From positions 796 to 64,795 of the IMG/VR virus record IMGVR_UViG_3300015360_000002: a stretch of 64,000 bases of DNA, one strand, 5' to 3'. This stretch comes from a virus. Lineage: Duplodnaviria; Caudoviricetes. The first letter of the stretch is position 1. Each line of letters begins with the position of its first letter. The notes under the pieces were generated by a model that saw only the letters and a list, made by a program, of their open reading frames with translations, made no database searches and was not told where the DNA came from. This document shows, in pieces, positions 1 to 64,000 of this stretch. The position numbers were made by a program, and so were the translations under genes.

Positions 1-1949
1 CGGATTCCGCTGAGACTACGGGGATGAAGTGGGCGGCTGCGGGAGCAGTCGGCGTCGCTACGGATACCCTCTGGGATGCCAAGGGAGACCTCGCAGGAGG
101 TACGGGGTCGAATACGGCTGATCGCCTCGCAGTTGGAACGAACGGGCAAGCCTTGATTGCCGATTCGGCCGAAACGACCGGAATGAAGTGGGCAACGGTC
201 GCAGGGACCGGAGACGTAGTCGGTCCGGCCTCCTCGACGAATGCGCGTCTGGCTCTCTTCGATCTGGCGACAGGCAAACTTATCAAGCAGTCCACGGCGC
301 TCACCGAATCAGGAGGAACTATCACCTCCAATACTTCGATTGGATTGGCTGCAGGCGGATCGAATCAAAGCATTACTCTGACCCCAACAGGGACCGGGAT
401 CAACGTCCTGACCGGGGGTGTCCAAACAGGCACCGCCTCCTCGGCTGTCCTCGGGGCGTCTTACAGTATCTACACCACAACGAGCTCGCCCGCGAGCGTC
501 GGATTGCGACACGCAAGCGCAGACTCGGGTTCGGCCTATCAGCTTTTTAGTAAGAGTCGGGGGAGTATTGCTAGTCCCACTGCGGTTCAAAGTTCCGACG
601 AACTCGGCGGAATTTTTTTCGGTGGCCACGACGGCACAGGACAGGCGGATTCACAGGCGGCGATTCAGGCGCTCGCGACGCAGACATGGACTTCAGGGGC
701 GAGAGGGACGCAGCTCAAATTACGCACAACGGCCAACAGCGACACGACACTGACGGACCGAGTGATTATCCATCAAGATGGATTAGTGCAGGTGGGCGCT
801 GGCTCTCCTGGAACGCAGTTCACGACTTCAAGCCCTCGTCTCATGATCGCGAGGGAAGCGGCGAGTACCACTCAACAATTCGCGATCGCCTCGGCGACGT
901 CGACGAACCGCGGAATTATTCAATTTTTCAAAACCCGCGGGACACTGGCGACCCCGACCGCCGTAACTACGGGTGATTCTATTTTCTCGATCTTAGCGGG
1001 CGGAAGCGATGGGACGAACGTCGAGCAGAGCGCAGAAATCGCTGGCTTTATCGACGGGACAGTCTCAGGCGGAGTGGTCCCGGCGCGTTTGGAGTTTCTA
1101 ACAAGCGCCACCAATTCGTTGGGCAAAGCGATCCGACTCACCGTAAAAAGTACCGGTCAAATTCAGATGCCAGCAAATCTCGCATCGACCACCACGACCA
1201 CAGGGACACTGATCGTCACGGGGGGCGTGGGAATCAGCGAAAACCTTTACGTCGGGGGGTCGATCGTTCCCACGTCGACGATCACCTTCCCCGACGGCGT
1301 TCGGCAAACATTCAACCCCAACGGAACCACCCCGGGCCTAAACATCGGCGCTCACACCACTGATCCATCCGGCCTCACCAATGGGGATCTCTGGTACGAC
1401 AGCACGGGGAATTTGCTCCGAGCCCGCATCAACGGGGCCTCAGTGAGTCTTGGGGCAGGCGGCGGTGGCGGGACGCTCACACTGGATCGGTTCAACGCTC
1501 TGGACAATCAACCGCCCGCGACAAACTTCGCGAGCTTCGACACCCGGAATTCAGTCGCCGTTTTGGCGTTTGATGCGGCCACAGCAGAAGGAGCAGTCTT
1601 CGTTTCAAACATGTCCGAAGCGGCGAGTTTCAGCACGGGAATATCCGTCATCATCCGCTGGATCGCGGCGACGGCAACTACAGGGGATACTGTTTGGACT
1701 TCCGCATTTGAGCGGTCGAATACCGACTTGGACACCGACTCTTTTGCAACCGCGGTCTCCGCCACTACGACCACCAACGGAACGTCGGGCATCATCACCA
1801 CGACCACGATCAACCACACGGGGTCTGAAATGGATGGTCTTGTTGCGGGGGAACCTTTCCGATTGAACGTCAAACGGGATGCTGCGGTCGGCGGTGATAC
1901 CATGGCTGGCGACGCACAACTTGTCTCCCTTGAACTCCGCCAACGATGA
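1..1949 (+). CDS. Tail fibre / receptor-binding protein, C-terminal part (5'-truncated by window edge)
   Basis: Open from the window start. G/T/A/S-rich fibre motifs (WDAKGDL, GDVVGPASST, SRGS.ASPTAV / TRGT.ATPTAV duplicated domain, GTLIVTGGVGI). DSAETTGMKWA occurs twice. Probably the continuation of 63134..64000. Confidence 0.8.
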   Translation, partial: DSAETTGMKWAAAGAVGVATDTLWDAKGDLAGGTGSNTADRLAVGTNGQALIADSAETTGMKWATVAGTGDVVGPASSTNARLALFDLATGKLIKQSTALTESGGTITSNTSIGLAAGGSNQSITLTPTGTGINVLTGGVQTGTASSAVLGASYSIYTTTSSPASVGLRHASADSGSAYQLFSKSRGSIASPTAVQSSDELGGIFFGGHDGTGQADSQAAIQALATQTWTSGARGTQLKLRTTANSDTTLTDRVIIHQDGLVQVGAGSPGTQFTTSSPRLMIAREAASTTQQFAIASATSTNRGIIQFFKTRGTLATPTAVTTGDSIFSILAGGSDGTNVEQSAEIAGFIDGTVSGGVVPARLEFLTSATNSLGKAIRLTVKSTGQIQMPANLASTTTTTGTLIVTGGVGISENLYVGGSIVPTSTITFPDGVRQTFNPNGTTPGLNIGAHTTDPSGLTNGDLWYDSTGNLLRARINGASVSLGAGGGGGTLTLDRFNALDNQPPATNFASFDTRNSVAVLAFDAATAEGAVFVSNMSEAASFSTGISVIIRWIAATATTGDTVWTSAFERSNTDLDTDSFATAVSATTTTNGTSGIITTTTINHTGSEMDGLVAGEPFRLNVKRDAAVGGDTMAGDAQLVSLELRQR

Positions 1950-2623
1950 AAACTCTTCGATTTATACTTCTCCTCACGGTTCTGACGGGTGCCCTCCAAG
2001 CAGCACGCACTTTCCCCAATGACCTAACAAAGTACATCCAGCTTAATACGACCCCGGTCACAACTGCCCCGATGACTTTTTCCGCTTGGGTTAAATTCAG
2101 TTCCACCGTAACGGGTCAAATACTCTTTATGGTGGCCGAAAGCACCGTTAACGCCCATGCCCTTTGGCTAGGTACAACGACCAACGCCTTGGAGGCCGGT
2201 GAATGGGATGGTGGCCCCGTCGCAAGGGCTCAATCCGGCACGATTTCAACGGGGGTCTGGTATCATGCGGGAGGCGTCTTTACCAGCCTCAGCTCTCGCG
2301 CTGTTTTTCTTGATGGGGTGAAAACGACAAACACGACAACGATCGGAAGTGTTCACACCCCCGGGAAGGTTGTCGTAGGCCGATGGGATGGCGCGGGTTC
2401 GGCTCTTCAGGGAGACCTCGCTGAAATCGCGATTTGGAACGTGGCTTTAACAGACGCCGAAATGTCGACGCTCGCGACCGGAGTTAGTGCGTTACGGGTT
2501 CGTCCAAGTGCGCTCGTTTTATATATCCCTTTATGGGATTCGGTCTTCGATTATAAGGCGAGCCGAGCTATAACTACGAACACCACGACCACAACCGTTT
2601 CTGGACCTCGCAGATACCGATGA
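1946..2623 (+). CDS. LamG/concanavalin-A-like lectin protein with Sec signal peptide
   Basis: MKTLRFILLLTVLTGALQA|A signal peptide. TFSAWVK, WYHAGGVF, VFLDG, GDLAEIAIWNVALT are LamG_3-type motifs. Confidence 0.8.
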   Translation: MKTLRFILLLTVLTGALQAARTFPNDLTKYIQLNTTPVTTAPMTFSAWVKFSSTVTGQILFMVAESTVNAHALWLGTTTNALEAGEWDGGPVARAQSGTISTGVWYHAGGVFTSLSSRAVFLDGVKTTNTTTIGSVHTPGKVVVGRWDGAGSALQGDLAEIAIWNVALTDAEMSTLATGVSALRVRPSALVLYIPLWDSVFDYKASRAITTNTTTTTVSGPRRYR

Positions 2624-2667
2624 AGCTCCTCCTCTTCCTGATCTTCGTTCAAATCTCCCCGAATTAA
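2620..2667 (+). pseudogene. Signal-peptide-only remnant ORF (MKLLLFLIFVQISPN*)
   Basis: ATGA overlap with the LamG stop, as in neighbouring genes. Encodes only an n/h-region-like peptide. Confidence 0.4.
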
Positions 2668-2686
2668 CCGCGAAACAACTTTCCTC

Positions 2687-2968
2687 ATGGCAATTATCAA
2701 GAAATTGGCTAACTGGCGAAATTGGCTTAGAGGTCTTTTGGCTGCCGCAATTGGAGGAGCGGCGAACGCGACCACGTTGATGGTAGTCGACCCTCTACAA
2801 TTCAACTTCAATACGGGAATGAGCGCGCTCTGGAAGGTATCCTTGGTTTCGGCGGTTCTCAATGCGGCGTTTTACCTGAAGCAGAGTCCGATCCCTCCGT
2901 CCGAAGAAGAGGATGATGCATTGCAACCTGATGCTACTTTCACGCCTTCAAAAGATAAAACGCCATGA
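2687..2968 (+). CDS. Putative holin
   Basis: 93 aa, two hydrophobic segments, basic N-terminus, charged C-terminus, late-gene context. Confidence 0.55.
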   Translation: MAIIKKLANWRNWLRGLLAAAIGGAANATTLMVVDPLQFNFNTGMSALWKVSLVSAVLNAAFYLKQSPIPPSEEEDDALQPDATFTPSKDKTP

Positions 2969-3345
2969 GGTATCTCGTTTTTCTTGCATTGGTGCTGAGC
3001 GGCGCCCTCCTTGCGGCCCCGCCTCCATTCACGACGGACCTACCTGCTGAACTCGTAGGCAAAACGGATCTTTGGTTGGCAAGGCTTGAGCCATCTCCAG
3101 GAGACCCAGAGGGCGGGCTCTACATGGTTCAACGCAGATTCCTGGGTCGCTACTCCGACGCACGGGCGCGGGGCTACCCTTGGTCATGGGCTCCACTGCC
3201 TGCTGTCTTTGATGCCTTTGACCGCTCTACGCAGCCCCCGTCCGATCTCGAAATTAAAGCCGAGCGCGCAGAGAGCGAACGCCTGCGGGCGCGCATCAGA
3301 GCCGCCGTTTCAATACTTCAACCTCCAGTCAATGTTGCACCATGA
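2965..3345 (+). CDS. Secreted hypothetical protein
   Basis: MRYLVFLALVLSGALLA|A signal peptide. ATGA-coupled to the upstream gene. Confidence 0.6.
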   Translation: MRYLVFLALVLSGALLAAPPPFTTDLPAELVGKTDLWLARLEPSPGDPEGGLYMVQRRFLGRYSDARARGYPWSWAPLPAVFDAFDRSTQPPSDLEIKAERAESERLRARIRAAVSILQPPVNVAP

Positions 3346-3629
3346 ATACGTCCATCCGCATCCTCTTCGCCCTCGTGTGCATCTCGCTCTCAGCGTGCAG
3401 TACCGTATACGACCGGCTTGATGCATCTATCCCAAATGGCGAGGCGCGAAAACTCCGCGCTACTATCACCGGCAAATTTTCTTCAACGACCATTGAGGCC
3501 GATGGGTTTAAGAAAACTGCAAGCGAAGTAACCGCAGAGCGGATGTACGAGCGCCACAACAATGCCTGGGTTCCACTCATCGAAATCGAGATCGAGGGCT
3601 ATCGCAGAAGCAGGGGGGATAAAAAATGA
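3342..3629 (+). CDS. Lipoprotein, possible o-spanin
   Basis: Lipobox-like ISLSA|C after a hydrophobic stretch. Adjacent to the holin-like gene. Confidence 0.55.
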   Translation: MNTSIRILFALVCISLSACSTVYDRLDASIPNGEARKLRATITGKFSSTTIEADGFKKTASEVTAERMYERHNNAWVPLIEIEIEGYRRSRGDKK

Positions 3630-3946
3630 CCGAACCTGATAAAAACGAACTCATCCGATGGATTGACGTGCTGTTCAAGTTGGGCACGCCGGTCATTATT
3701 GTTCTCTCGTCGTTCATCATCTACTGGCTTCAAGCGCACTATGTTCCGATCGAGACTTTCGGGCAAAATTCGGAGCGTCTATCGAAACTTGAGACCGCCT
3801 TCATGCTGATGACGAAAGAAAATGAGGTGAACAATCGACAGGAAAAGAGTTTGGCTGACCACGAAACGCGCATTCGTGTGCTGGAAGAAAAATCTCCGCG
3901 TGGAGGCCATTATCCCAACACCAGTGGTGTCGGAATAAGTAAGTAG
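3626..3946 (+). CDS. Membrane-anchored coiled-coil protein (i-spanin/holin-like)
   Basis: One N-terminal TM segment, then a coiled coil ending DHETRIRVLE. Confidence 0.5.
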   Translation: MTEPDKNELIRWIDVLFKLGTPVIIVLSSFIIYWLQAHYVPIETFGQNSERLSKLETAFMLMTKENEVNNRQEKSLADHETRIRVLEEKSPRGGHYPNTSGVGISK

Positions 3947-3953
3947 CGGCGAA

Positions 3954-3961
3954 TGCAACCG
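3954..3961 (+). promoter_or_regulatory. Putative late-promoter motif TGCAACCG
   Basis: Same 8-mer in five intergenic gaps before virion genes. Here it starts 45 nt upstream of the scaffold ATG. Confidence 0.65.
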
Positions 3962-3998
3962 AACACATCGCCCGCGGCGTTCACAGAACGGCGGGGCA

Positions 3999-5219
3999 AT
4001 GGAAAACTCAGCACCTACCGCCCTAGCCGAGGGTTCTGCCCCGGCATCCTCTCCTGACGCCCCCGCGGCGCCAGCAGCGGCGAATCCTCCCCAGGATGAC
4101 AACCAGCGAATCGACGTAAAATCGTTGATGGCGCAGTTGACGCCTGACCAGCGACGTCTCGCAGCAGCCGGCAAGTTCGACCAGATCAAGCCCGCTGCCA
4201 GCAGCGCACCAGCAACGCCAGCCGCACCCGCCGCGCCAAGCGTGCCAGTGGTTGCAGCCCCGGCGCTTGGTGAGCCCGCCTCGTACACCGAACCCGTAGA
4301 AGGCGCGCCTGCCGCAGCCCCCGAAGTTGGCATCGCGGAGGATTCTCCCGATCCGGCCGGGGATGCCAGTGGCGGCAAGTCGAAGCGGTTCCGGTTTTCC
4401 GACGAGAAAGACCAGGCAGTTATCTCGTTCGCAAAGGCCAACGGACTGAGCCTCATCGAGGCTGCGCAGCGTCTCGCTGCCGCAACTCCGACGTCGGTTC
4501 ATCAGTCGGCCCATGCAACAGGAGCATCGCCTGCGACCACTCCAGCCGAACCGGCCCAAGATCCACAGGTCGTCGCGTTTGACGCGCAGATCACGGAGAC
4601 GGCAACGCGGCTTGAGAAGCTCAACGCGAAACGCGCGAAAGCGATTGATGACTTGGATTCGGCCACCGCTGCATCCATTTCCGACGAAATCGCCGACCTG
4701 CGGTCCGACAAAAAGCTCTTGGAGCGGGACAAAGTGAACTACGTCAAGGGACAGGAGCAGGCAGTTGTTCAAGGATTTGAGCGGCAAGTGCAAGAGACCC
4801 GGACGATGGCACTCGCGCAGTACCCCGTCCTCGCGAACACGAATAGCATGGCGCGGATGGCACTCGACGCGTTTACAGCGCGCGCGAAGGCCCAACGCCC
4901 CGAGCTGTTTTCAAATCCGGCATGGCCACAGGTCATCGTCACGGAGTTCGTACAGTTGCACAAACTCAACGGAGCACCCGCGGGCATATCCGCCCCGGCC
5001 CAAGCTCCCGCGGCCCCGGCAAAACCGGGCTTTCAGAAAACCGCTCCAAAGCAGGTCATCAACGGCCAGCCGAGCGGATCCAGACTTTTAACCGGCGCGG
5101 ACGGGCGATCGCCCTCCTCACCGAGCGCAATGACGAGGGACGACGCGCTCGCCCTCGCACGGAGCGACCCAAAAGCGGCCGTCCGAGCACTCGCACAACT
5201 CAACGCAGGGAGGCGGTAA
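3999..5219 (+). CDS. Capsid scaffolding protein
   Basis: A/P-rich disordered N-terminus and long coiled coil, directly upstream of the capsid gene. Confidence 0.7.
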   Translation: MENSAPTALAEGSAPASSPDAPAAPAAANPPQDDNQRIDVKSLMAQLTPDQRRLAAAGKFDQIKPAASSAPATPAAPAAPSVPVVAAPALGEPASYTEPVEGAPAAAPEVGIAEDSPDPAGDASGGKSKRFRFSDEKDQAVISFAKANGLSLIEAAQRLAAATPTSVHQSAHATGASPATTPAEPAQDPQVVAFDAQITETATRLEKLNAKRAKAIDDLDSATAASISDEIADLRSDKKLLERDKVNYVKGQEQAVVQGFERQVQETRTMALAQYPVLANTNSMARMALDAFTARAKAQRPELFSNPAWPQVIVTEFVQLHKLNGAPAGISAPAQAPAAPAKPGFQKTAPKQVINGQPSGSRLLTGADGRSPSSPSAMTRDDALALARSDPKAAVRALAQLNAGRR

Positions 5220-5259
5220 AACCGCTTCCGATATTCAGCGGTAACAACCGCATACTACA

Positions 5260-6753
5260 ATGGCATTTGATCTCAGTCAGATTACAACTCTTCAGTCGCT
5301 CATCGACTCCGACCCAAAACTCCAAATGGAAATGTGGTCGGAGGCCGTGAAGGCTGATGCCGCGGATATGAATCCGCTGAAAGACTTCATTGGCGGCGAG
5401 GGCTCCGGTATGCCCATCGTCGAAAAACGAGACGCCGTCGTGAAGGGCGGACAGAAAGTCTACTTCTCCACGCACGCTCCCGTTCGAGGCCGCGGCGTCA
5501 TGGGCGCTTCCGAGCTCAAGTCCAAGACCGCGACCGTGCGGTATGGCTCGTACGGAGTCACGGTGGACCTTCGCCGGTTCGCCATCTCCGAGGAACAGCT
5601 CATCTCGTATTTCTCGCTCCCCGGCAACGTGGACAAGAATCGCGACGAGTTCATGTTCAACCTCTGCAAAAACTGGTGGAGCCGCACCGTGGTAGACGAC
5701 ATCCAAATCGTCCTCCGGCAGAAAGCACTCACCGCTTCGGGTCAGCCGAACGTCATGCGCATCGGCCGCGGCGCCACCAAGGCCGCGATCACCGAGGACC
5801 ATACGGTTGACACCGAAATTTTCCGGCGCGCCAAAAACACCCTCGTTGGCCTCGGCGCGAACGCGATGAAGTACGGCGTCTCCAAAGCCGGCCAGAAAAT
5901 CCCGCAGTTTCTCACGTTCGCCCCCCAGCAGTTCCTTGATCCGCTGGAAGACGAACAGAAGTTCCGCGAGGCCGTGAACAACAACCAGACCCGCGGCGAA
6001 GATGCCTACTGGTGGACCGGCGCTCTTCCCGTGTGGAAGAACCAGCTCATCTTTGGGCACGATCTCGTTTATGATTCCGGTCCCAATCGGCAGGGATCTC
6101 CGTTGGCTCCGATCGCCTTCCTTGGCACAGCGATTCCGTCAGAGGTCGCAACGGTTGTCACAGGAGGTGGTGCTTGGAACACGGCGGACACACTGACCGA
6201 CACCAGCCTCTTCGACTTCTTTTCGTACTTCCCAGGTTATTCCTGGAAGACGTACGACTCGGAGTCGCTGCCCTCTGATGTCGACACGCACTATGCGATC
6301 ATCTACAACGTGTCCGGCGCGAACGCGGACAAATATGAGATCGTGTCCTACGTGGCCGCTGGCAACACCGGCAACAAGCTCACGGTGATTCGCGAAATTG
6401 ATGCCGCCAACCAGAAGACGCTCCTCACGGCCGCTACGCGTTACTCGAACGTTCATCCGTCCGGATCGCTCATCATCCCCTGCAACGTCTATGGCATCCC
6501 GATTGGCTACGGCTTAATCATGGGCGCCGAGGCATTGCTGGTCGGCAAGGGCGAGCTTGAGGCGGATCCGATTGAGTGGGCGGACGACTTCCAGTCCAAG
6601 ACGTCTGGTCGCGCTCACATCAACGCGCAAGGAATCCAGTCCATCATCGGCTATTCGCCGGCTGAGGACACTCTGGCCAGGTACCCGAACTACGTCCTCC
6701 TTGAGGGCGCGCTCGACTACCCGGACCTCAACCTCATCGACCTCCACCCGTAA
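5260..6753 (+). CDS. Major capsid protein (N4-gp56/DUF4043-like)
   Basis: 497 aa, strongly biased codon usage, follows the scaffold, followed by a hairpin. N-terminus (WSEAV...FIGG.GS.MPIVEK.D..KG.KV.F) resembles DUF4043-type capsids. Confidence 0.75.
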   Translation: MAFDLSQITTLQSLIDSDPKLQMEMWSEAVKADAADMNPLKDFIGGEGSGMPIVEKRDAVVKGGQKVYFSTHAPVRGRGVMGASELKSKTATVRYGSYGVTVDLRRFAISEEQLISYFSLPGNVDKNRDEFMFNLCKNWWSRTVVDDIQIVLRQKALTASGQPNVMRIGRGATKAAITEDHTVDTEIFRRAKNTLVGLGANAMKYGVSKAGQKIPQFLTFAPQQFLDPLEDEQKFREAVNNNQTRGEDAYWWTGALPVWKNQLIFGHDLVYDSGPNRQGSPLAPIAFLGTAIPSEVATVVTGGGAWNTADTLTDTSLFDFFSYFPGYSWKTYDSESLPSDVDTHYAIIYNVSGANADKYEIVSYVAAGNTGNKLTVIREIDAANQKTLLTAATRYSNVHPSGSLIIPCNVYGIPIGYGLIMGAEALLVGKGELEADPIEWADDFQSKTSGRAHINAQGIQSIIGYSPAEDTLARYPNYVLLEGALDYPDLNLIDLHP

Positions 6754-6770
6754 ACGGTCGCGGTCAAACA

Positions 6771-6808
6771 AAGCCCCCTTTGGTCTCCCCTTGGGGGGCT
6801 TCCCTTTT
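6771..6808 (+). terminator. Putative intrinsic terminator after capsid gene
   Basis: AAGCCCCC...GGGGGCTT stem followed by CCCTTTT. Confidence 0.5.
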
Positions 6809-6815
6809 CCTACCT

Positions 6816-7244
6816 ATGCAGATCCTCCTCAAAATCCTCAACGAAGTGAAGGGCCGGAAGGCTCTCAAGGTTGATGGCTACAGCGGCATTCGATACAAGT
6901 TCGACTGGAATCCGGCGCACAAAGGCTACACCTACATGCCGAGAAACCAACAGGAGACCGACGACCTCTACAAGACGGTCGGGCGCGTCAGTTCCTGCAT
7001 CTTTGCGCCGATTCTTGTGGGCGAGTCCACAGCTCTACCACCGACACCCAAACCTGCGGAAAATAAAAACGAGGCGCTGCGTGAGCAGTGTTTTCACCGC
7101 GGGGTTGTTCTAACCAGCGAAGACACCAACGACACGGCATTGCGGTTGATCCGCGCGTACGATCAGGGAGTTTCAGACACTCTCCAGAGCGTACCCACGA
7201 AAAAAAAGAGACCACAGCCTGACTCCAAGGAAGACCCTTCATAA
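6816..7244 (+). CDS. Hypothetical virion-region protein
   Basis: ORF after the capsid gene. ATG preceded by the pyrimidine-rich leader typical of this genome. Confidence 0.6.
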   Translation: MQILLKILNEVKGRKALKVDGYSGIRYKFDWNPAHKGYTYMPRNQQETDDLYKTVGRVSSCIFAPILVGESTALPPTPKPAENKNEALREQCFHRGVVLTSEDTNDTALRLIRAYDQGVSDTLQSVPTKKKRPQPDSKEDPS

Positions 7245-7250
7245 ACACCT

Positions 7251-7314
7251 CCGCGCCGTACGACTAAAGGGTGTGTCCTGGGGAGGAGACGCCCGAGGTA
7301 GGCGTACGGCGCGG
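7251..7314 (+). other. Long irregular intergenic RNA hairpin
   Basis: Perfect 12-bp basal stem CCGCGCCGTACG/CGTACGGCGCGG enclosing GGGTGT/ACGCCC and TCCT/AGGA inner stems. Confidence 0.55.
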
Positions 7315-7330
7315 TCCCACTTTTCAAGCC

Positions 7331-8299
7331 ATGGCGAATAAGACCTTCCTTCAGATCCAGAACTCACTCGCAAATATGTGGGGAGGATTCGCGGCAAGTG
7401 AGCTCGTGGCTCAAGACCTCGTTGACCTGAAAGACCTCATCAACGCGGCGTACTTCGACATCTACGCGCCCGCAGACAGCAAGCGAGCATGGTGGTCGGC
7501 CCAGACTCACAGCGACATGGTGAAGGCTCAGGTTGCCGCGACGCTCGGACTCACGCATGGATCCAAGGAAGTGACCGGCTATGCGTTCGAGACAAAATAC
7601 GCAGGCTCTTTCGTACGCATCGGCGATCGCTATTTCCGCTTCGCTGGCTCGACCACGGTCGCAATGACAACGACCTACTATCTGGTGCAGCCATGGCCGG
7701 GTGATACCGGCAGCTACGCCGCCGTCATTTTCCACAACGCGGTGGCTCTCCCGTGGCAAGTCATTGAGATTGCCGGGATGCCGACGCTTCTGGGTGTTGG
7801 GTTGTTGGCCCCGCTTCCGGATCCGGATTCTGAGCTTACGTTGCGAACCGAACCAGCCTTCGACTTCACGCCGAAGTTCAACCGCTCCCCATTTGCCCAA
7901 CACCGGAAGCACTTCAGCCAGCAGACGTTTTTCGACACGGGCGATCCTCGGTTTTACCACATCGACCAAGCGTCTGTTGCCCCAACATTTGCCGTCGGCA
8001 ATCGGTTCCACCTCTACCCAATCCCCGAGATCGCGTACACGTTTGACTTTGTCGCGAACGTCGTGCCGAACGCGCTGGAGCTCGACGCGGACGTTCCAGT
8101 TCTGCCAGCGCGGGTGGACAGCAATATCCTCATGGCGCTCTGCCGCGAAAAACTGGTGACAAACTCCAACGGACGCATGTTCACCGGCGACGCACGCCTC
8201 ATCATGGGAGAGGCCGACAAGGCGCGCGCCCAACTTAACTCACTCAGGCGCACCCAGCGCGACGTCGCTGGGGCCTTCCGTGTGCGCGGGGGCTGGTAA
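7331..8299 (+). CDS. Head-tail adaptor protein
   Basis: Helical N-terminus (TFLQIQN...LKDLINAAY) and FHLYPIPE.AY motif typical of podovirus adaptors. Position after the capsid gene. Confidence 0.6.
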   Translation: MANKTFLQIQNSLANMWGGFAASELVAQDLVDLKDLINAAYFDIYAPADSKRAWWSAQTHSDMVKAQVAATLGLTHGSKEVTGYAFETKYAGSFVRIGDRYFRFAGSTTVAMTTTYYLVQPWPGDTGSYAAVIFHNAVALPWQVIEIAGMPTLLGVGLLAPLPDPDSELTLRTEPAFDFTPKFNRSPFAQHRKHFSQQTFFDTGDPRFYHIDQASVAPTFAVGNRFHLYPIPEIAYTFDFVANVVPNALELDADVPVLPARVDSNILMALCREKLVTNSNGRMFTGDARLIMGEADKARAQLNSLRRTQRDVAGAFRVRGGW

Positions 8300-8301
8300 C
8301 A

Positions 8302-11300
8302 ATGAGCAGCAAAATCGAACTCATCGGGCGCCCGGCGATCGTGGACACGTTCCACGGTCTGAGGCAGATCACGCGACGTTGGAAGGTAAAGGGGATCGGC
8401 TCCATCGCGGCGGAGATCGAGACGGAAGTGTTCATCCCGTACGCGACCGCGGACGTGGAATATCCCCTCGCCCTTTTGACGGCGCAAAAGATCGAGCCGA
8501 TTTCCAATGACCAAAGCGCTGAGTCGGTCGAGCTCGTCCGGACGTACACCGAATTCGAGGATAACACGCTGGTAAATATCGGCGGGAACAAGCTCACGTA
8601 CCTGGAGGACGATCGCACGGTTCTGGAATCAACGTTTGTCTGTCTTGCTGAGGACGCTGAATCCCTTGCACCAACGATCGGTTCCGTAGATTCCGGGCGG
8701 GCAGTATCGAACGTGCAAATTCAGTACGAGGGCGTTGGCGCGCGCGTCGTCGTCACCCGCATTTCTGCGGGGCAACTCTCCGTGTCGGTTCAAGAAAACC
8801 ACAACGGAAAGCTCGTTTTCATTACTCAGCGGTGGTTCAACCAATTGCCGGACACCCCGGTGGGCTATGTGCTTGTCGACCACGCAACAGAGAACAACGA
8901 GGGCGTTCCGACGTACACGTACCGTTGGGCAAAGGGCGACGGCGAAATCTCCCGTACGACCGTCACGAGAAACAACGGCAAGCTCGCGATCGTCAGCGTT
9001 CGCCACCTCACCGGCCCAGACATTGCCGTCAATCCGATCGACCTGCCTGACATCGGCTACCTTCTGACCGAGACGGGAATGACCGAGGCCGACGGCCACC
9101 GGGTCTGGACCGCAACCTACGCATTCGGAGAAGGACGCACGAGCCTTCGCACGGAGTACCGGCACAACGGAAAACTCATTATTCGGACCGTTCGCTGGTT
9201 GAACGCGGACGATGGCGTCACCCCGGTTGGCGTGCTCATCGAGGAAGGGGTCGAAGAGGGAGAGGGATACACCGCAGGATTCGAGGTCTATGCTGAGGGC
9301 GACGGCGAAATTTCGCGCACAACGGACACGAGGAACAACGGGAAGCTGACGGTCGTTCGGATCCGACATATCAGCGCGCCCGACGTTGCCGCCAATCCGA
9401 TTGCCTCACCTGGCAATGGTTACGCACTCACTGACAGCGGTCTGAGCGAAGAGTCCGGCTATCGGCTATGGTCTGCCAGTTACGCGCTCGGCTCAGGCCG
9501 GATTTCCCTGCGCAGCGACGAAAAACACAACGGCGCCCTCACGATCGCCACCGTCCGTTACATGACCGTGGACGACGGCTCGTTGCCAGCGGGGACGCTT
9601 GTGGACACTTCCACGGAAGAGGCCGATGGCTATGTCATGGTCTCAAAGACCTACGCCTACGGCACGGGGGAAATCTCGCGATCCACCGAGACGAAAAACA
9701 GTGGAAAGATTACGGTCATTCAGATTCGGCATCTCTCCACGAACGCTGTCAGCGTCAACCCGATCGCGAGTCCTGGAGGTCTTTACTCGCTGGTCGAGAC
9801 GGCGAAGACCGAGGCCGACGGCTACCGGGTCTGGACTGCAACCTACGCGACGGGCTCGGGACGGATCAGTTCGCGCACTGAAATCAAACATAACGGTGCG
9901 CTGAACATCATCACGATCCGCTACCTCGGGGCCGAACGCGAAGGCACACCCACGGGAGTCCTGACAGACAGCTCAGTGGAGAAGGGTAATGGCTATGACA
10001 TCACGTCGGAAACCTACGCATCAGGCGACGGCGAAATTTCGCGAGACGTTGAGACGAAGAACAACGGTAAGCTCATCCTCACGAGAGTCCGACACCTGAC
10101 GGCCCCGGCGACGACAACGAGCCCAATTGTTGCGCCAGGCTCCTCGATTCTGACCGACACATCCATGCAGGAGGCAGACGGCTACCGGATTTGGAGCGAT
10201 TCGTTTGCCGAAGGCGATGGCCGGATCTCTCTAAAGACGGACACCCGAAACAACGGAGCACTCATCATCCGCACGGTTCGTTTCCTGGGAACGGACGACG
10301 GCACCACTCCAGTCGGAACGCTCGTCGACACCTCTACCGAGCAGTCAAACGGTTACATTCTAATCGTCCAATCCTATGCGCAGGGGTCAGGCACGATCTC
10401 CACGAAAATCGACACGCGCAACAATGGGCAGCTCCTTATTCAGACCGTCCGCCGCCTCGGCACTGCGCCAGCGACCCCAAGCGGGTACATCGTTGTTTCA
10501 ACGCATGTGGAAGAATCTGATGGCTACCAGATTTTCACCTACCAGTACGGGAAGGGAGATGGAATCATATCCAGTTCCACATCGCGCTCGCACAACGATA
10601 AACTAATCAGCTACCGCACCGTGAAGTTGTCGCCTGCGGGAAACGCGATACCGCCCACGACACCAAGCAGCACAATCGCAGGGGTGGTCACGCTAGTCGA
10701 CTCGGAGCAGCGTGAGGAAGAGGGACACGTCCTTTACGCCTACCGCTGGATTGAAGGGAAAGGTCTCATCGGTGAGACGGTTCGCTCGCGAGAGGATGGT
10801 CTCCGTACCCAGACCTACGTTTCGCTGGGTACCAAAGAATCGCCCGCAGGCGTTGTAGTCCAAGATGAAGTCGACCAAATTGATGGATGTCCGAGGTACA
10901 CTGTTACGTCCATGCAGAACAAAACTGGTGGAAGTCCAACCATCGGCTCATTCGCTTTTCAGCGATACCACCCATTCACCTACCCAGGCAGGATAAAGGC
11001 GTATTCGCGCACCATTGCAGGTTCAGGTCGAAAGCTCGCAGGCGTATTCCTTTCACCGCCCGTCGAAACCGAAGTCCTCAGCAGCTACACGGTCAGCTAC
11101 ACTTCGACACCAACGCTCTCCGTAGCGAATATGTGGCAACCAAAAGAGGCCGCGACGGTTTTGGCTCAATTCATCGGGAATGGAGGCCGGCCTATTGATC
11201 GGGTCCAAGCGTTCCGAGGCTACCGCTCAGTATCAAATGTGGCTGTAACGATCGCGGCACCGACCTTTCCGGCACCAGACAATCCAGGCGGCACTATTTT

Positions 11301-11490
11301 TGGCGACAATGTTTTCGGCGGGACAACGGGACTCGTGCAGGCAACTGGAGGTCCATCAAACCCGGACAACCAGACCTACACGCTGGATGCGAGGCTCGAA
11401 CCAGCATTCGTATCGACCGATGGCACGATTTATTACCGCAAAATCATCGTTACTGCGACAGTTCCCGCTCAACCCGCATTGTCTTACTAA
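8302..11490 (+). CDS. Large beta-repeat virion protein
   Basis: Tandem ~121-aa units starting near 8935, 9298, 9661, 10024 and 10384, each made of two G.G.IS...NG.L.I..R sub-repeats. Confidence 0.7.
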   Translation: MSSKIELIGRPAIVDTFHGLRQITRRWKVKGIGSIAAEIETEVFIPYATADVEYPLALLTAQKIEPISNDQSAESVELVRTYTEFEDNTLVNIGGNKLTYLEDDRTVLESTFVCLAEDAESLAPTIGSVDSGRAVSNVQIQYEGVGARVVVTRISAGQLSVSVQENHNGKLVFITQRWFNQLPDTPVGYVLVDHATENNEGVPTYTYRWAKGDGEISRTTVTRNNGKLAIVSVRHLTGPDIAVNPIDLPDIGYLLTETGMTEADGHRVWTATYAFGEGRTSLRTEYRHNGKLIIRTVRWLNADDGVTPVGVLIEEGVEEGEGYTAGFEVYAEGDGEISRTTDTRNNGKLTVVRIRHISAPDVAANPIASPGNGYALTDSGLSEESGYRLWSASYALGSGRISLRSDEKHNGALTIATVRYMTVDDGSLPAGTLVDTSTEEADGYVMVSKTYAYGTGEISRSTETKNSGKITVIQIRHLSTNAVSVNPIASPGGLYSLVETAKTEADGYRVWTATYATGSGRISSRTEIKHNGALNIITIRYLGAEREGTPTGVLTDSSVEKGNGYDITSETYASGDGEISRDVETKNNGKLILTRVRHLTAPATTTSPIVAPGSSILTDTSMQEADGYRIWSDSFAEGDGRISLKTDTRNNGALIIRTVRFLGTDDGTTPVGTLVDTSTEQSNGYILIVQSYAQGSGTISTKIDTRNNGQLLIQTVRRLGTAPATPSGYIVVSTHVEESDGYQIFTYQYGKGDGIISSSTSRSHNDKLISYRTVKLSPAGNAIPPTTPSSTIAGVVTLVDSEQREEEGHVLYAYRWIEGKGLIGETVRSREDGLRTQTYVSLGTKESPAGVVVQDEVDQIDGCPRYTVTSMQNKTGGSPTIGSFAFQRYHPFTYPGRIKAYSRTIAGSGRKLAGVFLSPPVETEVLSSYTVSYTSTPTLSVANMWQPKEAATVLAQFIGNGGRPIDRVQAFRGYRSVSNVAVTIAAPTFPAPDNPGGTIFGDNVFGGTTGLVQATGGPSNPDNQTYTLDARLEPAFVSTDGTIYYRKIIVTATVPAQPALSY

Positions 11491-11491
11491 A

Positions 11492-11794
11492 ATGGACTCC
11501 TGGGATCTGTCCGAACCACGCATCAAGACGGGTAAACGCCCAAGCCGAGAAGGCGCGCCTTTCACTGACGTTCACGAGGGCAAGGACGAGCTCAACTTTG
11601 ACGAGCAATCGCTCAAAAATAAGCTGGAGCGTTTGCTCGAACAGATCAATGGCGGCGACAACTTCACGAACGACACCCTTATCAACACTCCGGGTAACAA
11701 ATCGGTGATTGAACGGCTGACCGAGCTTGAGGATCGGATCGGAAATATGTCGGCGGAATGTAACGCCGATGGCACCATCACCATAACGATATAG
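11492..11794 (+). CDS. Hypothetical tail-region protein
   Basis: Short coiled-coil ORF tightly packed between tail genes. Confidence 0.6.
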   Translation: MDSWDLSEPRIKTGKRPSREGAPFTDVHEGKDELNFDEQSLKNKLERLLEQINGGDNFTNDTLINTPGNKSVIERLTELEDRIGNMSAECNADGTITITI

Positions 11795-11796
11795 CT

Positions 11797-13191
11797 ATGC
11801 CTCTTCAGGACACACCCATTACATTGACGGTACCATGTCCGTCTTGCTGCGGTGAAAAATGCACCAAGCTCGAATGTCGCTCTCGCGGAGGAAACGTCAA
11901 GCTGTGCGGCTTTGAAGAGTTTGGAGAAGCCAGTTCACCGCCCCGCTTCTACTTAGAAAAGGTGATTGGTGGATCCCTCGTCATTTGCGATTATCATTCA
12001 GTTACCCCAAACGTCGCCTGCGAAGACGATGACTGCGTGAGTCCGGTGGGGTGGTCGATCGAAATAAACTCGGCGTGGAATTGTTCCGGGCCTCCGGGCT
12101 GTACAGGCACGAATCTTGGGGCCGTATCCAAAATCGAAGTGACCGATTCCTATCCTACGCCCGGAAACCCTGGGCAGGTAACGCTGGAATTTTCCGCTTA
12201 TTCAGGCATAACCCCATCGTGCTCGACGGTTCCTTGGAGTTGGATTGGTTATATTAATGGATTAATATTTATCGGATCGTACTCCGGCGCCGGGTCGGTG
12301 ACCGCAAAAATCTCAAGTTTTGACGGAAACGAACTTGGCGTACTTTTCATTATAGACGCCAATTGCTCGCCTGCGCCGGGTCTCTGCACGGGGACCGTTT
12401 GTACCGGTGACGGCGGTTCGGACTGCATTTCTGAATGCCTAAAAGATGGCACGCGACATCAGGCTGGTTTCTCCGGGATGCAATGGTGCGTTCCGAGAAA
12501 GACGTCGACACGCTATGCGTATTCCGGATCGACCGCTTTCGATCCCGCAATTGATTGCGACGTTGTGGCGACCGACACGCTGACGCGCGATAGCATCGAC
12601 CAACCAAAAGGATGCAATCCGAAGCCGTCCGGCGGATTTATCCAGGCGACAACCACTGCGTTTGAGCCAACTCTTTCAGCGTACGTCCAAGATTCAGCCA
12701 TGAATTCGGGATCTTTTCGCGGCCAGGAGGCAAAGAGCGTTTGCACGAATGACCGCCGAGCGACCTCATGTGACAGGTACGAATCGCTGCAAGCAGAAGA
12801 CACCGACGAGGACGCGATCGTTCGGCTTTTAGATAGCCCATCTGGCGCGTGGTCTGGGTGGCAAATCGTCGACGACGGCGAAGGGGTGACGTGCGAAAAC
12901 CCGCCTTGCTGTCAGGCTGCATGGGAAATTCGTGAGGATCGGCAGTTCGAGTACAAGGAAGCGGAATGGCGCGCGTCGATCGAGGGGCTCACGCCAGGAG
13001 CGAGTGTCACGATCAAGATTTCAGTCTTTCGGAGAGCATATGGAACGATACCATACTCCATTCTTCAGGTTGAAGAATACGTCGTTTCGGCGGACGGTGG
13101 AGGCGTCGCCCAAGCCACGGGCACCACGCTGAACGATGAAGGTTTTCAGACCTACGTGACATGCACTTACTCTGAACCACTGCCGCCATGA
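11797..13191 (+). CDS. Cysteine-rich virion protein
   Basis: 26 Cys counted in 464 aa, N-terminal CPSCC, no signal peptide. Confidence 0.7.
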   Translation: MPLQDTPITLTVPCPSCCGEKCTKLECRSRGGNVKLCGFEEFGEASSPPRFYLEKVIGGSLVICDYHSVTPNVACEDDDCVSPVGWSIEINSAWNCSGPPGCTGTNLGAVSKIEVTDSYPTPGNPGQVTLEFSAYSGITPSCSTVPWSWIGYINGLIFIGSYSGAGSVTAKISSFDGNELGVLFIIDANCSPAPGLCTGTVCTGDGGSDCISECLKDGTRHQAGFSGMQWCVPRKTSTRYAYSGSTAFDPAIDCDVVATDTLTRDSIDQPKGCNPKPSGGFIQATTTAFEPTLSAYVQDSAMNSGSFRGQEAKSVCTNDRRATSCDRYESLQAEDTDEDAIVRLLDSPSGAWSGWQIVDDGEGVTCENPPCCQAAWEIREDRQFEYKEAEWRASIEGLTPGASVTIKISVFRRAYGTIPYSILQVEEYVVSADGGGVAQATGTTLNDEGFQTYVTCTYSEPLPP

Positions 13192-13592
13192 CCAAATCGA
13201 CACCGACCCGCATCACCGTCCATCGGCCTGAGCTTCTTGGTACTCCACGGGTAAAGCGCGACAAGCAGGCGCCCGTGGCTCCAGTCGTGGCTGCGCACCC
13301 CCCCGGCATGATTGGCATGGCGAAGACCATGCTATCATCCGGCGCGCGCTGGATTGCTGCGGGCCGACCAATGACCTCAGAAGCGGGGCTCCGATTGAGG
13401 AAGGACAAATGCGGTCAATGCCACTACTGGAATCCAGCCGGCTGGTTTGGGCGAGGCCGCTGCACAATTTGCGGGTGTTCCGGCCTAAAACTCGCATGGG
13501 CAACTGAGCGTTGCCCCAAAAAACCGCCTGAGCTGCCAGAGTGGATAGAGGAAACGCAACCGCCCGCCGACAGCGTTGATCCGCAAATCTGA
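13188..13592 (+). CDS. Small Cys-motif protein (DUF6171-like)
   Basis: R.DKCGQC...RCTICGC..LK......CP...W pattern. ATGA-coupled to the Cys-rich gene. Confidence 0.6.
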   Translation: MTKSTPTRITVHRPELLGTPRVKRDKQAPVAPVVAAHPPGMIGMAKTMLSSGARWIAAGRPMTSEAGLRLRKDKCGQCHYWNPAGWFGRGRCTICGCSGLKLAWATERCPKKPPELPEWIEETQPPADSVDPQI

Positions 13593-14877
13593 GGGGGTGG
13601 AGTATTTCCAAATCCGCAATTTCCGGCCAATCGAGACCAAAGAGGACGGCACCGACCAAGACCGGTCTGTGCTGCGCTTGTGCGAGGGCTTGGTGCCAGT
13701 CCCTCAAGGCGCTCTCTCGGCAGGCCCCTTGTGGAAAGTTCTCTGGGGCCAGGACAACCTCATATCCGCTGCGGCGACCCTCCTGTCCGCGGCAAATCAG
13801 GACAACGCGCATATATTGAAGCTCCAGAAGGGCGACCGTACATTCCTCATTGTCTGGTCGATTCCACTGGAAAGGGCACTGGGGTTCTTCGAGGTAGTCG
13901 CAGCACCAACGGAGTCCGACCTCGATGGAATCTCTGACGTCAGTCTGACGGCGCCGAGCGATGCGCCATGGCGCGACGTGGACGCAACGGCTCTTTGGTT
14001 CGCATCCCTCATCGGCAACCGGTGGTTTCTCGGGAACGGCGTGAACCAGAATCTCGTCTGGTCTGCGGGGACTTTGGAGGTCCTGGGCCCCGGGAGCTTG
14101 ACGAGCGACCCGTACAACCTCTCAAGGGAGCGGATCCCGCCATGCACTTGCTTCCGGATGCACGTCATTCGGTCGGTTTTTGCCACCGGCAACACTACCC
14201 ACCCTCTGCGCGTCTGGATCACGTCAAAGCCGAATGCCACCTACCCGATCTTCGATGGCGTCCAGTCGTTGGATACTTCGTGGATCGACATTCACGCGAG
14301 TAAGGCAGCAACCAAGACCGTCGCATTGTCGGTCTACCAGCAGTACGTCACGGTGCATACCGACCGGGGCCCGGTGAACGTCTACGGCGTTGACAACACC
14401 GCTGACGGGTGGAAGTGCGAGCAGGCCCCCAGCCCGGCGAACGCCAGCGCGATCAACCCCTCGTGCGTCGGCGACACCGAGGGCGATGCCTCATTCTACC
14501 TCGGGCGAGACTTGGAGGTTTACATGGACCAGGCCGTCCGCGTTGGACCCTACGAGAAAAAAAGCGGCCGCGCGCAGGAGATCGCCACCGAGCAGGGCGC
14601 GGACGTCTGGAACCGCGAAATGCAGCGGAACTTGGCCACCTACGGGTATCACACGCTGTACGACCGGAATACGCGCCTGTTTTGGGTCTTTGCCCGATCC
14701 ATCTACGCGGGTCGCTCCATGTTGTGGCTTTTGAACGAGCGCACGAGGACATGCTCGGGACCAATTCACTACCCAGATGCAGTGGTCTCGACCGCGCTCG
14801 CCGCGCTCAACCTCCCGCACACGCGTCGCGGCGGCATCGGGTTCATGCAAATCGGAAATTCTTTTGGCGTCGGTTAA
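13576..14877 (+). CDS. Tail nozzle / DNA-stabilisation protein (P22 gp10-like), N-terminal part
   Basis: Beta-propeller-like alternating strands, podovirus tail position. Alternative GTG start at 13597. Confidence 0.5.
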   Translation: MIRKSEGVEYFQIRNFRPIETKEDGTDQDRSVLRLCEGLVPVPQGALSAGPLWKVLWGQDNLISAAATLLSAANQDNAHILKLQKGDRTFLIVWSIPLERALGFFEVVAAPTESDLDGISDVSLTAPSDAPWRDVDATALWFASLIGNRWFLGNGVNQNLVWSAGTLEVLGPGSLTSDPYNLSRERIPPCTCFRMHVIRSVFATGNTTHPLRVWITSKPNATYPIFDGVQSLDTSWIDIHASKAATKTVALSVYQQYVTVHTDRGPVNVYGVDNTADGWKCEQAPSPANASAINPSCVGDTEGDASFYLGRDLEVYMDQAVRVGPYEKKSGRAQEIATEQGADVWNREMQRNLATYGYHTLYDRNTRLFWVFARSIYAGRSMLWLLNERTRTCSGPIHYPDAVVSTALAALNLPHTRRGGIGFMQIGNSFGVG

Positions 14878-14895
14878 CGACAACTCCATTCGACG

Positions 14896-15150
14896 ATGTC
14901 TATTCGCTCAAGAAATGTCCTGAAGGCATGGTTCGAGAACGGTGACTTTCCAACCGGAACGCAATTTGCCGACTGGATCGACTCGTTCTTCCACAAAAGC
15001 GAAGATGTTGCCGCCGTGCTCGCATGGACAACAGTTCCAGCTTCCTCAAGCGCGGCCGGCACAGCCGGCCAGATTTCGTACGACGCGGATTATTTCTACC
15101 TCTGCGTCGCAACCAACTCCTGGAAACGCGTGCCTATCGCAGACTGGTAA
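14896..15150 (+). CDS. Small fibre-like protein
   Basis: LKAWFENGDFPT..QFADWIDSF and PASSSAAGTAGQISYD.DYFYLCVATN.WKR are recurring phage fibre modules. Confidence 0.65.
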   Translation: MSIRSRNVLKAWFENGDFPTGTQFADWIDSFFHKSEDVAAVLAWTTVPASSSAAGTAGQISYDADYFYLCVATNSWKRVPIADW

Positions 15151-15155
15151 ACCAC

Positions 15156-15764
15156 ATGATCGCAGCCGTCATCACTCGCACCGGAGAAATCCTCTACTCG
15201 GCCCTGAACCACGTCGCGGAGCAGGAGGCTGGCGACATCGAGCCTCAAGGCACCGCCCTTGGCACCGACTATGAGGCTTTTGGTACGCCACCAACCCCGA
15301 CCGCTGGCATACCGATCGTGGGTATCTCAGCGGACCATCTCGCGTGGATCGAGAAACTTGGCGCGAACTACATCGGGTTCACCAATCCATTCGACCACCC
15401 CGTCAATATAGATCCGGACGCGGTGACGGTTGCGGAGTGGTACAAAGACGCCCATATCGCACGCATCGAGATCCCATGGCAGGATTTTTCGGACGGCGGC
15501 CGCCACAAAGAATTCTTCGAGCTGGTCCTTACCTTCCAGCGCGATACCCGCCTTTACCTGGGCGTCTATGCTGAAACCCAGCCGCGTGGAATCCGTCGGT
15601 TCGCGTGGAAGGGACTGGTGTTCGATCCCCAGTTGCCGGTTCGCGTGCCACTGCGCCTGGCCGGCACACATCTGCGTCTTCGCCTTGTCATGGTGGTGTT
15701 CAACCAAGGACGGGCAATGCTGAAAGACTTGCGGATCGGGTGGAACCCAGGCGGCACGAGCTAG
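15156..15764 (+). CDS. Tail nozzle-like protein, C-terminal part
   Basis: Ends in a beta-sandwich pattern (HKEFFEL.L.F...GTHLRLRL) typical of gp10/tail-tubular-B C-termini. Confidence 0.45.
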   Translation: MIAAVITRTGEILYSALNHVAEQEAGDIEPQGTALGTDYEAFGTPPTPTAGIPIVGISADHLAWIEKLGANYIGFTNPFDHPVNIDPDAVTVAEWYKDAHIARIEIPWQDFSDGGRHKEFFELVLTFQRDTRLYLGVYAETQPRGIRRFAWKGLVFDPQLPVRVPLRLAGTHLRLRLVMVVFNQGRAMLKDLRIGWNPGGTS

Positions 15765-17050
15765 GAGTTGATGGCCTGAGCGGGAGGCAGGCGCCAGAAC
15801 GGGATCAGACGGTCAGACATCTGATTGTCGCCATAGTGCGTCTGCGTTACCTTCGGATCCGAATGTCCGGCCTGTTGCGCCGCGGCGAGTAGCCCCTCCA
15901 TCTTTGCCTTCGAGCTCACCCAACACTTCCGGAGCTCATGAATCGGCTTCTGAATCCGGGCGCCCTCTGGCAACCGCGCGCGAAGCCACGTCGTCAGGTC
16001 CTCCTGCGCGGCGTCCGCCTTTTGGAGCGGCCCGAGCTCCAGCAAGAGATCGTACACCCATCGGGTAAGCGCCACGCGACGCCCCTTCCCGTGCTTGGGA
16101 TTGAACTCTCCCCTCACCCGCACGTAGATCATGGGTCGGTCCTCGTCCCGCAGCCAATCCAAGCCGAACGCCTTCGCTTCGGCGGCTCGGAGGCCGCAGT
16201 GCATACTCAGAATGAACGCCCTGTAGGCGTCCACGTTCTCGTCTCGCAGAGACATGGACTCCCGCATGATCGTGGTGATGACTTCGGGCGGGAGGAGCTC
16301 GAAGAACCTCCGTGCGTTGTAGGAGGGCTCGGACAGGAAGCTCGACAGTTCCGGCAACTTCATCCCGACTTGGGCGAAATACTGGAGCGCGCGCTTGGAG
16401 AACACCGCTCGGGCGTTCAGGAGTGTGGAGTCGCACGAGATCCGAGCAGAGATGACCTCCTCCTCGTCTGCTTCTTCCAGGGACGGCACCGAGGCCAACT
16501 TGTAGTCCTGCACCAGCCGCGCCGTCAGGATGTCCGTGGACAGCTTCAGCCATGGCGAGAAGTCGATATGGTGCATCCCCATGAACGGCACCCATTCCTT
16601 CCCGTCCCGGTACATCTGAACGCGTCGAAGTACCTTCAGGACGTTCGACCTGTAGCCTTTGAACGTGCCGTCAGAAACGGGCGCCCCGCGCCGTCCAATG
16701 ATCCCCAGAGCCTTCTCGAACGCATCGAGGCATTCCCCTACCGTCGCCGTCCCGCGGGCCTCCTGACGTGGGTTATACTTGGCGACGGCCTGAGCCATGG
16801 TGTTCTGGGGGATGGACAGGAACGCCGCTATCTCGTCGGCCAGCTTCTCGGCAGACTTCTGATTCGTTCCGAGGCGGAACGCTTGTGTCTCCTTCGAGAC
16901 CGTTTTCCGCACGACCCAGGGTTCGGCATACCGGACCACGCCATCGGTCGCGACGTAGGGGACGCGGACAACTTTGACGCCGTAGGTTCTGGAACGGAAT
17001 TCGATGAGCGTCCCGTCTGGGAGCCTCTTTTCAGAGTCGGCTTTGGGCAT
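15761..17050 (-). CDS. int: Tyrosine integrase
   Basis: Catalytic set GLRAAEA (R), PKHG (K), IHELRK (HxxR), AGHSD (H), THY (Y). Adjacent to attP. Likely ATG at 17050. Confidence 0.9.
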   Translation of the reverse strand: MPKADSEKRLPDGTLIEFRSRTYGVKVVRVPYVATDGVVRYAEPWVVRKTVSKETQAFRLGTNQKSAEKLADEIAAFLSIPQNTMAQAVAKYNPRQEARGTATVGECLDAFEKALGIIGRRGAPVSDGTFKGYRSNVLKVLRRVQMYRDGKEWVPFMGMHHIDFSPWLKLSTDILTARLVQDYKLASVPSLEEADEEEVISARISCDSTLLNARAVFSKRALQYFAQVGMKLPELSSFLSEPSYNARRFFELLPPEVITTIMRESMSLRDENVDAYRAFILSMHCGLRAAEAKAFGLDWLRDEDRPMIYVRVRGEFNPKHGKGRRVALTRWVYDLLLELGPLQKADAAQEDLTTWLRARLPEGARIQKPIHELRKCWVSSKAKMEGLLAAAQQAGHSDPKVTQTHYGDNQMSDRLIPFWRLPPAQAINS

Positions 17051-17075
17051 GGGGAGGAGGAATTTCGGGCTGTCA

Positions 17076-17120
17076 AACTGTACAATTCGACTTTTTGCCA
17101 ACTGTACAAGAACTATGCAA
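17076..17120 (+). repeat. Integrase arm-type sites, left of core
   Basis: AACTGTACAA at 17076 and 17100, AACTATGCAA at 17111. Confidence 0.7.
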
Positions 17121-17215
17121 CCCAAAAGGGCGATATGATGCGATATACCGCGCCACATCAGGCTCAACCAGAGGGAAATGTACGTTATAGCGAACTATGC
17201 CGACAGGAAAAGCAG

Positions 17216-17262
17216 GATTGTGAATCTGGGGGCCGCGGGTTCAAATCCCGTTGACCGCCCCA
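17216..17262 (+). other. attP core: 3' half of tRNA-His(GTG)
   Basis: GA-TTGTGAA-TCTGG anticodon loop and 3' stem, GCGGG-TTCAAAT-CCCGT T-arm, acceptor strand TGACCGC, C discriminator, CCA. No 5' half upstream. Confidence 0.9.
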
Positions 17263-17331
17263 TTTTTATTCACTACGAAAAGAACGAGTTACCTGATACT
17301 TCCTGGTCTTTTCTGGCGGAGCCTAAAAATC

Positions 17332-17352
17332 GACTGTACAAGGATTGCGCAA
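17332..17352 (+). repeat. Integrase arm-type tandem site, right of core
   Basis: GACTGTACAAGGATTGCGCAA, same tandem layout as 17100-17120. Confidence 0.7.
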
Positions 17353-17639
17353 TGGAAAATGGCGCTATTCCCCAACCGGCCGCGAGTTTATCAGTGGCAG
17401 ACGAAATCCGCCGAAGCGGGCCGGCGTTCATCAAGGCAGCAACAGAGGCTTTTGCGAAACGGTTTGCCATCGAGTACCACCGACTCAGGGGCTACTCGTT
17501 GGAACAGCAAAACTCAGAGATGGATCTGACGCTCGTTGTCCGCTGCAATTTCGCCCCACAGAACCGTTCGGTCACGATTGAAGCGACGCCCAAGGTGAAC
17601 CCCAGGGCAGGCGTAACCACAGTCAAGGTATCAGTCTGA
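17352..17639 (+). CDS. Hypothetical protein
   Basis: ATG immediately after the right arm site, coupled to the next gene. Confidence 0.55.
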   Translation: MENGAIPQPAASLSVADEIRRSGPAFIKAATEAFAKRFAIEYHRLRGYSLEQQNSEMDLTLVVRCNFAPQNRSVTIEATPKVNPRAGVTTVKVSV

Positions 17640-17641
17640 TA

Positions 17642-18430
17642 ATGGAAAACACGCCGATCACGCTGGATCGGAACGCGTACTTGCAGCGGTGGGGACATCC
17701 CTCCTCATGGACGGGAGACTGGAGCCGGAAGGGTCGATACCTAAAAGCACACGACCAACCTTCCATTCAGACCCGGCTCATTGCGAATGAGACCACGATT
17801 GTCGGGATGGCCGCGAGGCAGGTACCCAGTCAGACCATAGCTGCGGCAATGGGGGTGTCTCGCGAGTCAATTGACCGTCGGCTCCGCCCGAGGGGTTTCA
17901 AGAACGCCCCTGGACACGTTGGTGCCCCCGGAAAGAAAGAGAACATTGACTTCGCTCAAATGCGAAACGACCTTCTTGAGATGCTCGCAGCTCGAAAAGT
18001 AATGTTCGGAAGTCTTTGCTCAGCAATCGCTCAGGAAGAGGGCAAGACGCTCCAAGAGATCGCGGCCAAAGTTCCCAACACGCCTGCCAGTCAGTTTACC
18101 CGGTGGAAAAACGGGGATTGGACGTCCATCGAGCACACCAAGCTCGTCAAACTGGTTCGGACGGTCACAGACGACCCCCGCCGTCAGACCGACCTCATCA
18201 TTGCCTACTTGGTCGACCTGACTCCGGTGGAGTACCGTCCACAAATCGACATTGGCCAGCGAGGCGAAGTCTTGCATGGCAAGCGCACCTCGGACGAACT
18301 GTCCGGCCCTTGGTCCAAGGACATCCGCAACAAACTCGAACTCATCGGCGCCGCCTACTCCAAGGACGCCGATTACATGAAATTGGTGGACACGCTCGCG
18401 AGCTGGGCTCGTCGGCTGACCAAGGAGTAG
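17642..18430 (+). CDS. Two-HTH DNA-binding protein
   Basis: SQTIAAAMGVSRESIDRRL and an XRE-like TLQEIAAK...SQFTRWKNG. Confidence 0.6.
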   Translation: MENTPITLDRNAYLQRWGHPSSWTGDWSRKGRYLKAHDQPSIQTRLIANETTIVGMAARQVPSQTIAAAMGVSRESIDRRLRPRGFKNAPGHVGAPGKKENIDFAQMRNDLLEMLAARKVMFGSLCSAIAQEEGKTLQEIAAKVPNTPASQFTRWKNGDWTSIEHTKLVKLVRTVTDDPRRQTDLIIAYLVDLTPVEYRPQIDIGQRGEVLHGKRTSDELSGPWSKDIRNKLELIGAAYSKDADYMKLVDTLASWARRLTKE

Positions 18431-18463
18431 GAGTAGAGGCTTGTCCCGTCGTGCCTGATGGGC

Positions 18464-18760
18464 TCAGCCGGGATCGTCTTGGTCGATCGAATCACTCGAC
18501 TTAGCCTTGCATTTTTTGCTCATCGCAAATTCTCCAAGGGCACGATCCTCGCCAATTTCACCAAGGAATTGGTGAACGTTTTTCGCCTTCAGTGATTCGC
18601 GGTACATCAGCCAAACGGCGCGACGGATTATCTCTGACCGTGACAGGTTCGTGCGCTTTTTGAGTTCCGCCATGAACAACAGCTCGATCTTGTTGAACTT
18701 GGTCGGTACGGCCGGACCCGATTGATAATTCAGATACAAATCTTCAGGTTTTTTTGTCAT
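18464..18760 (-). CDS. Ribbon-helix-helix regulator (repressor candidate)
   Basis: VPTKF..IEL...ELKKRTNLSRSEIIRRAV, CopG/Arc-like. Confidence 0.75.
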   Translation of the reverse strand: MTKKPEDLYLNYQSGPAVPTKFNKIELLFMAELKKRTNLSRSEIIRRAVWLMYRESLKAKNVHQFLGEIGEDRALGEFAMSKKCKAKSSDSIDQDDPG

Positions 18761-18911
18761 CTAATTTGATGGCGTAAGTAATGCGACTTCGACCGAAAAG
18801 GTCAAACTTACGAGATCCGATTATACGCCGTAGAAAAATTCCTAATGAAAATTTATTGACGCGAGATTCTACGGATTTATACCCGGGATAAACATGGGGT
18901 GAACACCTACC
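18761..18911. promoter_or_regulatory. Divergent promoter/operator region
   Basis: AT-rich. TTGACG (+) and TTGACC (-) -35-like hexamers. Inverted pairs CGTAAGT/ACTTACG and CCGTAGA/TCTACGG. Confidence 0.6.
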
Positions 18912-19148
18912 ATGAGCATATCGAAAACAACAATGGCGACCCAGACCCTTAGCAATCCATACCCCGTAAAACTCGACTGGGCCACCAAGGAAGTGATCGA
19001 AGCGCTAAAGAAAAGGACGAAGCTCTCGGCTTCGGAAATCCTCCGCCGTGCAGTCCGATTCTCTGCCCCGAAATTCCTTTCCGGAGAAGTCTCCATTTTG
19101 GATTTTACGGACGAAATGCCTTCAATGAAGGGGAGCAAGAGGAAGTGA
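18912..19148 (+). CDS. Ribbon-helix-helix regulator (Cro-position paralogue)
   Basis: YPVKLD.....ALKKRTKLSASEILRRAV. First gene of the early operon. Confidence 0.75.
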   Translation: MSISKTTMATQTLSNPYPVKLDWATKEVIEALKKRTKLSASEILRRAVRFSAPKFLSGEVSILDFTDEMPSMKGSKRK

Positions 19149-19336
19149 ATAATTCACCTCCCAACGAACGCGAGAAAGCGTTCGATGGCATGTGGGAGAT
19201 GCTCTTATCGCTCCTCCGGTGCGCCTCAAATGGCGAAGAAAAATATGCCACACGAGAGGTGGCAAAATTGCTCATACCTCGACTAAAAATCCAACGCCCG
19301 CGGCTCCGAAAAAACGTCCTAAACGCCAAAAAATAA
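19145..19336 (+). CDS. Hypothetical protein
   Basis: GTGA overlap with the upstream gene. Confidence 0.4.
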   Translation: MNNSPPNEREKAFDGMWEMLLSLLRCASNGEEKYATREVAKLLIPRLKIQRPRLRKNVLNAKK

Positions 19337-19353
19337 ACCCAAAACTCCTCCCT

Positions 19354-20685
19354 ATGTCTCGCATCATCCGGTTAGAGTCTTCCAATGTAAAAAGGCTCAA
19401 GGCGGTCGCAATCGACCCTGAGCCAATCATCAACCGCATCGGCGGCGAAAACGGAGCTGGCAAGAGCTCGCTCCTCGACTCCATCGCAATGGCCCTCAGT
19501 GGAGGCGAGCTCACCGACGCCCCTCTTCGCCAAGGGGAAAAGAAGGGGTCGATTCGCGTCACGCTGGACGATGGCATCACGATCAAAAGGACGTTCAGTG
19601 CGGCCGGTGGAACAACGCTTTCGATCTCGAATGCGGAAGGGCTGAAGTACCCATCGCCACAAGCGATGCTCGACAAGCTCACGGGCAAACTCTGTTTCGA
19701 CCCTTTCGCGTTCACACGTCTCGGCGCGAAAGATCAGGCAGCCGCGTTGAAGCGGCTTGTCGACCTCGATTTTTCTGCGATGGACGCGGCCCGCGCGGCC
19801 ACGTACAACGAGCGCACGCTCTTCAATCGGGAAAACGATCGTGCGCTCATGGAGCTTGAGAAGCTACCGTTTTTCCCATTTTCGCCCGATTCCCCTGTAT
19901 CGACGATGGGCCTCATGGGTCAACTTCAGGCGATCCAGACGCACAACAGCCAGGTGTTCACGCTCGGCTCCAAGTGCAGTGACGCACAAGAGTCTTACGA
20001 CGACGGCGCGAAGGGCGTGGTTACGTTTCAGGAGGAGATTGCGAAGTTGGAAGCGACGCTCGTGAAGAAGCGCGCGGCTCTGGTGGATCAGCAGGCGACT
20101 ACTGCGACGCACAAAACAACGCTGGACGCCGCCAAGCTCGCGCTCGACTCATTCGTCAAACAGGACGATGGCCCGGTAAAAACGGCTCTGGCTGGAGCCA
20201 GCGAGACCAACCAGAAGGTTCAGGCCAATCAGGTCCGCGACGCTGCTCAGAAGCTCATTGCGACCCGCGAGTCGCGAGTCGCGCAGCTCACTCAGACCAT
20301 TCAGTCGATCGACGACCAGAAGGCGGTTCAACTCGCCGCTGTGAAGTTTCCAATCGAAGGGCTTTCGTTCACAGACGGCGGAGTGACATACAAAGGTTTG
20401 CCGTTCAGCGAGGCGAGCACAGCGGAGAAAATCCGGATCTCGGTGGCGATGGGCGCCGCGCTCAACCCGAAGCTACGGGTGATGATAGTCCGAGATGGTT
20501 CGCTGCTCGACAAAAAGAGCATGGCATTGCTGGCCGACCTCGCCTTCCAACATCAGCTCCAAGTCTTCATCGAGGTCGCTGGCGACGGCGCCGGCTGCGA
20601 AATCGTAATAGAAGACGGTGAAGTCAAGGGCGTCGCGTCAGATTCCTCAGAAACCCCAGCCTTCGATGCCGAAGACAATGGATGA
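19354..20685 (+). CDS. SMC/Rad50-like ATPase
   Basis: NVKRLK, Walker A GENGAGKSS, coiled coil, ASTAEK signature, IVRDGSLLD Walker B/D-loop. Confidence 0.85.
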   Translation: MSRIIRLESSNVKRLKAVAIDPEPIINRIGGENGAGKSSLLDSIAMALSGGELTDAPLRQGEKKGSIRVTLDDGITIKRTFSAAGGTTLSISNAEGLKYPSPQAMLDKLTGKLCFDPFAFTRLGAKDQAAALKRLVDLDFSAMDAARAATYNERTLFNRENDRALMELEKLPFFPFSPDSPVSTMGLMGQLQAIQTHNSQVFTLGSKCSDAQESYDDGAKGVVTFQEEIAKLEATLVKKRAALVDQQATTATHKTTLDAAKLALDSFVKQDDGPVKTALAGASETNQKVQANQVRDAAQKLIATRESRVAQLTQTIQSIDDQKAVQLAAVKFPIEGLSFTDGGVTYKGLPFSEASTAEKIRISVAMGAALNPKLRVMIVRDGSLLDKKSMALLADLAFQHQLQVFIEVAGDGAGCEIVIEDGEVKGVASDSSETPAFDAEDNG

Positions 20686-21043
20686 GCGCAGAGAGCGCGC
20701 GATGACCGCCCTGAGTGAGGCTCACGCCTACCTCGCAGGCATGGGCGGCAATGTTGACGGTGACGCCAAAACACTTGCTGAAAATGTGCGCGGCGACATC
20801 GAGAAGGCCAAGGCGGCGCCAACCGCTTTGGTCCTCGCCCTCCTGGCGGATGAGCCATGTCCGGCCCAATTATTTGGACCGTGGGCCAGTGTGCAGCGCA
20901 TTCGGTCATGGCGCGACGCCGGCAAGTTAGCGGCAGTCATCAAGCACGGACGGACCTGCGTTCGTCCGAGTGATTTTTTCAGGTTTTTCAACACTTTACC
21001 CGATGAGAGTCGGGCGAAGGTCGGGCACAATGCCGGTTCGTGA
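20678..21043 (+). CDS. Excisionase-like HTH protein
   Basis: SVQRIRSWRDAGKL.A...GR..V...D pattern (MerR/HTH_17-like). Confidence 0.55.
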   Translation: MDERRERAMTALSEAHAYLAGMGGNVDGDAKTLAENVRGDIEKAKAAPTALVLALLADEPCPAQLFGPWASVQRIRSWRDAGKLAAVIKHGRTCVRPSDFFRFFNTLPDESRAKVGHNAGS

Positions 21044-21158
21044 AGGCTTATCTCGTTTTCGGGATGCTCTGTTTTGGACGCCCATCGAACTTTACTCGCA
21101 GACGCGAGTGACGGCCCTTTTTTTTCCTAGACACTAACACATATAGATTAGAAACATT

Positions 21159-22088
21159 ATGAGTAATTCTTCCACCACGCTTGCTCTCTCAGCAGGCTCA
21201 TGGCTTGCAAAGCTCGAAAGCAAACTCACCGAGCTCGACCAATTTGCCGAAAAGAACAACCTCGCTGTTCTGACCGACGGCAAGGGCGGATTCACCGCTG
21301 CGGTCGCGATGGCTGAGGCGATTGGCCAGCTCAAGGCCATGCTCACCCCGGAAATCATGCAGCCCATCATGGCACTGCAAGGCACAACCCTCGGATTCAA
21401 GACAGACAAGGACAAAGAGGGTGGATACCCCGTGGACGTGGTCCGCGACGTCATGATTACTGCCACCCTGCGGGGCTTCAAGATGGTCCTGAATCACACC
21501 AACATCATCGGAGGTAACTTCTATGCCGCCAAAGATGGATTGGAGGATTGGATTCTGCGTTCCTCCAAGAGAGGGGAGCTCACAGACTTTCGCGACGCGT
21601 ACAGCGTTCCCAAGTACATCAGCGATCAGGAGGCGCACGTGAATGTCTCAGCGTCATGGATTTTCAAAGGGAAACCAGATTCCATTAAGGACGTCCCGCT
21701 CGCCGTCCGGGTGAATAAAGGCCAAGGGGCCGACGCAATACTCGGGAAGGCAAAGCGGAAACTTTTGGCACGAGTGATCTCGCGCGTCACGGGCACCGTG
21801 GTCGCCGAAGGCGATGCTGGAGACGCGATCGACATCGTCGCGACGCCCGTAACGGGCCCCGGGGCACCAGGAGGCACGGAAGCGTCGAAGGCACCAGTCG
21901 GCGCGACCGACGAACAAAAGGAAAGGCTGCATCACCTCCTCGAAGTGCACTGGGAAAAGGCGAATACATTCCTTATCGCCCAGAAACGAATTCCGGATGG
22001 AGCGACATATGTGAGCGTAACGGCGAAGATGGCCCAACAGATTATCGACCGACCCAAGGACTTCCTGAGCGCGATCGGCGCGAACTGA
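21159..22088 (+). CDS. Putative recombination / ssDNA-annealing protein
   Basis: Position in the recombination block and acidic P/G linker with a small C-terminal domain. Family not recognised. Confidence 0.4.
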   Translation: MSNSSTTLALSAGSWLAKLESKLTELDQFAEKNNLAVLTDGKGGFTAAVAMAEAIGQLKAMLTPEIMQPIMALQGTTLGFKTDKDKEGGYPVDVVRDVMITATLRGFKMVLNHTNIIGGNFYAAKDGLEDWILRSSKRGELTDFRDAYSVPKYISDQEAHVNVSASWIFKGKPDSIKDVPLAVRVNKGQGADAILGKAKRKLLARVISRVTGTVVAEGDAGDAIDIVATPVTGPGAPGGTEASKAPVGATDEQKERLHHLLEVHWEKANTFLIAQKRIPDGATYVSVTAKMAQQIIDRPKDFLSAIGAN

Positions 22089-22119
22089 CCCGTAAACCAA
22101 CTCTTCAAGCCACACCATT

Positions 22120-22500
22120 ATGCCACTGCAAGATGATCAAACGCTCGGAGTAGCCGTCTCGACGATCGCGTCGATGAACGCCGGCAAAACGTCCGACGAC
22201 CTCGACGACGCCATGCGCGAAGTTGTCCGGGCCGTCGTCGGATCGAACCAGAAAGGGAAAGTCACGCTTTCACTGACCATCGAGCCATCCGGCTCTGGTG
22301 TTGGCGAAACGCCCCTCTATACGGTGGACGCCGACATCAAAGTCGTCGCGCCGAAGAAGCGTCGTCAAAAACAATCCTTTTTCGCGGACGAGAACTGCAA
22401 TTTGACTCGACGCGAACCGGGCCAGACCGAAATGCGGATGGGGAAAAGCGGATCACTGGCCGCGCTCACCCTGCCAATTGACGGCATCACTGTTAGCTAA
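22120..22500 (+). CDS. YfdP-like conserved prophage protein
   Basis: KGKVTLSLTIEP...FFADE..NLTR motif, usual partner of DUF2303. Confidence 0.65.
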   Translation: MPLQDDQTLGVAVSTIASMNAGKTSDDLDDAMREVVRAVVGSNQKGKVTLSLTIEPSGSGVGETPLYTVDADIKVVAPKKRRQKQSFFADENCNLTRREPGQTEMRMGKSGSLAALTLPIDGITVS

Positions 22501-22527
22501 CCAGAAAATCGTTCAACCATCACAAAA

Positions 22528-23445
22528 ATGACAGATCCAATCAAAACACGCACCGAGGCGGATGCGATCAACGAGATCATTCGCGACTCCCAAAACCGAG
22601 TGGTTCCCGACGATAAAGTCGGCGCCGCCCTGTCCACCGGTATCATCGTATTCCAAGACAAGTCTATCCTGAATCTCGAAACATTACAGCGATCACCCAA
22701 GCGCAAGCGCGCGCGCGTGAAGGTTTATGATGTCGCGAGCTTCATTCACTACGTCAAAGACCACAAGATTGATGGCCAGACGGCGGTTTTTGTTAACACG
22801 TCACCCACCAGCGCCAATTTTTGTGCAATAATCGACTATCACGGCACCGGAGACATGGGACCCGCCTGGGGAGAGCATGTGTGCGAACTGGAACTACGAA
22901 CCACCCATGAGTGGCAAGTCTGGACGGGCTCAAACAACAAGCTCATCGGTCAAGAAGCGTTTTCCGAATTTCTCTTGGATAACCGGCGCGACATCGTGCG
23001 GCCCGATGCGGGCATCCTGTTGGATGTCGCTCGGCTCCTCTGCGCGAAGAAGTCGGTGGACTTCAAGTCCGGCATCAATTTGAAGAACGGGGCCAACCAC
23101 CTAGAATTCGTGGAGACCATCGAAACCCGGGGGATTTCAAACCGGGTTGAGGACGCAATGGACATCCCCGATACGTTCATGATCGGCATCATCCCCTTCT
23201 CGGGCGGCGCCCACGAGATGATCGAGGCTCAACTCCGCTTCCGGATCATTGATCGAAAGCTCTCTTTCGTTTACGTGCTCCTCCAGCCCCACAAAATCGT
23301 GGAGGCGGCGATCGATGCGGCGCGCGCGAAAGTCGAAGCTGAACTCGAATTCGTTTACTACGGCGGAGCGGCTATCACACCACCTCCATCCTTGGGCGTT
23401 TACTACGGCGGACCGGCTATCACACCACCTCCATCCTTGCGCTAA
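22528..23445 (+). CDS. DUF2303 (YfdQ-like) protein
   Basis: SFI.YV, AIIDYH, W.W...N.K..Q..F.EFL.D, IP..F.IGI..F.GG motifs. Confidence 0.8.
   Translation: MTDPIKTRTEADAINEIIRDSQNRVVPDDKVGAALSTGIIVFQDKSILNLETLQRSPKRKRARVKVYDVASFIHYVKDHKIDGQTAVFVNTSPTSANFCAIIDYHGTGDMGPAWGEHVCELELRTTHEWQVWTGSNNKLIGQEAFSEFLLDNRRDIVRPDAGILLDVARLLCAKKSVDFKSGINLKNGANHLEFVETIETRGISNRVEDAMDIPDTFMIGIIPFSGGAHEMIEAQLRFRIIDRKLSFVYVLLQPHKIVEAAIDAARAKVEAELEFVYYGGAAITPPPSLGVYYGGPAITPPPSLR
23352..23441 (+). repeat. 45-bp tandem duplication at the 3' end of the DUF2303 gene
   Basis: CGTTTACTACGGCGGA(G/C)CGGCTATCACACCACCTCCATCCTTG twice. Confidence 0.95.
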
Positions 23446-23449
23446 GCTC

Positions 23450-23638
23450 ATGGTCGCTTTTGTTGTCACGGTTCTGCTCGCGGGCTGGAGCACGTTCCTG
23501 GCGGGCATGTTGTTGATGCATTCCAGGGATGTATCAACATTTCCGCCCGCCCGCAGGCTATCGTTGGTAGCGTGCTGCCTGCTTGTTGTGGTTGCTTTTG
23601 GATTCACCCTACTTGCTGTCAAATTCCTACAAGCGTAG
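23450..23638 (+). CDS. Small two-TM membrane protein
   Basis: Two long hydrophobic segments. Confidence 0.5.
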   Translation: MVAFVVTVLLAGWSTFLAGMLLMHSRDVSTFPPARRLSLVACCLLVVVAFGFTLLAVKFLQA

Positions 23639-23678
23639 GCACCGCACCGCCCCGAGCGCATCGGGGCACAATTTATTT

Positions 23679-24458
23679 ATGAATCACCCCACGTCACTGG
23701 TCTGGCATGACCTTCAATCATGCCTTCGCCGAACGCCCAGACACCTCCTCGAAGCACTGAAGAAAGCAAACGGCACGATATTCGTCGCAGGCGGATTCAT
23801 CCGCTCGTGCATCGCCCACGAGGAGGTCAACGACATCGACTGCTTTGCCCAGTCCAAGGAACTCGCGCGCGCCTTTGCCCTCAACTTGGCCAACGGGGAA
23901 GAGGCTGCATTCCACGAAACGGACAATGCCTTCACGGTCATCGGCGGATCCCGCCGACTGACCATTCAAGTCATCCATCGCTGGACTTTTCAAAACCCCT
24001 ACGAATGTATAAATTCGTTCGACTTCACCATCGCGTGCGCGGCGCTTTGGTGGGTTAATAAAAACAGCACTGAATTTGACTACACCATCGGGGAATGGCA
24101 ATCGAGGGTGGACGAACGCTTTTATGCGGACCTCGCCGCCAAAAGGCTCATTTACCGGAACCCGGTTCGGAATGAGGACGCGGGCGGCAGCATCCTGCGC
24201 GTGCTGAAGTTTTACCAACGCGGCTACCGTATCCCGCTCGACAGCTTGAGCCAAGTTATCGCTCGGCTCGTCATGGGCATCGAGAATCCTTCCAGATTCA
24301 GAGAAGGTGACATGGCGATAATGTTGGCCGGGTTACTCCGCGAGGTCGACCCTGCTATCGACGTCTCGCACGTTGCTTACCTTCCAGCCGAAGAGGTTGT
24401 TAGGCTCTCGAAGGACGAAAAAAAGGGGGGACCTGTGCCAGACTCCTTTGATCCATGA
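23679..24458 (+). CDS. Nucleotidyltransferase (class II / poly(A)-polymerase-head-like)
   Basis: FVAGGFIRS...NDIDCF, FDFT and R.LKF..RGY motifs. Confidence 0.7.
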   Translation: MNHPTSLVWHDLQSCLRRTPRHLLEALKKANGTIFVAGGFIRSCIAHEEVNDIDCFAQSKELARAFALNLANGEEAAFHETDNAFTVIGGSRRLTIQVIHRWTFQNPYECINSFDFTIACAALWWVNKNSTEFDYTIGEWQSRVDERFYADLAAKRLIYRNPVRNEDAGGSILRVLKFYQRGYRIPLDSLSQVIARLVMGIENPSRFREGDMAIMLAGLLREVDPAIDVSHVAYLPAEEVVRLSKDEKKGGPVPDSFDP

Positions 24459-26206
24459 GCAGCGATCTAACCATTCCTCCCACGCTGCCGAATCCGGACG
24501 AGGTCCGTGGACGGATACATGCGGCGTTCCGTGAGCTTGCAACTCAAAGGGCGATGCTGGTCGAAGTCTTCCCGTTGGTCGACGGAGCGATCGACGCGCT
24601 TTCCTACATATCCACCAAGCGCATGAACGACGCAGGGCTTACGCAGGAAGCCCGCGATCTTCAGCGCGCGCGCGTAGTTCTCGGCAAAGTGCTCAACCTG
24701 CTCGACCCTCACCGTTAAAGCCATGTGGAATAAAACCAATCAATCTAAGGGCGTTCAGAGGAGGTATCGACCTGAAGAGCTCAAGGCCATGGCCGACCAA
24801 GCGGCTGCGACTTCCATGCGTCACGCATCGCGAAAAATGAAATGTTCGGTCACCGCCGTTCGGCGCGCGATGGCGCTCCACGGAATCTCTCATCGGCGCC
24901 AAGGCAATTTCACCAACCAGGAAGCGTACAACCTCAAAGGTTGGGAACCATGAACACGCCGAAAACGAATGACGCACGCATTCACGTAAGGTTGTTCAAG
25001 CGTCGACCGATCCCAAAGGGCTACGGCGACGCATTAAACGTCGGCTGGTCGGGCTTCAAATCTGACTGCCAAAAGGCACACAAAGAGTTTTTCGAGCGCC
25101 GCGGCATGGATGTGCCGGCGCCGGAAAACTTCAACTGCTGGACAAACACCAAATGACACTCGAACAGCAGCTCGACGAATGCCACAGCATCTTCGAGCGT
25201 CTCACCGCCGAAAACGCAGCCCTACGTGCGGATTTCGCCAAGCTGGCCGAACTCACGCGAAGAATTCGGGAGTATGGCCGGTGCATCGCGGTCAACACCG
25301 GAGGAACGTTTGAGAACGATCCGATCGACGCCATATTGGACGCAATGTGGCGCAGCGCGGCTCAGGCACAGGACGAACTCGCAGTTCGGATGGATACGAA
25401 ACCGCCCGTGCCGCCAACGCCATGACAATACAGGAACAACTCAACGCCGCCAATCGTGTGATAAAGATACTCGTCGCCGAACTCATCACCCTACGTGAAG
25501 ACAAGACGTTGCTCGACGCACTTGAGAAAAACCGGCTCAGTCTGTACACGCTCTGCGACCAATGGGGGTGCGGGCGCTATCAAACGCAGGGCACCGGAAA
25601 CACCGCACGGGAAGCCATCGCCAAGGTCATGAAGGAAACACCATGCCATAACACTCTCCCGCAAAATCCATGAAAATCTATGGTGCTGCCATCCTCCTCC
25701 GAAACGGAGTCGGGTTTAGGTTTGCCCGTGCGGAAATGCATCGGCACCTGACCGAGCTCGCCACACGCTTTTACTCCGGCGACGTCGCAGCCTGTGATGA
25801 CTTTCTCCAGTTGTATTGTTATGGAGAGGAAGAGCGAAAGCGGAATTCCGCCAGCGGTTCAGCAACCCCTTCAAACCAGAAACACCATGACATCGCCGAT
25901 TAAATTCGGCCATCGACCACTCTCCCGCGCAACGAAACTGTACAGGCGTCAAACAAGACCTGGGAACCTGTACGATTGCGCGGGAACAATTTTATTATCT
26001 AACAAAGCGACGTGAACAGCCGACTACGACAAATACGCGAAGCGTATGGAGTGCCTGTACGAAGGGGTGCCAAAGTTCTGTACCAAGGCAAACCAGCGAC
26101 CATCACCTCAGCGGCTCACGGTCACCGAATACATCTTCGGTTCGCCTCGGAAAAGCGAGCCACCCGCAAAGTTTTCCACCCGACTTGGCAAATTACCTAC
26201 TTATGA
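24455..26206 (+). CDS. Cluster of small hypothetical early genes (24455-24718, 24723-24953 HTH-like, 24950-25156, 25153-25425, 25422-25673, 25670-25903, 26012-26206)
   Basis: Chain of mostly ATGA-coupled short ORFs. The last has a YGVP.RG...HPTW phage motif. Confidence 0.55.
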
Positions 26207-26295
26207 GATTCCACGAACACTATCGCAAAATGAACGCCCCGGCCGGAACTCCCACCGTCGATTTTAATCGGGCCTAAAAAATTGCCAAATCTCGA

Positions 26296-27504
26296 ATGAA
26301 AACCCTCGAAATAGCACCAACAGCCCACCATCGAATCGGTCCATCCAAATTCCCGATGCTTGCAGAGTGCATCGACTTTGATTCAGAGGAAGATATCGAC
26401 GATCTTGATGCTGAAGAAAGCGCAAAGATCGCGGAAGATTGCCCGAATCCGGCGCAACGCGGCGACGCGAAAAGCCGCGGCCTCGCGCAACATGAGTCAC
26501 TGGCCAAGGCGCTCACTGGTCAGCCGAACCCGTTCGACGGACTCTCAGAAAGAGAAGTACAGCAGGTCCAGTGGGTCGCTGAAGATGTCGTCACGCGCGC
26601 GGCCGCGTATGGCTATTCGTCCGACGAGATACGGGTGGAGCAACGTGTCTCGATCATGTGGCCGGATTTTCGCGAAGCCACCTTCGGCACGCTCGATATA
26701 GAATACGGTCCCTTCATCGAGGATGCGAAATTCGGGGACATGCGGAATTATTTCCCGCAGCTCGCGGGCTACGCGCTCGGAAAGATGGATCGCGATGAAA
26801 TCGACCGGGTCTTTGCCAGAACAACCTACGGGCGTTGGCGCAAAACTCAACAATACGTGATCGACCGGTCGACCGCGGAGTCAGTAGTATTCTCAATTAT
26901 CCGCAGGAAGATGGCGCCCAATCGCCGTCCGACCCTCTGCCAGTATTGCGGGTGGTGCGCCAAACGCGGCGAATGCAGCGCGATCACCGGCGTTGTCGAC
27001 ACAATCGCCTCAAAGCGCAACGACTGGTCGATGCGTCTGCCAACCGCGCACGCCTCGCACGCGCCGAACGATCCCGTGGTGCTCGGTGCCATGCGCTACC
27101 TCTGGAAAGTCTACATCGAGCCTTGGGGCGCGAGCGTGGAGTTCGCGTCGAACTCACTCGCGGAAGGCGGCACCATCCCGCTGGGATTCAAGCGCCAGAA
27201 CGTAAAAGGACGGGCCGAATTCGAGGAAGGTGACGTCGTTGCCCAGGCGCTCATGAAAGCCGGCGTAGAACCCGCGAGGCTCTTTTCTGCCGCTAAATTC
27301 GGCCTGAAGAAGCTGTCGCTCGCGTACCATGCTCAGTTCGGCGGCACTAAAGTCGGCGCCGAGCGACGCGTAGAGGAGATCCTCACGGAGGCGGGCGTCA
27401 TCAAGCGCGGAGAGGCCGGCTTCAAGCTCGTCCGCACTCCCGACGCCGATGAGGAGATCAAACTCGCCCTCGCGCGCCCAGTTATCGAGGAAACTTCCAA
27501 CTGA
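26296..27504 (+). CDS. PD-(D/E)XK exonuclease, Cas4/DUF2800-like
   Basis: IGPSK....EC, RG...HE, FGTLD, EDAKFG, QL.GYALG, CQYCGWC....EC (Fe-S-type cysteines). Confidence 0.75.
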   Translation: MKTLEIAPTAHHRIGPSKFPMLAECIDFDSEEDIDDLDAEESAKIAEDCPNPAQRGDAKSRGLAQHESLAKALTGQPNPFDGLSEREVQQVQWVAEDVVTRAAAYGYSSDEIRVEQRVSIMWPDFREATFGTLDIEYGPFIEDAKFGDMRNYFPQLAGYALGKMDRDEIDRVFARTTYGRWRKTQQYVIDRSTAESVVFSIIRRKMAPNRRPTLCQYCGWCAKRGECSAITGVVDTIASKRNDWSMRLPTAHASHAPNDPVVLGAMRYLWKVYIEPWGASVEFASNSLAEGGTIPLGFKRQNVKGRAEFEEGDVVAQALMKAGVEPARLFSAAKFGLKKLSLAYHAQFGGTKVGAERRVEEILTEAGVIKRGEAGFKLVRTPDADEEIKLALARPVIEETSN

Positions 27505-28379
27505 TGAAACGCCCAGCTTTCCAGTTTTATCCTGGGGATTGGCTCCACGATGCTGCCCTGCGATCCTGCTCCATCGAGGCCCGCGGGCTCTGGATGGACA
27601 TGATGTGCATCATGCACCAAGCCGAGCCGTATGGCTATTTGATGGTTAACCTCAAGGTTATCAATGAGGATAACCTTGCTCGGTTGGTCGGCGTACCCCG
27701 AAAGAGACTAAAATCTCTACTTTTTGAGCTAGAAAATGCCGGAGTTTTCTCAAAAAATATCGAAAATTCCGCGTTATTTTGTCGAAGAATGGTGCGAGAT
27801 GAAGAGGTCAGAAATCGGCGGGCACAAGGAGGCTCTTTGGGAGGTAATCCGGCTCTTTTGAAGCATAAAAAACATGCTCCGAAGGATAACCCGAAGGATA
27901 ACGATAAGGTTAACCTCGCAACAAAATCCTGTATAACCCCTTCATCTTCATCTTCATCTTCATATTCATACATAAGAGCGTCGGACCAATCCGACGCGGA
28001 TGAAAAGAATGAAGAAAACCCGGCAGAAAACCCGGCAAAAAAACGGCAAACGCATCGCGAACGAAATCCTCTTTTTGATTCTTTGGCAAAAGTAGGAGGC
28101 TCGAATGTTCTTGAACTCACAACTTCCGCAGCCCGAGCGGTGGGCGTTGCTCTGGCGGAGATTCGCAGAGCGACCCCGGACGTCACCACGGAAGAAATTG
28201 CCCGCCGTGCAAACACGTTTCGATCGCGAAATCCGACGTGGAAACTGACGCCGAACTCCCTGGCGCGCCATTGGGCCGAATGTGGATCCACTTTCACCAC
28301 CCCGCAGGAACAGATGGACCTCCCGGACAACGTGAAAGAACTCATTGCAATTCAAAACGCGCACCAATCCCATGCCTGA
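27504..28379 (+). CDS. Replication initiator (lambda-O-analogue, YdaU-like N-terminus)
   Basis: KRPAFQFYPGDWL...ARGLW, RRMVRD, poly-Ser linker, directly upstream of the helicase. Confidence 0.8.
   Translation: MKRPAFQFYPGDWLHDAALRSCSIEARGLWMDMMCIMHQAEPYGYLMVNLKVINEDNLARLVGVPRKRLKSLLFELENAGVFSKNIENSALFCRRMVRDEEVRNRRAQGGSLGGNPALLKHKKHAPKDNPKDNDKVNLATKSCITPSSSSSSSYSYIRASDQSDADEKNEENPAENPAKKRQTHRERNPLFDSLAKVGGSNVLELTTSAARAVGVALAEIRRATPDVTTEEIARRANTFRSRNPTWKLTPNSLARHWAECGSTFTTPQEQMDLPDNVKELIAIQNAHQSHA
27644..27970. repeat. Iteron-like repeats / probable replication origin
   Basis: Several AGG(T/A)TAAC(C) copies at 27644-27677 and 27882-27916, an AT-rich stretch between them, and a (TTCATC)n run. 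Confidence 0.6.
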
Positions 28380-29727
28380 CCTTCCCCACTCCATCGAGGC
28401 CGAGGAATACCTGCTTTCCAGCCTGTTTGTGGCTGGGGCCCAGGGTGTCGCGTCCGCCGTCAATTCCGGCGTCTCGCCTGCCACTTTCTTCGCCGAAACC
28501 AATGCCACAGTGTTCGGCGCGATCATCACCCTCGCAGAGCGTGGCCAGGTCCCGAGCGTCCAAGCAGTTATCCACGAGTTGAATTTCTCAAAAACTCTGA
28601 CGCAGGCCGGGGGGATGCCGGACGTCCTGCGCATCGTCGGATTGGTGCCAACCTCAGTAAATCTATCGCTCTACATCCAGCGCGTCAGGGAGTTGCAGCT
28701 TCTCCGCACGATCGCTCGCACCACTCGGGCACTCCACGAGGAGGCGTTCAGCCAAGAGGCCAATGTGCCTGAATTCGCCGAGCGAGTCGAGCGGACCATC
28801 CTCGGACTGTCTCAGGATCGCGTAAAACCTGCCCGGACGTGGGAACAGGCTGTTGCCGAGACTTCCACCGAGTTCGAGGCAATGCTCCTTGCGAAGCCGG
28901 GCGCCGTTCTGGCCGGCGAAATCTCGTGGGGATTCCCCGACATGGACCGATTCTTCGGGCCAATGGCGCCCGGCCAGCTCGTCATCCTCGCAGCACGCCC
29001 TAGCGTTGGAAAATCGAGCCTCATGCGCCAAACCGCTACCGAGGTATTAAAAACCGGAAAGATCGTCTCCATCGCAAGCCTAGAGGTCAAGGACAGGGCA
29101 ATAGCACGGAACATCGCTCAGGCTTTGAGCGGCATCAGTTATCGCGCGCTTCGCGTTGGGGCCCATCCGGCAGAAGCCGAGGACTTCCGCCGTGCGTTGG
29201 AAAAAGTGAAGTATCTCCCTCTCATCGTCACCGACGATTTTTCGGCAACAGTTTCGCAAATATGCGCACAAGCCCGCCTTGCGAAGGCAAAACGAAACCT
29301 TGGACTCGTGTGCGTCGATCACCTCCACGAGCTCGCCGAATGCAAGAACCCACCGAAGGGCACCAATACAGCCCAAATGTACGGACGCGCGGTCAAAGCG
29401 TTCAAGGAATTGGCCGGTGAACTCGAAGTCCCCGTCCTCGTGCTCGCTCAACTCAACCGCGGATCAGAATCAGATAAACGCGTCCCCACCCTCTCCGACC
29501 TCCGTGACTCCGGGAACATCGAAGAAGGAGCGGATAAGGTAGTTTTGCTACACCGTCCGCTCGAAAACCCGCTGAACAACATGCAGCAGTCCGAGACGAG
29601 CAATCCGAAGGATCACCCAACGTTTTACACCCAGGCAATCCAAGCCAAGGGCCGCGATGATGGCACGAATTCGATGGGTATCATCTTCCAACGCGCCACA
29701 GCGCGATTCGTTCCACTCACCCGATGA
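28372..29727 (+). CDS. dnaB: Replicative DNA helicase
   Basis: PHSIEAE, AARPSVGKS, SLE, VDHL, LAQLNR, PTLSDLRDSGNIEEGAD. Confidence 0.92.
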   Translation: MPDLPHSIEAEEYLLSSLFVAGAQGVASAVNSGVSPATFFAETNATVFGAIITLAERGQVPSVQAVIHELNFSKTLTQAGGMPDVLRIVGLVPTSVNLSLYIQRVRELQLLRTIARTTRALHEEAFSQEANVPEFAERVERTILGLSQDRVKPARTWEQAVAETSTEFEAMLLAKPGAVLAGEISWGFPDMDRFFGPMAPGQLVILAARPSVGKSSLMRQTATEVLKTGKIVSIASLEVKDRAIARNIAQALSGISYRALRVGAHPAEAEDFRRALEKVKYLPLIVTDDFSATVSQICAQARLAKAKRNLGLVCVDHLHELAECKNPPKGTNTAQMYGRAVKAFKELAGELEVPVLVLAQLNRGSESDKRVPTLSDLRDSGNIEEGADKVVLLHRPLENPLNNMQQSETSNPKDHPTFYTQAIQAKGRDDGTNSMGIIFQRATARFVPLTR

Positions 29728-30116
29728 CCACCACAGGCACAATCCTCCGCGCCAGCGTACGCAATGATGGCACCATCGAACTCAGGGACCAAGAAAACCG
29801 GCTCCACAACGACAACGACCTGCCGGCTTGTGTCGCTCTGGACGGTTCTCAAGCGTGGTTCCGTTATGGCCAAGGACACCGGGACACCGGACCTGCGTTC
29901 ATCCACGCCAACGGGTCTGCCGTGTTCTTCCTCAACGGATCTTTCGTCATGCAGGATGATTCCGGCTTCAGCCTCCTCAACCCACCCAAGCCGGTCGTGT
30001 TGATCGAGACCTTGCGCAGCCTGTACAATGTCGCACCGACCAAGGAAGTCGAAGACGCGATCCTCGCGATTGCCGAAAAGCACGGGCATCCCACCCACAC
30101 AGTTTGCTTCTCATGA
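29724..30116 (+). CDS. Hypothetical protein with HR.GPA-type repeats
   Basis: LHNDNDLPA / WFRYGQGHRDTGPA (DUF2963-like). Confidence 0.55.
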   Translation: MTTTGTILRASVRNDGTIELRDQENRLHNDNDLPACVALDGSQAWFRYGQGHRDTGPAFIHANGSAVFFLNGSFVMQDDSGFSLLNPPKPVVLIETLRSLYNVAPTKEVEDAILAIAEKHGHPTHTVCFS

Positions 30117-30994
30117 CGTATTATAACGACCACGACGCAAAAACCTGCGCCTGGCTGCGAGAGCTCATCGCCTGCGATCTCATACCGGCCGGCGAAGTTG
30201 ATTCACGCTCGATCACCGATGTCCACCCAACTATACTTGCAGAGCCTCATCAATGCCATTTCTTCGCCGGCATTGGTGGCTGGCCGCTCGCGCTCCGCCT
30301 CGCAGGATGGCCCGATGACCAGCCTGTCTGGACTGGCTCCTGTCCGTGCCAGCCTTTCTCAGTCGCCGGAAAACACACAGGCGAAAACGACTCGCGGCAC
30401 CTTTGGCCTGAATTCCTCAGACTCATCACCGAGCGACTCCCTTCAACGATCTTTGGAGAACAGGTTACGGGCGCGTCTGGACGTCAGTGGCTCTCTGGAG
30501 TACGTGCTGACTTGGAAACGCTGGGATATGCAGTCGCTGCCGCCGATTTGTGCGCTTCGAGCGCGGGCGCACCTCACATCAGGCAAAGATTATACTGGGT
30601 GGCCAGCGCCGACGGTCGGAAACGCGACAGGCAGTCAATCGGCGAAGGGCGCGAGCCCAACGGGACGAAGGGAGGACGGTTCAAAGGCGACCGTGAGCTT
30701 GAGCGCGGTAGCGAGGTTGGCGGGTTGGGCGACCCCAACTGTGCAGGACTCGAAGAACAACGCTGGTCCCTCTCAGTTTCGCCGGAACAGCCTCCCCCTC
30801 AATTGCGAGGCAACTCTTGGAGTCACTTCGATCTCCTCCCTTGCACAGACGGCAAAACGAGGCGGATTGAACCCGGCTCATTCCCGCTGGCTCATGGGAT
30901 TCCCGCCCGCTTGGTGCGACTGCGCGGTTACGGCAATGCAATCGTTCCCCAAGTCGCCGCTCAGTTCATCAAAGCGTTCATCGAAACCCGCTGA
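30113..30994 (+). CDS. C5-cytosine DNA methyltransferase, alpha chain
   Basis: Motif I FFAGIGG, IV SCPCQPFS, VI GEQV, VIII HIRQRLYW, X GNAIVPQVA. Motif IX absent. Confidence 0.9.
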   Translation: MTYYNDHDAKTCAWLRELIACDLIPAGEVDSRSITDVHPTILAEPHQCHFFAGIGGWPLALRLAGWPDDQPVWTGSCPCQPFSVAGKHTGENDSRHLWPEFLRLITERLPSTIFGEQVTGASGRQWLSGVRADLETLGYAVAAADLCASSAGAPHIRQRLYWVASADGRKRDRQSIGEGREPNGTKGGRFKGDRELERGSEVGGLGDPNCAGLEEQRWSLSVSPEQPPPQLRGNSWSHFDLLPCTDGKTRRIEPGSFPLAHGIPARLVRLRGYGNAIVPQVAAQFIKAFIETR

Positions 30995-31022
30995 CTTTGC
31001 TCCCGCAAAAACAACACCATGA
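30219..31022 (+). CDS. C5 methyltransferase beta chain, overprinted in the +1 frame
   Basis: Carries WPAPT / WATPT TRD-like segments and motif IX LNPAHSRWLMGFP. Same layout as M.EcoHK31I. Confidence 0.75.
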   Translation: MSTQLYLQSLINAISSPALVAGRSRSASQDGPMTSLSGLAPVRASLSQSPENTQAKTTRGTFGLNSSDSSPSDSLQRSLENRLRARLDVSGSLEYVLTWKRWDMQSLPPICALRARAHLTSGKDYTGWPAPTVGNATGSQSAKGASPTGRREDGSKATVSLSAVARLAGWATPTVQDSKNNAGPSQFRRNSLPLNCEATLGVTSISSLAQTAKRGGLNPAHSRWLMGFPPAWCDCAVTAMQSFPKSPLSSSKRSSKPADFAPAKTTP

Positions 31023-31462
31023 AATCCAAAATAATCCAACGGGGCCTTGTGTCCCTCCTGCTTGTATTTTTCGTCGCCCTCAGCAAGGCCGCCGATCTCA
31101 CCCTCACATGGAAGGACAACTCTGCCAACGAGGACGGTTTTGTCATCCAGCGATCCCCCGGGATCGGCGCCCCAGTTTTCGCCGAAGTCGCCAGAGTAGC
31201 CAAAGACGTCACGTCATGGACTGACACAGGGCTCGCGAACGCTACTTCGTTCTCCTACCGCGTTGCCGCGTTCAATCCTGGTGGCACTTCAGCCTTCACG
31301 AACACTGCAACCGGCACCACCGTCGTCGCACCTCCCAATGCTCCTTCTGATGCCACCGTCGTCACCGTCACCGTAACCGTCTCGATCCAGCAATCCAAGA
31401 CGGGCGCAACCATCGCCTCAGCATCGCCCGTCATTCTCCATCGCGCCGCCGCTCCACTGTAA
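31019..31462 (+). CDS. Secreted fibronectin type III protein
   Basis: Signal peptide ...VALSKA|A. LTWKDNSANEDGF.IQR, WTDTGL, YRV.AFN.GG.S. Confidence 0.85.
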   Translation: MKSKIIQRGLVSLLLVFFVALSKAADLTLTWKDNSANEDGFVIQRSPGIGAPVFAEVARVAKDVTSWTDTGLANATSFSYRVAAFNPGGTSAFTNTATGTTVVAPPNAPSDATVVTVTVTVSIQQSKTGATIASASPVILHRAAAPL

Positions 31463-31501
31463 AACCAAAGCCTGATTCACGGCATCTCCTCCCCAAAACG
31501 C

Positions 31502-31533
31502 AAAAAACCCGCCCTTTTAGAGGGCGGGTTTCT
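31502..31533. terminator. Bidirectional intrinsic terminator
   Basis: AAAAAACCCGCCCT-TTTAG-AGGGCGGGTTTCT between convergent gene blocks. Confidence 0.85.
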
Positions 31534-31602
31534 GTGACAAAAACTAAGACAGTTCAGAAAATGCCTTTCGGCGAAGGCAACCTACCCCGACTCCCGAGTG
31601 TG

Positions 31603-34429
31603 TCAAGCGTCCTGACATCGAAATCGGCTTTCGATCTCCTCCCCCATACTTCGCCCCGATGAGGTCGCCGCCGCCTCGATCGCCCGAATCCCGGCCGGCG
31701 ACAGCCAGAACGTCCTCTGCGCCTTCGCCGCCTCGCCCAAGCTATTCCGCCCAGCCCCCGGCGCCCGCTTACGCAGCTCCAGCCCCAGCGCGCGCGCATC
31801 CCTTTTGTGCGGATGAGAGCCAACGAGCCACACCGGAGCGATCAGCGATAACTGACCCGCGACGCTGCAGAAGTGATCCAAGGCATCTTTCGCGCCTCCC
31901 ATCGTCGCGTACGTCCCCAACGACCGCGACCGTCCCCCCACCGAGTAGTCACACTCGTAGATTGCTCCTAACTCATTTACGCCCGTCAGCTTCAGCCTCA
32001 GCCCGGGACTCATGGTGCAACCTCCCGAACGCTTGACGTATTCCCTACATGGTCACGCTTCAACGCCTTCAACTCTGCCACCGCCAAGCCAAGCTCATCC
32101 ACTGCCGCTTGCCACGCGCACGCCGCCCTAAGAATCCCCTGCGGATCATTTTGATCTATTCCTAAAGCGTGCCGCACGCGCACGTTGGCATACTCCCTCT
32201 TGGCGTGCGCCCACGCGCTTTTCGCCTCCGACTTCCTACGCACCGCTTGCGCGTAGGAAGCCCATTGTGAATCGCTCATTAATTTCATAATCACGTCTCA
32301 GTTTCGAGCGTTCCGCACGCCCAGTTATCATCGCTGACTCCCCAGTCAGCGCCCGCATCAGCATCGTCAAAAAATGCACAATGCGCTTCATCGAGCCAGA
32401 AGCCTTGGCTCCTTGCCAGCGTCCACGCATCATGCCACACCCCGGCTTGATCCCCGCACAAAGGCGACCTCGGCTCCTCTCCAAACACATCAACCCAAGC
32501 GTCTCCCATCGTCTCGCTTGCGTCGCAAAATCCATGAGAGTGGCAGATGGCCGCATTCGGCTCCTTTCTGTTTGCTTCCACCACATCGGCCAGTGCCTCC
32601 CGGCCGATGTCGAATAGTAATCGCTGAGCAAACGCGCGCGCCAACCGTTTCATCGTGCTCATTTGGCTAAACGGGCGTTGATCGCGGCAATTTCCGCGCG
32701 CAGTCCAGACTCAATGTCGGCGACCTCAGCCCCCCATAGTCGCCGATCGTTCAGCATCGCAACAAGGGACGCATAACCTGCCTCCAAGGCGAGGTCTACG
32801 AGAGGAGAGTCAAGCACATCACTGACTGGTAAATCATATATTTTCATTGTTTTTGGGTTTTTTGTTTTTTGAACGGGTTACCGAACCGCTGGCGGAATTC
32901 CGCAAGCTGGAACGTCTGGGCAACGCGGAAGGAGGCGAGGCGGGATCCGCCGTAGCGTGAGACTTCGAGGCGGGCTCCGCCATAGCGAGCGGCTGCGAGT
33001 GCGGAGTACAGGACACCGGCACCAGCGCTGTGGTTGGCGATCGCCCGGACTGCTTCAGCCGCACCCTCGACGGCCCATGGAAAGGAATAGACGGCGTCGA
33101 TGTGGGCGGAAATGGCGGCTTCTTCGGCGGCGCTGTGCTCTTCTGAAGTCGCCGCGCCCACCGCAAAACGCTCAGTGACCTCCACTGCCGTTCGGCTCTC
33201 AGTGCTCAGCAAATCCCAGACCTTCCTCCCGTCCGCAAGCGGGGTCTGCCTGATGCACCAGCACCCGTACAGCCTCAGGCTTCCCCGATCGGCCGGCACG
33301 ACATACTCGTGTGTCCAGACCAACCAATCCACGCGATCGCATGCGTTCCACGCCCCGTGAAGCGTCGAAAACATGGACGCGAACTCGCTCGCTTCCGAGC
33401 ACACATCATACAGGTCAAGGAATTCGCGAATACTCATGGAATCGTACGTTTTCATCGTGCTTTTGTTGAGTTTTTTGTCGGGCGGGCCCCTGCGCTCAGC
33501 GGGTGTGCAGCCGCAATGCATCCTTCATCGCGGATGGCCGCAGGGACTTCACCGTGACCATTGTCAGGGTGTCTCTGACCAACTCGTTGGTCCCCGTGCG
33601 ATAATAGGACCCGTCAAATTGCGCGATGTACTCACGGCACGCTGTCAGCGTACCGACCATCGCCAGATCCACGCTGTCGGCCGTAGGTCCGTAGAAAAAC
33701 CGCCTGCGTCGGACAGCGTGAGTTGGCAGTTTTTTGATGTTTTTCATGATGATTATTTTTTGTTTGGGTTGAGGGTTGAGTGAGGTGATTCTTTTTTAAG
33801 CGCGCGACCTGAAGCGGAGGTCGCTTGGTTTGGTGCCGGCGATGATGAAATAGCGCCCGCAGGCGCTGATCCCCATCAGGCTATCTAGATTGATCCCCTG
33901 TGCTGATGCCTCTGCGCGGATGGCATCGGCCTCGGCTGCGGCCATATTCCCGAGCGACAGCCCGGGGAACGTCGGGACAACCAGTGCTGCGTTTTCCACT
34001 TCATCCATGAGCCAGTTGGTTTTCATGGTTGGTGCCTCACTCCACCACCTGAACCCACGCCGATGCGAACGCGGTGTTGTTGCTGACCGCATTCTCCACC
34101 GCCTCCTGAGCCACCCGCCCGAGCCCTCCGCCCTCAACGCCCGACCGAGTTTCCAACCAATCGATCGCCTCCGCCGCCGTCTCGCACGAGCACGCCGTGC
34201 TCCTGTCGTACTCATTCGCCCAAGCAGTCAGATGTTCCTCCAAAACCACGAACCGCCCGCCCTTGGTGCGGTAAATCCATACCTTGGTGCACCGATTTGC
34301 TCGGTTCCCGTGTTGGATGCAGTTGTCCGCACGGCCAATCAATTCGCCCGTGAACCTGATGGGCGGAAGCCCGTCTCGTTTGATGCTGATGGGCGGTAGC
34401 GTGTCTCGTTTGATGCTGATCTTATCCAT
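31603..34429 (-). CDS. Reverse-strand cluster of small accessory genes (31603-32013, 32010-32294, 32291-32662, 32659-32847, 32844-33455, 33496-33747, 33796-34026, 34037-34429)
   Basis: Mostly coupled short ORFs with A-rich leaders. Functions not recognised. Confidence 0.6.
34356..34420 (-). repeat. 30-bp in-frame tandem duplication
   Basis: Encodes ISIKRDTLPP-ISIKRDGLPP. Confidence 0.9.
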
Positions 34430-34518
34430 GTTTTTTGTTGCCCCCTTTTGACTCCCGGTAGGCGGTGGGAAAGCAGACGGGCCGGTCTGCCAGCGGTTCC
34501 TAAAATTGATTGAACGCT

Positions 34519-35241
34519 CTACATGCCGGACCTCTGGAAAGACCAAAAGCCTACCCCCAACGGATCGCATTCCCTCCGCCCCATTATGAGGTGGTCTATC
34601 ACCGTAATATCCACCGTTGCCCCCGCCTCCCGCAGAGTGCGTGTGATCCGGATATCTTGGGCGCTGGGACTCGGGTCTCCGCTGGGATGATTGTGCACAC
34701 AGATAATGCCCGATGCCGACTCCATGATCGCCGTTCGGAACACCTCCCGGGGATGCACCAGCGTGCTTGAGGCGATTCCTGATGAGACCTCCACCCGCTT
34801 GATAAGGCGTCCTTTGCGATTGAGGCAGAGAACCCAGAACTTCTCCACCTCCAACCCCGCGCACACGGGCGACATGTGATTTGCTACTTCATCTGGCACG
34901 TCCAGAATTGGCACCACTCCCGGCACCCCTGCCGTCATCCTGCGGCCAATCTCCATCGCCGCCACCAGCCTCTCCGCGAACCCCCTCGGGATTCCCGTCC
35001 GTGCCATCCGCGCGAGATCCCACCCCGCCAGTGCTGGCAGGTTTCCCGCAGCCGCCACAAGCTCCCGCGCCTTGTCCACCGCCTTTAGCCGGTCACCCCC
35101 ACACAATGCCGCCACAAGCTCCCCGTCTGAGAGAGCCTGCGCTCCATATTTGGCCATCCTCGCCTCCGGCCCTTCGTGGAGAGCCATCCCGCTCTCATCC
35201 CTCACAATCCACCGACCATTTTTCGTTTTCATCTCCCGCAC
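34519..35241 (-). CDS. radC: RadC-family JAB/MPN protein
   Basis: GAQALSDGEL, E.FWVL.LN, VHPREVF, HNHPSGDPSPSAQD, DHLI. Confidence 0.92.
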   Translation of the reverse strand: MREMKTKNGRWIVRDESGMALHEGPEARMAKYGAQALSDGELVAALCGGDRLKAVDKARELVAAAGNLPALAGWDLARMARTGIPRGFAERLVAAMEIGRRMTAGVPGVVPILDVPDEVANHMSPVCAGLEVEKFWVLCLNRKGRLIKRVEVSSGIASSTLVHPREVFRTAIMESASGIICVHNHPSGDPSPSAQDIRITRTLREAGATVDITVIDHLIMGRRECDPLGVGFWSFQRSGM

Positions 35242-35630
35242 TTACCCACAAAACCTTAATAACCGCACGCTTAAAATTAGCACCACTCGCATCCTCCTCT
35301 ACCTCAGTCACTTCCGCTTATCATAGTTCACGCGTCGCTCAATTCCCTTTCCGAATTTCAGAGGGTGTAACCTCCCCTTCGGGTAAAACGAGGCGATCTA
35401 CTCCCATCGAACCACCACGGTTCACCTCTCAGCATCCCCAGCTTCTTTTCTTCGTGAAGCCATATCTCTTTGCCTGCTCTATGTCTTTCGGAGTCGGAGG
35501 GCTTTTACACTTCCGTCAAGCTCTTTCTCGCTTTTGAGCCAACAAGTCTCTTCTGCGTACCTCTCCTCGCTTTCCAGACTCCTTTTGCTTTTGCGTTGTC
35601 TTCGCCCACCGGCTTACCTCAATCATTCCC

Positions 35631-36092
35631 ATGTCACCGCGCCTATCCAGCCCGCGTTCGTCCGATCAAGGACCATCGAGGGGTCGGGGCATGGCTATCG
35701 AACAAGCGATTTCGTTTTCCGCTGACGAGGTCGCAAGAGCCAAGGCCAAGTTGCTCGACCTGATGGATGCCAATGTCGTCGTCAGGGGCACTGAGCGTAA
35801 TGCTGAAGGTCGATGCGTTTACATTGAGGTCGCCAACCAGCCCATCCAGCTCGCGGCCGCGATCAAGGTGGTCGAGTGGGGGATTGGCAAACCGTCACAA
35901 ATGGTCGTGGTCGATCAAACGGAGAGTTATCGACCGGCACGAGCGGATCTCGGAAAGATGCTCGTCGCGAATCCCTCCTTGATTGAGACCGTACTGCGCA
36001 CGATCAAGGAGGCGGCTGAACAGTCGCAAGCGATTCCCGTGCAGAGCGTTGTGTCAGATCGGGCCGAAGCGGCACAAGAGTCAATATCTTGA
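35631..36092 (+). CDS. Putative terminase small subunit
   Basis: QLAAAIKVVEWGIGKP resembles the AA..L.dRg.GKP motif of small terminases. Followed by a C-run/G-run site. Alternative ATG at 35691. Confidence 0.45.
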   Translation: MSPRLSSPRSSDQGPSRGRGMAIEQAISFSADEVARAKAKLLDLMDANVVVRGTERNAEGRCVYIEVANQPIQLAAAIKVVEWGIGKPSQMVVVDQTESYRPARADLGKMLVANPSLIETVLRTIKEAAEQSQAIPVQSVVSDRAEAAQESIS

Positions 36093-36114
36093 GGCTTACC
36101 TAGCTAAGTCTCCA

Positions 36115-36135
36115 AACTGTGCAAGGACTGCGCAA
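36115..36135 (+). promoter_or_regulatory. Isolated copy of the integrase arm-type tandem motif
   Basis: AACTGTGCAAGGACTGCGCAA: 18/21 to 17332-17352 and 17/21 to 17100-17120. Confidence 0.65.
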
Positions 36136-36390
36136 TCTCCATCCCCCTTCCCCTTCCTCTCTCTTCCCCATGGTCATCCTCTCCTCTCCTCCCGTCTTGT
36201 CGCCGCGCCGATCGTCGGCTCGCTGCCTTGTCGCCGCGTCACCTACCCCCCCACACCCCTTTTTCGTGTCCCCGTATCGGCGCAGCCAGGCGCGCGGTAC
36301 TGGGGGGTCCCCTGCCTCTTTGGTATTGGGAGGGGGGAAAGGAGAGAAAAAAATGGGAGAATTTTTTTGGAAGTGAAAAAGGAGAGTTAA
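36136..36390. other. Candidate packaging / genome-end site at a sharp C-rich to G-rich switch
   Basis: Pyrimidine tracts, ACCCCCCC (36245) ... GGGGGGT (36302), then purine tracts. Confidence 0.5.
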
Positions 36391-36392
36391 AA

Positions 36393-36821
36393 ATGGCGAC
36401 ATTGAACAAGGTTTTTTTGATTGGGAGAGTGGGAAGGGACCCTGAGATGAGGGAGGTGGGGAAAGGAGGGGTTGTGTGTAATTTTTCGATGGCGGTGATG
36501 AAGGAGGTGGAGGTGGAGGAGGGAGTTAGAAGAGAGGTGACGACGTGGGTGGATTTGGAGGCGTGGGGGAAGACAGGGGAGTTGTGTGGGAGGTATTTGA
36601 GGAAGGGGGGAGGGTGTCACGTGGAGGGGAGGTTGAAGGTGGAGGAGTGGGTGGACAAAGTGAGTGGAGGGAAGAGGAGTCGGATGAAAGTGGTGGTGGA
36701 GCGTGTGCAATTTTTGGATAGGAGGGAGGGAGTGGAAGAGGTGAAGGAGGTTAAGGAAGTGAAGGAGGTTAAGGTGAAGAGGGAGGAGAAGGTATTTCCT
36801 GACGAGGACGCGCCATTTTGA
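36393..36821 (+). CDS. ssb: Single-stranded DNA-binding protein
   Basis: LNKVFLIGR.GRDPE, YLRKG...VEGRL, acidic DEDAPF tail. Confidence 0.92.
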   Translation: MATLNKVFLIGRVGRDPEMREVGKGGVVCNFSMAVMKEVEVEEGVRREVTTWVDLEAWGKTGELCGRYLRKGGGCHVEGRLKVEEWVDKVSGGKRSRMKVVVERVQFLDRREGVEEVKEVKEVKEVKVKREEKVFPDEDAPF

Positions 36822-36829
36822 GGGGGAGA

Positions 36830-36873
36830 GAAACTGAGAAACTGAAACTGAAACTGAAACTGAAACAACTGAA
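36830..36873 (+). repeat. (GAAACT)n intergenic microsatellite
   Basis: About 6-7 imperfect copies between ssb and the next gene. Confidence 0.85.
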
Positions 36874-36878
36874 GGAAT

Positions 36879-37205
36879 GTGATGAAAACTATTATGGAAG
36901 TGATGAAGTCGGAGGAGGCGAAAGAGATGGCAGAAAATCAGATGGGGGACGCGGTGAAGGGTGTGATGGAGCGAGTGTTGAAATGGCGAGATGAGCTTCT
37001 GGAGGGAGGGATGGAGGAGGGAGATGTGGTGAAATCAGTGATAGCGACGGGGTATGTGCTGGGGGTGATGGACGCGGCGAAGAGCGCAACTCAGATTGGG
37101 AAAATGAGTGGAGAAGTTCCGCTGAAGGAGTGGGGAGATTTTACGAGGGAGGTGGTAAGAAATCTCCAGAGCAGGAGGAGTGGGAGGGTAGCAGGGAGGA
37201 ACTGA
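36879..37205 (+). CDS. Hypothetical protein
   Basis: ORF in the purine-rich block. Confidence 0.55.
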   Translation: MMKTIMEVMKSEEAKEMAENQMGDAVKGVMERVLKWRDELLEGGMEEGDVVKSVIATGYVLGVMDAAKSATQIGKMSGEVPLKEWGDFTREVVRNLQSRRSGRVAGRN

Positions 37206-37206
37206 A

Positions 37207-37725
37207 ATGAAGAAGAGGGGCCTGGCGATTAAATGGATGGAGCTACCGGAGCACGTGAGGGCGATGAATCGTCACGTGGAGGGGGAGGTGTTTGTGAGGA
37301 ATTTTGAAGAGTCGTTGGGGATTGAGAAGGAGATGGTGAGGAGGGAGGAGAAGGGGGAGGAGAGAGCAGTGAGACGACTGAGGCAGAGACAGGAGCCGGT
37401 GATGAACAAACTTGAGGAGCGGTTTTATGAGCAGTTGAAGAAGGACAAAGATCGGTGTGACGAGAAGGGGAAGGTGATAGGGGAGATCAAGATTCAGGCA
37501 GTGAGGTTGGAGTTGGCGCGGGGGATTTGGTACAAGCCGGACTTTTTTTTGGTGGAGGGGAAGAGTTTGAGGCCGATCGCGTATGAAGTGAAGGGGCCGA
37601 AAGTGTTTAGGGGAGGGTTTGAGAATTTGAAGGTGGCGGCGAGGGTGCACGCGTGGATCAGGTTTTATCTGGTGTGGGAGAAGACGCGAGGAGGGGAGTG
37701 GGAAAGACAGGAGGTTTTACAATGA
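37207..37725 (+). CDS. PD-(D/E)XK endonuclease (DUF1064-like)
   Basis: MNKLE..F, YKPDF, YEVKG. Confidence 0.75.
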   Translation: MKKRGLAIKWMELPEHVRAMNRHVEGEVFVRNFEESLGIEKEMVRREEKGEERAVRRLRQRQEPVMNKLEERFYEQLKKDKDRCDEKGKVIGEIKIQAVRLELARGIWYKPDFFLVEGKSLRPIAYEVKGPKVFRGGFENLKVAARVHAWIRFYLVWEKTRGGEWERQEVLQ

Positions 37726-39131
37726 ACAACAACGTGAATAGCGCGCTGGCAAAAGCTGGGATGACGAAGGAGAACGTCCGTCGGATCATGGACGAGGTGG
37801 AGGTGAATTATGAACGGTTGGACAGGTGTCCGGCGCACGCGTTTGAGTTGATCGAGGGAGGGCAGCCATTGCGGAACCGATATGCGTGCAAGGTGTGTGG
37901 AGGGGAGGTCGACAATACGGCGCGATTTTGGTATACGAAGGGACTGGAGCACGGGAGGAGATTTGGAAAATGACCGCGATCGAAACAGTGAAGGAGTTTC
38001 AGAAGTGGAGGAGGGGAGAAGGGAGGTACGCGGGTACGGAGAACGGGGGGAGGCCGGAACCGATGCCGCAAACGCCGGAACAGTATGGGTTGGCGATTGA
38101 CGAGGTGGTGAAGTTGGCGGAGATCGGGAGGCTGTCGGTGGAGGAGGCGAGGACGTGCCATGAGAAGCTGCCGCTGGACGTCTGGCTCAAGGCGAAGGCG
38201 GCGTTGCTTGCGAAAATTAATGAATTTATGAATACGAAGGGGGAACCATGAAGCGGGCGATCGTGCAGTTTGTGGCGGTGGTTGGGATTATAGGGACGAC
38301 CCTGCATGTGGTGCTGGGCGTTTCTGTCGGGTTGATGGTGGTTTCCGCAGTGGTGAGTGGAATAGGGGTGGTTGTGGTGATTGCGGCCGCGGTCAGCCTG
38401 AAACGGAAAAATGATAAAGAGGAGGAGGGCAGATGAAACTGACGACGCTCGAACTTGAACGGATGGCGAGAAGGGGAGCGGAGGACGGGTACGATACGAC
38501 GTGGCACGCGCAGATGACCGAGAGTCCAAGGATGAGATCGACCATGGGGAGGATTCGCGACGAAACGCTGGCAACGCTTTTTTTGGAGGACGAAAAGGCG
38601 TATCAGGAAAGCCTGGCAAAATGGGGGAAGGAAAATGGATGAGGTGATCCATTTTACGATTCCGGACATAAAGCTGGGGGTGACGCGCAAGCTGGAGATG
38701 GAGACGCTTGCGAGAGAACTGAGGAAGCACGGGTTTAAGGTCGGAGGTATGAGAGCGGTGCAGTCATGGATGTCGGTGCGAGAGATGGAGGATAAGTTTA
38801 AGAAAATTCTCGAAGAAGCGGGGGTGGCCCGACTGGTGGTCTGGCACGAAGACCGAAATCGCTGCGTGAACGTGCGGGCATACCGTAAGGTGAAGTAGCG
38901 ATTTTTCTGATGTCGATACACGTGATACCGATTGGGGATGAGAAGCCGCACGAGACCACGCACGAATGCGCGTGCCGGCCGACCGTGGAGTGGGTGGATC
39001 CGACGGACGGTAAGCCGTACGAGAATGGCCCGTTAGTCATCCACAATTCGTACGATGGCCGGGAATACGTGGAACGTGCGATCGGGGAAAGTCTGGTGAA
39101 GGGGAGTCGGTGGAAAGTGATCGAAGTATGA
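37722..39131 (+). CDS. Small hypothetical genes (37722-37973 Zn-finger-like, 37970-38251, 38248-38436 membrane, 38433-38642, 38635-38898, 38910-39131 H..C.C.P motif)
   Basis: Chain of overlapping start/stop codons. Confidence 0.55.
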
Positions 39132-39931
39132 AACCGTCAAAATTAGATGCGGTGATTTGTTGCGACTTGATTCGTGGAGTTTACTCCGCGTTTGAAGCAT
39201 GGGAACAGTCCGGCCGGCCCAGAGAGGGAAGTTTTGAATGGAAGGACTGTTTGATTTGGGGGGAGTCGATGAGCTACGAGCGCAGGCCGGGGCCGCGTGA
39301 GCGGCACCATTGGGTCAGGGAGTGGTCACCAATGGGCACGTGCCTGTTGATTGGGAAAACGTTGTACGTGGTTTTCCGGGGAACATGCACCGCGCATGAG
39401 TGGAACAACAACGTCCGGTTTCCGCTGCGATCGTTTCGGGTGCCGATTGGAGCGGATGTGAATTTGTTGGCACCGCGCGAGTATTACATGGGCAACGTCC
39501 ATGACGGATTTGCGGACTCAATGGAATCACTTCAGCAGGATCTTATCGCAGAGGTGAAGCGCCTGATACCGGGAGCAGAGAGGGTGATTGTCACAGGGCA
39601 TTCATTGGGGGGTGCGATCGGAACGCTCGCGTTTGCGTCGATCCTGGCGCGGTTGCCGATTGCGAGAATGACGACGGGGATGGTGTTTGGCTCGCCGAGG
39701 GTCGGGAACCAGGAGTTCAAGCGTGCATTTTACACCGTGGGGAATCCTGAGACGTTCTGGAGATACGAGTTGATGCACGATCCGGTCGTGGATGTGCCAC
39801 CCAGGAAGATAATGTGGGTTTGGGAATACAATCACGTGGGCGAGCAGATTCTCCTGACGGAGCAGTTCGGGAGCGATCGGAAGAATCACGCGATCGAGAG
39901 CTATCGGACGGCAATCATGAACCTGCCATAG
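39128..39931 (+). CDS. Class 3 lipase (alpha/beta hydrolase)
   Basis: VVFRGT, VHDGF, VTGHSLGGA nucleophile elbow, FGSPRVGN, DPV..VP, YNHVG, C-terminal H. Confidence 0.9.
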   Translation: MKPSKLDAVICCDLIRGVYSAFEAWEQSGRPREGSFEWKDCLIWGESMSYERRPGPRERHHWVREWSPMGTCLLIGKTLYVVFRGTCTAHEWNNNVRFPLRSFRVPIGADVNLLAPREYYMGNVHDGFADSMESLQQDLIAEVKRLIPGAERVIVTGHSLGGAIGTLAFASILARLPIARMTTGMVFGSPRVGNQEFKRAFYTVGNPETFWRYELMHDPVVDVPPRKIMWVWEYNHVGEQILLTEQFGSDRKNHAIESYRTAIMNLP

Positions 39932-39933
39932 AT

Positions 39934-39941
39934 TGCAACCG
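39934..39941 (+). promoter_or_regulatory. Putative late-promoter motif TGCAACCG
   Basis: Starts 42 nt upstream of the terL ATG (39976). Confidence 0.65.
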
Positions 39942-39975
39942 GGATGTGATTGATTGGTTTCGGAAGGATCAAGGA

Positions 39976-41796
39976 ATGACGGAATTTGCAATGTCTAGCC
40001 CCCTCCCCGGCCAAGACCACAATCTCACAGCGGAGCAGATCCAGGATCTCCTCTTTCAGGATTTTGAGGTCTGGGCGCACAGTTTTGCGGTATTCAAGTC
40101 GATCAAGGGCGGCACGCCCCATCACGGGTTGATTCCAAATGTCCTCCAGCTTCGGGTGATCGCCCATTATCGGCGCTGCATTATCGAAAAAAGGCCATGC
40201 CTCATCATGATCCTCAAGCCGCGGCAGAAGGGCGCATCGACGATCGCGGAGGCGGTGTGTTACCGGCACATGCGGATGCACGAGAACCTGAACGGAGCGC
40301 TGATGGGCGACGTTCAGAGCACGTCGGACAAGGTTTTTGAGATGTTTCGTACCTACGCGAAAGAGGACGCGTACCCGTACGCCGACGGGAATCCGAACAT
40401 CATGAAGGACTTGGACCTGACGGACGAAATCACACTCGGCAGCGGATCAAAATGGTGGAAGGAGACAGCAGGGAGCTCGAACGCGGGCCGATCGGGTACC
40501 GTTCAGGTGCTGCACTTGGACGAGGTGGCATACTTTCCGTCTTCCGACACAAAGGATCCGACGACAGCGGTGTTGGGTGCGTTCTACAAAGAGGGTCCGA
40601 TGTCGCTCGGATTCGCGACGTCTACCGCGAAGGGGGCGGTGGGATGGTTTCACGATACTTGGTGGGGCGATAACGACTGGCTCAAGGTTTTCGCCGCCTG
40701 GTTCGAGTTTAAGGACTCTGTAACTCCATTTCCGTCGCCGAACGCGCGCGCTCAGTTCGAGCGCACCATGACCAGGGACGAGATCGAGGAGCAGGTCCTC
40801 TACAAGGTCTCGCCTGAGCAGCTCCAGTGGCGCCGAAAGAAGATCCAGACCGACTACAAGGGCGACACGGGCAAGTTCCGACAGGAATACCCGTCCAGCG
40901 AGCAGGGAGCCTTCCTCAGTTCGAGTCGTATGCGCTTCGAGGCGTCCTCCGTGTCCGCAATGATGGTGTGGGCGCAGACCAACGACACGCGGGAGACGGG
41001 CAACCTGCGGCAGCAGATTGCGGGAGGAGCCTCGACATGGATGCCGGACCAACAGGGTTCAGTCCATCGCTGGGAGGAGCCCGTCTTTGGGCGGAAATAC
41101 CTCATTTCGGTGGATGTGTGTACGGGCAAGGACCAACAAATTGGGGGTACAACCGCGAATCCCGACTGGCACTCCGTTCAGGTGTGGCGACAAGCGTTCA
41201 TGAACGAGGATGGGGTCTACCGAAAACCGGCGCTGGTCATGCTTCACCATTCGCGTGAAGACATTGATATTCTCGCAGAAATCATCGCAGCGATGTCAGC
41301 CTACTATGGCCAGTGTCTCGTCGTCCCCGAGGTGAACAACTGCGGATTGGCGCTGGTTAAAGCACTCGTGAGACTCAAGGTGAACGTGTTCCGTCGACAG
41401 GCGCACGTCCAGCGCCGCAAGCAGGAGACGGAGGAGGAAAAGCTCGAAGCGTTCGGGTGGCTGACCGACAAGATGACCCGCAAGTGGATGATCGACGAAG
41501 TAGCACCGATCATTCGTCAAGAAGGAGTGGAGATTAAGGCGCCCGAAGTCCTTCAAGAGATTCAGAGTTTCGTCATTGATGACAACGGAAACGCGAAAGC
41601 AGCACCATCCAAGCACGACGACCACGTCATGGGAATGTGCATCGGTATTTACAACCTTGGGCACGCAACGGAGTACAAACTGGCGAAGGTGACCGGGATG
41701 GACCTGAGCAGGCTCGGTCGAGATCCGCGATATATGGCCGGCGAGGGTTGGCGTCGGCGGATCCCGCTGGATGCCCTCCGGAGTAACCGCAAGTAA
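39976..41796 (+). CDS. terL: Terminase large subunit
   Basis: LKPRQKGAST Walker A, LHLDEVA Walker B, STAKG motif III, ISVDV nuclease Asp, HDDHVM. Confidence 0.92.
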   Translation: MTEFAMSSPLPGQDHNLTAEQIQDLLFQDFEVWAHSFAVFKSIKGGTPHHGLIPNVLQLRVIAHYRRCIIEKRPCLIMILKPRQKGASTIAEAVCYRHMRMHENLNGALMGDVQSTSDKVFEMFRTYAKEDAYPYADGNPNIMKDLDLTDEITLGSGSKWWKETAGSSNAGRSGTVQVLHLDEVAYFPSSDTKDPTTAVLGAFYKEGPMSLGFATSTAKGAVGWFHDTWWGDNDWLKVFAAWFEFKDSVTPFPSPNARAQFERTMTRDEIEEQVLYKVSPEQLQWRRKKIQTDYKGDTGKFRQEYPSSEQGAFLSSSRMRFEASSVSAMMVWAQTNDTRETGNLRQQIAGGASTWMPDQQGSVHRWEEPVFGRKYLISVDVCTGKDQQIGGTTANPDWHSVQVWRQAFMNEDGVYRKPALVMLHHSREDIDILAEIIAAMSAYYGQCLVVPEVNNCGLALVKALVRLKVNVFRRQAHVQRRKQETEEEKLEAFGWLTDKMTRKWMIDEVAPIIRQEGVEIKAPEVLQEIQSFVIDDNGNAKAAPSKHDDHVMGMCIGIYNLGHATEYKLAKVTGMDLSRLGRDPRYMAGEGWRRRIPLDALRSNRK

Positions 41797-41804
41797 TGCA
41801 ACCG
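41797..41804 (+). promoter_or_regulatory. Putative late-promoter motif TGCAACCG
   Basis: Starts 42 nt upstream of ATG 41839. Confidence 0.65.
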
Positions 41805-41838
41805 TGAGAGCGCCGTCCAATTTTGCAGGTTTGCCCGC

Positions 41839-42972
41839 ATGGAAACCGCTATCGACAAAACCCAGAGCTACAACGCGACGCGTTTGGGGCCACCGGATAG
41901 CGGAACCCTTGCAGCGTTCAAGACCCCGAGGGAGAACCGAACCCCGCAGCAGCAGCAACTCCTGAATCAGCGACTCGAACTTGAGAAACGTACCGGTGTC
42001 GCAAAGGGGGCGATCGTGGGAGCGATCGGTCAGGTGCTTCTCGACGAAGACAAGGCCGCGCAGCACGGCACGCGCGAAGCCGTTGCCGGAGTGGCGCACA
42101 ATCAGGCGCGGACGTCAGCCCTTGCAACACGTGGTTATGGCCCGGACGGGCAACCAATGGTGCCAGGCCAGACTTTTGGCGCGCAGGCACAGAACCCACA
42201 GATGAGGAGCCCCGCCTCCGCCCAGAATCAATCTCCATCTTCGGATCAGAATCCACGACAGGGTTTCGCGCTTCGACAAATGCCCGGTGGCGGGTTCCGT
42301 GGTTCATCGACGGTGAACGGAAATCCGCAACAGGAAAACTTCACGACCCGCGACGCCGCTCTTGCGTTTTATGGCACCGCTCAACCGATGGCAGCGTCGG
42401 GCGCGGCCGGCATTCAGATGGCCCAGACGGATCCATCCGCCGCTCCAAGGAACGCGCCACAGCGTCCCGATCCGATGGGGCCCGCAGAGCCTGACACAAT
42501 GGGGTACGGAGCAATGAATCCCGCGCCCGCAGAAGAGTCTGCGTTCATGGCGACGCCTTCACAGTCCATGCGACCAGGCACGCCGCTCGGATCCGAAGCA
42601 CTCATGCGAGGACGGCCAAACTCTGGTCAGCCGATCCCCCAGCCAAATTCGACTGCCGCGCTCAGCAACTATGTTGCGGAAATGGCGGGCCAACAGGCGG
42701 GCCAACCCGCACTGAGACCGCCGATGATCGACGGCAGCGATCCCGCCGCAGGCCGGCCGGTCGCTCCGATGGCCGCGCCGCAGAACATGGTCCAGAATCG
42801 CATTGCGGACTTTCAGAAGCCGATGGAGGCGGGCGCATCCATGATGCCGTCTACCAGCCAATTCGCATCTCCGACGACGAAGATGAAGCAGACCGCGAAG
42901 AAGATGGGCAATCCACGCGCGAACGCCGGCACGCAAGAATTCTTCAGCAGCAACGACGACTATGGCTTTTGA
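41839..42972 (+). CDS. Low-complexity (Q/P/A/M) internal virion / ejection protein
   Basis: Disordered composition, upstream of the giant virion proteins. Confidence 0.5.
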   Translation: METAIDKTQSYNATRLGPPDSGTLAAFKTPRENRTPQQQQLLNQRLELEKRTGVAKGAIVGAIGQVLLDEDKAAQHGTREAVAGVAHNQARTSALATRGYGPDGQPMVPGQTFGAQAQNPQMRSPASAQNQSPSSDQNPRQGFALRQMPGGGFRGSSTVNGNPQQENFTTRDAALAFYGTAQPMAASGAAGIQMAQTDPSAAPRNAPQRPDPMGPAEPDTMGYGAMNPAPAEESAFMATPSQSMRPGTPLGSEALMRGRPNSGQPIPQPNSTAALSNYVAEMAGQQAGQPALRPPMIDGSDPAAGRPVAPMAAPQNMVQNRIADFQKPMEAGASMMPSTSQFASPTTKMKQTAKKMGNPRANAGTQEFFSSNDDYGF

Positions 42973-45900
42973 TCCCAGCCCGACCGCGTTCGACTACGAC
43001 GATCCAGAAACCCCAGAGGGCGCTTTTAGTTCAGGCGCGCGCGGGGTATCTAATTCGATCGCGACGGCCCAAGCAGCGGATCCGCTGAAGGGCGAGATTC
43101 GTCTGCGCACACAGCGCAAGGCGGACCTCGGGCGCACGAAGCAAGCTCTCGACCAGCTCGAAGGCACATTCCTCTCTACTGAGGGCGGTGGACTCTTCCA
43201 GTTGGACGAGAAGGGTCAGCCATTCAAGAACGCGGACGGCACGTACGTCCCCGATATGGGAGCGCGCGTCGAATCATTGCGCGCGCGATCGCTCGGGCAG
43301 GTGGGATTCGTGAAGGGCGCTTTGACTCCAGGTGTCGCGCGTGGGGATAAGACCAATGATGCGTTGGCGGCTCAACAGGAGCTCTCTCAGATCGAACCCG
43401 CCTACGAGGCAAAGCGGCAGAAATGGGAACGCATCCAAGAGCAGCGCGCGATGTGGAAGCATACGCACGACCGCAACGAGCTCGAACTCGGCGCCTTGTC
43501 GGCGGAACGGCTCGCTCAGCAAGGGCTTTTCATGCCCACCCAGCCCCAGCAGCAGGCTCCGATGGGTCAACCAGCTACAGCCGCAGACTCACCAATGAGC
43601 CCGGCCGCTACGACGCCAGCTCAGGCCCAAGATCCAATCTTCCTTGGCGAAGTCGGGAAAAACGCGACGGATCTCGCTGCATCGTTTGGCTCAGGATCGA
43701 ATGCGTTGCTGAAGATGGCCGGCGACCTGTACGGACTCGCCAGCGGAAACTTTGAAAACTGGCTCTCCGAGCAGGGCAAGTACGGCATGGATCATTTCGA
43801 GCGCATGAAGTCGCCCGAGATGCTTGCAAAGCAGACCGAACGGAAAGCCGCGATCGACGCTGCGCCGGATGAGCTGGGGAAGGCTTTGGCATTTGTGAAG
43901 AGCACGGTCATGGATCCGATGCTCTTTGCGTCGACCGTGGTGGAGCAAGTACCCAACACCGTCGGAACCGGAAGCGTGGGCTTGGTGATGCGCAAAGGCG
44001 CCGAGAAACTCCTCCTTCGGAAAGCTGCCACTGAGGCAGCAAAGGCATTGGCCGAGAAACAGGCCATCAAAGTCGGAGTTGGTGCCGCAGTTGGAGCCGG
44101 CGCCGCCATGCAAGGCGCGGACGTTGGTGGCGACCAGTACGGTCAACTCCTCGTTGAGATGGAGCGGATGACCAAGCCGCAGCTTGAGAAGATCCCCGAA
44201 ATCGCGGAGCTCGTGAAGCGGGGCGCATCCATCGACGAAGCAAAAATGGCGTACGCGCTCACGCAGGCGCGCAAGACGGGCGCCGTCGCAGGCGCGATCT
44301 CGTTGGCCGCTCAGGCGCTTCCTGGTGGCGCAACAATTGAAAAGACGCTGGCCGGTGGTGTTGCAGGCCGTTCAGTGCGCGGAAGGCTTGCCGGTGCCCT
44401 CGTCGGTGGTGTTGGCGAGGCTGTGTCAGAATCCATCGAGGAAGGTGGCGGACAGTTTGCCTCAAACGTGTTTGCGCAGGGCGTCGACCCGACCCGAAAG
44501 CTCACTCAGGGTGTGGGCGAGGCCGTCGGGCAGGCGATCGTCACCGCTGGACCAATGGGCGCCGGCGCTGGTGCGCTCAACGGTGGCGCGGACCCAGAAG
44601 CCCAGATCCCCCCCGCTCAACAGACCCCTCCGGGTCAGCCTCAGACGCCTCCCACTTCCCCGCCCGCGGCGCTGGCTCAAGGCGCGCCTTCCCGGAGTCA
44701 CGGAGGTTATAGAGGGTGGGGACCCCAACCCCCGCCCGCGGCGCTGGCTCAAGGCGCGCCTCTTGCCCCTTCTGCGGCGCCGATAGACAACAATGAAATT
44801 ACGGTGGATCCCGAACTCCAAGCGGAGCTCGACGCCGAGACGGAACAATCCGCTGCGCCAAAGGCCCCAATTTCCACGCAGGGCGGGCCGGCTGCCCAAA
44901 CTGGCCTCATCCGTCAGCCCTCTGTAGGTTCGACTCCTACCCCTGCACCCACTCAATCGGAGGCGAAGCCAGCTTCGCCGTTCAATGTTTCGTCGCCCGA
45001 AGTAAAAGCGGCATGGGGAGAAGGCTCGCCCCCGGACGAGGCGAAAACGAAGATGATCCAAGATGCGATTGCGACTCCTGGAGTCACAATCGGGTATTCG
45101 ATTTTCGAGGGTCGACCAGGTCAACCGCGCCCCCACCAAGTGGATCTACTGGGACAAGATGGCGGAAGTTTGGTAGGCACCAACATTTACGACCTCGCGC
45201 GCCTTGGATTTGAAGCACCGATTCCACCGGCTGACATCAAGACCGGGAACTACACACGGGAGCAAATCGAAGAGGAAATTGCAAAACGAGGGACCGCAGG
45301 ACCTCAAACGACCAATCAGCCGACCGCGACCGAAACCCCGCAGGATGTAATACAGAAGCCTCAGAGAGCTCAGGCAACCGACGACGAGATTGACGACGGC
45401 ATGGTCGCTGCCGCTGAACGTGAAACAGACCCAGACAAGGAGGAAACGGAACCGATCAACCAAGGCGAAGATGTCGCGCCCGAAAAACTGGACGAAGTTG
45501 CACTGAAATCCGTATTGAGGGTGACGTTCAAAGACGGAACCGTGATTGAAGGCAATTACACCATCGCACAGGGGAATGGATACATCCGCGATAAAACAAC
45601 CAATGAAATCCATGTTCTCACGGGCGGTGCAGCAGTAGAAAGGGAGGGAAACCCGACTGCCAGAATCGTAAAGCTCCGCGACGGTATGGACGTGCAGGCC
45701 GAACAGGATGGCCGGAAATTCGGAAAACTGGAATACACTCAGCCCAAAACCCGCGATGAGTACGAGAATACGCTTTGGGACTTGGCGACCAAAGCGAACC
45801 AACTGAGGGCGGCGGACAGCTACAACCAGGATGACTTCAAGCGCAGTTTGCAGCTCGATGCTCAGTTTGAAAAACTTGCTGACCAAATCGAGCTCTCGAA

Positions 45901-47209
45901 AATAAAACGTCGATACCTCTTTGCTCAGGCCAATAGGCGAGCCAACGGTCAGCCATTGCAGAACCCAAATGAGTTCAGCGAAGGGCCGCTCGATGCTCTT
46001 CGATTCGGCGTTCCACGGATCACGGACTTCGATCCAAACCCGGAGAATAGAAAGAAGAACCGTGCTGCACTGCCGGTCTTCGCATACCCAACAAAAGCCG
46101 AGGTTGAAGCCAGCCTCGCCGACGCGCGCCTGAAGGGCCAACAGACCAAGAGCCCGCAACGTCGAAAAAAGATGGCTCAGATCATCCAGCTACGGCAAAA
46201 GCAACTCGCCACCGGAAAATATCGCGAGGCCGTTGAAAACGGGCTGGCTGAACAACCTTCCCCCAATGGGCAAGACCAAAAAGTGCCGACCGAAGCCCCT
46301 CAAGGGCAAGTAGGAGGACAAAAACCCGCATCGGTTAACGTGCGTTCCGGTGCGGGTACCTCCGTAACCTCGTTAGACGTCAAGGAACCGGCGATCTCGC
46401 GAGGGTCGAACACGCCGGCTAAACTCGCCCAAGTTGCGTCGCAGGTGGCTGGACTGAAAGAGAACGACGCCGCGGCAAAGTTTCTGAGGGACTTTGCGCC
46501 GCGCCTTCATAATGCGAATCCGGCCGCGTTCGCGGACATGGAGCTCAATGTCCTCACGGATGCCGAATGGAAGACCCACCCTTCCCTCTCGAAGAGCAAC
46601 CCCAATTCTCCAGCGGCGTTCAACGTAGGAAAGAACATCCTCTACCTTAATTCGGACAAGGTGAAGGGTGGCGAAGCGATTGCAGAGGCGATCGTCCATG
46701 AAGCTGGACACTTTGCCGAAATTTTTGCGCTTGGAGAAGCCTTCACGCAGCAGCAGTGGGAGTCCCTGACCGACCTCCAACGCGAGGATTCCGCCCGTAG
46801 CTACTCGTGGGACGATGGACGCACCGGAGCCGAGCTGAAGGACGATCGGCGCGCGCGCGCGGAGTGGGTTGCGATGCAGTTCACGCGTGTAGTGAAGGGT
46901 GACACGGTGGGAATGAACCCAACTGTAAAAGAACGCCTGAGCGAATGGTTGGAAATAATTAGAGCTCTGGTGAAGCGATGGGTAGGCAATGAGCGACTCT
47001 CAACGCCACAACTCGACGCCAAAATACTCGAAATTCTAGGCTACGCAGATTCGCAGATGACGGCCGATTCGGCTACCGTGACAACTGAGGCAGTTGACTT
47101 CGATACCGGGAACGTAGTCGACCAATCATCCTCTGCCTCCGAGGCCGTCGCCGAGAGTGAGCGAGCAGTGACTCGATACGAGTCCCTCTTGGATTGTCTG
47201 AAAACATGA
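42962..47209 (+). CDS. Large internal virion (polyvalent) protein with zincin-like peptidase domain
   Basis: G/A-rich helical ejection-protein region (E..EEG..Q), later AIVHEAGH...AEW.A HExxH domain. Confidence 0.7.
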   Translation: MAFDPSPTAFDYDDPETPEGAFSSGARGVSNSIATAQAADPLKGEIRLRTQRKADLGRTKQALDQLEGTFLSTEGGGLFQLDEKGQPFKNADGTYVPDMGARVESLRARSLGQVGFVKGALTPGVARGDKTNDALAAQQELSQIEPAYEAKRQKWERIQEQRAMWKHTHDRNELELGALSAERLAQQGLFMPTQPQQQAPMGQPATAADSPMSPAATTPAQAQDPIFLGEVGKNATDLAASFGSGSNALLKMAGDLYGLASGNFENWLSEQGKYGMDHFERMKSPEMLAKQTERKAAIDAAPDELGKALAFVKSTVMDPMLFASTVVEQVPNTVGTGSVGLVMRKGAEKLLLRKAATEAAKALAEKQAIKVGVGAAVGAGAAMQGADVGGDQYGQLLVEMERMTKPQLEKIPEIAELVKRGASIDEAKMAYALTQARKTGAVAGAISLAAQALPGGATIEKTLAGGVAGRSVRGRLAGALVGGVGEAVSESIEEGGGQFASNVFAQGVDPTRKLTQGVGEAVGQAIVTAGPMGAGAGALNGGADPEAQIPPAQQTPPGQPQTPPTSPPAALAQGAPSRSHGGYRGWGPQPPPAALAQGAPLAPSAAPIDNNEITVDPELQAELDAETEQSAAPKAPISTQGGPAAQTGLIRQPSVGSTPTPAPTQSEAKPASPFNVSSPEVKAAWGEGSPPDEAKTKMIQDAIATPGVTIGYSIFEGRPGQPRPHQVDLLGQDGGSLVGTNIYDLARLGFEAPIPPADIKTGNYTREQIEEEIAKRGTAGPQTTNQPTATETPQDVIQKPQRAQATDDEIDDGMVAAAERETDPDKEETEPINQGEDVAPEKLDEVALKSVLRVTFKDGTVIEGNYTIAQGNGYIRDKTTNEIHVLTGGAAVEREGNPTARIVKLRDGMDVQAEQDGRKFGKLEYTQPKTRDEYENTLWDLATKANQLRAADSYNQDDFKRSLQLDAQFEKLADQIELSKIKRRYLFAQANRRANGQPLQNPNEFSEGPLDALRFGVPRITDFDPNPENRKKNRAALPVFAYPTKAEVEASLADARLKGQQTKSPQRRKKMAQIIQLRQKQLATGKYREAVENGLAEQPSPNGQDQKVPTEAPQGQVGGQKPASVNVRSGAGTSVTSLDVKEPAISRGSNTPAKLAQVASQVAGLKENDAAAKFLRDFAPRLHNANPAAFADMELNVLTDAEWKTHPSLSKSNPNSPAAFNVGKNILYLNSDKVKGGEAIAEAIVHEAGHFAEIFALGEAFTQQQWESLTDLQREDSARSYSWDDGRTGAELKDDRRARAEWVAMQFTRVVKGDTVGMNPTVKERLSEWLEIIRALVKRWVGNERLSTPQLDAKILEILGYADSQMTADSATVTTEAVDFDTGNVVDQSSSASEAVAESERAVTRYESLLDCLKT
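44658..44761 (+). repeat. 32-bp direct repeats flanking a 40-bp spacer derived from dnaB
   Basis: CCCCGCCCGCGGCGCTGGCTCAAGGCGCGCCT at 44658 and 44730. Reverse complement of 44689-44723 matches 29482-29516 at 32/35. Confidence 0.9.
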
Positions 47210-47490
47210 TCCCCACGAAGTCAACTACCGTGCGATCGCTCCTTGCGCCTGTCGTTGCCGCCAAAGTGGCGGACGACCCGCTCTCTCTCGCCATAGCGAG
47301 TTTGGCGGAATCCATCGCTATACTGAAGGGCACATTCGCCCATGCCCCCGTGGCAATCGAAGTGGCTCCATCCCCGGCTCCTCATGTCACAATTCAGATG
47401 CCGAGCGACCGGCCAAAAAAGATGCGCTTTACCATTCATCGCGATCGTTCTGGCCGCATCGAATCAATCGATGCTGAAAACCTCCGTTAA
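47206..47490 (+). CDS. Hypothetical protein (C-terminal RD.SGRI motif)
   Basis: ATGA-coupled ORF with a P/V/A linker. Confidence 0.5.
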   Translation: MIPTKSTTVRSLLAPVVAAKVADDPLSLAIASLAESIAILKGTFAHAPVAIEVAPSPAPHVTIQMPSDRPKKMRFTIHRDRSGRIESIDAENLR

Positions 47491-47501
47491 CCAACAATAA
47501 T

Positions 47502-47942
47502 ATGAGCATGTCCAACGCGGCGGAAGCCGCTCTCCTCGATCTTTTATTCCTGAACGCTGCCTGGGGCAACGTCGGTGATGCCTCGGGTCTTCAGCCAAGC
47601 GGCGCGGCGGGCTCTTTCTACGTTTCCTTGCACACGGCCGACCCCGGCGAAGCGGGTACGCAGGCGACGAACGAAGCCGCTTACACCGGGTACGGCCGTG
47701 TGGCAGTTGCCCGAACTGCGGGAGGATTTGTCCGTTCGGTCAGCACGGTGAGTAATGTTGCGACAATCCAGTTCGACGAATGCACGGCTGGTTCGGCCAC
47801 CATCACCCATTTCTCGATTGGCCTGGCGTCGTCAGGTGCAGGCATGATCGGAGTGTCGGGTACGCTGACCACCTCTCGCTCGATCTCAGCCGGCATCACC
47901 CCGCTGTTCAACGCAGGCACGCTTTCGGCGACGGTCGATTAA
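47502..47942 (+). CDS. Virion fibre/decoration protein
   Basis: YVSLHTADPGEAG...EAAYTGY.RVAV, ITHFSIG motif common in phage structural cassettes. Confidence 0.7.
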   Translation: MSMSNAAEAALLDLLFLNAAWGNVGDASGLQPSGAAGSFYVSLHTADPGEAGTQATNEAAYTGYGRVAVARTAGGFVRSVSTVSNVATIQFDECTAGSATITHFSIGLASSGAGMIGVSGTLTTSRSISAGITPLFNAGTLSATVD

Positions 47943-47946
47943 TTCG

Positions 47947-48813
47947 ATGGCTTTTAAGCGCGGACTTTCCGACGTGCTCGACGCCTACGAAGCGGGCCGA
48001 GTTCACACCCAGAGGTTCCAGAAAAACGCTGGGACGGCGCACGCGCTGCAATGGGCGGATTGCACGTTTGCCTCGGGCCAGCCGGGGTACGATGCGCGGG
48101 TGGGTCCTGCCGGGTCATTCACCCCGGCGATCGCCTCTCGGAATGACGCGATTTATTTTCCTCCCATACTGTCCGGGCAGGAACGCTACCTCGCATCCTC
48201 CACGTTCTGGGCGCGTCTGGCCTCGTTCAACGGCGAGGGCTCACTGGTCATATTCGATCTGCTTGGGTATTACCCATTGATCGACGGAGACTCGACCGAT
48301 GACCAGGCGATGGACAACACGTTGCCCTTGCCCCGCTACACGTCTGGCGAAGGAGTCGGCATCGTCGTGGTGAACCACATCGCTCCCCAGCTCCAAGCGG
48401 GGACGATGACTCTGACCTACACGGACCAATCGGATGTTCAGAATACAATCACAGTCAGTGTTCCGGCTCAGGGGCAGAATCTCGTCTGTTCCGGGCAGGA
48501 TGCGGCGAGCCTGAACACAACAACGATCACGCTACCACTGGCCAACGGATCGAGAGGCGTGAAGCGCATTGACTCGGTGACGTTCAGCACGGCCCCCGGC
48601 GGGTTGTTCTGCTTCTACCTCGTGAAGCTCCTGGCGACCTCAACCTTTGCCGGGGACAACAACGTCGCGACCGAGAAAAGCTACCTCACCCAAAACGGCT
48701 GCGCTATGCCTCGCATCTATGACGGCGCTTGGGTTGGCTGGTTTGATCGCATCGGCGCGGGGACCAGCCGAACGGTTTCTTGGTTCGGGGACTTAACTTT
48801 CATCTGGGGGTAA
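47947..48813 (+). CDS. Virion structural protein
   Basis: Probable paralogue of the next gene (LPRYT.G.G, LPLA.G..GV, ending FIWG). Confidence 0.6.
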   Translation: MAFKRGLSDVLDAYEAGRVHTQRFQKNAGTAHALQWADCTFASGQPGYDARVGPAGSFTPAIASRNDAIYFPPILSGQERYLASSTFWARLASFNGEGSLVIFDLLGYYPLIDGDSTDDQAMDNTLPLPRYTSGEGVGIVVVNHIAPQLQAGTMTLTYTDQSDVQNTITVSVPAQGQNLVCSGQDAASLNTTTITLPLANGSRGVKRIDSVTFSTAPGGLFCFYLVKLLATSTFAGDNNVATEKSYLTQNGCAMPRIYDGAWVGWFDRIGAGTSRTVSWFGDLTFIWG

Positions 48814-48817
48814 TATT

Positions 48818-49702
48818 ATGGCAATTCAATCACTCGACCAACTCATTTCCGCGATCACGGCTGGCAAGACCACTCGTTACGACTGGAACAAAATCACGGG
48901 CGCTGCCGCCTACGCGCTTGGGCGCTGGTACGACACGAGCGCATTGGGCGGCTTGCCGCTCGCAAACGCCTACCCCGGCACGGCGCTTGCGTGGGTGACG
49001 TGCGATGAGGCAGCGGGCAACGGCACGCAAATCTTCGGTATGCCTCACGGTGGAGACGTCTCCGCCGACTTGAAGCACCTGCTCAACATGAGTGCCTGGA
49101 CCACGGCGGCCACGGGGGTTCCGGGGACGCTCATGCTCGTCGACGTACAAGGGTACTGGGGCGGGATCAACATGAACACGCTCTCGGCTCAGAATCTCAC
49201 GGGCACGCCGACACTCCGCTACACGAATGGAGCGGGGTGCAGGCTGTTTCTGACGGCTCGGGCTACCACGGGAGCGGTGGCGCACAATCTGTCGCTGAGC
49301 TACTCGAACTCTGTTCCGACCTCGGGTCGGGCGATGCCTGTCACGGTCGCGTGTACTGCCTCGGCCATCACGCCTCATATCGTGCATTCCGGCGTCGCTG
49401 CAAATAACTACGGACCATTCCTCCCTCTGGCGTCGGGCGACACGGGCGTTTCGACGGTGGCGTCCGTTACGCTTTCCGCAGCGTCGGGTACGGCGTCGAC
49501 GGCGGCTCTCGTTCTTTGCCGACCCCTCGCGCAGATCACGCTTTCGGTGGTGGGGCTCATGACCGAAAAGGATTTGCTCAATCAAATTCCGAGCCTGCCG
49601 CAGATCAAAGACGGCGCGTGCCTTGCTTGGCTTTGGGGCGCTGGGGGTGCGACTGCCGCAAGTACGACGTTCGCGGGCGGCACGGAGTTTGTCTGGGGTT
49701 GA
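48818..49702 (+). CDS. Virion structural protein
   Basis: RYTNGAG, PFLPLASGDTGV, LPQIKDGACL, ending FVWG. Confidence 0.6.
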   Translation: MAIQSLDQLISAITAGKTTRYDWNKITGAAAYALGRWYDTSALGGLPLANAYPGTALAWVTCDEAAGNGTQIFGMPHGGDVSADLKHLLNMSAWTTAATGVPGTLMLVDVQGYWGGINMNTLSAQNLTGTPTLRYTNGAGCRLFLTARATTGAVAHNLSLSYSNSVPTSGRAMPVTVACTASAITPHIVHSGVAANNYGPFLPLASGDTGVSTVASVTLSAASGTASTAALVLCRPLAQITLSVVGLMTEKDLLNQIPSLPQIKDGACLAWLWGAGGATAASTTFAGGTEFVWG

Positions 49703-49705
49703 CCC

Positions 49706-50557
49706 ATGGCCGTTTATCCGAATAACCGCTACATGCTCCGTTCGCCTGGCCGACATTTCGGCCCGGCGACGGGTCTTGGCGTGTTTGGGCGCGGGCGCTC
49801 AGACCAGATGAACAGGTTTGTCGGGGGAACCTACGCCCCGACGGCGAGCACGCCGGACGGTTATGGTGTGGCAGGCTGGGTCCCCTCGATCAAAGCGGGG
49901 TCCATGGGAGGTTACGCCTTTGTCGATGTCGTGGCAGCGGGCGACATCCTTCAGGGTGGACCTATGGCAGGTTCGGCGACGGTCACGATCACGCCCGGCG
50001 ACTGGGACCTCTCCCTGACGATCGGCATGAGCGGAACGTCCACCATTGAGCTGACGACAGCCAATTGGAACCTCGCGGGTGTCATTGGCATGGCGGGCAC
50101 GGCCGCGGTCACGCTCACGGCGGACGGATGGAACCTCGGGTCGATCATCCCCTTCGGAGGATCGTCTTCGTTTGGCTTCAGCGGGGATGCTAACCTGAAG
50201 GGGCTGCTCAGCATGAGTGGTGAAAGCACGCCGTTCGCCGATCTCTCGGCGCAGTCCCTTGCCCGAGCCGTTTGGGAATATGAAATTCGTTCGACGGAGC
50301 CCGCAGCCGACATGCTTGCCGGGGCCTACGACAACGCGGGTGGCGGAGGCGGGGGACTCACCGTACCCCAAGCGAACCAGCTTACGTCAGTCTACAACAA
50401 CAGCGTCACCACGACCCCTCAAATCGACGACATCGTAAAAGTTCATGGCCTTGATCCGCTCAATCCACTTGTTGTAACGGCAAGCACGCGCAAAGCGGGA
50501 GATGTCGACCAAACTATCGTGGACTCAAGCGGGACCGTGACCGTCACACGACTATGA
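49706..50557 (+). CDS. Virion structural / fibre-like protein
   Basis: G/T/S-rich ~20-aa beta repeats (M.G...v.lT...W.L). Confidence 0.55.
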   Translation: MAVYPNNRYMLRSPGRHFGPATGLGVFGRGRSDQMNRFVGGTYAPTASTPDGYGVAGWVPSIKAGSMGGYAFVDVVAAGDILQGGPMAGSATVTITPGDWDLSLTIGMSGTSTIELTTANWNLAGVIGMAGTAAVTLTADGWNLGSIIPFGGSSSFGFSGDANLKGLLSMSGESTPFADLSAQSLARAVWEYEIRSTEPAADMLAGAYDNAGGGGGGLTVPQANQLTSVYNNSVTTTPQIDDIVKVHGLDPLNPLVVTASTRKAGDVDQTIVDSSGTVTVTRL

Positions 50558-50805
50558 GCCCGCGCGCAATAGCCACCCAAGGTCTCGGATTCGGGACGCT
50601 CTACGTCGCCGTCCTCGGACTCTTGCCATTGGCGCAGCCGGTCGAACCGGCGCCATCCATCGTCAGAAGTGGTCTTCAGGTAATGCAACCCACCATCCGC
50701 GGAACGGATGATCCAGAGTTGCACCAGTACCTCCAAAACGCGGCGGAAGAGGAGGAGATTCTTGTGATTCTACACTGCATCAGCGCATTCACTGACATCC
50801 GATGA
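50554..50805 (+). CDS. Hypothetical protein
   Basis: AIATQG start and EEEEIL end, coupled at both ends. Confidence 0.55.
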   Translation: MSPRAIATQGLGFGTLYVAVLGLLPLAQPVEPAPSIVRSGLQVMQPTIRGTDDPELHQYLQNAAEEEEILVILHCISAFTDIR

Positions 50806-53800
50806 CATTCAACGCTCTTGAACGGTGCCTCAAAAATGCGGGCAAAGCATTCTCTCCTAAAGAGGCGAACTTACTGCGCCGTCTTGCTGAACAATATGCC
50901 CAGGACGGAGCAAATGCGCTCGTCGCTTCGCAAAAGGCAGTCAAGTCCATCGCAGTGGTCTACAAGGCGAACCTCGAAAAGCTCAATGCGCACTACGAGG
51001 AAATGGGCGCCGTTATGCCGGTCAGAACGGGTTCACCAACCAAACTGTCAGAAAACTATGCGCCTCCGGAAAAAGGCAAACGCGCACGGTGGTCAGTCGG
51101 GCTCACGCCAGACGGCAATGAGGATCTCCTCAGCGTAATCGAACAGTTGGGCGGAATCCGTGTTCCATCAGCCACACGCAATTCTGGGGGCGAGTTGAAC
51201 GGTTTTGCTGAAACCTTCAATACGGGTATGGCTCGCCTCCTTCGACGCACCAATGCAACGGCGTCGACGGTCGATCAGCTACTTGGCGAACTTCCGTCCT
51301 ACGGTTACACGTTTGACACGCCCGACCAGCTTTATTCAGCAGTGCTGAAAGCAATGGAAACGCGCCGAAAGGTTCACAAAAATCAAAAGACTCAGGCTTA
51401 CGAAAATGCTTTCGATGAAGCGTTCCTTGGCAACGAGCAGAAGAAGCCCATGCTGCGCGCTGGAAAACCTGTCACGATTGACGATCTTGGCGTTGGCGAC
51501 TCTTTCGAGGTTAATGGAGAGAAGTTCACGGTCAAAAACGTGGACGAGGATGGGAACGTAACCATTAAAGACGGAATCACCCGGACGATCCCTCCTGACA
51601 CCGTCGTTTATCCCGACCGCGGCGAGGTCAAGCCGGCCAAACGCGACGCCACGTTTGCTCCAACGCCTCCAAAAAACGAACCCGATCCGAGATTTGGACC
51701 ACGCAAAGCCGTTCAACCGGATCTCATTCCCGAGGGCGATATTGAAATGACTCTCGACGGCGGCACGCAGGCCGACCCTGCATACCTCCTGAAGCAAAAA
51801 GAGGAGCAGGAAGCGGCGAAGAAGAAGTTGGAAGACGATCAAATCAAGATCCCTGAAGCCGAAAACACGCCGAAGAGAAACCCACTCCTTCCGAATCGCG
51901 ACTCCGTCTTGCCTGATGTGAATCAGCCCAAAGACACCCCGGCATCACCCGCTCCAGCCGGCGTCAAGAAGCCATCACGATTCGGCGGAAAGCGGCCCAG
52001 TGCCGAAACCCAGAAACTCGGCGACGATATTTTCGGCGCGCCCGCTGAAAATACCTCGAATGAAAAGTACGGGAAGAAATTCGGCACGAACCTGGCGAAG
52101 GCAAATCAGTTTGTTGATACCATTGTGCGGGACTTTCCTGATGTGACGAGCCGTGAAATGCTGGCCGCGTACATCGAGGAGTTTTTCCCGAATGCGAAAC
52201 CTTATTCGGAGGCGTTGTTCCGCAACCTTGGCAGCGCGATCGACGTCGATGAAACCGGAGGAATCGACTCGTGGGATTCATTTTACACGCCTGCGGACGA
52301 GACTCCGTCGACGCAGCCCCCACCGACTCCGCCACCTGCACCGCTTCCAAAATCGGGAACGATCGCGGAACGATCGTTGGAGGCAGCAAAACTCATTGAG
52401 GCGAGAATCAACACCAACCCGGCCGAGATGACTTGGCGTGAATTGTTCGCGCTCACAGACCAGGCATTTGGCGGCACACAAGCCGATGGGACATACACCG
52501 TCAAAGATGCTTACGACGCTTTGGAGACGGCCGTAAACCGATACATCCTTGTGCGTCTTCCAATGCCCGTGGACGGTTCCGTCCCTACGGCGCTCAACTA
52601 CATTCAGGAGCTGAATACCCTTCTATCGCGAATTCCGACGCAGACAAAGCGCAGCCAAGAGCAGGATCGGATGCAGCAGTTTTCCACCCCGCCACCGTTG
52701 TCTTTCGTCGCCAATTGGGTCGCGAATTTGAACGAGAACGACATCTACCTGGAGCCGAGTGCTGGAGTCGGCGGGCTGGCAGTGTTCGCCAAGTCCATCG
52801 ACGTAGGGGCTATCATCGCGAATGAGTTGTCGATGGCGCGCTCATCAATTCTTAATTTGAGCGACATTCCTGATGTCGTAATCACCGAAAATGCCGAAGT
52901 GCTTCACGCGATCGTGAACAACAAGATCGCTCGCGGTGATTTGCTGCGACCCACAGTGGTTGTGATGAACCCGCCGTTCTCCAATAGTACTGCGGGAGTC
53001 CTTGGTGACACGATGGTCGGCGCGAGGCACATCATGGAGGCTTTGAAGATCCTGCCTCCGGGTGGTCGATTGGTCGCAATCGTCGGCGAGGGTATGGCAA
53101 TGGACAAACCCACTTTCCGGGTATGGTGGAAAGACCTCGGCACTAAATACAACGTCCGCGCCAATATCCACGTAGACGGGAAGAATTACACGAAATACGG
53201 CACGAGTTTCGGCGTTCAGCTTGTCGTCATCGACAAGCCGCTGGCAAATGAAGTGGTAGGCGTAGTGAATCCGATTGTTGCTGAAGTTGACTTGATTGAA
53301 CAACTACCTAACCTGTTAGAGGGGATTCGCAATGATCGCAAACCAATCAAACTTGAAAAGCCTGAAACACCGGCCGATAAACCAAGCGGCGGCAAACCGC
53401 CTACGGGAAATCGACCCAAGTTGGACGCCCCACGAGGACCTACCAGTCCTCGAACTGGCGATGGCGGTTCTCCCCGAGGAGGATCCCCGGCTGCCAACGG
53501 TGGTGCAGCAAACCAGAACCCCAGCGTCCCAACGGCAAGCACTCCGCCACTTGGAGACGTACCTGACGCCGGACGGCCTGATGGCGGGGACGCCGGAGGA
53601 CGCAGCGTCACTGATAGCGGACGAGCTTCAAGCGAACAACCCGCTGGAGTAGATCCAGCCGACGCGGACAGCGCCCCACAGGGCAATGAAGACGACGAGG
53701 TCTATTCGGACTATACGCCGACCAAGGTTGCATCTGACGGATCCCAAAAGCATCCAACTCCGTTGGTTGAGAGTGCGGCAATGGCGTCGGTCGCGCCGCC

Positions 53801-56800
53801 TGACCCGACATATAAGCCGGACCTCCCGAGAAGCGTCATTGAGAACTCCCTTTCTCACGCCCAACTGGAAAATGTAGTTTACGCGGGACAAGCGCATCAG
53901 AAATTTGCGCCCACTGGCGAGCGGCGTGGATACTTCATTGGCGACGGCACTGGTGTAGGCAAAGGCCGGCAGATTGCGGCGATCATCCTTGATAACCTTC
54001 GCCAAGGACGAAAAAAGGCAGTCTGGGTCTCAAAGTCCTCAAATCTCATTGCCGATGCCAAGCGGGACATGGCCGACACGGGATTGGACCCAGAGAGGAT
54101 TCACCTGTTCAACAAGGTTGCAAAATCTGGACGAGGAGGAATTACCATGCCGGGAGGGACTGGCATTGTATTTTCGACGTACCAAACACTTTCAGGAGAT
54201 AACTCAGGATTCAACGCGGATGGAGAATTGATCGAGGGGCTGAAGAAGAGTCGCATTCAACAACTGGTTGATTGGCTGGGCAAAGACTTCGATGGCGTTA
54301 TCGCGTTCGATGAAGCCCACCAAGCCGGCAATTCGATCACGATGAAGAGCGATCGCGGCAAGAAGGGAGCATCACTGATGGGTATGGCGGTTGTCGATCT
54401 TCAGAGGGCACTGCCCAAGGCTCGTGTGGTTTACGTGTCGGCCACAGGCGCCACTGAGGTATCGAATCTCGCCTACGCGGAACGGTTGGGCATTTGGGGA
54501 CCAGGTACACCATTTCCGAACAAGCTGAAATTCATTCAGGAGATGGCCGCTGGAGGGGTTAGCGCGATGGAGATTATCGCTCGCGACCTCAAGGCACTGG
54601 GATCGTACCTCGCTCGAACCCTCAGTTTCAGGGGCATTCAGTATGATCGAGTTGAGCAGACATTAACGACCGATCAACGCACCAACTACGATAAAATCGC
54701 CGAAGGGTGGCAGACTGTTTTCCAAAATATGGACCAAGCGATGACCGTTTCTGGTGCATCGCAAAATCAGCAGGCGAGGAGAAACGCGCGTGGAAAGTTC
54801 TTTGGTTCTCAGCAGCGGTTTTTCAACCAATTGCTGACCGCGATGACGATGCCCGCGGTAATCAAGGACGCAAAGAAGCACATCGAGGACGGAAAATCGG
54901 TCGTCTTTCAGCTTACCAACACGAACAAGGCGGGCCTCGACCGCGAGCTGGCTCGCTTGGACGAAGAAGAAAGCGACAGTCTCGACAGTCTCGATCTCTC
55001 CCCGAAGGACATACTTCTTCAGTACGTCGCCAACTCATTCCCGACGGCAAAATGGGTAGAGGTAGCGGACGAGAATGGCGAGCCTGGCACCACGAAGTGG
55101 ATCATTCTGAAAGACAATGAAGGGAACATCATCGAAGACCCGGAAGCGGTTGAGTTGAAAAATAAAACACTGAACTCGATCGCGGATCTTCAAATGCCCG
55201 AGAACCCAATTGAGATGATCCTCAATACGTTCGGCTCAGAGAACGTCGCCGAAATCACGGGTCGCGACTCTCGCGTTGTGCGTAAAACCACCGACGAAGG
55301 CGCGATCAAGCTCGTGCTCGAAAAGGGGCGATCGGACAGGACCGCACAGGTTGAGGCGCAGGATTTTCAAGATGGGAAACGACGCCTTTTGATTTTCTCG
55401 GGCAAGGGCGGAACCGGTTTCTCGTACCATGCCAGCCGAAAAGCCAAGAATCAGCAGCAGCGAATTCACTATCTCGTGCAGGCCGGATGGAGGGCCGACA
55501 TGGCGCTTCAGGGGTTTGGCCGAACACATCGCAGCGACCAAGCGCATACCCCAATCTACAAATTGGCCATGACGGACCTTCAAGGCCATAAACGGTTTGT
55601 CAGTTCCGTTGCGCGCCGCCTGGAGCAACTTGGGGCACTCACTACCGGCGATCGTCAAACAGCAACCAAGGGAATGTTTTCGGAGAAGGACAACCTCGAA
55701 AGTGAGTACGCTGAAAACGCGGTCGAATCACTTTTCGTGCGGCTCTATAGTAACAAACTCCCGAACTTTAACTTCGGCACCATCACCAAAAAAATGGGTT
55801 TCGGTCAAACCATTGGTGGGGAGTGGGTGAACTCCCTCATGGACCCCAAAACTGGTTCCATTAATCTCTCCAAGATTCCGACCGTTCAGCAATTCCTGAA
55901 TCGCATTCTTTCGCTTCCATTCGAGGAACAGAACGGCCTGTTCGACGTGTTTACGAGAATCTTGGAGCAGTCGATCGAAATGGCGAAGGAGCGCGGGACA
56001 TTCGACCCTGGAATGCAGTCCTACAAGGCCGACACCATCGAAATTAAATCCGATGAAGTCGTTTGGGAAGATCCAAACTCAAGCGCAAAAACTAGGATCG
56101 TAGACATTGAGACCACAGACCCCGTGAGGTTCCGATCACTCGAATCTGTTCAGCAATGGGCCATCACTGATCCGATCGTGAAATACGTTCAGAATAACCA
56201 GAGTAAGCGCGTCTATGCGCTGGCGGAGGCACACCCGAGAACCAATCAAGATGGAACAATCGAGCCTGTTTTTAGGCGCTCTGGTGTGCGGGAAGGGTCA
56301 GACTATATCCCTGAAAAAGAATTCAATGCATCGAAGTACAAAACGCTTCAATCAAGTGAAGTTCTGGCACTTTGGAACGAGGAAATCAGGACTGCCGACA
56401 AAATTCACCGAACCAACGCCAATTTCATCGTTGGGTCGTTCCTCCCGATTTGGGACCGAATCAAAATTGCATCACCAAAAATCTATCGGTTCACGGTGAA
56501 TAAGGGCGAAAAAAATGGTCAGCAAGTCCTCGGTGCCCTGATTCCGCCCCAGTCACTCGCTGGAGTTCGCAAGCGCCTCTCGGCGAAGAGTGGTTCCGTG
56601 ACGCCGGAAAGTGCTTTCAATAGCCTGATGAACGATGGCAAATCAATCCGGCTCGCGAACAATTGGTTCATCTTTCGTGTGCGCCTTTCCGGAGAATATC
56701 GCATCGAGGTGAGCGACATGAACTACGCAGAGGCAAATGAGTTCGTGAAGTTTATCGGTGGATACTCTGAACGAATCCAATACCGCGAACGATATTTCAT

Positions 56801-59800
56801 TTCCTCGAACCCCAAAACGGGCGTTGAGGTCATGACGAGAGTGCTTGCGAAGAGCCCGATCGTTGAAGGCGAAGAGTTTGGTGCGCCCGGCGAGGAGACT
56901 GCGCCATTGCCATCGTCCACAATCCTAAAGCCTGCGCCCGTGGAAGGCCACGATGGTTTCTTCTATCGCTCCGAGTCTGACTCCCTCCGTGCTTTGGGGT
57001 TTGGAGTGGTCCGGCAAATTTACGAGCGGCGCCCGCAAGCGACCGATCAAGAGCTGGCGCTTGGAATTCTAAGTGTTACAGACGAAGACAAGGCCACGCG
57101 ACTGGCACTCGACCCAAACGAGAATGGAGTGCCTGGATCAGTCAAAACGATCCTCTACGGTGAGTTGATGACTCGCCAAGCAGCGATCATTGCCAACGCA
57201 GACTCGACTCCATTGGCACGAGCCAAAGCCACGCGCCGCCTCCAGCAGATGGACAACGTGAAGGCACCGCAGTTCACGGAGAAGGGTCAGGAAATCAGCG
57301 CACTCCAGCAGGTTTACAAGAACGCCTCCGCCGGTGGTATCGCCCAGTACCTGCACGAAAAAAAGAAGGAGCAGGAGCGTGCGCTCGGCGGCGAGAAGGG
57401 GATGGACGACATCAAAGCGGCCGCTGACGAGCTCAACGAGGTCAACAAGCAGTCGATCGAGGAAGCGACCAAGGCCATGAACAAGGCTCTGCGCGCGATG
57501 CCTCTCACGAAGGGACTTTGGAAGAAATACAAGGATTGGGCCGCGCAACGGGTGTTCGACTGGCTGGACGGAGTTACGTCCCCGCCGAAGGAGCTCGCTG
57601 AGCTCGACCGCTTCACGCGTGAGATTGTCGCCGAAGTGAAGAGCCGGATGAAGGCCGAATTGGGCGACGCGCTCAAACAGCCGAAGCAACCCGAGCGAAG
57701 CCCGTCGGACATCCTCCGTGATGCGATCCTGAACAAGGAGAAGTACAAAGAGGCGTTCGACACAGTTCTAAGAAAGCTCGAAAACAAGCTCGGCGACACC
57801 CATCCGATCGTCATGCAGGCGCATCAGATCCTCGGTGCCATGGGTGTGAAGCCATGGAGCAAGCACGTCCTCGACAAGGCCATAAAAGAGGCGCACGAGG
57901 CAATGGGCTTGAACGTCCGAGAAATCGCGAAGATGCACTACACGAACGCAGATCGCCTTCACCGCGACCTCGCCGACACGCTCTCGGACATTGCTGGAAT
58001 TCCCCAGGCGATGGCCAATGACTTGGCTGACGACTTCGCGAAGCGAATGCAGGAATTGACCATCCAGGCGAAGAAGAAGGCGATTCTTTCGATCATCCAG
58101 CGGCAAAACTCCACGGCCAAGACGCGCGAAAAGATGACGGCGATCGAGCGCGCAGTCCTCCTGAATAACTACGGAGCCATGAGCGTGCCCGAGCTCGCGG
58201 ACCTCGTCGCGAAAGAGCTCAAGCTGCCGCGGGTGAGTACCGAGCAGATGCAGGAAATCGCCCGCATCGGCAATCGCATCGAGACAGCGACCAACATGGC
58301 CGACAAGGCGCGCGCGGAGCTCGACATGCTTCGCACACTCCGGATCGCGCGCGGTTTCACCCGGATGGACGTCAACACGTCGATTTGGTACGCAAATTTG
58401 CTCTCGGGATATACCACTCAGGTCGCGAATGTCGTGGGCAACATGATGACCGGAACGCTGCAACTGGCGACGATCATGGCGACCACTCCGAAGTATGCGG
58501 GCGAGACGTTCCGCGGATGGATCAACGGATTTGGCGAAGGCTGGGCGCAGGGCGCGGCGATCATGAAAACCGGGCGCGGTTCGCGGGAATTCGACACCAA
58601 CAAGGCCGGCGAGGCCGGCAACATCCTGGAACTCGTGGACTTCAATCGGGACTTCCCTGACATGAATGAGCGTTGGGCAAACGCGCGCCAGAAGCACACG
58701 AAGGCTTTGCGGTACGTCACGCGCATGATGAAGGCGGTTGACTCGGTCTTCTATTACCCGGCCCGAGAAGCGTTCGCCAGAGTCGCAGTCGCGAAGCTCA
58801 TTGAGGGTCAGTACCAAGGCAAAGAGCTCATCGACAAGGTTCGCGAAATCCTCGCGATCTCGCCGGACCAATTCGTGAACGCCCGCAAGCGTGCCGAAGC
58901 CGAAGGGTTCACTGGCATCGACCTCGTTCTGCGCACTTCTAATATCATCGAGGAGGCTCGCCGGAAAACCCCGGAGGGCGCTCGGGCGGCGGATGACAGC
59001 GAACAGTTTGCTCTCGAATCCACGTTCAACAATGAGCCAGTCGGATGGGCGGGTATCCTGTACCAGCATCTCGTTCCTCTCACCCAAAGTATTGCCCCCG
59101 GTGGCGTACCGATTTTGCGGGTGTTCCTGCCTTTCCTGCGGGTTCCGACGAATCTGTTCAATGCGTCGCTGAACTTCACTCCGGTTGGAGCCATGCGCGC
59201 CGTCCGTGGAATGCCCACCGAGGCCAAGCGCACGGAAGATGGGAAATACCATATCGAGCGAAAAGAATTCACGGCTGACGAGCGGAAGCGCCTCTACGCC
59301 CAAGCCGTCGGTGGAACTCTTCTCATGGCCGGGCTGGCCGCGCTGGCGCTGACTGGCGGGGACGATGACAAAGAGCGGTGGTTCGACATCACTTCGACCG
59401 GCCCCGATGACTTCAAGAAACGGCAGCAACTTGAGGCGACCGGCTGGCGCCCCCATTCCATCAAGATGGGTGACACGTGGGTGTCCTACAAAGACTCTCC
59501 CCTCCTGTTGGCCCTCGCGGTCACCGGGCATGTCGTGGACGCGGTTCGCTACAGCAAACAGAACGACGAGCTCGCACTTGGCAGCAAGGTTTTCAATGCC
59601 CTCCTGACGGCCCCGCGCGCCATCATGGAGACGTCCATGCTGTCGGGCTTGGGCCAACTCATGGAGTACGCATCGGGCCGCGCGACGGCAAAGCAACTGG
59701 TATCCTTCCTCACCCGGACGGTTAGCAGTGTTGTCGTCCCGAACCTCCTCCAGCAGGTTGACCGGCAGTTTTCGCCAGCGATCAGGGATCCGAATGGGCC

Positions 59801-60191
59801 CCTTGGATCCGTGGGCGCCACCCTCCCGTTTGTTCGGCGGGCCGGCGACGTGAAAACTGACGTCCTGGGAGAAACCGTGGAGCGGAACCCGTTGGCTCGG
59901 TTTGGAGGCATCGAATCCAATGATCCGCTGCGTAAGCTCCTGCGGGACAACAACATCTTCATCTCAACCCCAGGTCGTGACACAAAGCTCGGGAATGGCC
60001 CGATGGATGAGTCCACGTACCGAGAATACGTCAAGATCTCAGGCGAACGCATTCAGCAGCGGTTGGGCCAGAACGTCGAGGTTCTTCGTCGGCAACCCAA
60101 GGAGAACGTGGAACGTATCGTTGACCGCATTACGCGGGAAGAGCGGGAGAGGGCCAAGAACATGCTCCGAGGGCGCGCAGGAGCCAACTAA
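50802..60191 (+). CDS. Giant DarB-like polyvalent virion protein: amino-MTase + strawberry-notch SF2 helicase + LPD38-like C-terminus
   Basis: QQFSTPP, LEPSAGVGGL, VMNPPFS (MTase); GDGTGVGKGRQ, DEAH, SATGA, QGFGRTHRSDQ (helicase); FLPFLRVPTN and hydrophobic helices at the C-terminus. Confidence 0.88.
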   Translation: MTFNALERCLKNAGKAFSPKEANLLRRLAEQYAQDGANALVASQKAVKSIAVVYKANLEKLNAHYEEMGAVMPVRTGSPTKLSENYAPPEKGKRARWSVGLTPDGNEDLLSVIEQLGGIRVPSATRNSGGELNGFAETFNTGMARLLRRTNATASTVDQLLGELPSYGYTFDTPDQLYSAVLKAMETRRKVHKNQKTQAYENAFDEAFLGNEQKKPMLRAGKPVTIDDLGVGDSFEVNGEKFTVKNVDEDGNVTIKDGITRTIPPDTVVYPDRGEVKPAKRDATFAPTPPKNEPDPRFGPRKAVQPDLIPEGDIEMTLDGGTQADPAYLLKQKEEQEAAKKKLEDDQIKIPEAENTPKRNPLLPNRDSVLPDVNQPKDTPASPAPAGVKKPSRFGGKRPSAETQKLGDDIFGAPAENTSNEKYGKKFGTNLAKANQFVDTIVRDFPDVTSREMLAAYIEEFFPNAKPYSEALFRNLGSAIDVDETGGIDSWDSFYTPADETPSTQPPPTPPPAPLPKSGTIAERSLEAAKLIEARINTNPAEMTWRELFALTDQAFGGTQADGTYTVKDAYDALETAVNRYILVRLPMPVDGSVPTALNYIQELNTLLSRIPTQTKRSQEQDRMQQFSTPPPLSFVANWVANLNENDIYLEPSAGVGGLAVFAKSIDVGAIIANELSMARSSILNLSDIPDVVITENAEVLHAIVNNKIARGDLLRPTVVVMNPPFSNSTAGVLGDTMVGARHIMEALKILPPGGRLVAIVGEGMAMDKPTFRVWWKDLGTKYNVRANIHVDGKNYTKYGTSFGVQLVVIDKPLANEVVGVVNPIVAEVDLIEQLPNLLEGIRNDRKPIKLEKPETPADKPSGGKPPTGNRPKLDAPRGPTSPRTGDGGSPRGGSPAANGGAANQNPSVPTASTPPLGDVPDAGRPDGGDAGGRSVTDSGRASSEQPAGVDPADADSAPQGNEDDEVYSDYTPTKVASDGSQKHPTPLVESAAMASVAPPDPTYKPDLPRSVIENSLSHAQLENVVYAGQAHQKFAPTGERRGYFIGDGTGVGKGRQIAAIILDNLRQGRKKAVWVSKSSNLIADAKRDMADTGLDPERIHLFNKVAKSGRGGITMPGGTGIVFSTYQTLSGDNSGFNADGELIEGLKKSRIQQLVDWLGKDFDGVIAFDEAHQAGNSITMKSDRGKKGASLMGMAVVDLQRALPKARVVYVSATGATEVSNLAYAERLGIWGPGTPFPNKLKFIQEMAAGGVSAMEIIARDLKALGSYLARTLSFRGIQYDRVEQTLTTDQRTNYDKIAEGWQTVFQNMDQAMTVSGASQNQQARRNARGKFFGSQQRFFNQLLTAMTMPAVIKDAKKHIEDGKSVVFQLTNTNKAGLDRELARLDEEESDSLDSLDLSPKDILLQYVANSFPTAKWVEVADENGEPGTTKWIILKDNEGNIIEDPEAVELKNKTLNSIADLQMPENPIEMILNTFGSENVAEITGRDSRVVRKTTDEGAIKLVLEKGRSDRTAQVEAQDFQDGKRRLLIFSGKGGTGFSYHASRKAKNQQQRIHYLVQAGWRADMALQGFGRTHRSDQAHTPIYKLAMTDLQGHKRFVSSVARRLEQLGALTTGDRQTATKGMFSEKDNLESEYAENAVESLFVRLYSNKLPNFNFGTITKKMGFGQTIGGEWVNSLMDPKTGSINLSKIPTVQQFLNRILSLPFEEQNGLFDVFTRILEQSIEMAKERGTFDPGMQSYKADTIEIKSDEVVWEDPNSSAKTRIVDIETTDPVRFRSLESVQQWAITDPIVKYVQNNQSKRVYALAEAHPRTNQDGTIEPVFRRSGVREGSDYIPEKEFNASKYKTLQSSEVLALWNEEIRTADKIHRTNANFIVGSFLPIWDRIKIASPKIYRFTVNKGEKNGQQVLGALIPPQSLAGVRKRLSAKSGSVTPESAFNSLMNDGKSIRLANNWFIFRVRLSGEYRIEVSDMNYAEANEFVKFIGGYSERIQYRERYFISSNPKTGVEVMTRVLAKSPIVEGEEFGAPGEETAPLPSSTILKPAPVEGHDGFFYRSESDSLRALGFGVVRQIYERRPQATDQELALGILSVTDEDKATRLALDPNENGVPGSVKTILYGELMTRQAAIIANADSTPLARAKATRRLQQMDNVKAPQFTEKGQEISALQQVYKNASAGGIAQYLHEKKKEQERALGGEKGMDDIKAAADELNEVNKQSIEEATKAMNKALRAMPLTKGLWKKYKDWAAQRVFDWLDGVTSPPKELAELDRFTREIVAEVKSRMKAELGDALKQPKQPERSPSDILRDAILNKEKYKEAFDTVLRKLENKLGDTHPIVMQAHQILGAMGVKPWSKHVLDKAIKEAHEAMGLNVREIAKMHYTNADRLHRDLADTLSDIAGIPQAMANDLADDFAKRMQELTIQAKKKAILSIIQRQNSTAKTREKMTAIERAVLLNNYGAMSVPELADLVAKELKLPRVSTEQMQEIARIGNRIETATNMADKARAELDMLRTLRIARGFTRMDVNTSIWYANLLSGYTTQVANVVGNMMTGTLQLATIMATTPKYAGETFRGWINGFGEGWAQGAAIMKTGRGSREFDTNKAGEAGNILELVDFNRDFPDMNERWANARQKHTKALRYVTRMMKAVDSVFYYPAREAFARVAVAKLIEGQYQGKELIDKVREILAISPDQFVNARKRAEAEGFTGIDLVLRTSNIIEEARRKTPEGARAADDSEQFALESTFNNEPVGWAGILYQHLVPLTQSIAPGGVPILRVFLPFLRVPTNLFNASLNFTPVGAMRAVRGMPTEAKRTEDGKYHIERKEFTADERKRLYAQAVGGTLLMAGLAALALTGGDDDKERWFDITSTGPDDFKKRQQLEATGWRPHSIKMGDTWVSYKDSPLLLALAVTGHVVDAVRYSKQNDELALGSKVFNALLTAPRAIMETSMLSGLGQLMEYASGRATAKQLVSFLTRTVSSVVVPNLLQQVDRQFSPAIRDPNGPLGSVGATLPFVRRAGDVKTDVLGETVERNPLARFGGIESNDPLRKLLRDNNIFISTPGRDTKLGNGPMDESTYREYVKISGERIQQRLGQNVEVLRRQPKENVERIVDRITREERERAKNMLRGRAGAN
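53332..53652 (+). CDS. Nested overprinted ORF (+1 frame) in the MTase-helicase linker
   Basis: 106-aa helical-looking protein spanning the G/P/D-rich linker of the host frame almost exactly. Confidence 0.5.
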   Translation: MIANQSNLKSLKHRPINQAAANRLREIDPSWTPHEDLPVLELAMAVLPEEDPRLPTVVQQTRTPASQRQALRHLETYLTPDGLMAGTPEDAASLIADELQANNPLE

Positions 60192-60199
60192 TGCAACCG
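60192..60199 (+). promoter_or_regulatory. Putative late-promoter motif TGCAACCG
   Basis: Starts 42 nt upstream of the portal ATG (60234). Confidence 0.65.
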
Positions 60200-60233
60200 T
60201 CATCCATGCCCAGCACCACATCAGGTGTTGGTC

Positions 60234-62294
60234 ATGCGGCATCTCAGATTATCCCAAGAGCAGGAAACCAAGCTCGTTGAGTTCCTTAAGAAGCGACTCT
60301 TGGAGCTCGACGGGGACAACCGCGACCGCATTCGGGCGGACGAGACGTCGGATCTCGACTACCGCAATTCCAAAGAGTATCGGGCGAAGATCGGCACTGT
60401 CTTTGCCGAGAGCAACATGCCGGTCCCGCTCACCTCGTACGTGGTCGACCACTTTGCCGCCCGGACCGAGGAAGAGCTATTCGGGAGGGATCCAATGGCG
60501 AAGTTCGAGCCGGCCGGACCCTCCGACGTGGAAACCGCCCGCGGCTTGGACAGGTTCGCATCGTACAAGTTGTTCGAGCAGGGACGGGTAAAAAACGACC
60601 TCCTAGAGTCGCTTCACACGATTTTCCGCCATCGCGCCCAGTTCACAAAGGCGATCTACGAAGAAGACGTCGATTTCTGGGAGGAGCACGAGGTTATGAT
60701 TCTCCACGACGGACTGACCCAGCAGGCGGTCCTCATCATTGACCACGGCTATGTCATTGAGGGCCGGGACACGTGGATCGAAATGTTGCACCCCATCACC
60801 GGGTTTCCGGTTCAAATTCTTGAAGCCGACCCGACAGTCATCTTTGACCCGGCTCGTCACTACTATGCGCCGAGCCCTCTCCCGATCAAATTCCGGGACG
60901 TCGTCTACGCCGGTCCTCGCTCGCGCGAGGTCGATTCGGAGTGCATTCGGATCCCGAATGACGCCCGGTCGCTCAATGAGGCCGATGCGATCGCTGAATA
61001 CTACGACAAGCCGAGCCACTGGATTCGCCCGCGGTTCCTCAAGCGTGCGTGGATCGATTGGACGGTTTACGAACAACGGATTCGAGCAGAGACCGGTTCA
61101 CGGAAGACCAAGGATAAGCGGCGTGAGCAGTCCAAGGACGCGAAGGCGTTCGACTTGGACAACTCGTCTATCGGCATCGTGGAGGTCTGGCTGGAGCGGG
61201 ACGTCCTCGCATGGGGTACGCCGCAGCGAATCGTCGTCTGGATGGACCGCAAAACGGACGTCCTCATCGACTACGAATACCAAAAACTTGTGACTCCACA
61301 CGGGCGTCACCCGTACACCGCAACCGCGGTCGCGAAGACTGAGAGCTATTGGTGGGGATACAGCATCCCGGAAATGCTCAAGCCGTTCCAAGAGTACATC
61401 GACCTCCAGTGGAATCGGCACTCGTTCCGCAATTCGGTGAACGCCAATCCGATTCTCGGCCAAAACCCCGATGCGATCCAGGAGAAGAAATCGTTCTACG
61501 AGCTCCGTCCCTTCGACGTGATGACGTTCGAGCCGGGTAAGACGATGAAGGACTGGCTGGAGGCATTCGTTTTTCCGAACGCGGACCTCGACACACAAGA
61601 CCTCATCGACAAGGCGGTTTACTGGGTCAATTTCTGGTTGGGAATCTCGAACATCGCGCGCGGCGACTACTCGGACGTTCCCCAGAATACCACCCTTGGA
61701 GGACAGGAGGGTGCCCTGAAGGAGGCAAGCAAGCTATCCCGCCGTTGGACCCGGCGCGTCGTGACAGGCTTGGAGGACCATCTCACCAAGCTGGCTCAAA
61801 TTCTCCTGGTGACGATGAATCCGGAAGAAGCGTACACCTACCTTGAAGGAGAGGTGAAACAAATCGGATTCATGGCGCAGAACGCGGTGAAGAACCTGTT
61901 TGTGAACGCTAAGCTCACCGTCGGGAAGGACACGAGCACGCAGGCACTTCAGGAACAGCAGCTCACACTCCAAACGATCGAGAAGTACGTCATGTATCCT
62001 CCGCAGATTCAGCTCATTGTCCGCCCTGTCATGAAGCGGATTTTGTTCCTCCTCGGGCACGACGATGTCGAAGCACTGTTGCCGGTACCGATGATGCCGG
62101 CGATCGACCCCGTCACAGGCCAGCAGGTCATGGTTCCGATGACTCCGGGAATGGCGCCTCCTCCGAACGCGCTGCCAAACAGCGAGCAGCAGATCCCTGG
62201 CACGCCGCCTACCGGCGAAACTCCAACTGACGACTCGTCCGCCCCGGCCCCAGAAAACGAAGCATCCTCCGAGCCTCCCCCCGTAAATGGCTAA
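60234..62294 (+). CDS. Portal protein
   Basis: ~690 aa, F.P.GPSD...A, VEVW, HPY......WGYSI.E.L...Q, G.S....G...T..G, P/Q-rich tail (podovirus-type portal). Confidence 0.8.
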   Translation: MRHLRLSQEQETKLVEFLKKRLLELDGDNRDRIRADETSDLDYRNSKEYRAKIGTVFAESNMPVPLTSYVVDHFAARTEEELFGRDPMAKFEPAGPSDVETARGLDRFASYKLFEQGRVKNDLLESLHTIFRHRAQFTKAIYEEDVDFWEEHEVMILHDGLTQQAVLIIDHGYVIEGRDTWIEMLHPITGFPVQILEADPTVIFDPARHYYAPSPLPIKFRDVVYAGPRSREVDSECIRIPNDARSLNEADAIAEYYDKPSHWIRPRFLKRAWIDWTVYEQRIRAETGSRKTKDKRREQSKDAKAFDLDNSSIGIVEVWLERDVLAWGTPQRIVVWMDRKTDVLIDYEYQKLVTPHGRHPYTATAVAKTESYWWGYSIPEMLKPFQEYIDLQWNRHSFRNSVNANPILGQNPDAIQEKKSFYELRPFDVMTFEPGKTMKDWLEAFVFPNADLDTQDLIDKAVYWVNFWLGISNIARGDYSDVPQNTTLGGQEGALKEASKLSRRWTRRVVTGLEDHLTKLAQILLVTMNPEEAYTYLEGEVKQIGFMAQNAVKNLFVNAKLTVGKDTSTQALQEQQLTLQTIEKYVMYPPQIQLIVRPVMKRILFLLGHDDVEALLPVPMMPAIDPVTGQQVMVPMTPGMAPPPNALPNSEQQIPGTPPTGETPTDDSSAPAPENEASSEPPPVNG

Positions 62295-62559
62295 CCCCGT
62301 CCATCCGGTCACTGCCAAGAACGCATTGGAGTCGCTCGCCGGTCAGACCGGCTGGGATATGTACTGCGCGCGCGTGGACGAGCTCGTGGAAATCGAAATC
62401 AACGCGAAGATTTTTGATTCACGGACATCGGACCAAGAACGGAGAGACTTGGTCAACGCCAGGCTCCTCCTCGTGAGGCACTATTCACCAGAGAGAATCC
62501 GTCAGTCGCTCATGGCAAAGTTCAACTCCGAGATCATCAAGCTGAATGCGAAGAAATAG
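62287..62559 (+). CDS. Small portal-adjacent protein
   Basis: L....GW motif, overlaps the portal stop. Confidence 0.6.
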   Translation: MANPVHPVTAKNALESLAGQTGWDMYCARVDELVEIEINAKIFDSRTSDQERRDLVNARLLLVRHYSPERIRQSLMAKFNSEIIKLNAKK

Positions 62560-62564
62560 ATCAT

Positions 62565-62572
62565 TGCAACCG
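62565..62572 (+). promoter_or_regulatory. Putative late-promoter motif TGCAACCG
   Basis: Intergenic, upstream of 62650 and the signal-peptide fibre gene. Confidence 0.6.
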
Positions 62573-62649
62573 TGACCTCGCCCGAAGCGTGGAGCTCCTC
62601 GGGGATGTTAAGGATGTTAACTGCACAGTAACCACACAAACACACGACC

Positions 62650-63111
62650 ATGGCCTCGACCATACTCGCAAAAAAACCGACTCCCGGTGCTCTCAAAATC
62701 TACGCGTTGATCCGCAAGTTCGACGCTCTTCGCTACCTGCCGAAACTCGCATACGGAATTCTCCAAATGGATTCGGCTGGCTCCCTCATCGCCACCGATC
62801 AACCAACCGTCGCTGGTCTCGTTGGTACCGTCCAGCGTCTTACCGGCGCGGGCGCCGTCAACCTTACCACGCTGACGACTGCCCTGACTTCTACGGGCTC
62901 ATCTCAAGCTCTCACGCTAGCAGACGGAGTCGATGGCCAGCTCAAGACCATCGTTCACGACGTCGACGGCGGAAGCGCAATCCTGACTCCGACCACCAAG
63001 ACCGGATTCACCACGATGACGTTCACGAATGCCGGCGACACGATCTTCCTTCAGTATTTTACCACGCGAGGATGGATGATCGTCGGCAATCGAGGAGGTA
63101 CCGTCGGTTAA
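62650..63111 (+). CDS. Virion protein (fibre/decoration-like)
   Basis: ALTLADG.DGQ.K.I...DGG...LTP...TF..AGD...L...GW motif. Confidence 0.65.
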   Translation: MASTILAKKPTPGALKIYALIRKFDALRYLPKLAYGILQMDSAGSLIATDQPTVAGLVGTVQRLTGAGAVNLTTLTTALTSTGSSQALTLADGVDGQLKTIVHDVDGGSAILTPTTKTGFTTMTFTNAGDTIFLQYFTTRGWMIVGNRGGTVG

Positions 63112-63133
63112 CCTCAGACCGCATTCCTGCCCA

Positions 63134-64000
63134 ATGAAATCGCTCCATTTCCTTCTCCTCCTTCTGACTCCGCTTGTGGTCTTTGGCGCTGCCAATGACG
63201 TCAAGATCACGCAACGGAAAGCAGATAACTCTGGATTTACGGAGCGAACATTTGCGCCTGGGGCAAACGGGCTCTTCGGCTTCGATGCGAGCAAGTTGCC
63301 GGCGCCGATCACGGTAGCGGGAGGGTTGAGCTTGTCCGGAGGTGTCCTGACTGGCTCCTCTGGCTCGATCACGAGCATCGCCCTCTCGCTACCAAATATC
63401 TTTAGCGTCTCCGGATCGCCCGTCACCACCACGGGAACGTTCACGGCAACGCTGGCCAACCAGACTGCGAATCGGATCTTCGCTGGCCCAACGACGGGTA
63501 GCCCTGCCGCTCCAACGTTCCGCGCGATGGTCGCTGGGGATTTCCCCGACCTCTCCGCGGTTTATCAGCCATTCAACTCGACGTTGAGCACTGTATCAGG
63601 GGGCACATACGCTGGCGACGACTCCATTGTCACGGTCGGCACAATCGCAACAGGCACTTGGAATGCCTCAGTGATTGGATCAACCAAAGGCGGTGCCGGT
63701 ACGGTCAATGGCATCCTGAAGGCGAACGGATCGGGCACGGTCGCCGCGGCGGTTGCTGGAACCGACTACCTCGCGCCCGCCGCGATCGGGGTAACCGTTC
63801 AGGCATACGACGCTGATCTCGACACGTTCGCGACGAAGACGGCACCGGCTGGTGCAGTCGTCGGCACAACCGACACCCAGACGCTGACCAACAAGACGAT
63901 TGTAGGTTCTCAGGTCACGGGCGCCTACACGGCCTCCGGGTTGACGATGGCGACCGCGAGAATCCTTGGACGCACGACGGCAAGCACCGGCGCTGCGGAG
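63134..64000 (+). CDS. Tail fibre protein with Sec signal peptide (3'-truncated, absent from ORF track)
   Basis: Hand translation, 289 codons with no stop: MKSLHFLLLLLTPLVVFG|AANDV..., FSVSGSPVTTTGTF, QTAN.IFAGPT.G..AAPTFR, VGTIATGTWNA, GTTDTQTLTNKT. Confidence 0.85.
   Translation, partial: MKSLHFLLLLLTPLVVFGAANDVKITQRKADNSGFTERTFAPGANGLFGFDASKLPAPITVAGGLSLSGGVLTGSSGSITSIALSLPNIFSVSGSPVTTTGTFTATLANQTANRIFAGPTTGSPAAPTFRAMVAGDFPDLSAVYQPFNSTLSTVSGGTYAGDDSIVTVGTIATGTWNASVIGSTKGGAGTVNGILKANGSGTVAAAVAGTDYLAPAAIGVTVQAYDADLDTFATKTAPAGAVVGTTDTQTLTNKTIVGSQVTGAYTASGLTMATARILGRTTASTGAAE

Follow-up and report, generated by a model that had tools for sequence, protein, structure and literature searches.

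A steep strand bias that begins at a conserved element upstream of terL and fades with distance rewrites proteins in an uncultured phage

Introduction

Host-imposed ending of phage transcripts is a familiar problem, and the known solutions, among them lambda N and Q, HK022 put and P4 Psu, use a protein or a folded RNA that acts on the polymerase or on the terminator Rho. Rho loading requires RNA that is C-rich, G-poor and unstructured, and ribosomes normally shield translated genes from it. Restriction-site avoidance is known in first-entering DNA, in the early region of T7 and the first-step-transfer DNA of T5, and leaves a local region near a genome landmark poorer in palindromic sites. The strand asymmetries of replication origins and mitochondrial genomes change sign at one point and affect both codon and amino-acid usage. 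RNA paired with its template can also prime DNA synthesis, as do ColE1 RNA II, phage T4 oriF and oriG, and the mitochondrial heavy-strand origin; clusters of G are what start R-loops. Rut sites are biased towards C over G (PMC13650167), and the classic sign by which R-loops are predicted is a positive GC skew of the non-template strand downstream of a start, as at CpG-island promoters and immunoglobulin switch regions (PMC3787257).

Here we describe a phage locus that resembles each of these in part. The window, by which we mean the whole 64,000-nucleotide stretch of DNA that was analysed, contains a zone that shares with GC-skew R-loop zones (PMC3787257) an excess of G over C on the non-template strand, a defined start, a fade over 1-4 kb and a separate zone for each diverging unit; it differs in covering phage protein-coding genes whose products are rewritten, in a far higher amplitude of up to +0.85 and in having no enrichment of G clusters; a phage R-loop is a candidate only. 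It has the single-point sign change of origin and mitochondrial asymmetries, but it decays within 3.5 kb, is rich in G+A rather than G+T, lies 8.3 kb from the candidate origin and leaves the genes between its two arms unskewed. Unlike the case of T7 and T5, its loss of palindromes is what composition alone would give, and rewriting proteins costs far more than removing single sites. The rule that Rho loads where C exceeds G predicts that the RNA made here would go unbound, and in contrast to known antitermination the device we propose is the composition of the message. Our literature search found no description of such a zone.

Results

Table 1. Coordinates of the features of the skewed region; positions are those of the window
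Feature	Position	Strand	Evidence or remark
Leftward operon, mirror zone with G-rich sense strand	31603..35241	-	Sense-strand skew per gene
Small ORFs of leftward operon	31603-32013, 32010-32294, 32291-32662, 32844-33521	-	
RadC-like JAB gene of leftward operon	34519-35241	-	Pfam RadC 4e-39; phrog_10276
Non-coding leader of leftward operon, 390 nt	35242..35630	-	Minus-strand reading purine-rich; region diverging from terS-like ORF
terS-like ORF, conserved, unskewed, putative function	35631..36092	+	Skew +0.08 to +0.10
Polypyrimidine tract, C-rich and G-poor, upstream of element	36093..36230	+	Base counts
Conserved 95-base element, unique in genome	36231..36326	+	Model R1, 60.8 bits
C-free spacer with A-tracts, ending at ssb start codon	36319..36396	+	78-nt run without C
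ssb, first and most skewed gene	36393..36821	+	Pfam SSB E 2e-26; skew +0.78
Eight small genes, fading skew	36879..39131	+	Skew per gene, below
Small gene	36879-37205	+	Skew +0.63
Small gene, weak match to Holliday-junction resolvase family	37207-37725	+	Skew +0.62
Small genes	37722-37973, 37970-38251	+	Skew +0.41, +0.43
Small genes	38248-38436, 38433-38642	+	Skew +0.51, +0.34
Small genes	38635-38898, 38910-39131	+	Skew +0.40, +0.27
Class-3 lipase-like gene, gradient tail	39110..39931	+	Pfam Lipase_3 9.5e-25 (51 proteins scanned); skew +0.25
terL, large terminase, near baseline, 3.7 kb from element	39970..41796	+	Skew +0.08

A preliminary description of this DNA had reported an extreme skew switch near 36.3 kb, with some 6% C in ssb and a fade over about 3 kb, and measurement bears this out. 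GC skew of the plus strand, in 200-bp bins, is +0.79 and +0.85 at 36.4-36.8 kb and falls rightward, reaching about +0.25 at 39.8 kb and, within terL, about +0.1. Against the background outside 31-40 kb (mean -0.022, SD 0.065, maximum +0.16; 109 windows of 500 bp) the zone peaks at z = 11.2 and stays at z of at least 4 over 3.5 kb in 500-bp windows. The ssb gene is 5.8% C (25 of 429) and 48.5% G, and besides the spacer (Table 1) a plus-strand run of 89 nt (36709-36797) is free of C, within which falls the stretch 36721-36780 already noted as lacking it. AT skew in the zone is positive, with A exceeding T. An assembly artefact was rejected, since a run of a second study holds a variant of the block that is about 99% identical; in the assembled contigs of the two runs, which were the material used, one contig of the source run continues unbroken across the switch and the element.

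This strand bias is strong enough to rewrite proteins, as had been claimed. In ssb all three codon positions are depleted of C (0.05, 0.08 and 0.04 at first, second and third positions, where ordinary genes have about 0.25, 0.27 and 0.41), and the products of skewed genes are enriched in V, E, K, R and M at the expense of A, P, S, T and Q. In the first three genes the four-fold sites hold C 0.01, G 0.71, A 0.18 and T 0.10, compared with 0.37, 0.30, 0.16 and 0.16 in other plus-strand genes. The ratio G/(G+A) in two-fold R-ending codons is 0.81 as opposed to 0.59 elsewhere, and thus G itself is favoured. The bias of the sense strand towards G and away from C is maintained by selection and not by mutation bias.

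The bias, which depends on distance, starts at a conserved 95-base element composed of C-tracts, CACCCCTTTTT, CCCCGTA and a GC-rich core, in that order. It is present in eight related uncultured high-GC phage contigs; the training rows of Model R1 that carry it are L012, L010, L008, L023, L024 and L015, and L002, from outside the training set, also matches (E 6e-9). Its DNA is conserved among phages whose terL is only 50-67% identical, and it always lies between the terS-like gene and terL, upstream of terL in eight contigs; the position first given for the switch is correct. The element has no Rfam match and no covarying fold. Two 31-nt direct repeats (36326-36356 and 36366-36396) occupy the spacer that follows it. 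Before it, C makes up 43.6% and G 20.5% of 36101-36320, and C is at least 1.5 times G in 16 of 16 windows of 78 nt in 36093-36320; this polypyrimidine tract is specific to the studied genome, and relatives have in its place a small gene with an SSB-like tail.

The relatives show a bias that tracks distance from the element rather than gene identity. Skew decays over 2-4 kb in all eight element-bearing contigs, weak though it is in one. For seven of them, the element marks an abrupt rise in mean 500-bp skew from -0.06 to +0.33, followed by +0.38, +0.32, +0.29, +0.22, +0.15, +0.13 and +0.03 in successive bins; in the eighth, L002, it is just +0.11 to +0.14. GC3 skew of terL is 0.56, 0.36, 0.52 and 0.40 where the gene lies 69, 710, 1003 and 1997 bp from the element, and 0.04, 0.09 and 0.01 at 3413, 3708 and 6493 bp (Spearman -0.86, p 0.014, n=7); orthologous terL is thus skewed only within about 2 kb. 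The skewed terL genes form no single clade, and in L014 and L015 the skew drops along terL itself. The SSB homologues at 57% (L003, the closest) and 44% identity are unskewed, and across the 72 codons replaced in ssb relative to its L003 homologue C goes from 64 in the homologue to 10 in ssb and G from 51 to 116. Import of the block from a G-rich donor, for which the preliminary description had allowed, was rejected on the unskewed SSB homologues and on terL being skewed only near the element. An SSB gene or one for a protein with an SSB-like tail adjoins the element in seven of the eight contigs, and RusA, or a weak match to another resolvase family, falls inside the zone in five.

Some 1 kb to the left, where the leftward operon begins, lies the start of a second, mirror zone. 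The left side had been called C-rich on the plus strand, which holds for four of the five minus-strand genes tested (sense skew +0.27 to +0.31) but not for 32844-33521 (+0.02); the plus-strand genes at 28-31.5 kb, included in the same claim, are C-rich only mildly (skew -0.05 to -0.26), and the exception made for the terS-like ORF was right (+0.10). Four-fold sites of the operon hold C 0.16 and G 0.56. Its leader has plus-strand GC skew of -0.46 and -0.34 and AT skew of -0.42, and no minus-strand ORF of at least 50 aa. The left zone recurs in every one of the five contigs whose left flank reaches 2 kb or more (minima -0.27 to -0.43), and in L012 its genes read from the 5' end +0.29, +0.40, +0.23, +0.19, +0.11 and +0.04. 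All confidently called genes of both zones point away from the switch. Between the zones lie about 0.6-1 kb without skew, where the terS-like gene is found, joined in relatives by the small gene with an SSB-like tail; as these two genes are unskewed (-0.09 to +0.20), there are two anchors, and two anchors fit two diverging transcription units better than one DNA end. Homologues of the terS-like ORF at 38-44% identity occupy the equal position in L012, L010 and L002. The ORF has no match in Pfam, PHROG, NCBIfam or PDB sequences, and its fold model (pLDDT 61.6) gave no significant fold match.

Three further readings were rejected. The iteron-like repeats (27879-28042, inside a gene with a weak replisome-organizer match and beside the DnaB gene) lie about 8.3 kb away, close to the 8.5 kb first estimated, and baseline is regained within 3.5 kb without replichore-long persistence; the bias is therefore not simply origin skew, as the preliminary description had also judged. 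Its suggestion that persistently single-stranded ends had been deaminated fails because T at four-fold sites falls instead of rising (0.10 and 0.07 versus 0.16 elsewhere), with A unchanged and A exceeding T. Nor does a G-quadruplex signal hold up, since shuffles give 2.9 +/- 1.5 motifs where the 2811 nt examined have 0.

Discussion

In proposing an explanation we need to account for a bias that is anchored, graded and costly to the proteins encoded. Our preferred reading, tentative and in our judgement less likely than not, is that a G-rich, C-poor nascent RNA has been selected so that the C-dependent terminator Rho cannot load. Each zone would be the promoter-proximal part of one of two diverging transcription units. 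The bias would act through transcription, the nascent RNA being so nearly free of C that it would present no Rho binding site. As termination early in an operon would silence all genes downstream, the penalty for each C would be highest at the 5' end and fade with distance, giving a gradient. Antisense RNA and the C-rich tract before the element would be ideal Rho substrates, and the stopping of read-in and antisense transcripts would insulate the unit.

The base composition is consistent with this proposal: along the sense strand of the block, C exceeds G in none of 274 windows (78 nt each), compared with 47-60% of windows in other genes, and does so in 100% of antisense windows and 16 of 16 in the upstream tract. 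The sense strand thus has no C-rich, G-poor stretch, and a host with Rho is indicated by one genome bin, of a Planctomycetota, which holds the related contig L015 and encodes Rho (Rho_RNA_bind E 8e-33). A single 5-kb contig in that bin is what ties these phages to Planctomycetota. A scan for sigma-70-type promoters over 35200-36450, whose coverage does not extend to planctomycete promoters, returned 0 sites, and none of the RNA runs searched held the stretch. Several considerations count against evasion of Rho. Near-total loss of C within ORFs looks excessive given that ribosomes shield them, and if the rightward unit continues through some 40 kb of late genes, polarity on its own should give a slower decay than one over 3.5 kb. 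We know of no described phage strategy of evading Rho through base composition, and of nothing comparable in most phages of Rho-bearing hosts. A wider version, possible but to our minds doubtful, is that base composition is itself the device: a near three-letter alphabet, running from a start element, would withhold cytosines from host factors, leaving both the message and the exposed non-template strand free of cytosine targets. Rho would be the prime candidate among such factors, the others being chain-terminating CTP analogues, C-site RNases and cytosine deaminases. If true, antitermination or counter-defence would here be cis-encoded, would need no protein and would override protein sequence.

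That the bias is a DNA-level effect anchored at a packaging site, with the element as pac or cos and the zone as DNA beside the virion end, seems unlikely. The zone would then form the terminal redundancy of the first headfuls, or else the DNA that enters first or last, and its three-letter strand would remove GC-containing palindromes or keep resected strands free of hairpins for quick annealing. The uniqueness of the element, its conservation despite the divergence of terL and its constant place beside the terS-like gene all suit such a site, as does the 2-4 kb scale, a fitting length if terminal redundancy amounts to a few percent of 65 kb; several relatives' contigs (L015, L014, L001, L011) begin in or near the zone, and a giant internal virion protein with methyltransferase and helicase domains suggests a contested entry phase. 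Unskewed genes, however, fill the 0.6-1 kb between the element and the left zone, which begins at the head of an operon, so that packaged ends centred on the switch, as first envisaged, are not well supported. Palindromes are 65-80% rarer in the first kb, but over the block the reduction of 32-35% (4-bp palindromes 44.5 versus 65 per kb, 6-bp 9.25 versus 14.3) is matched by shuffles of equal composition (43.4 +/- 3.9 and 8.95 +/- 1.82), and hence nothing is avoided beyond the skew, contrary to the earlier idea that the bias serves to remove palindromic sites. A Chi-like G-rich octamer common to six zones was not found, the terS-like annotation has no support in any library searched, and the source-run contig passes through the element without a break. 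Packaging usually proceeds toward terL, and DNA packaged first is injected last; in that direction the DNA of the zone would enter the cell at the end. We think it similarly improbable that the zone serves R-loops or priming. In such a zone the G-rich RNA would stay annealed to its C-rich template once the polymerase had passed, leaving the G-rich strand displaced, and next to the packaging genes this could give late replication or recombination a primer or an opening in the DNA. Positive non-template skew matches the classic predictor (PMC3787257), and the orientation agrees with it in eight of eight contigs, given a transcription start that is itself putative. The decay over kilobases suits R-loop sizes, the preference for G holds against A and not just against C, the SSB-type and resolvase genes noted above are close at hand in seven and five contigs, and self-folding of the block's sense RNA is weak, at -0.205 kcal/mol per nt where other regions give about -0.30 to -0.34. 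The clusters that should start R-loops are nevertheless not in excess: runs of at least G3 number 86, where composition shuffles give 117 +/- 7 and synonymous ones 78 +/- 3, and counts at the minimum lengths G3, G4 and G5 are no higher than shuffling predicts. Known priming R-loops, moreover, span tens to hundreds of bases and not 3.5 kb of essential genes, persistence would hamper replication and packaging, and the likely origin is 8.3 kb distant.

Escape from some other host attack, one that depends on C being present in RNA or on the exposed non-template strand, we rate as quite unlikely. Candidates are the chain-terminating ddhCTP of prokaryotic viperins, toxins that cut mRNA at C sites and single-strand cytosine deaminases acting on transcribed DNA. 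The 1% of C left at four-fold sites suggests a cost for each single C, a gradient from the 5' end is expected where the chance of termination or damage per C is polar, and the trait is common to both diverging units; yet such an attack predicts loss of C only and not the preference for G over A at R-ending codons, and defences of this kind are rare, whereas the trait is fixed in eight diverged phage contigs. A local mutation bias without function, from replication or transcription exposing one strand, appears very unlikely indeed. The switch from minus to plus has the sign of that at replication origins, and in L002 a homing HNH-AP2 gene directly after the element, apparently a recent insertion, is barely skewed, which implies that skew builds up in place over time. 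But the change is from C to G with T falling or flat, A unchanged and A above T, where deamination predicts a rise in T, and an equilibrium of 1% C requires a transversion bias of a kind that is not known to us in bacteria. The genes between the two zones are also unskewed, and decay takes 2-4 kb rather than a replichore.

Other observations

PHROG matches among the eight small genes are to phrog_190 (2.6e-7), phrog_9844 and phrog_2864. The translation of the lipase-like gene contains a GHSLGG motif.

Magnitude of the skew and its effect on coding sequence

The G-rich, nearly C-free block that begins right of ~36.3 kb is led by ssb (Pfam SSB, E 2e-26), in which C accounts for 25 of 429 nt (5.8%), just as the preliminary description had counted, and G for 48.5%. 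In 200-bp bins the GC skew peaks at +0.79 and +0.85 and falls to ~+0.25 by 39.8 kb. Against the background of 109 windows of 500 bp outside 31-40 kb (mean -0.022, SD 0.065, maximum +0.16), the peak corresponds to z = 11.2, and z is at least 4 over 3.5 kb. Loss of C affects all three codon positions. At four-fold sites in the first three genes (n = 160) the frequencies are C 0.01, G 0.71, A 0.18 and T 0.10, compared with C 0.37, G 0.30, A 0.16 and T 0.16 in the other + strand genes (n = 8189). Arginine is encoded by AGG or AGA and leucine by TTG, and protein sequence is itself reshaped, as first proposed: V, E, K, R and M are enriched, and A, P, S, T and Q depleted. Relative to the closest SSB homologue found, an unskewed gene on contig L003 with 57% identity, 72 codons are replaced, taking C from 64 to 10 and G from 51 to 116.

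A ~99% identical variant from a second-study run contains the block, which excludes an assembly artefact. The same variant lacks 360 bp, the entire second block gene, and has lost 18 nt each from the KEV repeat of ssb and from the third gene; these losses imply that the gene content of the zone turns over among near-identical strains. Two short repeats lie in this part of the window: GAAACT, repeated perfectly for 4.8 copies in the spacer that follows ssb, and a 9-nt periodicity corresponding to a Lys-Glu-Val run in the SSB linker.

Features of the window
Feature	Position	Strand	Remarks
Integrase-like gene	15761-17167		
Iteron-like repeats	27879-28042		inside gene with weak replisome-organizer match, immediately preceding DnaB gene
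Probable C-5 cytosine DNA methyltransferase ORF	30104-30994	+	between replication genes and leftward module
Leftward operon	31603-35241		mirror zone
Region rearranged in variant	32000-35200		leftward module
Repeat unit absent from variant	34373		30 nt
Purine-rich leader	35242-35630	-	
terS-like ORF	35631-36092	+	between the two zones
Conserved element	36231-36326		
ssb	36393-36821	+	
9-nt periodic repeat	36720-36792		within ssb
18-nt deletions in variant	36741; 37328		ssb; third gene
Stretch absent from variant	36835-37196		second block gene
GAAACT repeat	36838-36866		
terL	39970-41796	+	
Internal virion protein gene	50802-60191	+	3129 aa; methyltransferase-like domain (residues 599-817), Strawberry-notch-type helicase domain (AAA_34 + Helicase_C_4; 983-1739), internal-virion-protein stretch (2769-2978)

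A conserved element at the switch

The switch coincides with a 95-base DNA element, present in a single copy in the window, in which C-tracts are followed by CACCCCTTTTT, CCCCGTA and a GC-rich core, with A-tracts next. Relatives retrieved through terL carry it as well (L012, L010, L008, L023 and L024, with a partial copy in L015, a contig that starts there), and these copies together with that of the window were used to build a sequence-only model, R1, from seven copies. R1 also detects a diverged copy in L002, outside its training set (E 6e-9). The eight element-bearing contigs have 54-64% G+C, and their terL products are 50-67% identical to that of the window. The element has no Rfam match and no convincing covarying fold, the covariation term for its seven predicted pairs being negligible; a scan of the switch for promoters of the E. 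coli type, whose consensus may not be that of the host, returned 0 sites. The sole two matches of a short-pattern scan in viral contigs, L016 and L017, are chance hits and make a weak control: L016 has neither skew nor homologues, and L017, a 1.3-kb locus, was judged by reading its sequence.

The gradient follows distance from the element

Averaged over seven contigs with the element as common reference point, the skew of 500-bp windows is -0.06 immediately to its left and then, moving right, +0.33, +0.38, +0.32, +0.29, +0.22, +0.15, +0.13 and +0.03. The genes that occupy this zone differ: SSB and a gene weakly matching a resolvase family in the window, and, among relatives whose genes were called by a simple custom script, NUDIX (L012), RusA (L010, L024), a sigma-70 region-4 protein (L008), an HNH-AP2 endonuclease (L002) and terL itself (L015). 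In L002 the right-side skew is merely +0.11 to +0.14. Directly 3' of its diverged element (3585-4007) lies the HNH-AP2 gene, homing-endonuclease-like and barely skewed, apparently inserted too recently to have acquired the local composition.

Since terL occurs at various distances from the element, one gene can be compared within the zone and beyond it. Starting 69 bp away, terL has a GC3 skew of 0.56; the values are 0.36 at 710, 0.52 at 1003 and 0.40 at 1997 bp, and then 0.04 at 3413 bp, 0.09 at 3708 and 0.01 at 6493 (Spearman -0.86, p 0.014, n = 7). In L014 and L015 the skew drops along terL itself, and the skewed terL genes do not group in a single clade. A low-GC sister group (76 loci, 44-47% terL identity) shows an orientation-linked step of ~+/-0.12 only; the motif pattern of the element was found in 0 of these 76 loci, and R1 matched 0 of the 36 searched. 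Three low-GC viral contigs (L005, L006 and L007; 23-31%), reached through weak SSB similarity, have a + strand skew of +0.2 to +0.5 across most of 8-13 kb and represent a distinct instance of a strong G excess on the sense strand.

Two diverging gradients and the genes between them

Gene order is shared by six of the eight contigs: a terS-like gene, a small gene with an acidic tail, the element and the first skewed gene. The stop codon of the small gene lies 31-52 nt before the element, and the first skewed gene begins 130-160 nt past it. The small protein ends in an Asp/Glu-rich stretch followed by Pro-Phe, a tail that is degenerate in L002 and that is similar to the extreme C terminus of bacterial SSB; an identity as DUF736 was considered and dropped, there being no Pfam match. 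The window lacks this gene; a C-rich polypyrimidine tract occupies the position, and canonical ssb comes right after the element. For the terS-like ORF, no match was obtained in Pfam, PHROG, NCBIfam or PDB sequences. Its fold model has a pLDDT of 61.6 and best fold matches at E >0.2 (SPP1-like small-terminase cores at E ~1), and an alignment scan recovered the L002 contig again and nothing else.

Neither the terS-like gene nor the tail-bearing gene is skewed (-0.09 to +0.20). The left, negative zone starts beyond them, at the head of the leftward operon, and every contig whose left flank reaches 2 kb (five in all) has it, the minima lying between -0.27 and -0.43. In the window it comprises a 390-nt leader followed by RadC and small genes with a sense skew of +0.27 to +0.31; the leftward genes of L012, from the 5' end onward, have values of +0.29, +0.40, +0.23, +0.19, +0.11 and +0.04. 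A lone DNA end or origin at the element should skew the adjoining DNA on both sides; two diverging transcription units, each with its own 5'-to-3' gradient, are the simpler description. In the variant from the second study the leftward module is also rearranged: several stretches are skipped, others replaced, and one repeat unit is missing. The module looks like a variable accessory region.

What maintains the skew

The trait is very probably maintained by selection on strand composition, tied to the element and to distance from it. Mutation bias is a highly improbable cause: T at four-fold sites is lowered or unchanged, A is more frequent than T, and on balance C is replaced by G, which contradicts both cytosine deamination and a mutation bias of single-stranded DNA, including the deamination of persistently single-stranded ends once offered as an alternative. 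Origin skew had already been discounted in the preliminary description, correctly, the iterons being 8.3 kb away and the bias gone within 3.5 kb. Import from a G-rich donor fails because the closest SSB homologue is unskewed and orthologous terL genes are skewed only near the element. As to what is selected, we tentatively prefer a reading in which a high-G, low-C nascent RNA is maintained to deny Rho a place to load; polarity would make each C costliest close to the 5' end. Windows of 78 nt with more C than G number 0 of 274 in the sense block, compared with 100% in antisense, 16 of 16 in the upstream tract and 47-60% in other genes. G is preferred over A too (0.81 vs 0.59), and a C-minus-G rule or an R-loop thus fits better than plain avoidance of C. 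Against Rho evasion, the promoter scan and a search for RNA runs containing this stretch both came back empty, ribosomes should already shield open reading frames from the factor, the decay is short if the unit continues into late genes, and we know of no description of Rho evasion through base composition.

An R-loop or priming zone would suit the SSB-type and resolvase-type genes that are constantly nearby, yet it is unlikely given the size of the zone and the lack of G clusters. No G4 motif occurs where 2.9 +/- 1.5 are expected, which disposes of the quadruplex signal suggested at the outset, and the block has 86 runs of at least three G, where composition shuffles give 117 +/- 7 and synonymous shuffles 78 +/- 3. 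We are similarly doubtful that the zone reflects a packaging site or DNA entry, a reading that takes in the original proposal that these are packaged genome ends purged of palindromes. Palindromes are no rarer than composition predicts (4-bp, 44.5 per kb vs 43.4 +/- 3.9 expected; 6-bp, 9.25 vs 8.95 +/- 1.82), the remaining genome having ~65 and 14.3 per kb. Nor is there a Chi-like motif, in that no G-rich octamer is common to six zones; GAGCACG, a 7-mer, occurs in excess but is neither zone- nor strand-specific. That the C-poor strand answers some other C-dependent host attack is rather improbable.

The usual view of strand composition is that replication or transcription leaves it behind passively. 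An essential terL that is ordinary or heavily rewritten by element distance alone is unusually clean evidence of selection on strand composition, and such selection can outweigh that on protein sequence. Searches of the open-access literature turned up no phage zone of this kind; the 'extreme GC skew' near gene-transfer-agent genes involves skews of order 0.03 (PMC9836097). If transcripts do evade Rho or another C-dependent host factor, this would be a new kind of phage counter-measure, and genes could be made termination-proof by following a simple rule of design. Should the element turn out to be a site of packaging or priming, the zone would represent a DNA signal of a new type near the ends of phage genomes. 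Under either reading, the element and its gradient offer a testable way into a group of uncultured phages tentatively linked to Planctomycetota.

The phage and its possible host

The virus contig, of which the window covers nearly all, is 64,795 bp long with a 107-bp overlap between its ends, indicating a circular assembly. The phage looks temperate and tailed, with podovirus-type matches for the portal, capsid and fibre genes, and nearly all genes on the + strand except the module at 31.6-35.2 kb. There are no tRNA genes in the window. The 3129-aa internal virion protein is comparable to phage P1 DarB, an injected anti-restriction protein; an N4-like virion RNA polymerase within it is unsupported. 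A DNA_methylase match (Pfam, 4.6e-18) came from 51 proteins scanned together, and its likely source, assigned via translation, is the putative cytosine methyltransferase ORF.

Among 50,697 phage records, no cultured relative has a terL of >26% identity. The tentative link to Planctomycetota comes from a single 5-kb contig in a single bin; the bin, which contains L015, encodes Rho. A 1.9-kb contig of the Planctomycetota bin, L022 (G002:C93), has a terS-like homologue, and L015, with the element and terL, starts as a separate contig. At the end of L022 (1813-1920), two 36-nt direct repeats ~35 nt apart look like the start of a CRISPR array.

What the first reader, a model, noticed from the sequence alone, without database searches (positions are those of the whole stretch)
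44658..44761. Repeat-spacer-repeat inside a virion gene, with a spacer copied from the phage's own dnaB (possible natural ectopic Cas1-Cas2 integration)
Seen: two identical 32-bp repeats (44658-44689, 44730-44761) enclose a 40-bp spacer. The reverse complement of 44689-44723 (GTCCCCACCCTCTataACCTCCGTGACTCCGGGAA) matches dnaB 29482-29516 at 32/35 nt, with the three mismatches adjacent. The net gain is 72 bp, so it stays in frame in a Pro-rich linker (PPAALAQGAP-SRSHGGYRGWGPQ-PPPAALAQGAP). The repeat has a weak internal hairpin (GCGCT...GGCGC). A TTC lies at the donor junction on the inserted strand. Established: Cas1-Cas2 inserts a ~33-40-bp protospacer and duplicates a repeat-length target; off-target 'neo-CRISPR' integration is known experimentally for E. 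coli type I-E; type I-C uses ~32-bp repeats and a TTC PAM. Inference: host adaptation machinery wrote a phage-derived spacer into the phage or prophage, and it was kept as new coding sequence. Alternative: long-range template switching during replication or repair.
Basis: partly seen in the sequence, partly recalled or inferred. Interest (0 to 1): 0.85.

Follow-up and report, generated by a model that had tools for sequence, protein, structure and literature searches.

The report
Phage gene insert copied from dnaB
A phage gene carries a recent in-frame 72-base insertion, made of a duplicated 32-base stretch plus 40 bases copied mostly backwards from the phage's own helicase gene; it looks like a CRISPR spacer insertion, but a DNA-copying slip fits at least as well.

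Summary
Two identical 32-nt repeats (44658-44689, 44730-44761) flank 40 nt. Positions 44689-44723 are the reverse complement of the phage's own dnaB (29482-29516), 32 of 35 identical, with three adjacent mismatches.

The window is a complete 64.8-kb phage genome with terminal repeats, from a mat metagenome. The insertion lies in frame in a Pro/Ala-rich linker of a 1415-aa "polyvalent"-type protein. Both distant relatives that cover the linker lack the inserted peptide.

The mechanism is not settled. For Cas1-Cas2: the sizes (32 + 40) and the near absence of junction microhomology. Against it:
- The copy is imperfect: a 3-nt patch, plus 6 terminal nt that match neither dnaB nor anything else in the genome.
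- No dnaB allele with the variant was found.
- The 32-mer matches no CRISPR repeat and folds no better than shuffles.
- TTC lies inside the insert, not beside the protospacer.
- The phage has no cas1, and the host is unknown.

My odds: error-prone template switching about 0.45, Cas1-Cas2 ectopic integration about 0.30, other about 0.25. No close relative with the ancestral allele could be retrieved.

The parts
42962..47209 (+). Host gene of the insertion. The 1415-aa ORF (P0001) lies in the packaging/morphogenesis cluster. Its N-domain (residues 228-510) is homologous to the N-domains of large 'polyvalent' phage proteins. It has an HEAGH motif near its C-terminus.
   Evidence: ORF; no Pfam or PHROG family for P0001 itself; neighbours are terminase large 39814-41796 and portal 60225-62294; 39% identity over 288 aa to P0007, which carries LPD38; other relatives carry ART-PolyVal. 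'Virion protein' is inferred from neighbourhood and family, not shown.
44658..44689 (+). Repeat copy 1 (32 nt), which encodes PPAALAQGAP. Its last base, T 44689, also fits the donor, giving 1 nt of junction ambiguity.
44690..44729 (+). 40-nt insert ('spacer'), which encodes SRSHGGYRGWGPQ in frame.
   Evidence: Gap opposite these residues in P0003 and P0004.
44689..44723 (-). Tract templated by dnaB. Its reverse complement equals dnaB 29482-29516 at 32 of 35 positions.
   Evidence: (E 4.3e-9)
44708..44710 (+). 3-nt patch: TAT where a faithful copy of the donor would give CGG.
   Evidence: The same 3 differences appear against the dnaB contigs of runs X1 and X2.
44724..44729 (+). 6 nt (CCCAAC) of unknown origin between the dnaB-derived tract and repeat copy 2. 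They match the donor flank at 1 of 6 positions.
   Evidence: No template of 10 nt or more in the window.
44730..44761 (+). Repeat copy 2 (32 nt), 100% identical to copy 1.
28345..29727 (+). dnaB-type replicative helicase gene (the donor gene).
   Evidence: DnaB_C 4.4e-50, DnaB 4.4e-14; homologues
29482..29516 (+). Donor stretch, which encodes the conserved helicase motif VPTLSDLRDSGN.

Best explanation
This is a single, recent, complex templated insertion made by error-prone copy-choice synthesis, that is, template switching during phage replication or break repair of the FoSTeS/MMBIR kind.

Proposed sequence of events:
1. A growing + strand left its template in the linker of ORF 42962-47209 at the end of the 32-nt stretch (44689).
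2. It primed with 1 nt or less of homology on the sense strand of the phage's own dnaB, 15 kb away.
3. It copied about 35 nt imprecisely, leaving the 3-nt patch.
4. It added or miscopied 6 nt.
5. It re-primed on the original template 32 nt behind the point where it had left, so those 32 nt were copied twice.

The product (32 + 40 = 72 nt) happens to be in frame and stop-free in a Pro/Ala-rich inter-domain linker, so it survived as 24 extra residues.

Shown: the structure, the donor, the imperfection of the copy, the in-frame survival, and its presence in essentially all genomes of run X1.

Inferred: that it is an insertion, on the basis that distant relatives lack it and the two repeats are identical; the polymerase-switch mechanism; and the order of steps.
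For: 1. The copy is a patchwork, not a clean fragment: 19 exact nt, a 3-nt patch, 13 exact nt, then 6 nt that match neither the donor flank (1 of 6) nor anything of 10 nt or more in the genome.

2. The two repeat copies are identical at 32 of 32 positions, and two strains differ at only 6 listed sites in 1.8 kb. Eight changes confined to the 40 inserted nt are therefore unlikely to be later drift and probably date from the event itself (inference).

3. No alternative donor was found.
- The dnaB contigs of X1 and X2 both differ from the insert by the same 3 letters.
- The 5 closest DnaB relatives that are in frame there (P0022-P0025, P0031) all read LSDLRDSG.
- 0 of 108 motif instances found in the 120 listed homologues has the Y-N that the insert would imply.
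- The 6-nt end would replace K-R. The R is present in 28 of the 29 printed motifs.
- The shared 19-mer has 0 hits in viral contigs and 4 hits in genome contigs, all without flank similarity.
- The 40-mer has no match in 50,697 phage records.

4. According to passages of PMC2621351, MMBIR/FoSTeS events are complex and show duplicated segments in either orientation. [quoted passage not shown] They involve low-processivity synthesis with repeated re-invasion, and re-priming behind the point of departure gives a duplication.

5. Nothing about the 32-mer is CRISPR-like.
- 0 exact matches in viral, metagenome and genome collections.
- No Rfam CRISPR-DR match even at E up to 10.
- Its hairpin is no better than 137 of 200 shuffles.
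- It codes for linker residues like those of the relatives.
Against: - Junction microhomology is minimal: 1 nt at the left junction and 0 at the right. The passages of PMC2621351 describe 2-5 nt as typical.
- The donor is 15 kb away and inverted. That is allowed by the model, but I read no report of such an event in a phage.
- The duplicated length (31-32) and the insert length (40-41) both fall in the narrow range of CRISPR repeats and spacers. Under this model that is coincidence.
- No second event of this kind exists in the genome: 1 of the 9 close direct-repeat pairs of 16 nt or more has this architecture. So there is no sign of a general tendency.
- The polymerase responsible is unknown. 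No DNA polymerase gene was identified among the 25 window ORFs that I scanned with Pfam.
Confidence: 0.45

Rival explanations
1. Ectopic ('neo-CRISPR'-type) integration by a host Cas1-Cas2 integrase. During an infection the host's adaptation complex captured a fragment of phage DNA from dnaB. It integrated the fragment by two staggered transesterifications 31-32 bp apart into replicating phage DNA. Gap repair then duplicated the 32 bp. The genome was packaged and the in-frame product persisted.
For: - The geometry fits: a 31-32-bp target duplication flanking a 40-41-bp insert is what full-site spacer integration produces.
- P. furiosus Cas1-Cas2 makes full-site integrations at non-CRISPR sites. 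There the attacked bases, mostly G or C, lie one repeat length (30 bp) apart (PMC6698737, abstract and passages).
- Off-target genomic integration in E. coli (Nivala et al. 2018) is described in passages of 10.1101/148544 and PMC7054753. The original paper is not held.
- Junctions show 1 nt and 0 nt of microhomology, as expected for an integrase.
- The insert comes from phage DNA.
- Read as 31 + 41, the duplicated segment starts with C and ends with C, which is G on the other strand.
Against: - The insert is not a faithful contiguous protospacer: 8 of 40 positions differ from dnaB in two clumps. No donor with those bases was found.
- The repeats show zero divergence, which argues against later drift.
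- TTC is not adjacent to the protospacer. It consists of the shared T plus the first two inserted bases, so a PAM would have been carried into the spacer. The flanks proper give no PAM that I can test without knowing the host.
- 40 nt is long for systems with 32-nt repeats (recalled, not tested).
- The 32-mer resembles no known repeat and has no significant hairpin.
- The phage has no cas1, cas4 or RT. The host is unknown, so no cas1, repeat length or PAM could be checked.
- None of the 12 papers listed, of 33 found, reports such an integration into a phage genome by its title or abstract start.
Confidence: 0.3
2. End-joining capture: a break in the linker was repaired by a non-homologous or alternative end-joining pathway. 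The pathway filled in the ends, which gave the 32-nt duplicate. It also captured or synthesised a short piece templated by dnaB DNA, or by cDNA of dnaB mRNA, with a few untemplated nucleotides added.
For: - The 6 untemplated-looking nt and the 0-1 nt of microhomology are typical of end joining.
- The inserted + strand has the polarity of a first-strand cDNA of dnaB mRNA, with the extra 6 nt at its 3' end (read directly).
- A bacterial group II intron-like reverse transcriptase acting in microhomology-mediated end joining appears in the listing (10.1101/2022.03.14.484287; listing and abstract start only).
Against: - A 32-nt staggered break in 75% G+C DNA has no known source other than an integrase.
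- No RT is present in the phage.
- The host's repair genes are unknown.
- It needs more separate steps than either of the other models.
Confidence: 0.12
3. A functional phage-borne mini-CRISPR array (repeat-spacer-repeat), either captured from a host array or used against related phages. The spacer would match a competitor's dnaB perfectly and the carrier's own dnaB only imperfectly.
For: Virus-borne mini-arrays of 1-2 spacers exist. [quoted passage not shown] Solitary repeat units in phages act as RNA anti-CRISPRs (PMC10651486, abstract and passages). The imperfect self-match superficially fits that pattern.
Against: - In those cases the repeats are those of the host's arrays. This 32-mer has 0 exact matches in one genome each of 185,579 species, in IMG/VR, or in JGI metagenomes. 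It also has no Rfam CRISPR-DR match and no significant structure.
- It lies in frame inside a long ORF and codes for linker residues similar to those of relatives.
- The mismatches do not follow a codon-wobble pattern.
- The implied target would encode V-G...Y-N in a motif where none of the homologues found does.
Confidence: 0.04
4. An assembly or amplification chimera, not a real allele.
For: The only run that shows the junctions (X1) may be the sample the genome was assembled from. The independent run X2 showed no contig over the insert.
Against: In X1 the junction-spanning unitig has depth 10.9 and the repeat unitig has depth 22, a ratio of 2.0, against flanks of 14-15. That is the pattern expected if essentially all genomes carry repeat-insert-repeat. 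Random chimeras would be rare, one-off molecules. The product is also exactly in frame.
Confidence: 0.03

Closest known systems
Off-target ('neo-CRISPR') spacer integration by Cas1-Cas2: Nivala, Shipman & Church 2018, known here only through citing papers (10.1101/148544, PMC7054753); and P. furiosus Cas1-Cas2 non-CRISPR full-site integration (PMC6698737)
   Same: A repeat-length duplication (31-32 bp) flanks a spacer-length insert (40-41 bp) at a non-CRISPR site. The insert derives from invader DNA, and junction homology is essentially absent.
   Different: - The target here is a phage genome and a coding sequence.
- The insert is an imperfect copy with a 3-nt patch and a 6-nt foreign end.
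- There is no adjacent PAM.
- No host, cas genes or cognate repeat are known.
- The known cases are experimental (overexpression or in vitro), or are circumstantial cases in cellular genomes.
Replicative template switching, FoSTeS/MMBIR (Hastings et al. 2009, PMC2621351)
   Same: It is a complex junction with a short segment copied from a distant locus in inverted orientation, sequence of unknown origin at the junction, a small duplication from re-priming behind the departure point, and signs of low-fidelity, low-processivity synthesis.
   Different: - It was described mainly for human CNVs and E. coli amplification, at kb-Mb scale.
- Typical microhomology is 2-5 nt, against 1 and 0 nt here.
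- I read no report of it for a phage genome.
Virus-borne mini-CRISPR arrays and solitary repeat units (Medvedeva et al. 2019, PMC6858448; Camara-Wilpert et al. 2023, PMC10651486)
   Same: Repeat-spacer-repeat in a viral genome without cas genes, with a spacer related to a replication gene of the same virus lineage.
   Different: Known mini-arrays use the host's CRISPR repeat. Some have leaders and promoters, they are not reported as part of a reading frame, and they match relatives perfectly. Here the repeat is native coding sequence with no match to any CRISPR repeat.
Templated insertions at repaired double-strand breaks (e.g. PMC11724301, PMC8421209; listings and abstract starts only)
   Same: Short (tens of nt) templated, often inverted, inserts combined with copies of flanking sequence.
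   Different: Those are eukaryotic. Most are templated from within tens to hundreds of nt of the break, not from 15 kb away.

Membership tests
Cas1-Cas2 ectopic spacer integration (neo-CRISPR) | Duplication of a target segment of one CRISPR-repeat length flanking the insert | tested here: met
   Exact 32-nt (or 31-nt) duplication. That this lies within the usual range of repeat lengths is recalled, not tested.
Cas1-Cas2 ectopic spacer integration (neo-CRISPR) | The insert is a spacer-length, faithful, contiguous copy of a protospacer | tested here: not met
   The length of 40-41 nt is acceptable. But only 32 of 40 positions agree with the sole donor found, with a 3-nt patch and 5 of 6 terminal mismatches. 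No other donor was found.
Cas1-Cas2 ectopic spacer integration (neo-CRISPR) | A PAM of the cognate system next to the protospacer in the donor | tested here: inconclusive
   The TTC consists of the shared T plus the first two inserted bases, so it lies inside, not beside, the insert. The cognate system is unknown.
Cas1-Cas2 ectopic spacer integration (neo-CRISPR) | A host (or the element itself) encodes Cas1-Cas2 whose repeat length equals the duplication | not testable with these tools
   The phage has no Cas1 or Cas4.
Cas1-Cas2 ectopic spacer integration (neo-CRISPR) | The target resembles the cognate repeat or leader-repeat junction (borders and internal motifs) | not testable with these tools
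   The cognate repeat is unknown. The borders are C...T, or C...C in the 31-nt reading. For comparison, P. furiosus prefers G, then C (PMC6698737).
CRISPR array / virus-borne mini-array | The repeat belongs to a CRISPR repeat family of the host | tested here: not met
   0 exact matches in genome contigs (185,579 species), viral contigs and metagenome contigs. No Rfam CRISPR-DR match at E up to 10. Only exact matches were searched.
CRISPR array / virus-borne mini-array | A partly palindromic repeat, or a conserved structure for processing | tested here: not met
   The hairpin is -7.1 kcal/mol, and 137 of 200 shuffles fold at least as well. For the other strand the figure is 187 of 200.
CRISPR array / virus-borne mini-array | A non-coding locus with its own promoter or leader | tested here: not met
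   It lies in frame inside a 1415-aa ORF with homology on both sides.
FoSTeS/MMBIR-type templated insertion | Inserted sequence templated from elsewhere in the same genome, in either orientation | tested here: met
   35 nt in inverted orientation from dnaB, 15 kb away.
FoSTeS/MMBIR-type templated insertion | Microhomology (typically 2-5 nt) at each switch junction | tested here: not met
   1 nt (T 44689) at the left junction. None at the right junction, where 6 unassigned nt intervene.
FoSTeS/MMBIR-type templated insertion | Complexity: several segments, unknown filler, imprecise copying, duplication by re-priming behind the exit point | tested here: met
   Segments of 19 + 3 + 13 + 6 + 32 nt. 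The features are as described in passages of PMC2621351.
Phage 'polyvalent' proteins (host gene of the insertion) | A large multidomain protein that shares conserved modules with LPD/ART-PolyVal-bearing proteins and is encoded in the morphogenesis region | tested here: inconclusive
   The N-domain is 39% identical over 288 aa to P0007, which carries LPD38. P0001 itself hits no Pfam or PHROG family. It lies between terminase and portal. Packaging into virions was not tested.

The most novel reading that the evidence does not exclude
A host CRISPR adaptation complex (Cas1-Cas2) integrated a fragment of the infecting phage's own dnaB into the phage genome instead of into the CRISPR array. It duplicated a 31-32-bp target, and the product was packaged and fixed as 24 new codons in an injected or virion-associated polyvalent protein. 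This would be a natural record of ectopic spacer integration into a virus, and a new source of viral coding sequence.
Probability: 0.3. Interest if true: 0.85.

Novelty: new member of a known kind. Interest (0 to 1): 0.5.

Why it matters
If this is template switching, it is a clean, datable example of how a phage makes new coding sequence from the antisense of one of its own genes. It would also show that FoSTeS/MMBIR-like events act in phage genomes.

If it is Cas1-Cas2, it would show that CRISPR adaptation machinery can mutate the virus it is sampling. That would be a new kind of host-virus interaction, and a possible route to virus-borne repeat-spacer units.

Either way, the locus gives a simple search pattern: a self-derived insert flanked by a 25-45-nt duplication. 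This pattern can be counted across phage genomes, and the distribution of duplication lengths would separate the two mechanisms.

Tried and rejected
**Ancestral allele.** I looked for close relatives of the 1415-aa protein in four ways, and none gave a close relative.
- Viral contigs: 10 pattern hits, 0 confirmed.
- Metagenome contigs: 79 pattern hits, 0 confirmed.
- INPHARED phages by blastn: none.
- The 5.8-billion-protein set. At near length there were 20 hits including self; the nearest are 60% identical over 29% of the query, 53% over 21%, and 41% over 35%. For shorter proteins over residues 420-720 there were none.

So only distant relatives could be aligned. The contig of a closer phage (P0026, DnaB 85% identical, 69 kb) could not be fetched.

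**Run X2** (independent study, about 99.6% identical strain). Its flanking contigs stop at 44655 and start at 44733. No contig was laid on the insert except the dnaB contig.
- Its word share of 0.73 is about what I calculate if all words across 44626-44762 are missing (0.74). An identical repeat-insert-repeat would give about 0.88 by my arithmetic.
- This may mean X2 carries another allele here, or only that depth (7-8x) was too low. A hole proves nothing, so I use it only as a lead.
- X3 laid nothing.

**A minority ancestral allele in X1.** The depths (flanks 15.2 and 14.4, insert 10.9, repeat 22) fit a carrier fraction near 1 if local depth is about 11. They cannot exclude up to roughly 30% without the insert.

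**A better microhomology.** The donor's next two bases would extend to a 5-nt match (GACGC) with 44644-44648, upstream of repeat 1. A switch there predicts a 77-nt, out-of-frame product, not the one observed. Rejected.

**A degenerate 72-nt tandem duplication.** The 40 nt upstream of repeat 1 match the insert at about 13 of 40 positions (hand count), which is background. Rejected.

**Donor in another genome.** The 19-mer shared by donor and insert gave 0 viral hits and 4 genome hits, all chance with no flank similarity.

**The out-of-frame DnaB of P0026.** It breaks right after ...RVP. This looked like a second rearrangement at the same spot, but a 1-nt shift inside the C-tract explains it. 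P0023 is the same protein in frame.

**Other closed or missing resources.** Supplements of papers were not consulted. The original Nivala et al. paper is not held, so its details on off-target site preferences, which bear on the Cas1-Cas2 reading, were not seen.


Full report
**What the window is.** The window is bases 796-64795 of a 64,795-bp IMG/VR virus record with direct terminal repeats, rated 100% complete. It comes from, or at least occurs in, a microbial-mat metagenome (run X1). It is therefore a free phage genome, and no host DNA is attached.
- Genes identified: DnaB helicase 28345-29727, C5 DNA methylase 30104-30994, DUF2303, and an AAA_23/SMC-like ATPase.
- Also: terminase large subunit 39814-41796 and portal 60225-62294, a weak capsid match at 5260-6753, and a 3129-aa protein with Sno-type helicase domains at 50802-60191.
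- No tRNA genes were found.

**The observation.**
- Two identical 32-nt copies lie at 44658-44689 and 44730-44761. They are the only 2 matches in the window at up to 3 mismatches, and 0 of 100 shuffles reach 2. They are also the only copies in the whole record.
- The bases on either side of the two copies differ, so the duplication is exactly 32 nt and the enclosed piece exactly 40 nt.
- The reverse complement of 44689-44723 equals dnaB 29482-29516 as 13 exact + 3 adjacent mismatches + 19 exact. blastn against the whole genome finds this as the only non-self match (E = 4.3e-9).
- T 44689 belongs both to the repeat and to the donor match, so the event can be read as 32 + 40 or as 31 + 41.
The last six inserted bases (44724-44729) match the donor's continuation at only 1 of 6 positions. 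They have no template of 10 nt or more anywhere in the window.
- The donor stretch encodes the conserved helicase motif VPTLSDLRDSGN.

**Is it an insertion, and is it real?** The 72 nt lie in frame in ORF 42962-47209 (1415 aa).
- The ORF has homology on both sides of the site. Residues 228-510 are 39% identical to the N-domain of large LPD38/ART-PolyVal 'polyvalent' proteins. The part from about residue 655 onward matches P0002.
- The site is in a Pro/Ala/Gln-rich linker.
- P0003 and P0004 are the only 2 relatives that cover the linker. In both, the alignment opens a gap opposite RSHGGYRGWG, and their linkers stay Pro/Ala-rich. These relatives are distant and the region is low-complexity, so this is supportive rather than decisive.
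- The inserted peptide (SRSHGGYRGWGPQ) is compositionally foreign to the linker.
- In run X1 the Logan contigs give exactly the graph expected for repeat-insert-repeat at word size 31. The left contig ends at 44687, and a 100-nt unitig spans 44660-44759 at depth 10.9 with 0 differences. The 32-nt repeat unitig has depth 22, and the right contig starts at 44732.
- The 2.0 ratio of repeat depth to insert depth means essentially all genomes there carry the insertion. X1 may be the source sample, so this rules out a sporadic chimera but is not independent confirmation.

**Age of the event.** The two repeat copies are identical (32 of 32). A second strain (X2) differs from the window at only 6 listed positions in 1.8 kb. 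The event is therefore recent. The 8 differences between the 40 inserted nt and dnaB are clumped as 3 adjacent plus 5 of the last 6, so they are very unlikely to be later point mutations. Either the donor was not the present dnaB sequence, or the copying was imprecise.

**Search for another donor.** None was found.
- The dnaB contigs of both X1 and X2 show the same 3 differences from the insert.
- Of the 120 listed DnaB homologues (2344 with E <= 0.001 among 8000 scored), the closest five that are in frame there (76-82% identical, plus the fragment P0031) all read LSDLRDSG.
- Y alone (8 instances) and N alone (6 instances) occur in the family. The Y-N pair that the insert would imply occurs in 0 of the 108 motif instances my pattern found.
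- The 6-nt end would replace K-R by V-G, and the R is present in 28 of the 29 printed motifs.
- P0026, from an 85%-identical relative, goes out of frame right after RVP. This is a 1-nt shift in the C-tract, since P0023 is the same protein in frame.
- The 19-mer common to donor and insert has 0 exact matches in IMG/VR. It has 4 in 185,579 species genomes, about the number expected by chance by my estimate. None has flank similarity or a DnaB context.
- The 40-mer has no match in 50,697 phage records.

**Is the 32-mer CRISPR-like?** No test says so.
- There are no exact matches in viral, metagenome or genome collections.
- There is no Rfam CRISPR-DR hit at E up to 10; the only hit is an unrelated sRNA model at E = 9.2.
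- Its hairpin (-7.1 kcal/mol) is matched or beaten by 137 of 200 shuffles, and by 187 of 200 on the other strand.
- It encodes linker residues like those of the relatives, so it is native coding sequence that was duplicated, not an imported repeat.
- The phage encodes no Cas1, Cas4 or RVT_1 reverse transcriptase.
It would therefore be inside the spacer, not an adjacent PAM.

**Other events in the genome.**
- Among the 9 close direct-repeat pairs of 16 nt or more, only this one has a repeat of 30 nt or more with a spacer-sized gap.
- Among the 39 distant exact matches of 14 nt or more, the donor/insert 19-mer is the third longest.
- The longest is a 21-nt match (about 36 of 40 when extended) in inverted orientation, at 25840-25879 and 32864-32903. 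It has no flanking duplication (0 direct-repeat families). In both places it lies just upstream of a gene start, so it looks like a shared regulatory or coding element, not a second event.

**Weighing the mechanisms.**
- Cas1-Cas2 is the one enzyme known to produce a duplication of about 30 bp around an insert of about 35-40 bp. Off-target full-site integration is documented: PMC6698737 (abstract and passages), and Nivala et al. 2018 as described in 10.1101/148544 and PMC7054753.
- The near absence of microhomology also fits an integrase.
- But an integrase pastes a pre-existing fragment. It does not explain a 3-nt patch and a 6-nt foreign end in a copy otherwise identical to the phage's own gene.
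- Template switching during replication or break-induced repair does explain patchy copies, unknown filler, inverted orientation, and duplication by re-priming behind the exit point (PMC2621351 passages). It usually shows 2-5 nt of microhomology, which is absent here.
- Under template switching, the match of both lengths to CRISPR dimensions is coincidence.
- I put template switching at 0.45, Cas1-Cas2 at 0.30, end-joining capture at 0.12, a functional or captured mini-array at 0.04, and artefact at 0.03.

**Comparison with what is known.**
- The structure works like a neo-CRISPR unit in geometry. It fails the 'faithful protospacer copy' feature, and the host-dependent features could not be tested, so I do not file it as one.
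- It is not a virus-borne mini-array in the sense of PMC6858448, nor a solitary repeat unit in the sense of PMC10651486. Its repeat is not a CRISPR repeat, and it is translated as part of a long ORF.
- As a mutation class it is closest to FoSTeS/MMBIR-type complex insertions.
- In the literature searches, I saw no report of Cas1-Cas2 integration into a phage genome. These were listings, abstract starts and the cited passages only. They cover open-access papers only, and supplements were closed.

**Verdict.** The finding is a real and unusual feature whose observation is confirmed. Its boldest interpretation remains possible but is not favoured. Raw-read analysis of the two runs, and CRISPR arrays from the same communities, would decide it.

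Noticed in passing
window 36200-39800: The + strand is almost free of C over about 3.5 kb. GC skew is +0.86 at 36500-36799 and +0.25 to +0.64 onward to 39799, while G+C stays at 51-59%. The region spans several + strand ORFs just upstream of the terminase gene. It includes a 9-nt AGGAGGTGA-like array (36720-36792) and GAAACT x4.8 (36838-36866). The cause is unknown.
   Followed up: partly
window 25840-25879 and 32864-32903: An inverted pair of about 40 nt (21 exact, about 36 of 40 when extended) around a GAATTC-centred palindrome. It brackets the replication module. In both places it lies just upstream of a gene start, and at 32.9 kb it also forms the 3' end of the - strand ORF 32844-33521. 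There is no flanking duplication.
   Followed up: partly
protein P0026 (DnaB of a relative on a 69,145-bp contig): It is 85% identical to the window's DnaB up to ...SDKRVP, then out of frame for 157 residues. P0023 is the same protein in frame, so this looks like a 1-nt indel or sequencing error in the C-tract that also marks the end of the donor stretch.
   Followed up: yes
window 42962-47209 and relatives P0002, P0007, P0010, P0017: The host gene belongs to a modular family. Its relatives carry LPD38, ART-PolyVal, an L5 gp82-like domain, or (in the nearest relative, P0002) a 2'-5' RNA ligase/Acb1-like insert. These suggest anti-defence cargo. P0001 itself has an HEAGH metallopeptidase-like motif near residue 1242.
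   Followed up: partly
window 50802-60191: A 3129-aa ORF with Strawberry-notch-type helicase domains (AAA_34 2.6e-116, Helicase_C_4 2.2e-81), lying next to the portal gene. It is a second giant polyvalent-type protein.
   Followed up: no
window 26296-27504: A weak DUF2800 match (E 0.0018, below Pfam's cut-off) in the replication module. I recall this family as PD-(D/E)XK/Cas4-like nucleases, but the Cas4 model itself found nothing in the genome.
   Followed up: partly
window 23352-23439: A tandem 45-nt duplication (16 + 26 exact nt in register) in the region of overlapping + strand ORFs 22528-23445 and 23249-23638.
   Followed up: no
run X2, window 44655-44733: In an independent, 99.6%-identical strain the contigs break at 44655 and 44733, instead of at the positions expected for the same repeat-insert-repeat. 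No contig covers the insert. This may be another allele, or only low depth.
   Followed up: partly

Follow-up and report, generated by a model that had tools for sequence, protein, structure and literature searches.

The locus analysed here raises the question of where a tail fibre is folded, and whether it still belongs to the virion, if its gene opens with a cleavable Sec-type signal peptide: In tailed phages, folding and attachment of the fibres are assumed to take place in the cytoplasm, and no report of a Sec signal on the tail fibre of a tailed phage was found in those parts of the literature that are available as open-access text. The window, i.e. the whole stretch of 64,000 nucleotides under analysis, covers positions 796-64795 in a virus record of 64,795 bp, whose ends form an exact 107-bp direct terminal repeat and close to a circle of 64,688 bp (57.6% G+C). 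On the plus strand, the fibre ORF starts with an ATG at position 63134 (N-terminus MKSLHFLLLLLTPLVVFGAANDVK) and is 3'-open within the window (63134-64000, 289 amino acids); read round the circle, the whole ORF encodes 1167 amino acids and ends at window position 1949, whereby 688 nt of the gene fall outside the window, between position 64000 and position 1. The gene is composed as follows (hyphens between residues mark predicted cleavage):

63134-64000, plus strand: 5' part of the fibre gene, codons 1-289 (ORF call; 721 repeat homologues)
63134-63193, plus strand: putative fibre signal peptide with n-region MK, h-region SLHFLLLLLTPLVV and predicted cleavage at VFG-AA or GAA-ND (own scorer; comparison with contig L086)
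1-1949, plus strand: 3' part of the fibre gene, frame 3, stop codon at 1947-1949
318-821, plus strand: fibre stalk segment homologous to the Bdellovibrio MAT fibre Bd1334 (8on4_A, E 4.7e-8; 8oml_A, E 6.9e-6)
1440-1946, plus strand: C-terminal tip domain of the fibre, jelly-roll like a carbohydrate-binding module, predicted docking face for LamG (AF2, Foldseek, complex model)

The description of the gene as that of a tail fibre, with fibre motifs following the signal, had been made from the sequence alone and agrees with the repeat homologues, some of which are typical phage-type fibres without a signal, and with the stalk match to 8on4_A; homology to fibre repeats and the place in the structural cluster, between portal and scaffold/major capsid protein, characterise the product as a probable phage tail fibre. 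The N-terminal 75 amino acids alone matched solely the cluster of the homologue P0002, and the N-terminal piece yielded only three weak repeat matches (tblastn) in the GenBank phages. No virion docking partner of the fibre was found.

As the fibre gene spans the junction of a metagenome-assembled record, its unusual start might be an artefact: The start may have been mis-called, the assembly may be chimeric where the record closes, or an adhesin gene of the host may have been captured recently and still drag its signal. However, the terminal repeat is exact and the reading frame is open across the junction; a second DNA run contains 86% of the sampled words of window positions 62300-64000, and a contig of this run covers 62560-63786 with zero base difference in the signal region. 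That contigs of two DNA runs do not differ from the window in the signal region is silent on function. In addition, the linear contig L086 carries the same gene uninterrupted. Capture of a host gene was not supported either: Of 201 sampled genomes from the presumed host order, just two contained the repeat region and none the tip domain, the latter being found in none of 401 genomes of the phylum either, and the one repeat match that was inspected (L156) is a prophage-type fibre without signal. An artefact is largely refuted by these data and was regarded as exceedingly improbable.

At the N-terminus of the fibre, a positively charged n-region is followed by a hydrophobic core without charges, and the residues at positions -3 and -1 are small. 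With our own crude scorer (n/h/c regions plus -3/-1 residues) this N-terminus obtained a value of 4.27; scores of 3.8 or more were reached by 17 of 688 ORFs from 69 related loci versus 1 of 688 reversed-sequence controls, of which 10 reached 2.8 or carried a lipobox. A longer fibre N-terminus is impossible, since an in-frame stop codon is located 54 nt upstream of the ATG. The sole internal start codon within the first 30 codons is a GTG at codon 15, which is replaced by GCG in L086. Among 12 signal-bearing genes examined, eight (the own LamG gene, the L086 fibre gene and both genes of L160, L200 and L180) contain no in-frame ATG, GTG or TTG in codons 2-30, and the internal starts of the other four (own fibre, L086 LamG, L211 LamG and L211 fibre) do not share a position. 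In consequence, a second, cytoplasmic isoform generated from an alternative start (dual targeting) was not supported. With this score, the upstream stop and no conserved alternative start, the clear n/h/c signal peptide proposed in the sequence-only reading stood up to the analysis.

The nearest homologue of the fibre, P0002, is 77% identical across the whole 289-aa N-terminal piece; a member of its cluster, P0121, is encoded on the IMG/VR contig L086, which has an 89% identical portal and the same gene order of portal, p90, p153, fibre and LamG. P0002 and P0121 begin with MKKLCFILSLLPLVVFG and MKSLRLILLLLPLALFG, respectively, each followed by AAND. Between L086 and the window, the DNA of the fibre signal differs by an in-frame 3-nt indel and by substitutions that preserve hydrophobicity, while the mature start AAND(V/I)KITQRKAD is kept despite the changed signal; P0002 shows the same pattern. 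The survey of homologues that had been suggested beforehand thus found the form of the signal kept in relatives though its sequence had changed. In both fibre and LamG, the n-region is positively charged, the h-region is uncharged and 7-15 residues long, and positions -3 and -1 are occupied by small residues; the signal behaves as an add-on to the mature domain that is conserved by form rather than sequence, as in Sec type I signals. A requirement for disulfide formation was rejected as the reason for export, since fibre, LamG, SP126 and SP147 are devoid of cysteines.

The fibre gene is embedded in a putative operon with the following elements:

62565-62572, plus strand: motif TGCAACCG, 85 nt before p153 and likely the point from which the p153-to-TM106 operon is regulated
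62650-63111, plus strand: p153, first gene of the operon, possibly fibre-related (homologues in L086, L097 and L098)
1946-2623, plus strand: LamG225, LamG/ConA-like lectin with putative signal peptide at 1946-2002 (PF13385, E 8.2e-18)
2687-2968, plus strand: TM93, small protein resembling a holin by features only (two segments of weak hydrophobicity, charged tail)
2965-3345, plus strand: SP126, proline-rich protein with putative signal peptide (own scorer; homologue in L200)
3342-3629, plus strand: Lipo95, lipoprotein with lipobox LSA/C, possibly an outer-membrane spanin (features only)
3626-3946, plus strand: TM106, closing gene of the operon, possibly an inner-membrane spanin with an N-terminal membrane anchor and a coiled-coil-like tail (features only)

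The gene p153 ends 22 nt before the fibre start, the LamG start overlaps the fibre stop (ATGA), and 4-nt overlaps connect fibre/LamG, TM93/SP126, SP126/Lipo95 and Lipo95/TM106. The whole group is flanked by TGCAACCG at 62565 and 3954. This motif has seven matches, all on the plus strand, versus 2.7 expected (seven were reached in 2 of 100 shuffles), and five of them precede, at a distance of 33-85 nt, the starts of scaffold, terL (internal ATG), p377, portal and p153. That one and the same motif precedes portal, terL and scaffold, as had been stated previously, was therefore confirmed, and positions are kept in L086, which has only two exact copies, both in syntenic intergenic regions (at 3942 before the portal and at 6310 before p153). 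A scan for sigma-70-type promoters between 60000 and 64000 gave no site. Co-regulation of the fibre and LamG genes with the head genes is plausible from this arrangement. Likewise, the operon placement appears to fit late lytic expression better than lysogenic conversion, in line with the earlier argument; a search of the genome for tyrosine integrases (PF00589) was negative, and lysogenic conversion was, within the range of this one family, set aside as an explanation.

LamG225 scores well above the Pfam gathering threshold for PF13385 (Laminin_G_3; 65.4 bits versus a cut-off of 27.6). Its start was correctly said to carry a signal peptide of its own (MKTLR / FILLLTVLTGAL / LQA-AR; score 3.38), and its C-terminal tail (approximately 2456-2620), which contains the conserved motif VRPxSLVxYxPL...HPRxY common to signal-less forms, is predicted to cap the fibre tip trimer. 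A signal-less paralogue of fibre or LamG was not found in this genome. The product of p153 has no signal peptide and a beta-rich C-terminal half, but its AF2 model is poor (pLDDT 53); its nearest ESM Atlas clusters are viral 160-aa proteins, to be taken as a lead only. A homologue of SP126 (46% identity) likewise follows the LamG gene in L200, and a usable ESM Atlas match to SP126 was not obtained. No family match in Pfam, PHROGs or NCBIfam was found for TM93, SP126, Lipo95 and TM106, and no endolysin was recognised among the ORFs scanned. The features of TM93, Lipo95 and TM106 loosely fit a holin and a two-component spanin set, whereby Lipo95 precedes TM106, which is an unusual order, and is not proline-rich. 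Signals on the genes that follow the fibre had been cited in favour of fibre export: LamG, SP126 and Lipo95 indeed score as exported, but together with the two membrane proteins, SP126 and Lipo95 resemble a usual set of envelope or lysis proteins, and the signals of SP126 and Lipo95 are therefore not evidence for the export of the fibre. Among 70 crude ORF calls of the genome seven were flagged for a signal, of which five look genuine (fibre, LamG225, SP126, Lipo95 with its LSAC, and an fn3 protein at 31019-31462).

The last approximately 170 residues of the fibre constitute a tip domain that recurs in 3634 representative clusters, with an E of 1e-30 or better in 406 of them. In IMG/VR, 127 of 309 pattern hits encode the tip domain; among the best 80 of these 127 loci, 73 have a LamG-like gene (encoding approximately 210 amino acids) directly downstream of the tip gene. 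The tip-domain protein and LamG hence form a widespread phage cassette. Neither tip nor LamG had any tblastn match among 50,697 GenBank phage records; therefore, no member of the cassette has been studied.

Most copies of the cassette lack a signal peptide. The 5' end of the tip gene is complete in 77 of the best 80 loci, and nine proteins were flagged by our scorer: five convincingly (score of at least 3.88; L159, which is the same contig as L086, L160, L180, L200 and L211) and four weakly (score of at most 2.62; L166, L167, L176 and L183). Among the best 80 of 127 loci, a LamG signal is present in exactly the five convincing ones; the flag on the LamG of L178, which starts with MAYNF, was dismissed as a false positive. 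The signal-less tip proteins have 44-59% identity to ours in the best segment. Signal-less LamG proteins begin with MARNF, MARSF, MARGF, MSRSF or MAY(D/E)F, following the pattern MARxFNG or MAYxFNG, and the signal-bearing ones read ...LQA-ARTF, ...GQA-GRSF, ...AFA-ARTF, ...LQA-ARNF and ...VMG-ARSF, i.e. (A/G)-(A/G)RxF preceded by an extension of 17-19 amino acids ahead of the initiator methionine position of their signal-less homologues. In the same alignment (A7), the residue at -1 of the predicted cleavage site aligns with this initiator methionine, and cleavage would therefore yield the same N-terminus as in the cytoplasmic forms after removal of methionine. By this comparison, the signals are grafted exactly onto the native N-termini of the cassette proteins.

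In a tree of 72 LamG rows, the signal-bearing proteins form one group that requires a single change (SH-like support 95), with L180 and L211 as long branches. The signal-bearing LamGs are only 20-43% identical to ours and their signal sequences themselves are unrelated, so that, as judged from the tree, the signal on the cassette is apparently one old gain that was retained through deep divergence. The co-occurrence of signals on both genes (Fisher p 4.6e-7) does not represent five independent events; the p value overstates independence, because the co-occurrence reflects one event inherited with a linked cassette. At least three different backbones of phages carry the exported cassette: that of our family, to which L086, L160 and L200 belong; the 33.5-kb contig L180, where it lies among large ORFs without match to our proteins; and the 67-kb contig L211. 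In every backbone observed, it is placed within structural or tail modules.

For the tip domain, the signal state is clustered: A tree of 214 rows, 35 of them with signal, requires 20 changes of state versus a mean of 32.9 after shuffling (none of 500 shuffles was as low). At least five of these changes are on supported branches, which suggests that tips or the signal state have been exchanged, or that some starts are mis-called. At this locus, more distant relatives also have exported genes that are fibre-like (L098/L088, portal 52% identical; L153, 35%), and in an unrelated 45-kb phage family an exported fibre directly follows a signal-less one (L158). Signal-like starts were seen in 11 of 96 large proteins of the portal-to-scaffold module (68 loci) and in 21 of the 120 best repeat homologues. 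By eye and post hoc, a motif [KR][ILV][TS][GQE] was spotted among the 18 N-terminal residues in 8 of 35 exported proteins (predicted mature forms), compared with 4 of 98 signal-less proteins and 12 of 2651 background windows; it is mentioned as a lead only.

These data also bear on the view that the fibre never enters the Sec pathway and stays in the cytoplasm, where the hydrophobic segment might tether it transiently to the cytoplasmic face of the membrane, serve as an assembly helix, or be tolerated without function. Since 72 of the 77 tip proteins with complete 5' end (best 80 of 127 loci in IMG/VR) have no convincing signal, cytoplasmic folding is the norm for the cassette; furthermore, the signal state looks changeable on the tip tree, and export is argued here from a home-made scorer and comparative logic. 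However, the same n/h/c arrangement, small residues at -3 and -1 included, is found in two different proteins and sits precisely at their native N-termini, this architecture is kept at 20-43% identity of the mature parts, and false positives in reversed sequences amount to 1 of 688 at this score. Moreover, by the positive-inside rule, a positively charged n-region together with an uncharged h-region, as present in the fibre, would send the C-terminus outward. We consider a cytoplasmic fate improbable and, on the strength of these sequence comparisons, functional export of both fibre and LamG well supported and probable.

The AF2 model of the tip (pLDDT 73.8) adopts a jelly-roll fold; in Foldseek, it resembled the Eph ligand-binding domain as well as carbohydrate-binding modules (CBM6/16/36/61), with modest TM-scores of 0.28-0.43 (by query length). 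When three tip copies (residues 40-228 of the 228-aa query) were modelled together with mature LamG, all three runs gave a complex score of 0.90, and the best of three controls obtained 0.49; in the calibration of the score, 58 of 80 solved complexes and 2 of 110 mismatched pairs attained this mark. The present job used our own small alignments and differs from the calibration. The runs agree in at least 92% of the contacts, and the partner pLDDT is at least 89. In the model, one LamG is bound per tip trimer (3:1; fibre-side contacts at approximately 1500-1574), and residues 171-225 of the LamG tail touch the most conserved face of all three tips (residues 80-104), which would explain the strong conservation of the tip. 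According to this prediction, LamG possibly represents the variable adhesin, for which the tip would provide a platform to dock on; we regard it as rather likely that such a fibre-LamG complex forms.

The phage is related to the GP4/SU10-like podophages: Its portal belongs to the SU10 family (PF23899, 49.1 bits versus a cut-off of 30), terL, major capsid protein and scaffold were recognised, and a second candidate fibre gene is present:

47502-47942, plus strand: chain-fibre protein of the GP4 gp80 type without signal peptide (PF23140, E 6.5e-20, 72.2 bits; PDB 8jou_a, E 1.8e-5)

The role of gp80 is described in PMC13730344. The exported fibre is thus not the only fibre candidate of the phage, and by homology the virion appears to have another, signal-less fibre system of the gp80 type. 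The genome also encodes a 3129-aa protein with a Sno-type helicase. The portal had no tblastn match among the 50,697 GenBank phage records, which thus contain no close relative; it has 64 metagenomic homologues. Among species-representative genomes, it had six hits, four of them in MAGs labelled Opitutaceae, Opitutus, Opitutales or Verrucomicrobia and one each labelled Gammaproteobacteria and archaeon; the host is therefore probably a verrucomicrobial diderm, with a weak assignment to Opitutales. The type of sample in which the phage is present is a microbial mat.

Among known systems, the mosaic adhesive trimers (MATs) of Bdellovibrio bacteriovorus come closest to an exported fibre. Bd1334 (PDB 8OML/8ON4) shares with our protein a long phage-fibre-like build, a signal peptide and variable lectin-like tips, and is directly homologous in sequence to our stalk over approximately 90-170 residues. 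According to PMC10769870, a signal peptide is present in each of the 21 MATs, and they are exposed on the surface of the cell; fibres of such a kind can therefore be Sec-exported and fold outside the cytoplasm. In contrast to our fibre, which is encoded in a phage structural operon and paired with a LamG cap, MATs are described there as products of the predator's cellular genes, shown on its own surface and anchored by a beta-rich domain that is conserved and spans approximately 130 residues after the signal. Membership in the MAT family was rejected, because the fibre is phage-encoded and the only approximately 55 residues before its repeats leave no room for the MAT anchor domain.

Nevertheless, the likeness invites the view that fibre and LamG form an exported complex outside the virion, which is released at lysis or reaches the cell surface, binds host glycans, and either masks receptors (against superinfection, or against loss of progeny on debris) or mediates adhesion of the infected cell to its neighbours in a MAT-like manner. 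The stalk homology to Bd1334, the signals on all 21 MATs, the co-transcription of the cassette with small envelope proteins and the lectin-like folds of both tip and LamG are in agreement with it, and it stays plausible because the virion has another, signal-less fibre system. However, a stalk in a 1167-aa protein would be costly for a blocker, and there is no evident route across the outer membrane. Known receptor blockers such as Llp of T5 are small. In addition, the genome has no signal-less paralogue whose receptor could be masked, the signal-less cassette lies in the tail modules of many phages, and the integrase family PF00589 was not found. We judge a role outside the virion to be somewhat less likely than one in the virion.

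Further comparisons concern the virion. The signal-less cassette (IMG/VR L161-L238) shares the tip domain, the LamG gene of approximately 210 codons directly downstream and the LamG tail; its proteins start where ours are predicted to be cleaved and are presumably cytoplasmic. In phage S16, a trimeric gp37 fibre tip is reportedly capped by a single, separately encoded adhesin, gp38: This T4-type pair, with an adhesin from the next gene, has the 3:1 ratio of our model, but it is devoid of signal peptides and assembled in the cytoplasm, and the likeness concerns the architecture. With the Ralstonia podophage GP4 and the coliphage SU10 our phage shares the portal of the family PF23899 and the gp80-type chain fibre (PF23140); to our knowledge, no exported fibre has been reported for GP4. 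Late use of the Sec pathway is made by phage lysis proteins such as signal-bearing endolysins and Rz1-type lipoprotein spanins, to which Lipo95 probably belongs; these are small effectors, in contrast to a fibre of more than 1000 residues with a lectin partner. For Rz1 of phage JC1, a lipoprotein signal is predicted according to PMC9144972.

Based on these results, we favour the reading that the fibre-LamG complex arms the virions at lysis, for which we estimate a probability of roughly 0.4. The fibre (1167 amino acids) and LamG would be made with cleavable Sec-type signals grafted onto the two-gene cassette and exported late in infection from the operon shared with envelope or lysis proteins. 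In the periplasm, they would fold and trimerise into the predicted complex of three fibre chains and one LamG, which would remain a receptor-binding fibre of the virion and join the GP4-like podovirus particles assembled in the cytoplasm once holin lesions and lysis merge the two compartments. Arming is favoured because the cassette lies in tail modules, the genome has no signal-less copy, and a long stalk pays where reach matters, as the 1167-aa fibre would suit a reach-dependent function. The gp80-type fibre system may, on the other hand, relieve the virion of a need for the exported fibre. More tentative still is the evolutionary extension of the proposal, namely that a phage clade moved one receptor-binding fibre and its lectin cap from cytoplasmic to periplasmic assembly.

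The analysis flags a widespread cassette that, with 3634 representative clusters of its tip, went unmatched in the GenBank phage records. If the exported complex acted outside the virion, it would constitute a novel class of exported adhesins that are encoded by phages and related to the MATs of predatory bacteria. If, instead, arming at lysis is true, it would be a new assembly route for tailed phages: Periplasmic assembly of the fibre would imply a two-compartment pathway in which intracellular virions are deliberately kept unarmed and particles become complete no earlier than the seconds that separate holin triggering from rupture of the envelope, and why the production of a lectin fibre in the cytoplasm is harmful or impossible would then become the question.

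Signal-bearing homologues of the fibre (the signal-peptide-bearing 1167-aa tail fibre) were also found at the same locus in two more distantly related phages, L098 (14524-20017; portal 52% identical) and L153 (13491-16388; 35%); in L098, the fibre homologue is followed next by an 821-aa signal-peptide protein without known family. In an unrelated 45-kb phage family, a signal-less fibre is directly followed by an exported one (L158, 9787-13955; L157, 9899-13090), whose mature end starts with AAPPTTGQFLFQQK (subfamily P0009, P0011, P0017, P0023, homologues of the fibre repeats).

Further such genes are present in the window itself: four small membrane or exported proteins (2687-3946) are translationally coupled to the cassette formed by the fibre and LamG, the adjacent signal-bearing lectin gene, and another protein with a signal peptide is encoded among the replication genes:

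31019-31462: fn3-domain protein, 147 aa, strong signal peptide

A homologue of the latter (40% identity) is present in L160, near an exported fibre-LamG cassette. No endolysin was recognised in any ORF scanned.

A recurrent motif was mapped at the following positions of the window:

1745, 3954, 31306, 39934, 41797, 60192 and 62565, plus strand: TGCAACCG motif

Matches were confined to this strand; a stop codon is often positioned immediately 5' of the motif (TAATGCAACCGT at 41797 and 60192), the next start often follows 33-85 nt downstream, and the motif is kept at syntenic sites in L086, the closest relative. TGCAACCG is regarded as a candidate late regulatory element. The match at 39934 falls within the terL ORF as called (39814-41796), approximately 50 nt 5' of an internal ATG; the called ORF probably starts too early. 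In the near-identical strain of a second metagenome run (X2), 9 bases are absent from the stretch that separates the motif from p153, the first gene of the operon (62650-63111); the gap is at 62603, and a few substitutions are present in p153 and the fibre repeats.

The portal gene comes right after the gene of a very large protein:

50802-60191: protein of 3129 aa with a Sno-type helicase (AAA_34, E 2.6e-116; Helicase_C_4, E 2.2e-81)

A hydrophobic segment is located at approximately residue 2835 of this protein. DarB of phage P1 is a large protein that is carried in the capsid and ejected on infection; by analogy, the helicase protein may be a large capsid-carried protein that is ejected at infection in the same manner.

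In many phages (IMG/VR loci L186-L238), the tip domain is encoded alone, as a protein of 161-242 aa that begins with MIATPILASG... or MIASNILQNG... and is followed by LamG. Given this independent occurrence, the tip-LamG pair appears to form a self-contained distal module, one that is fitted to varied stalks.
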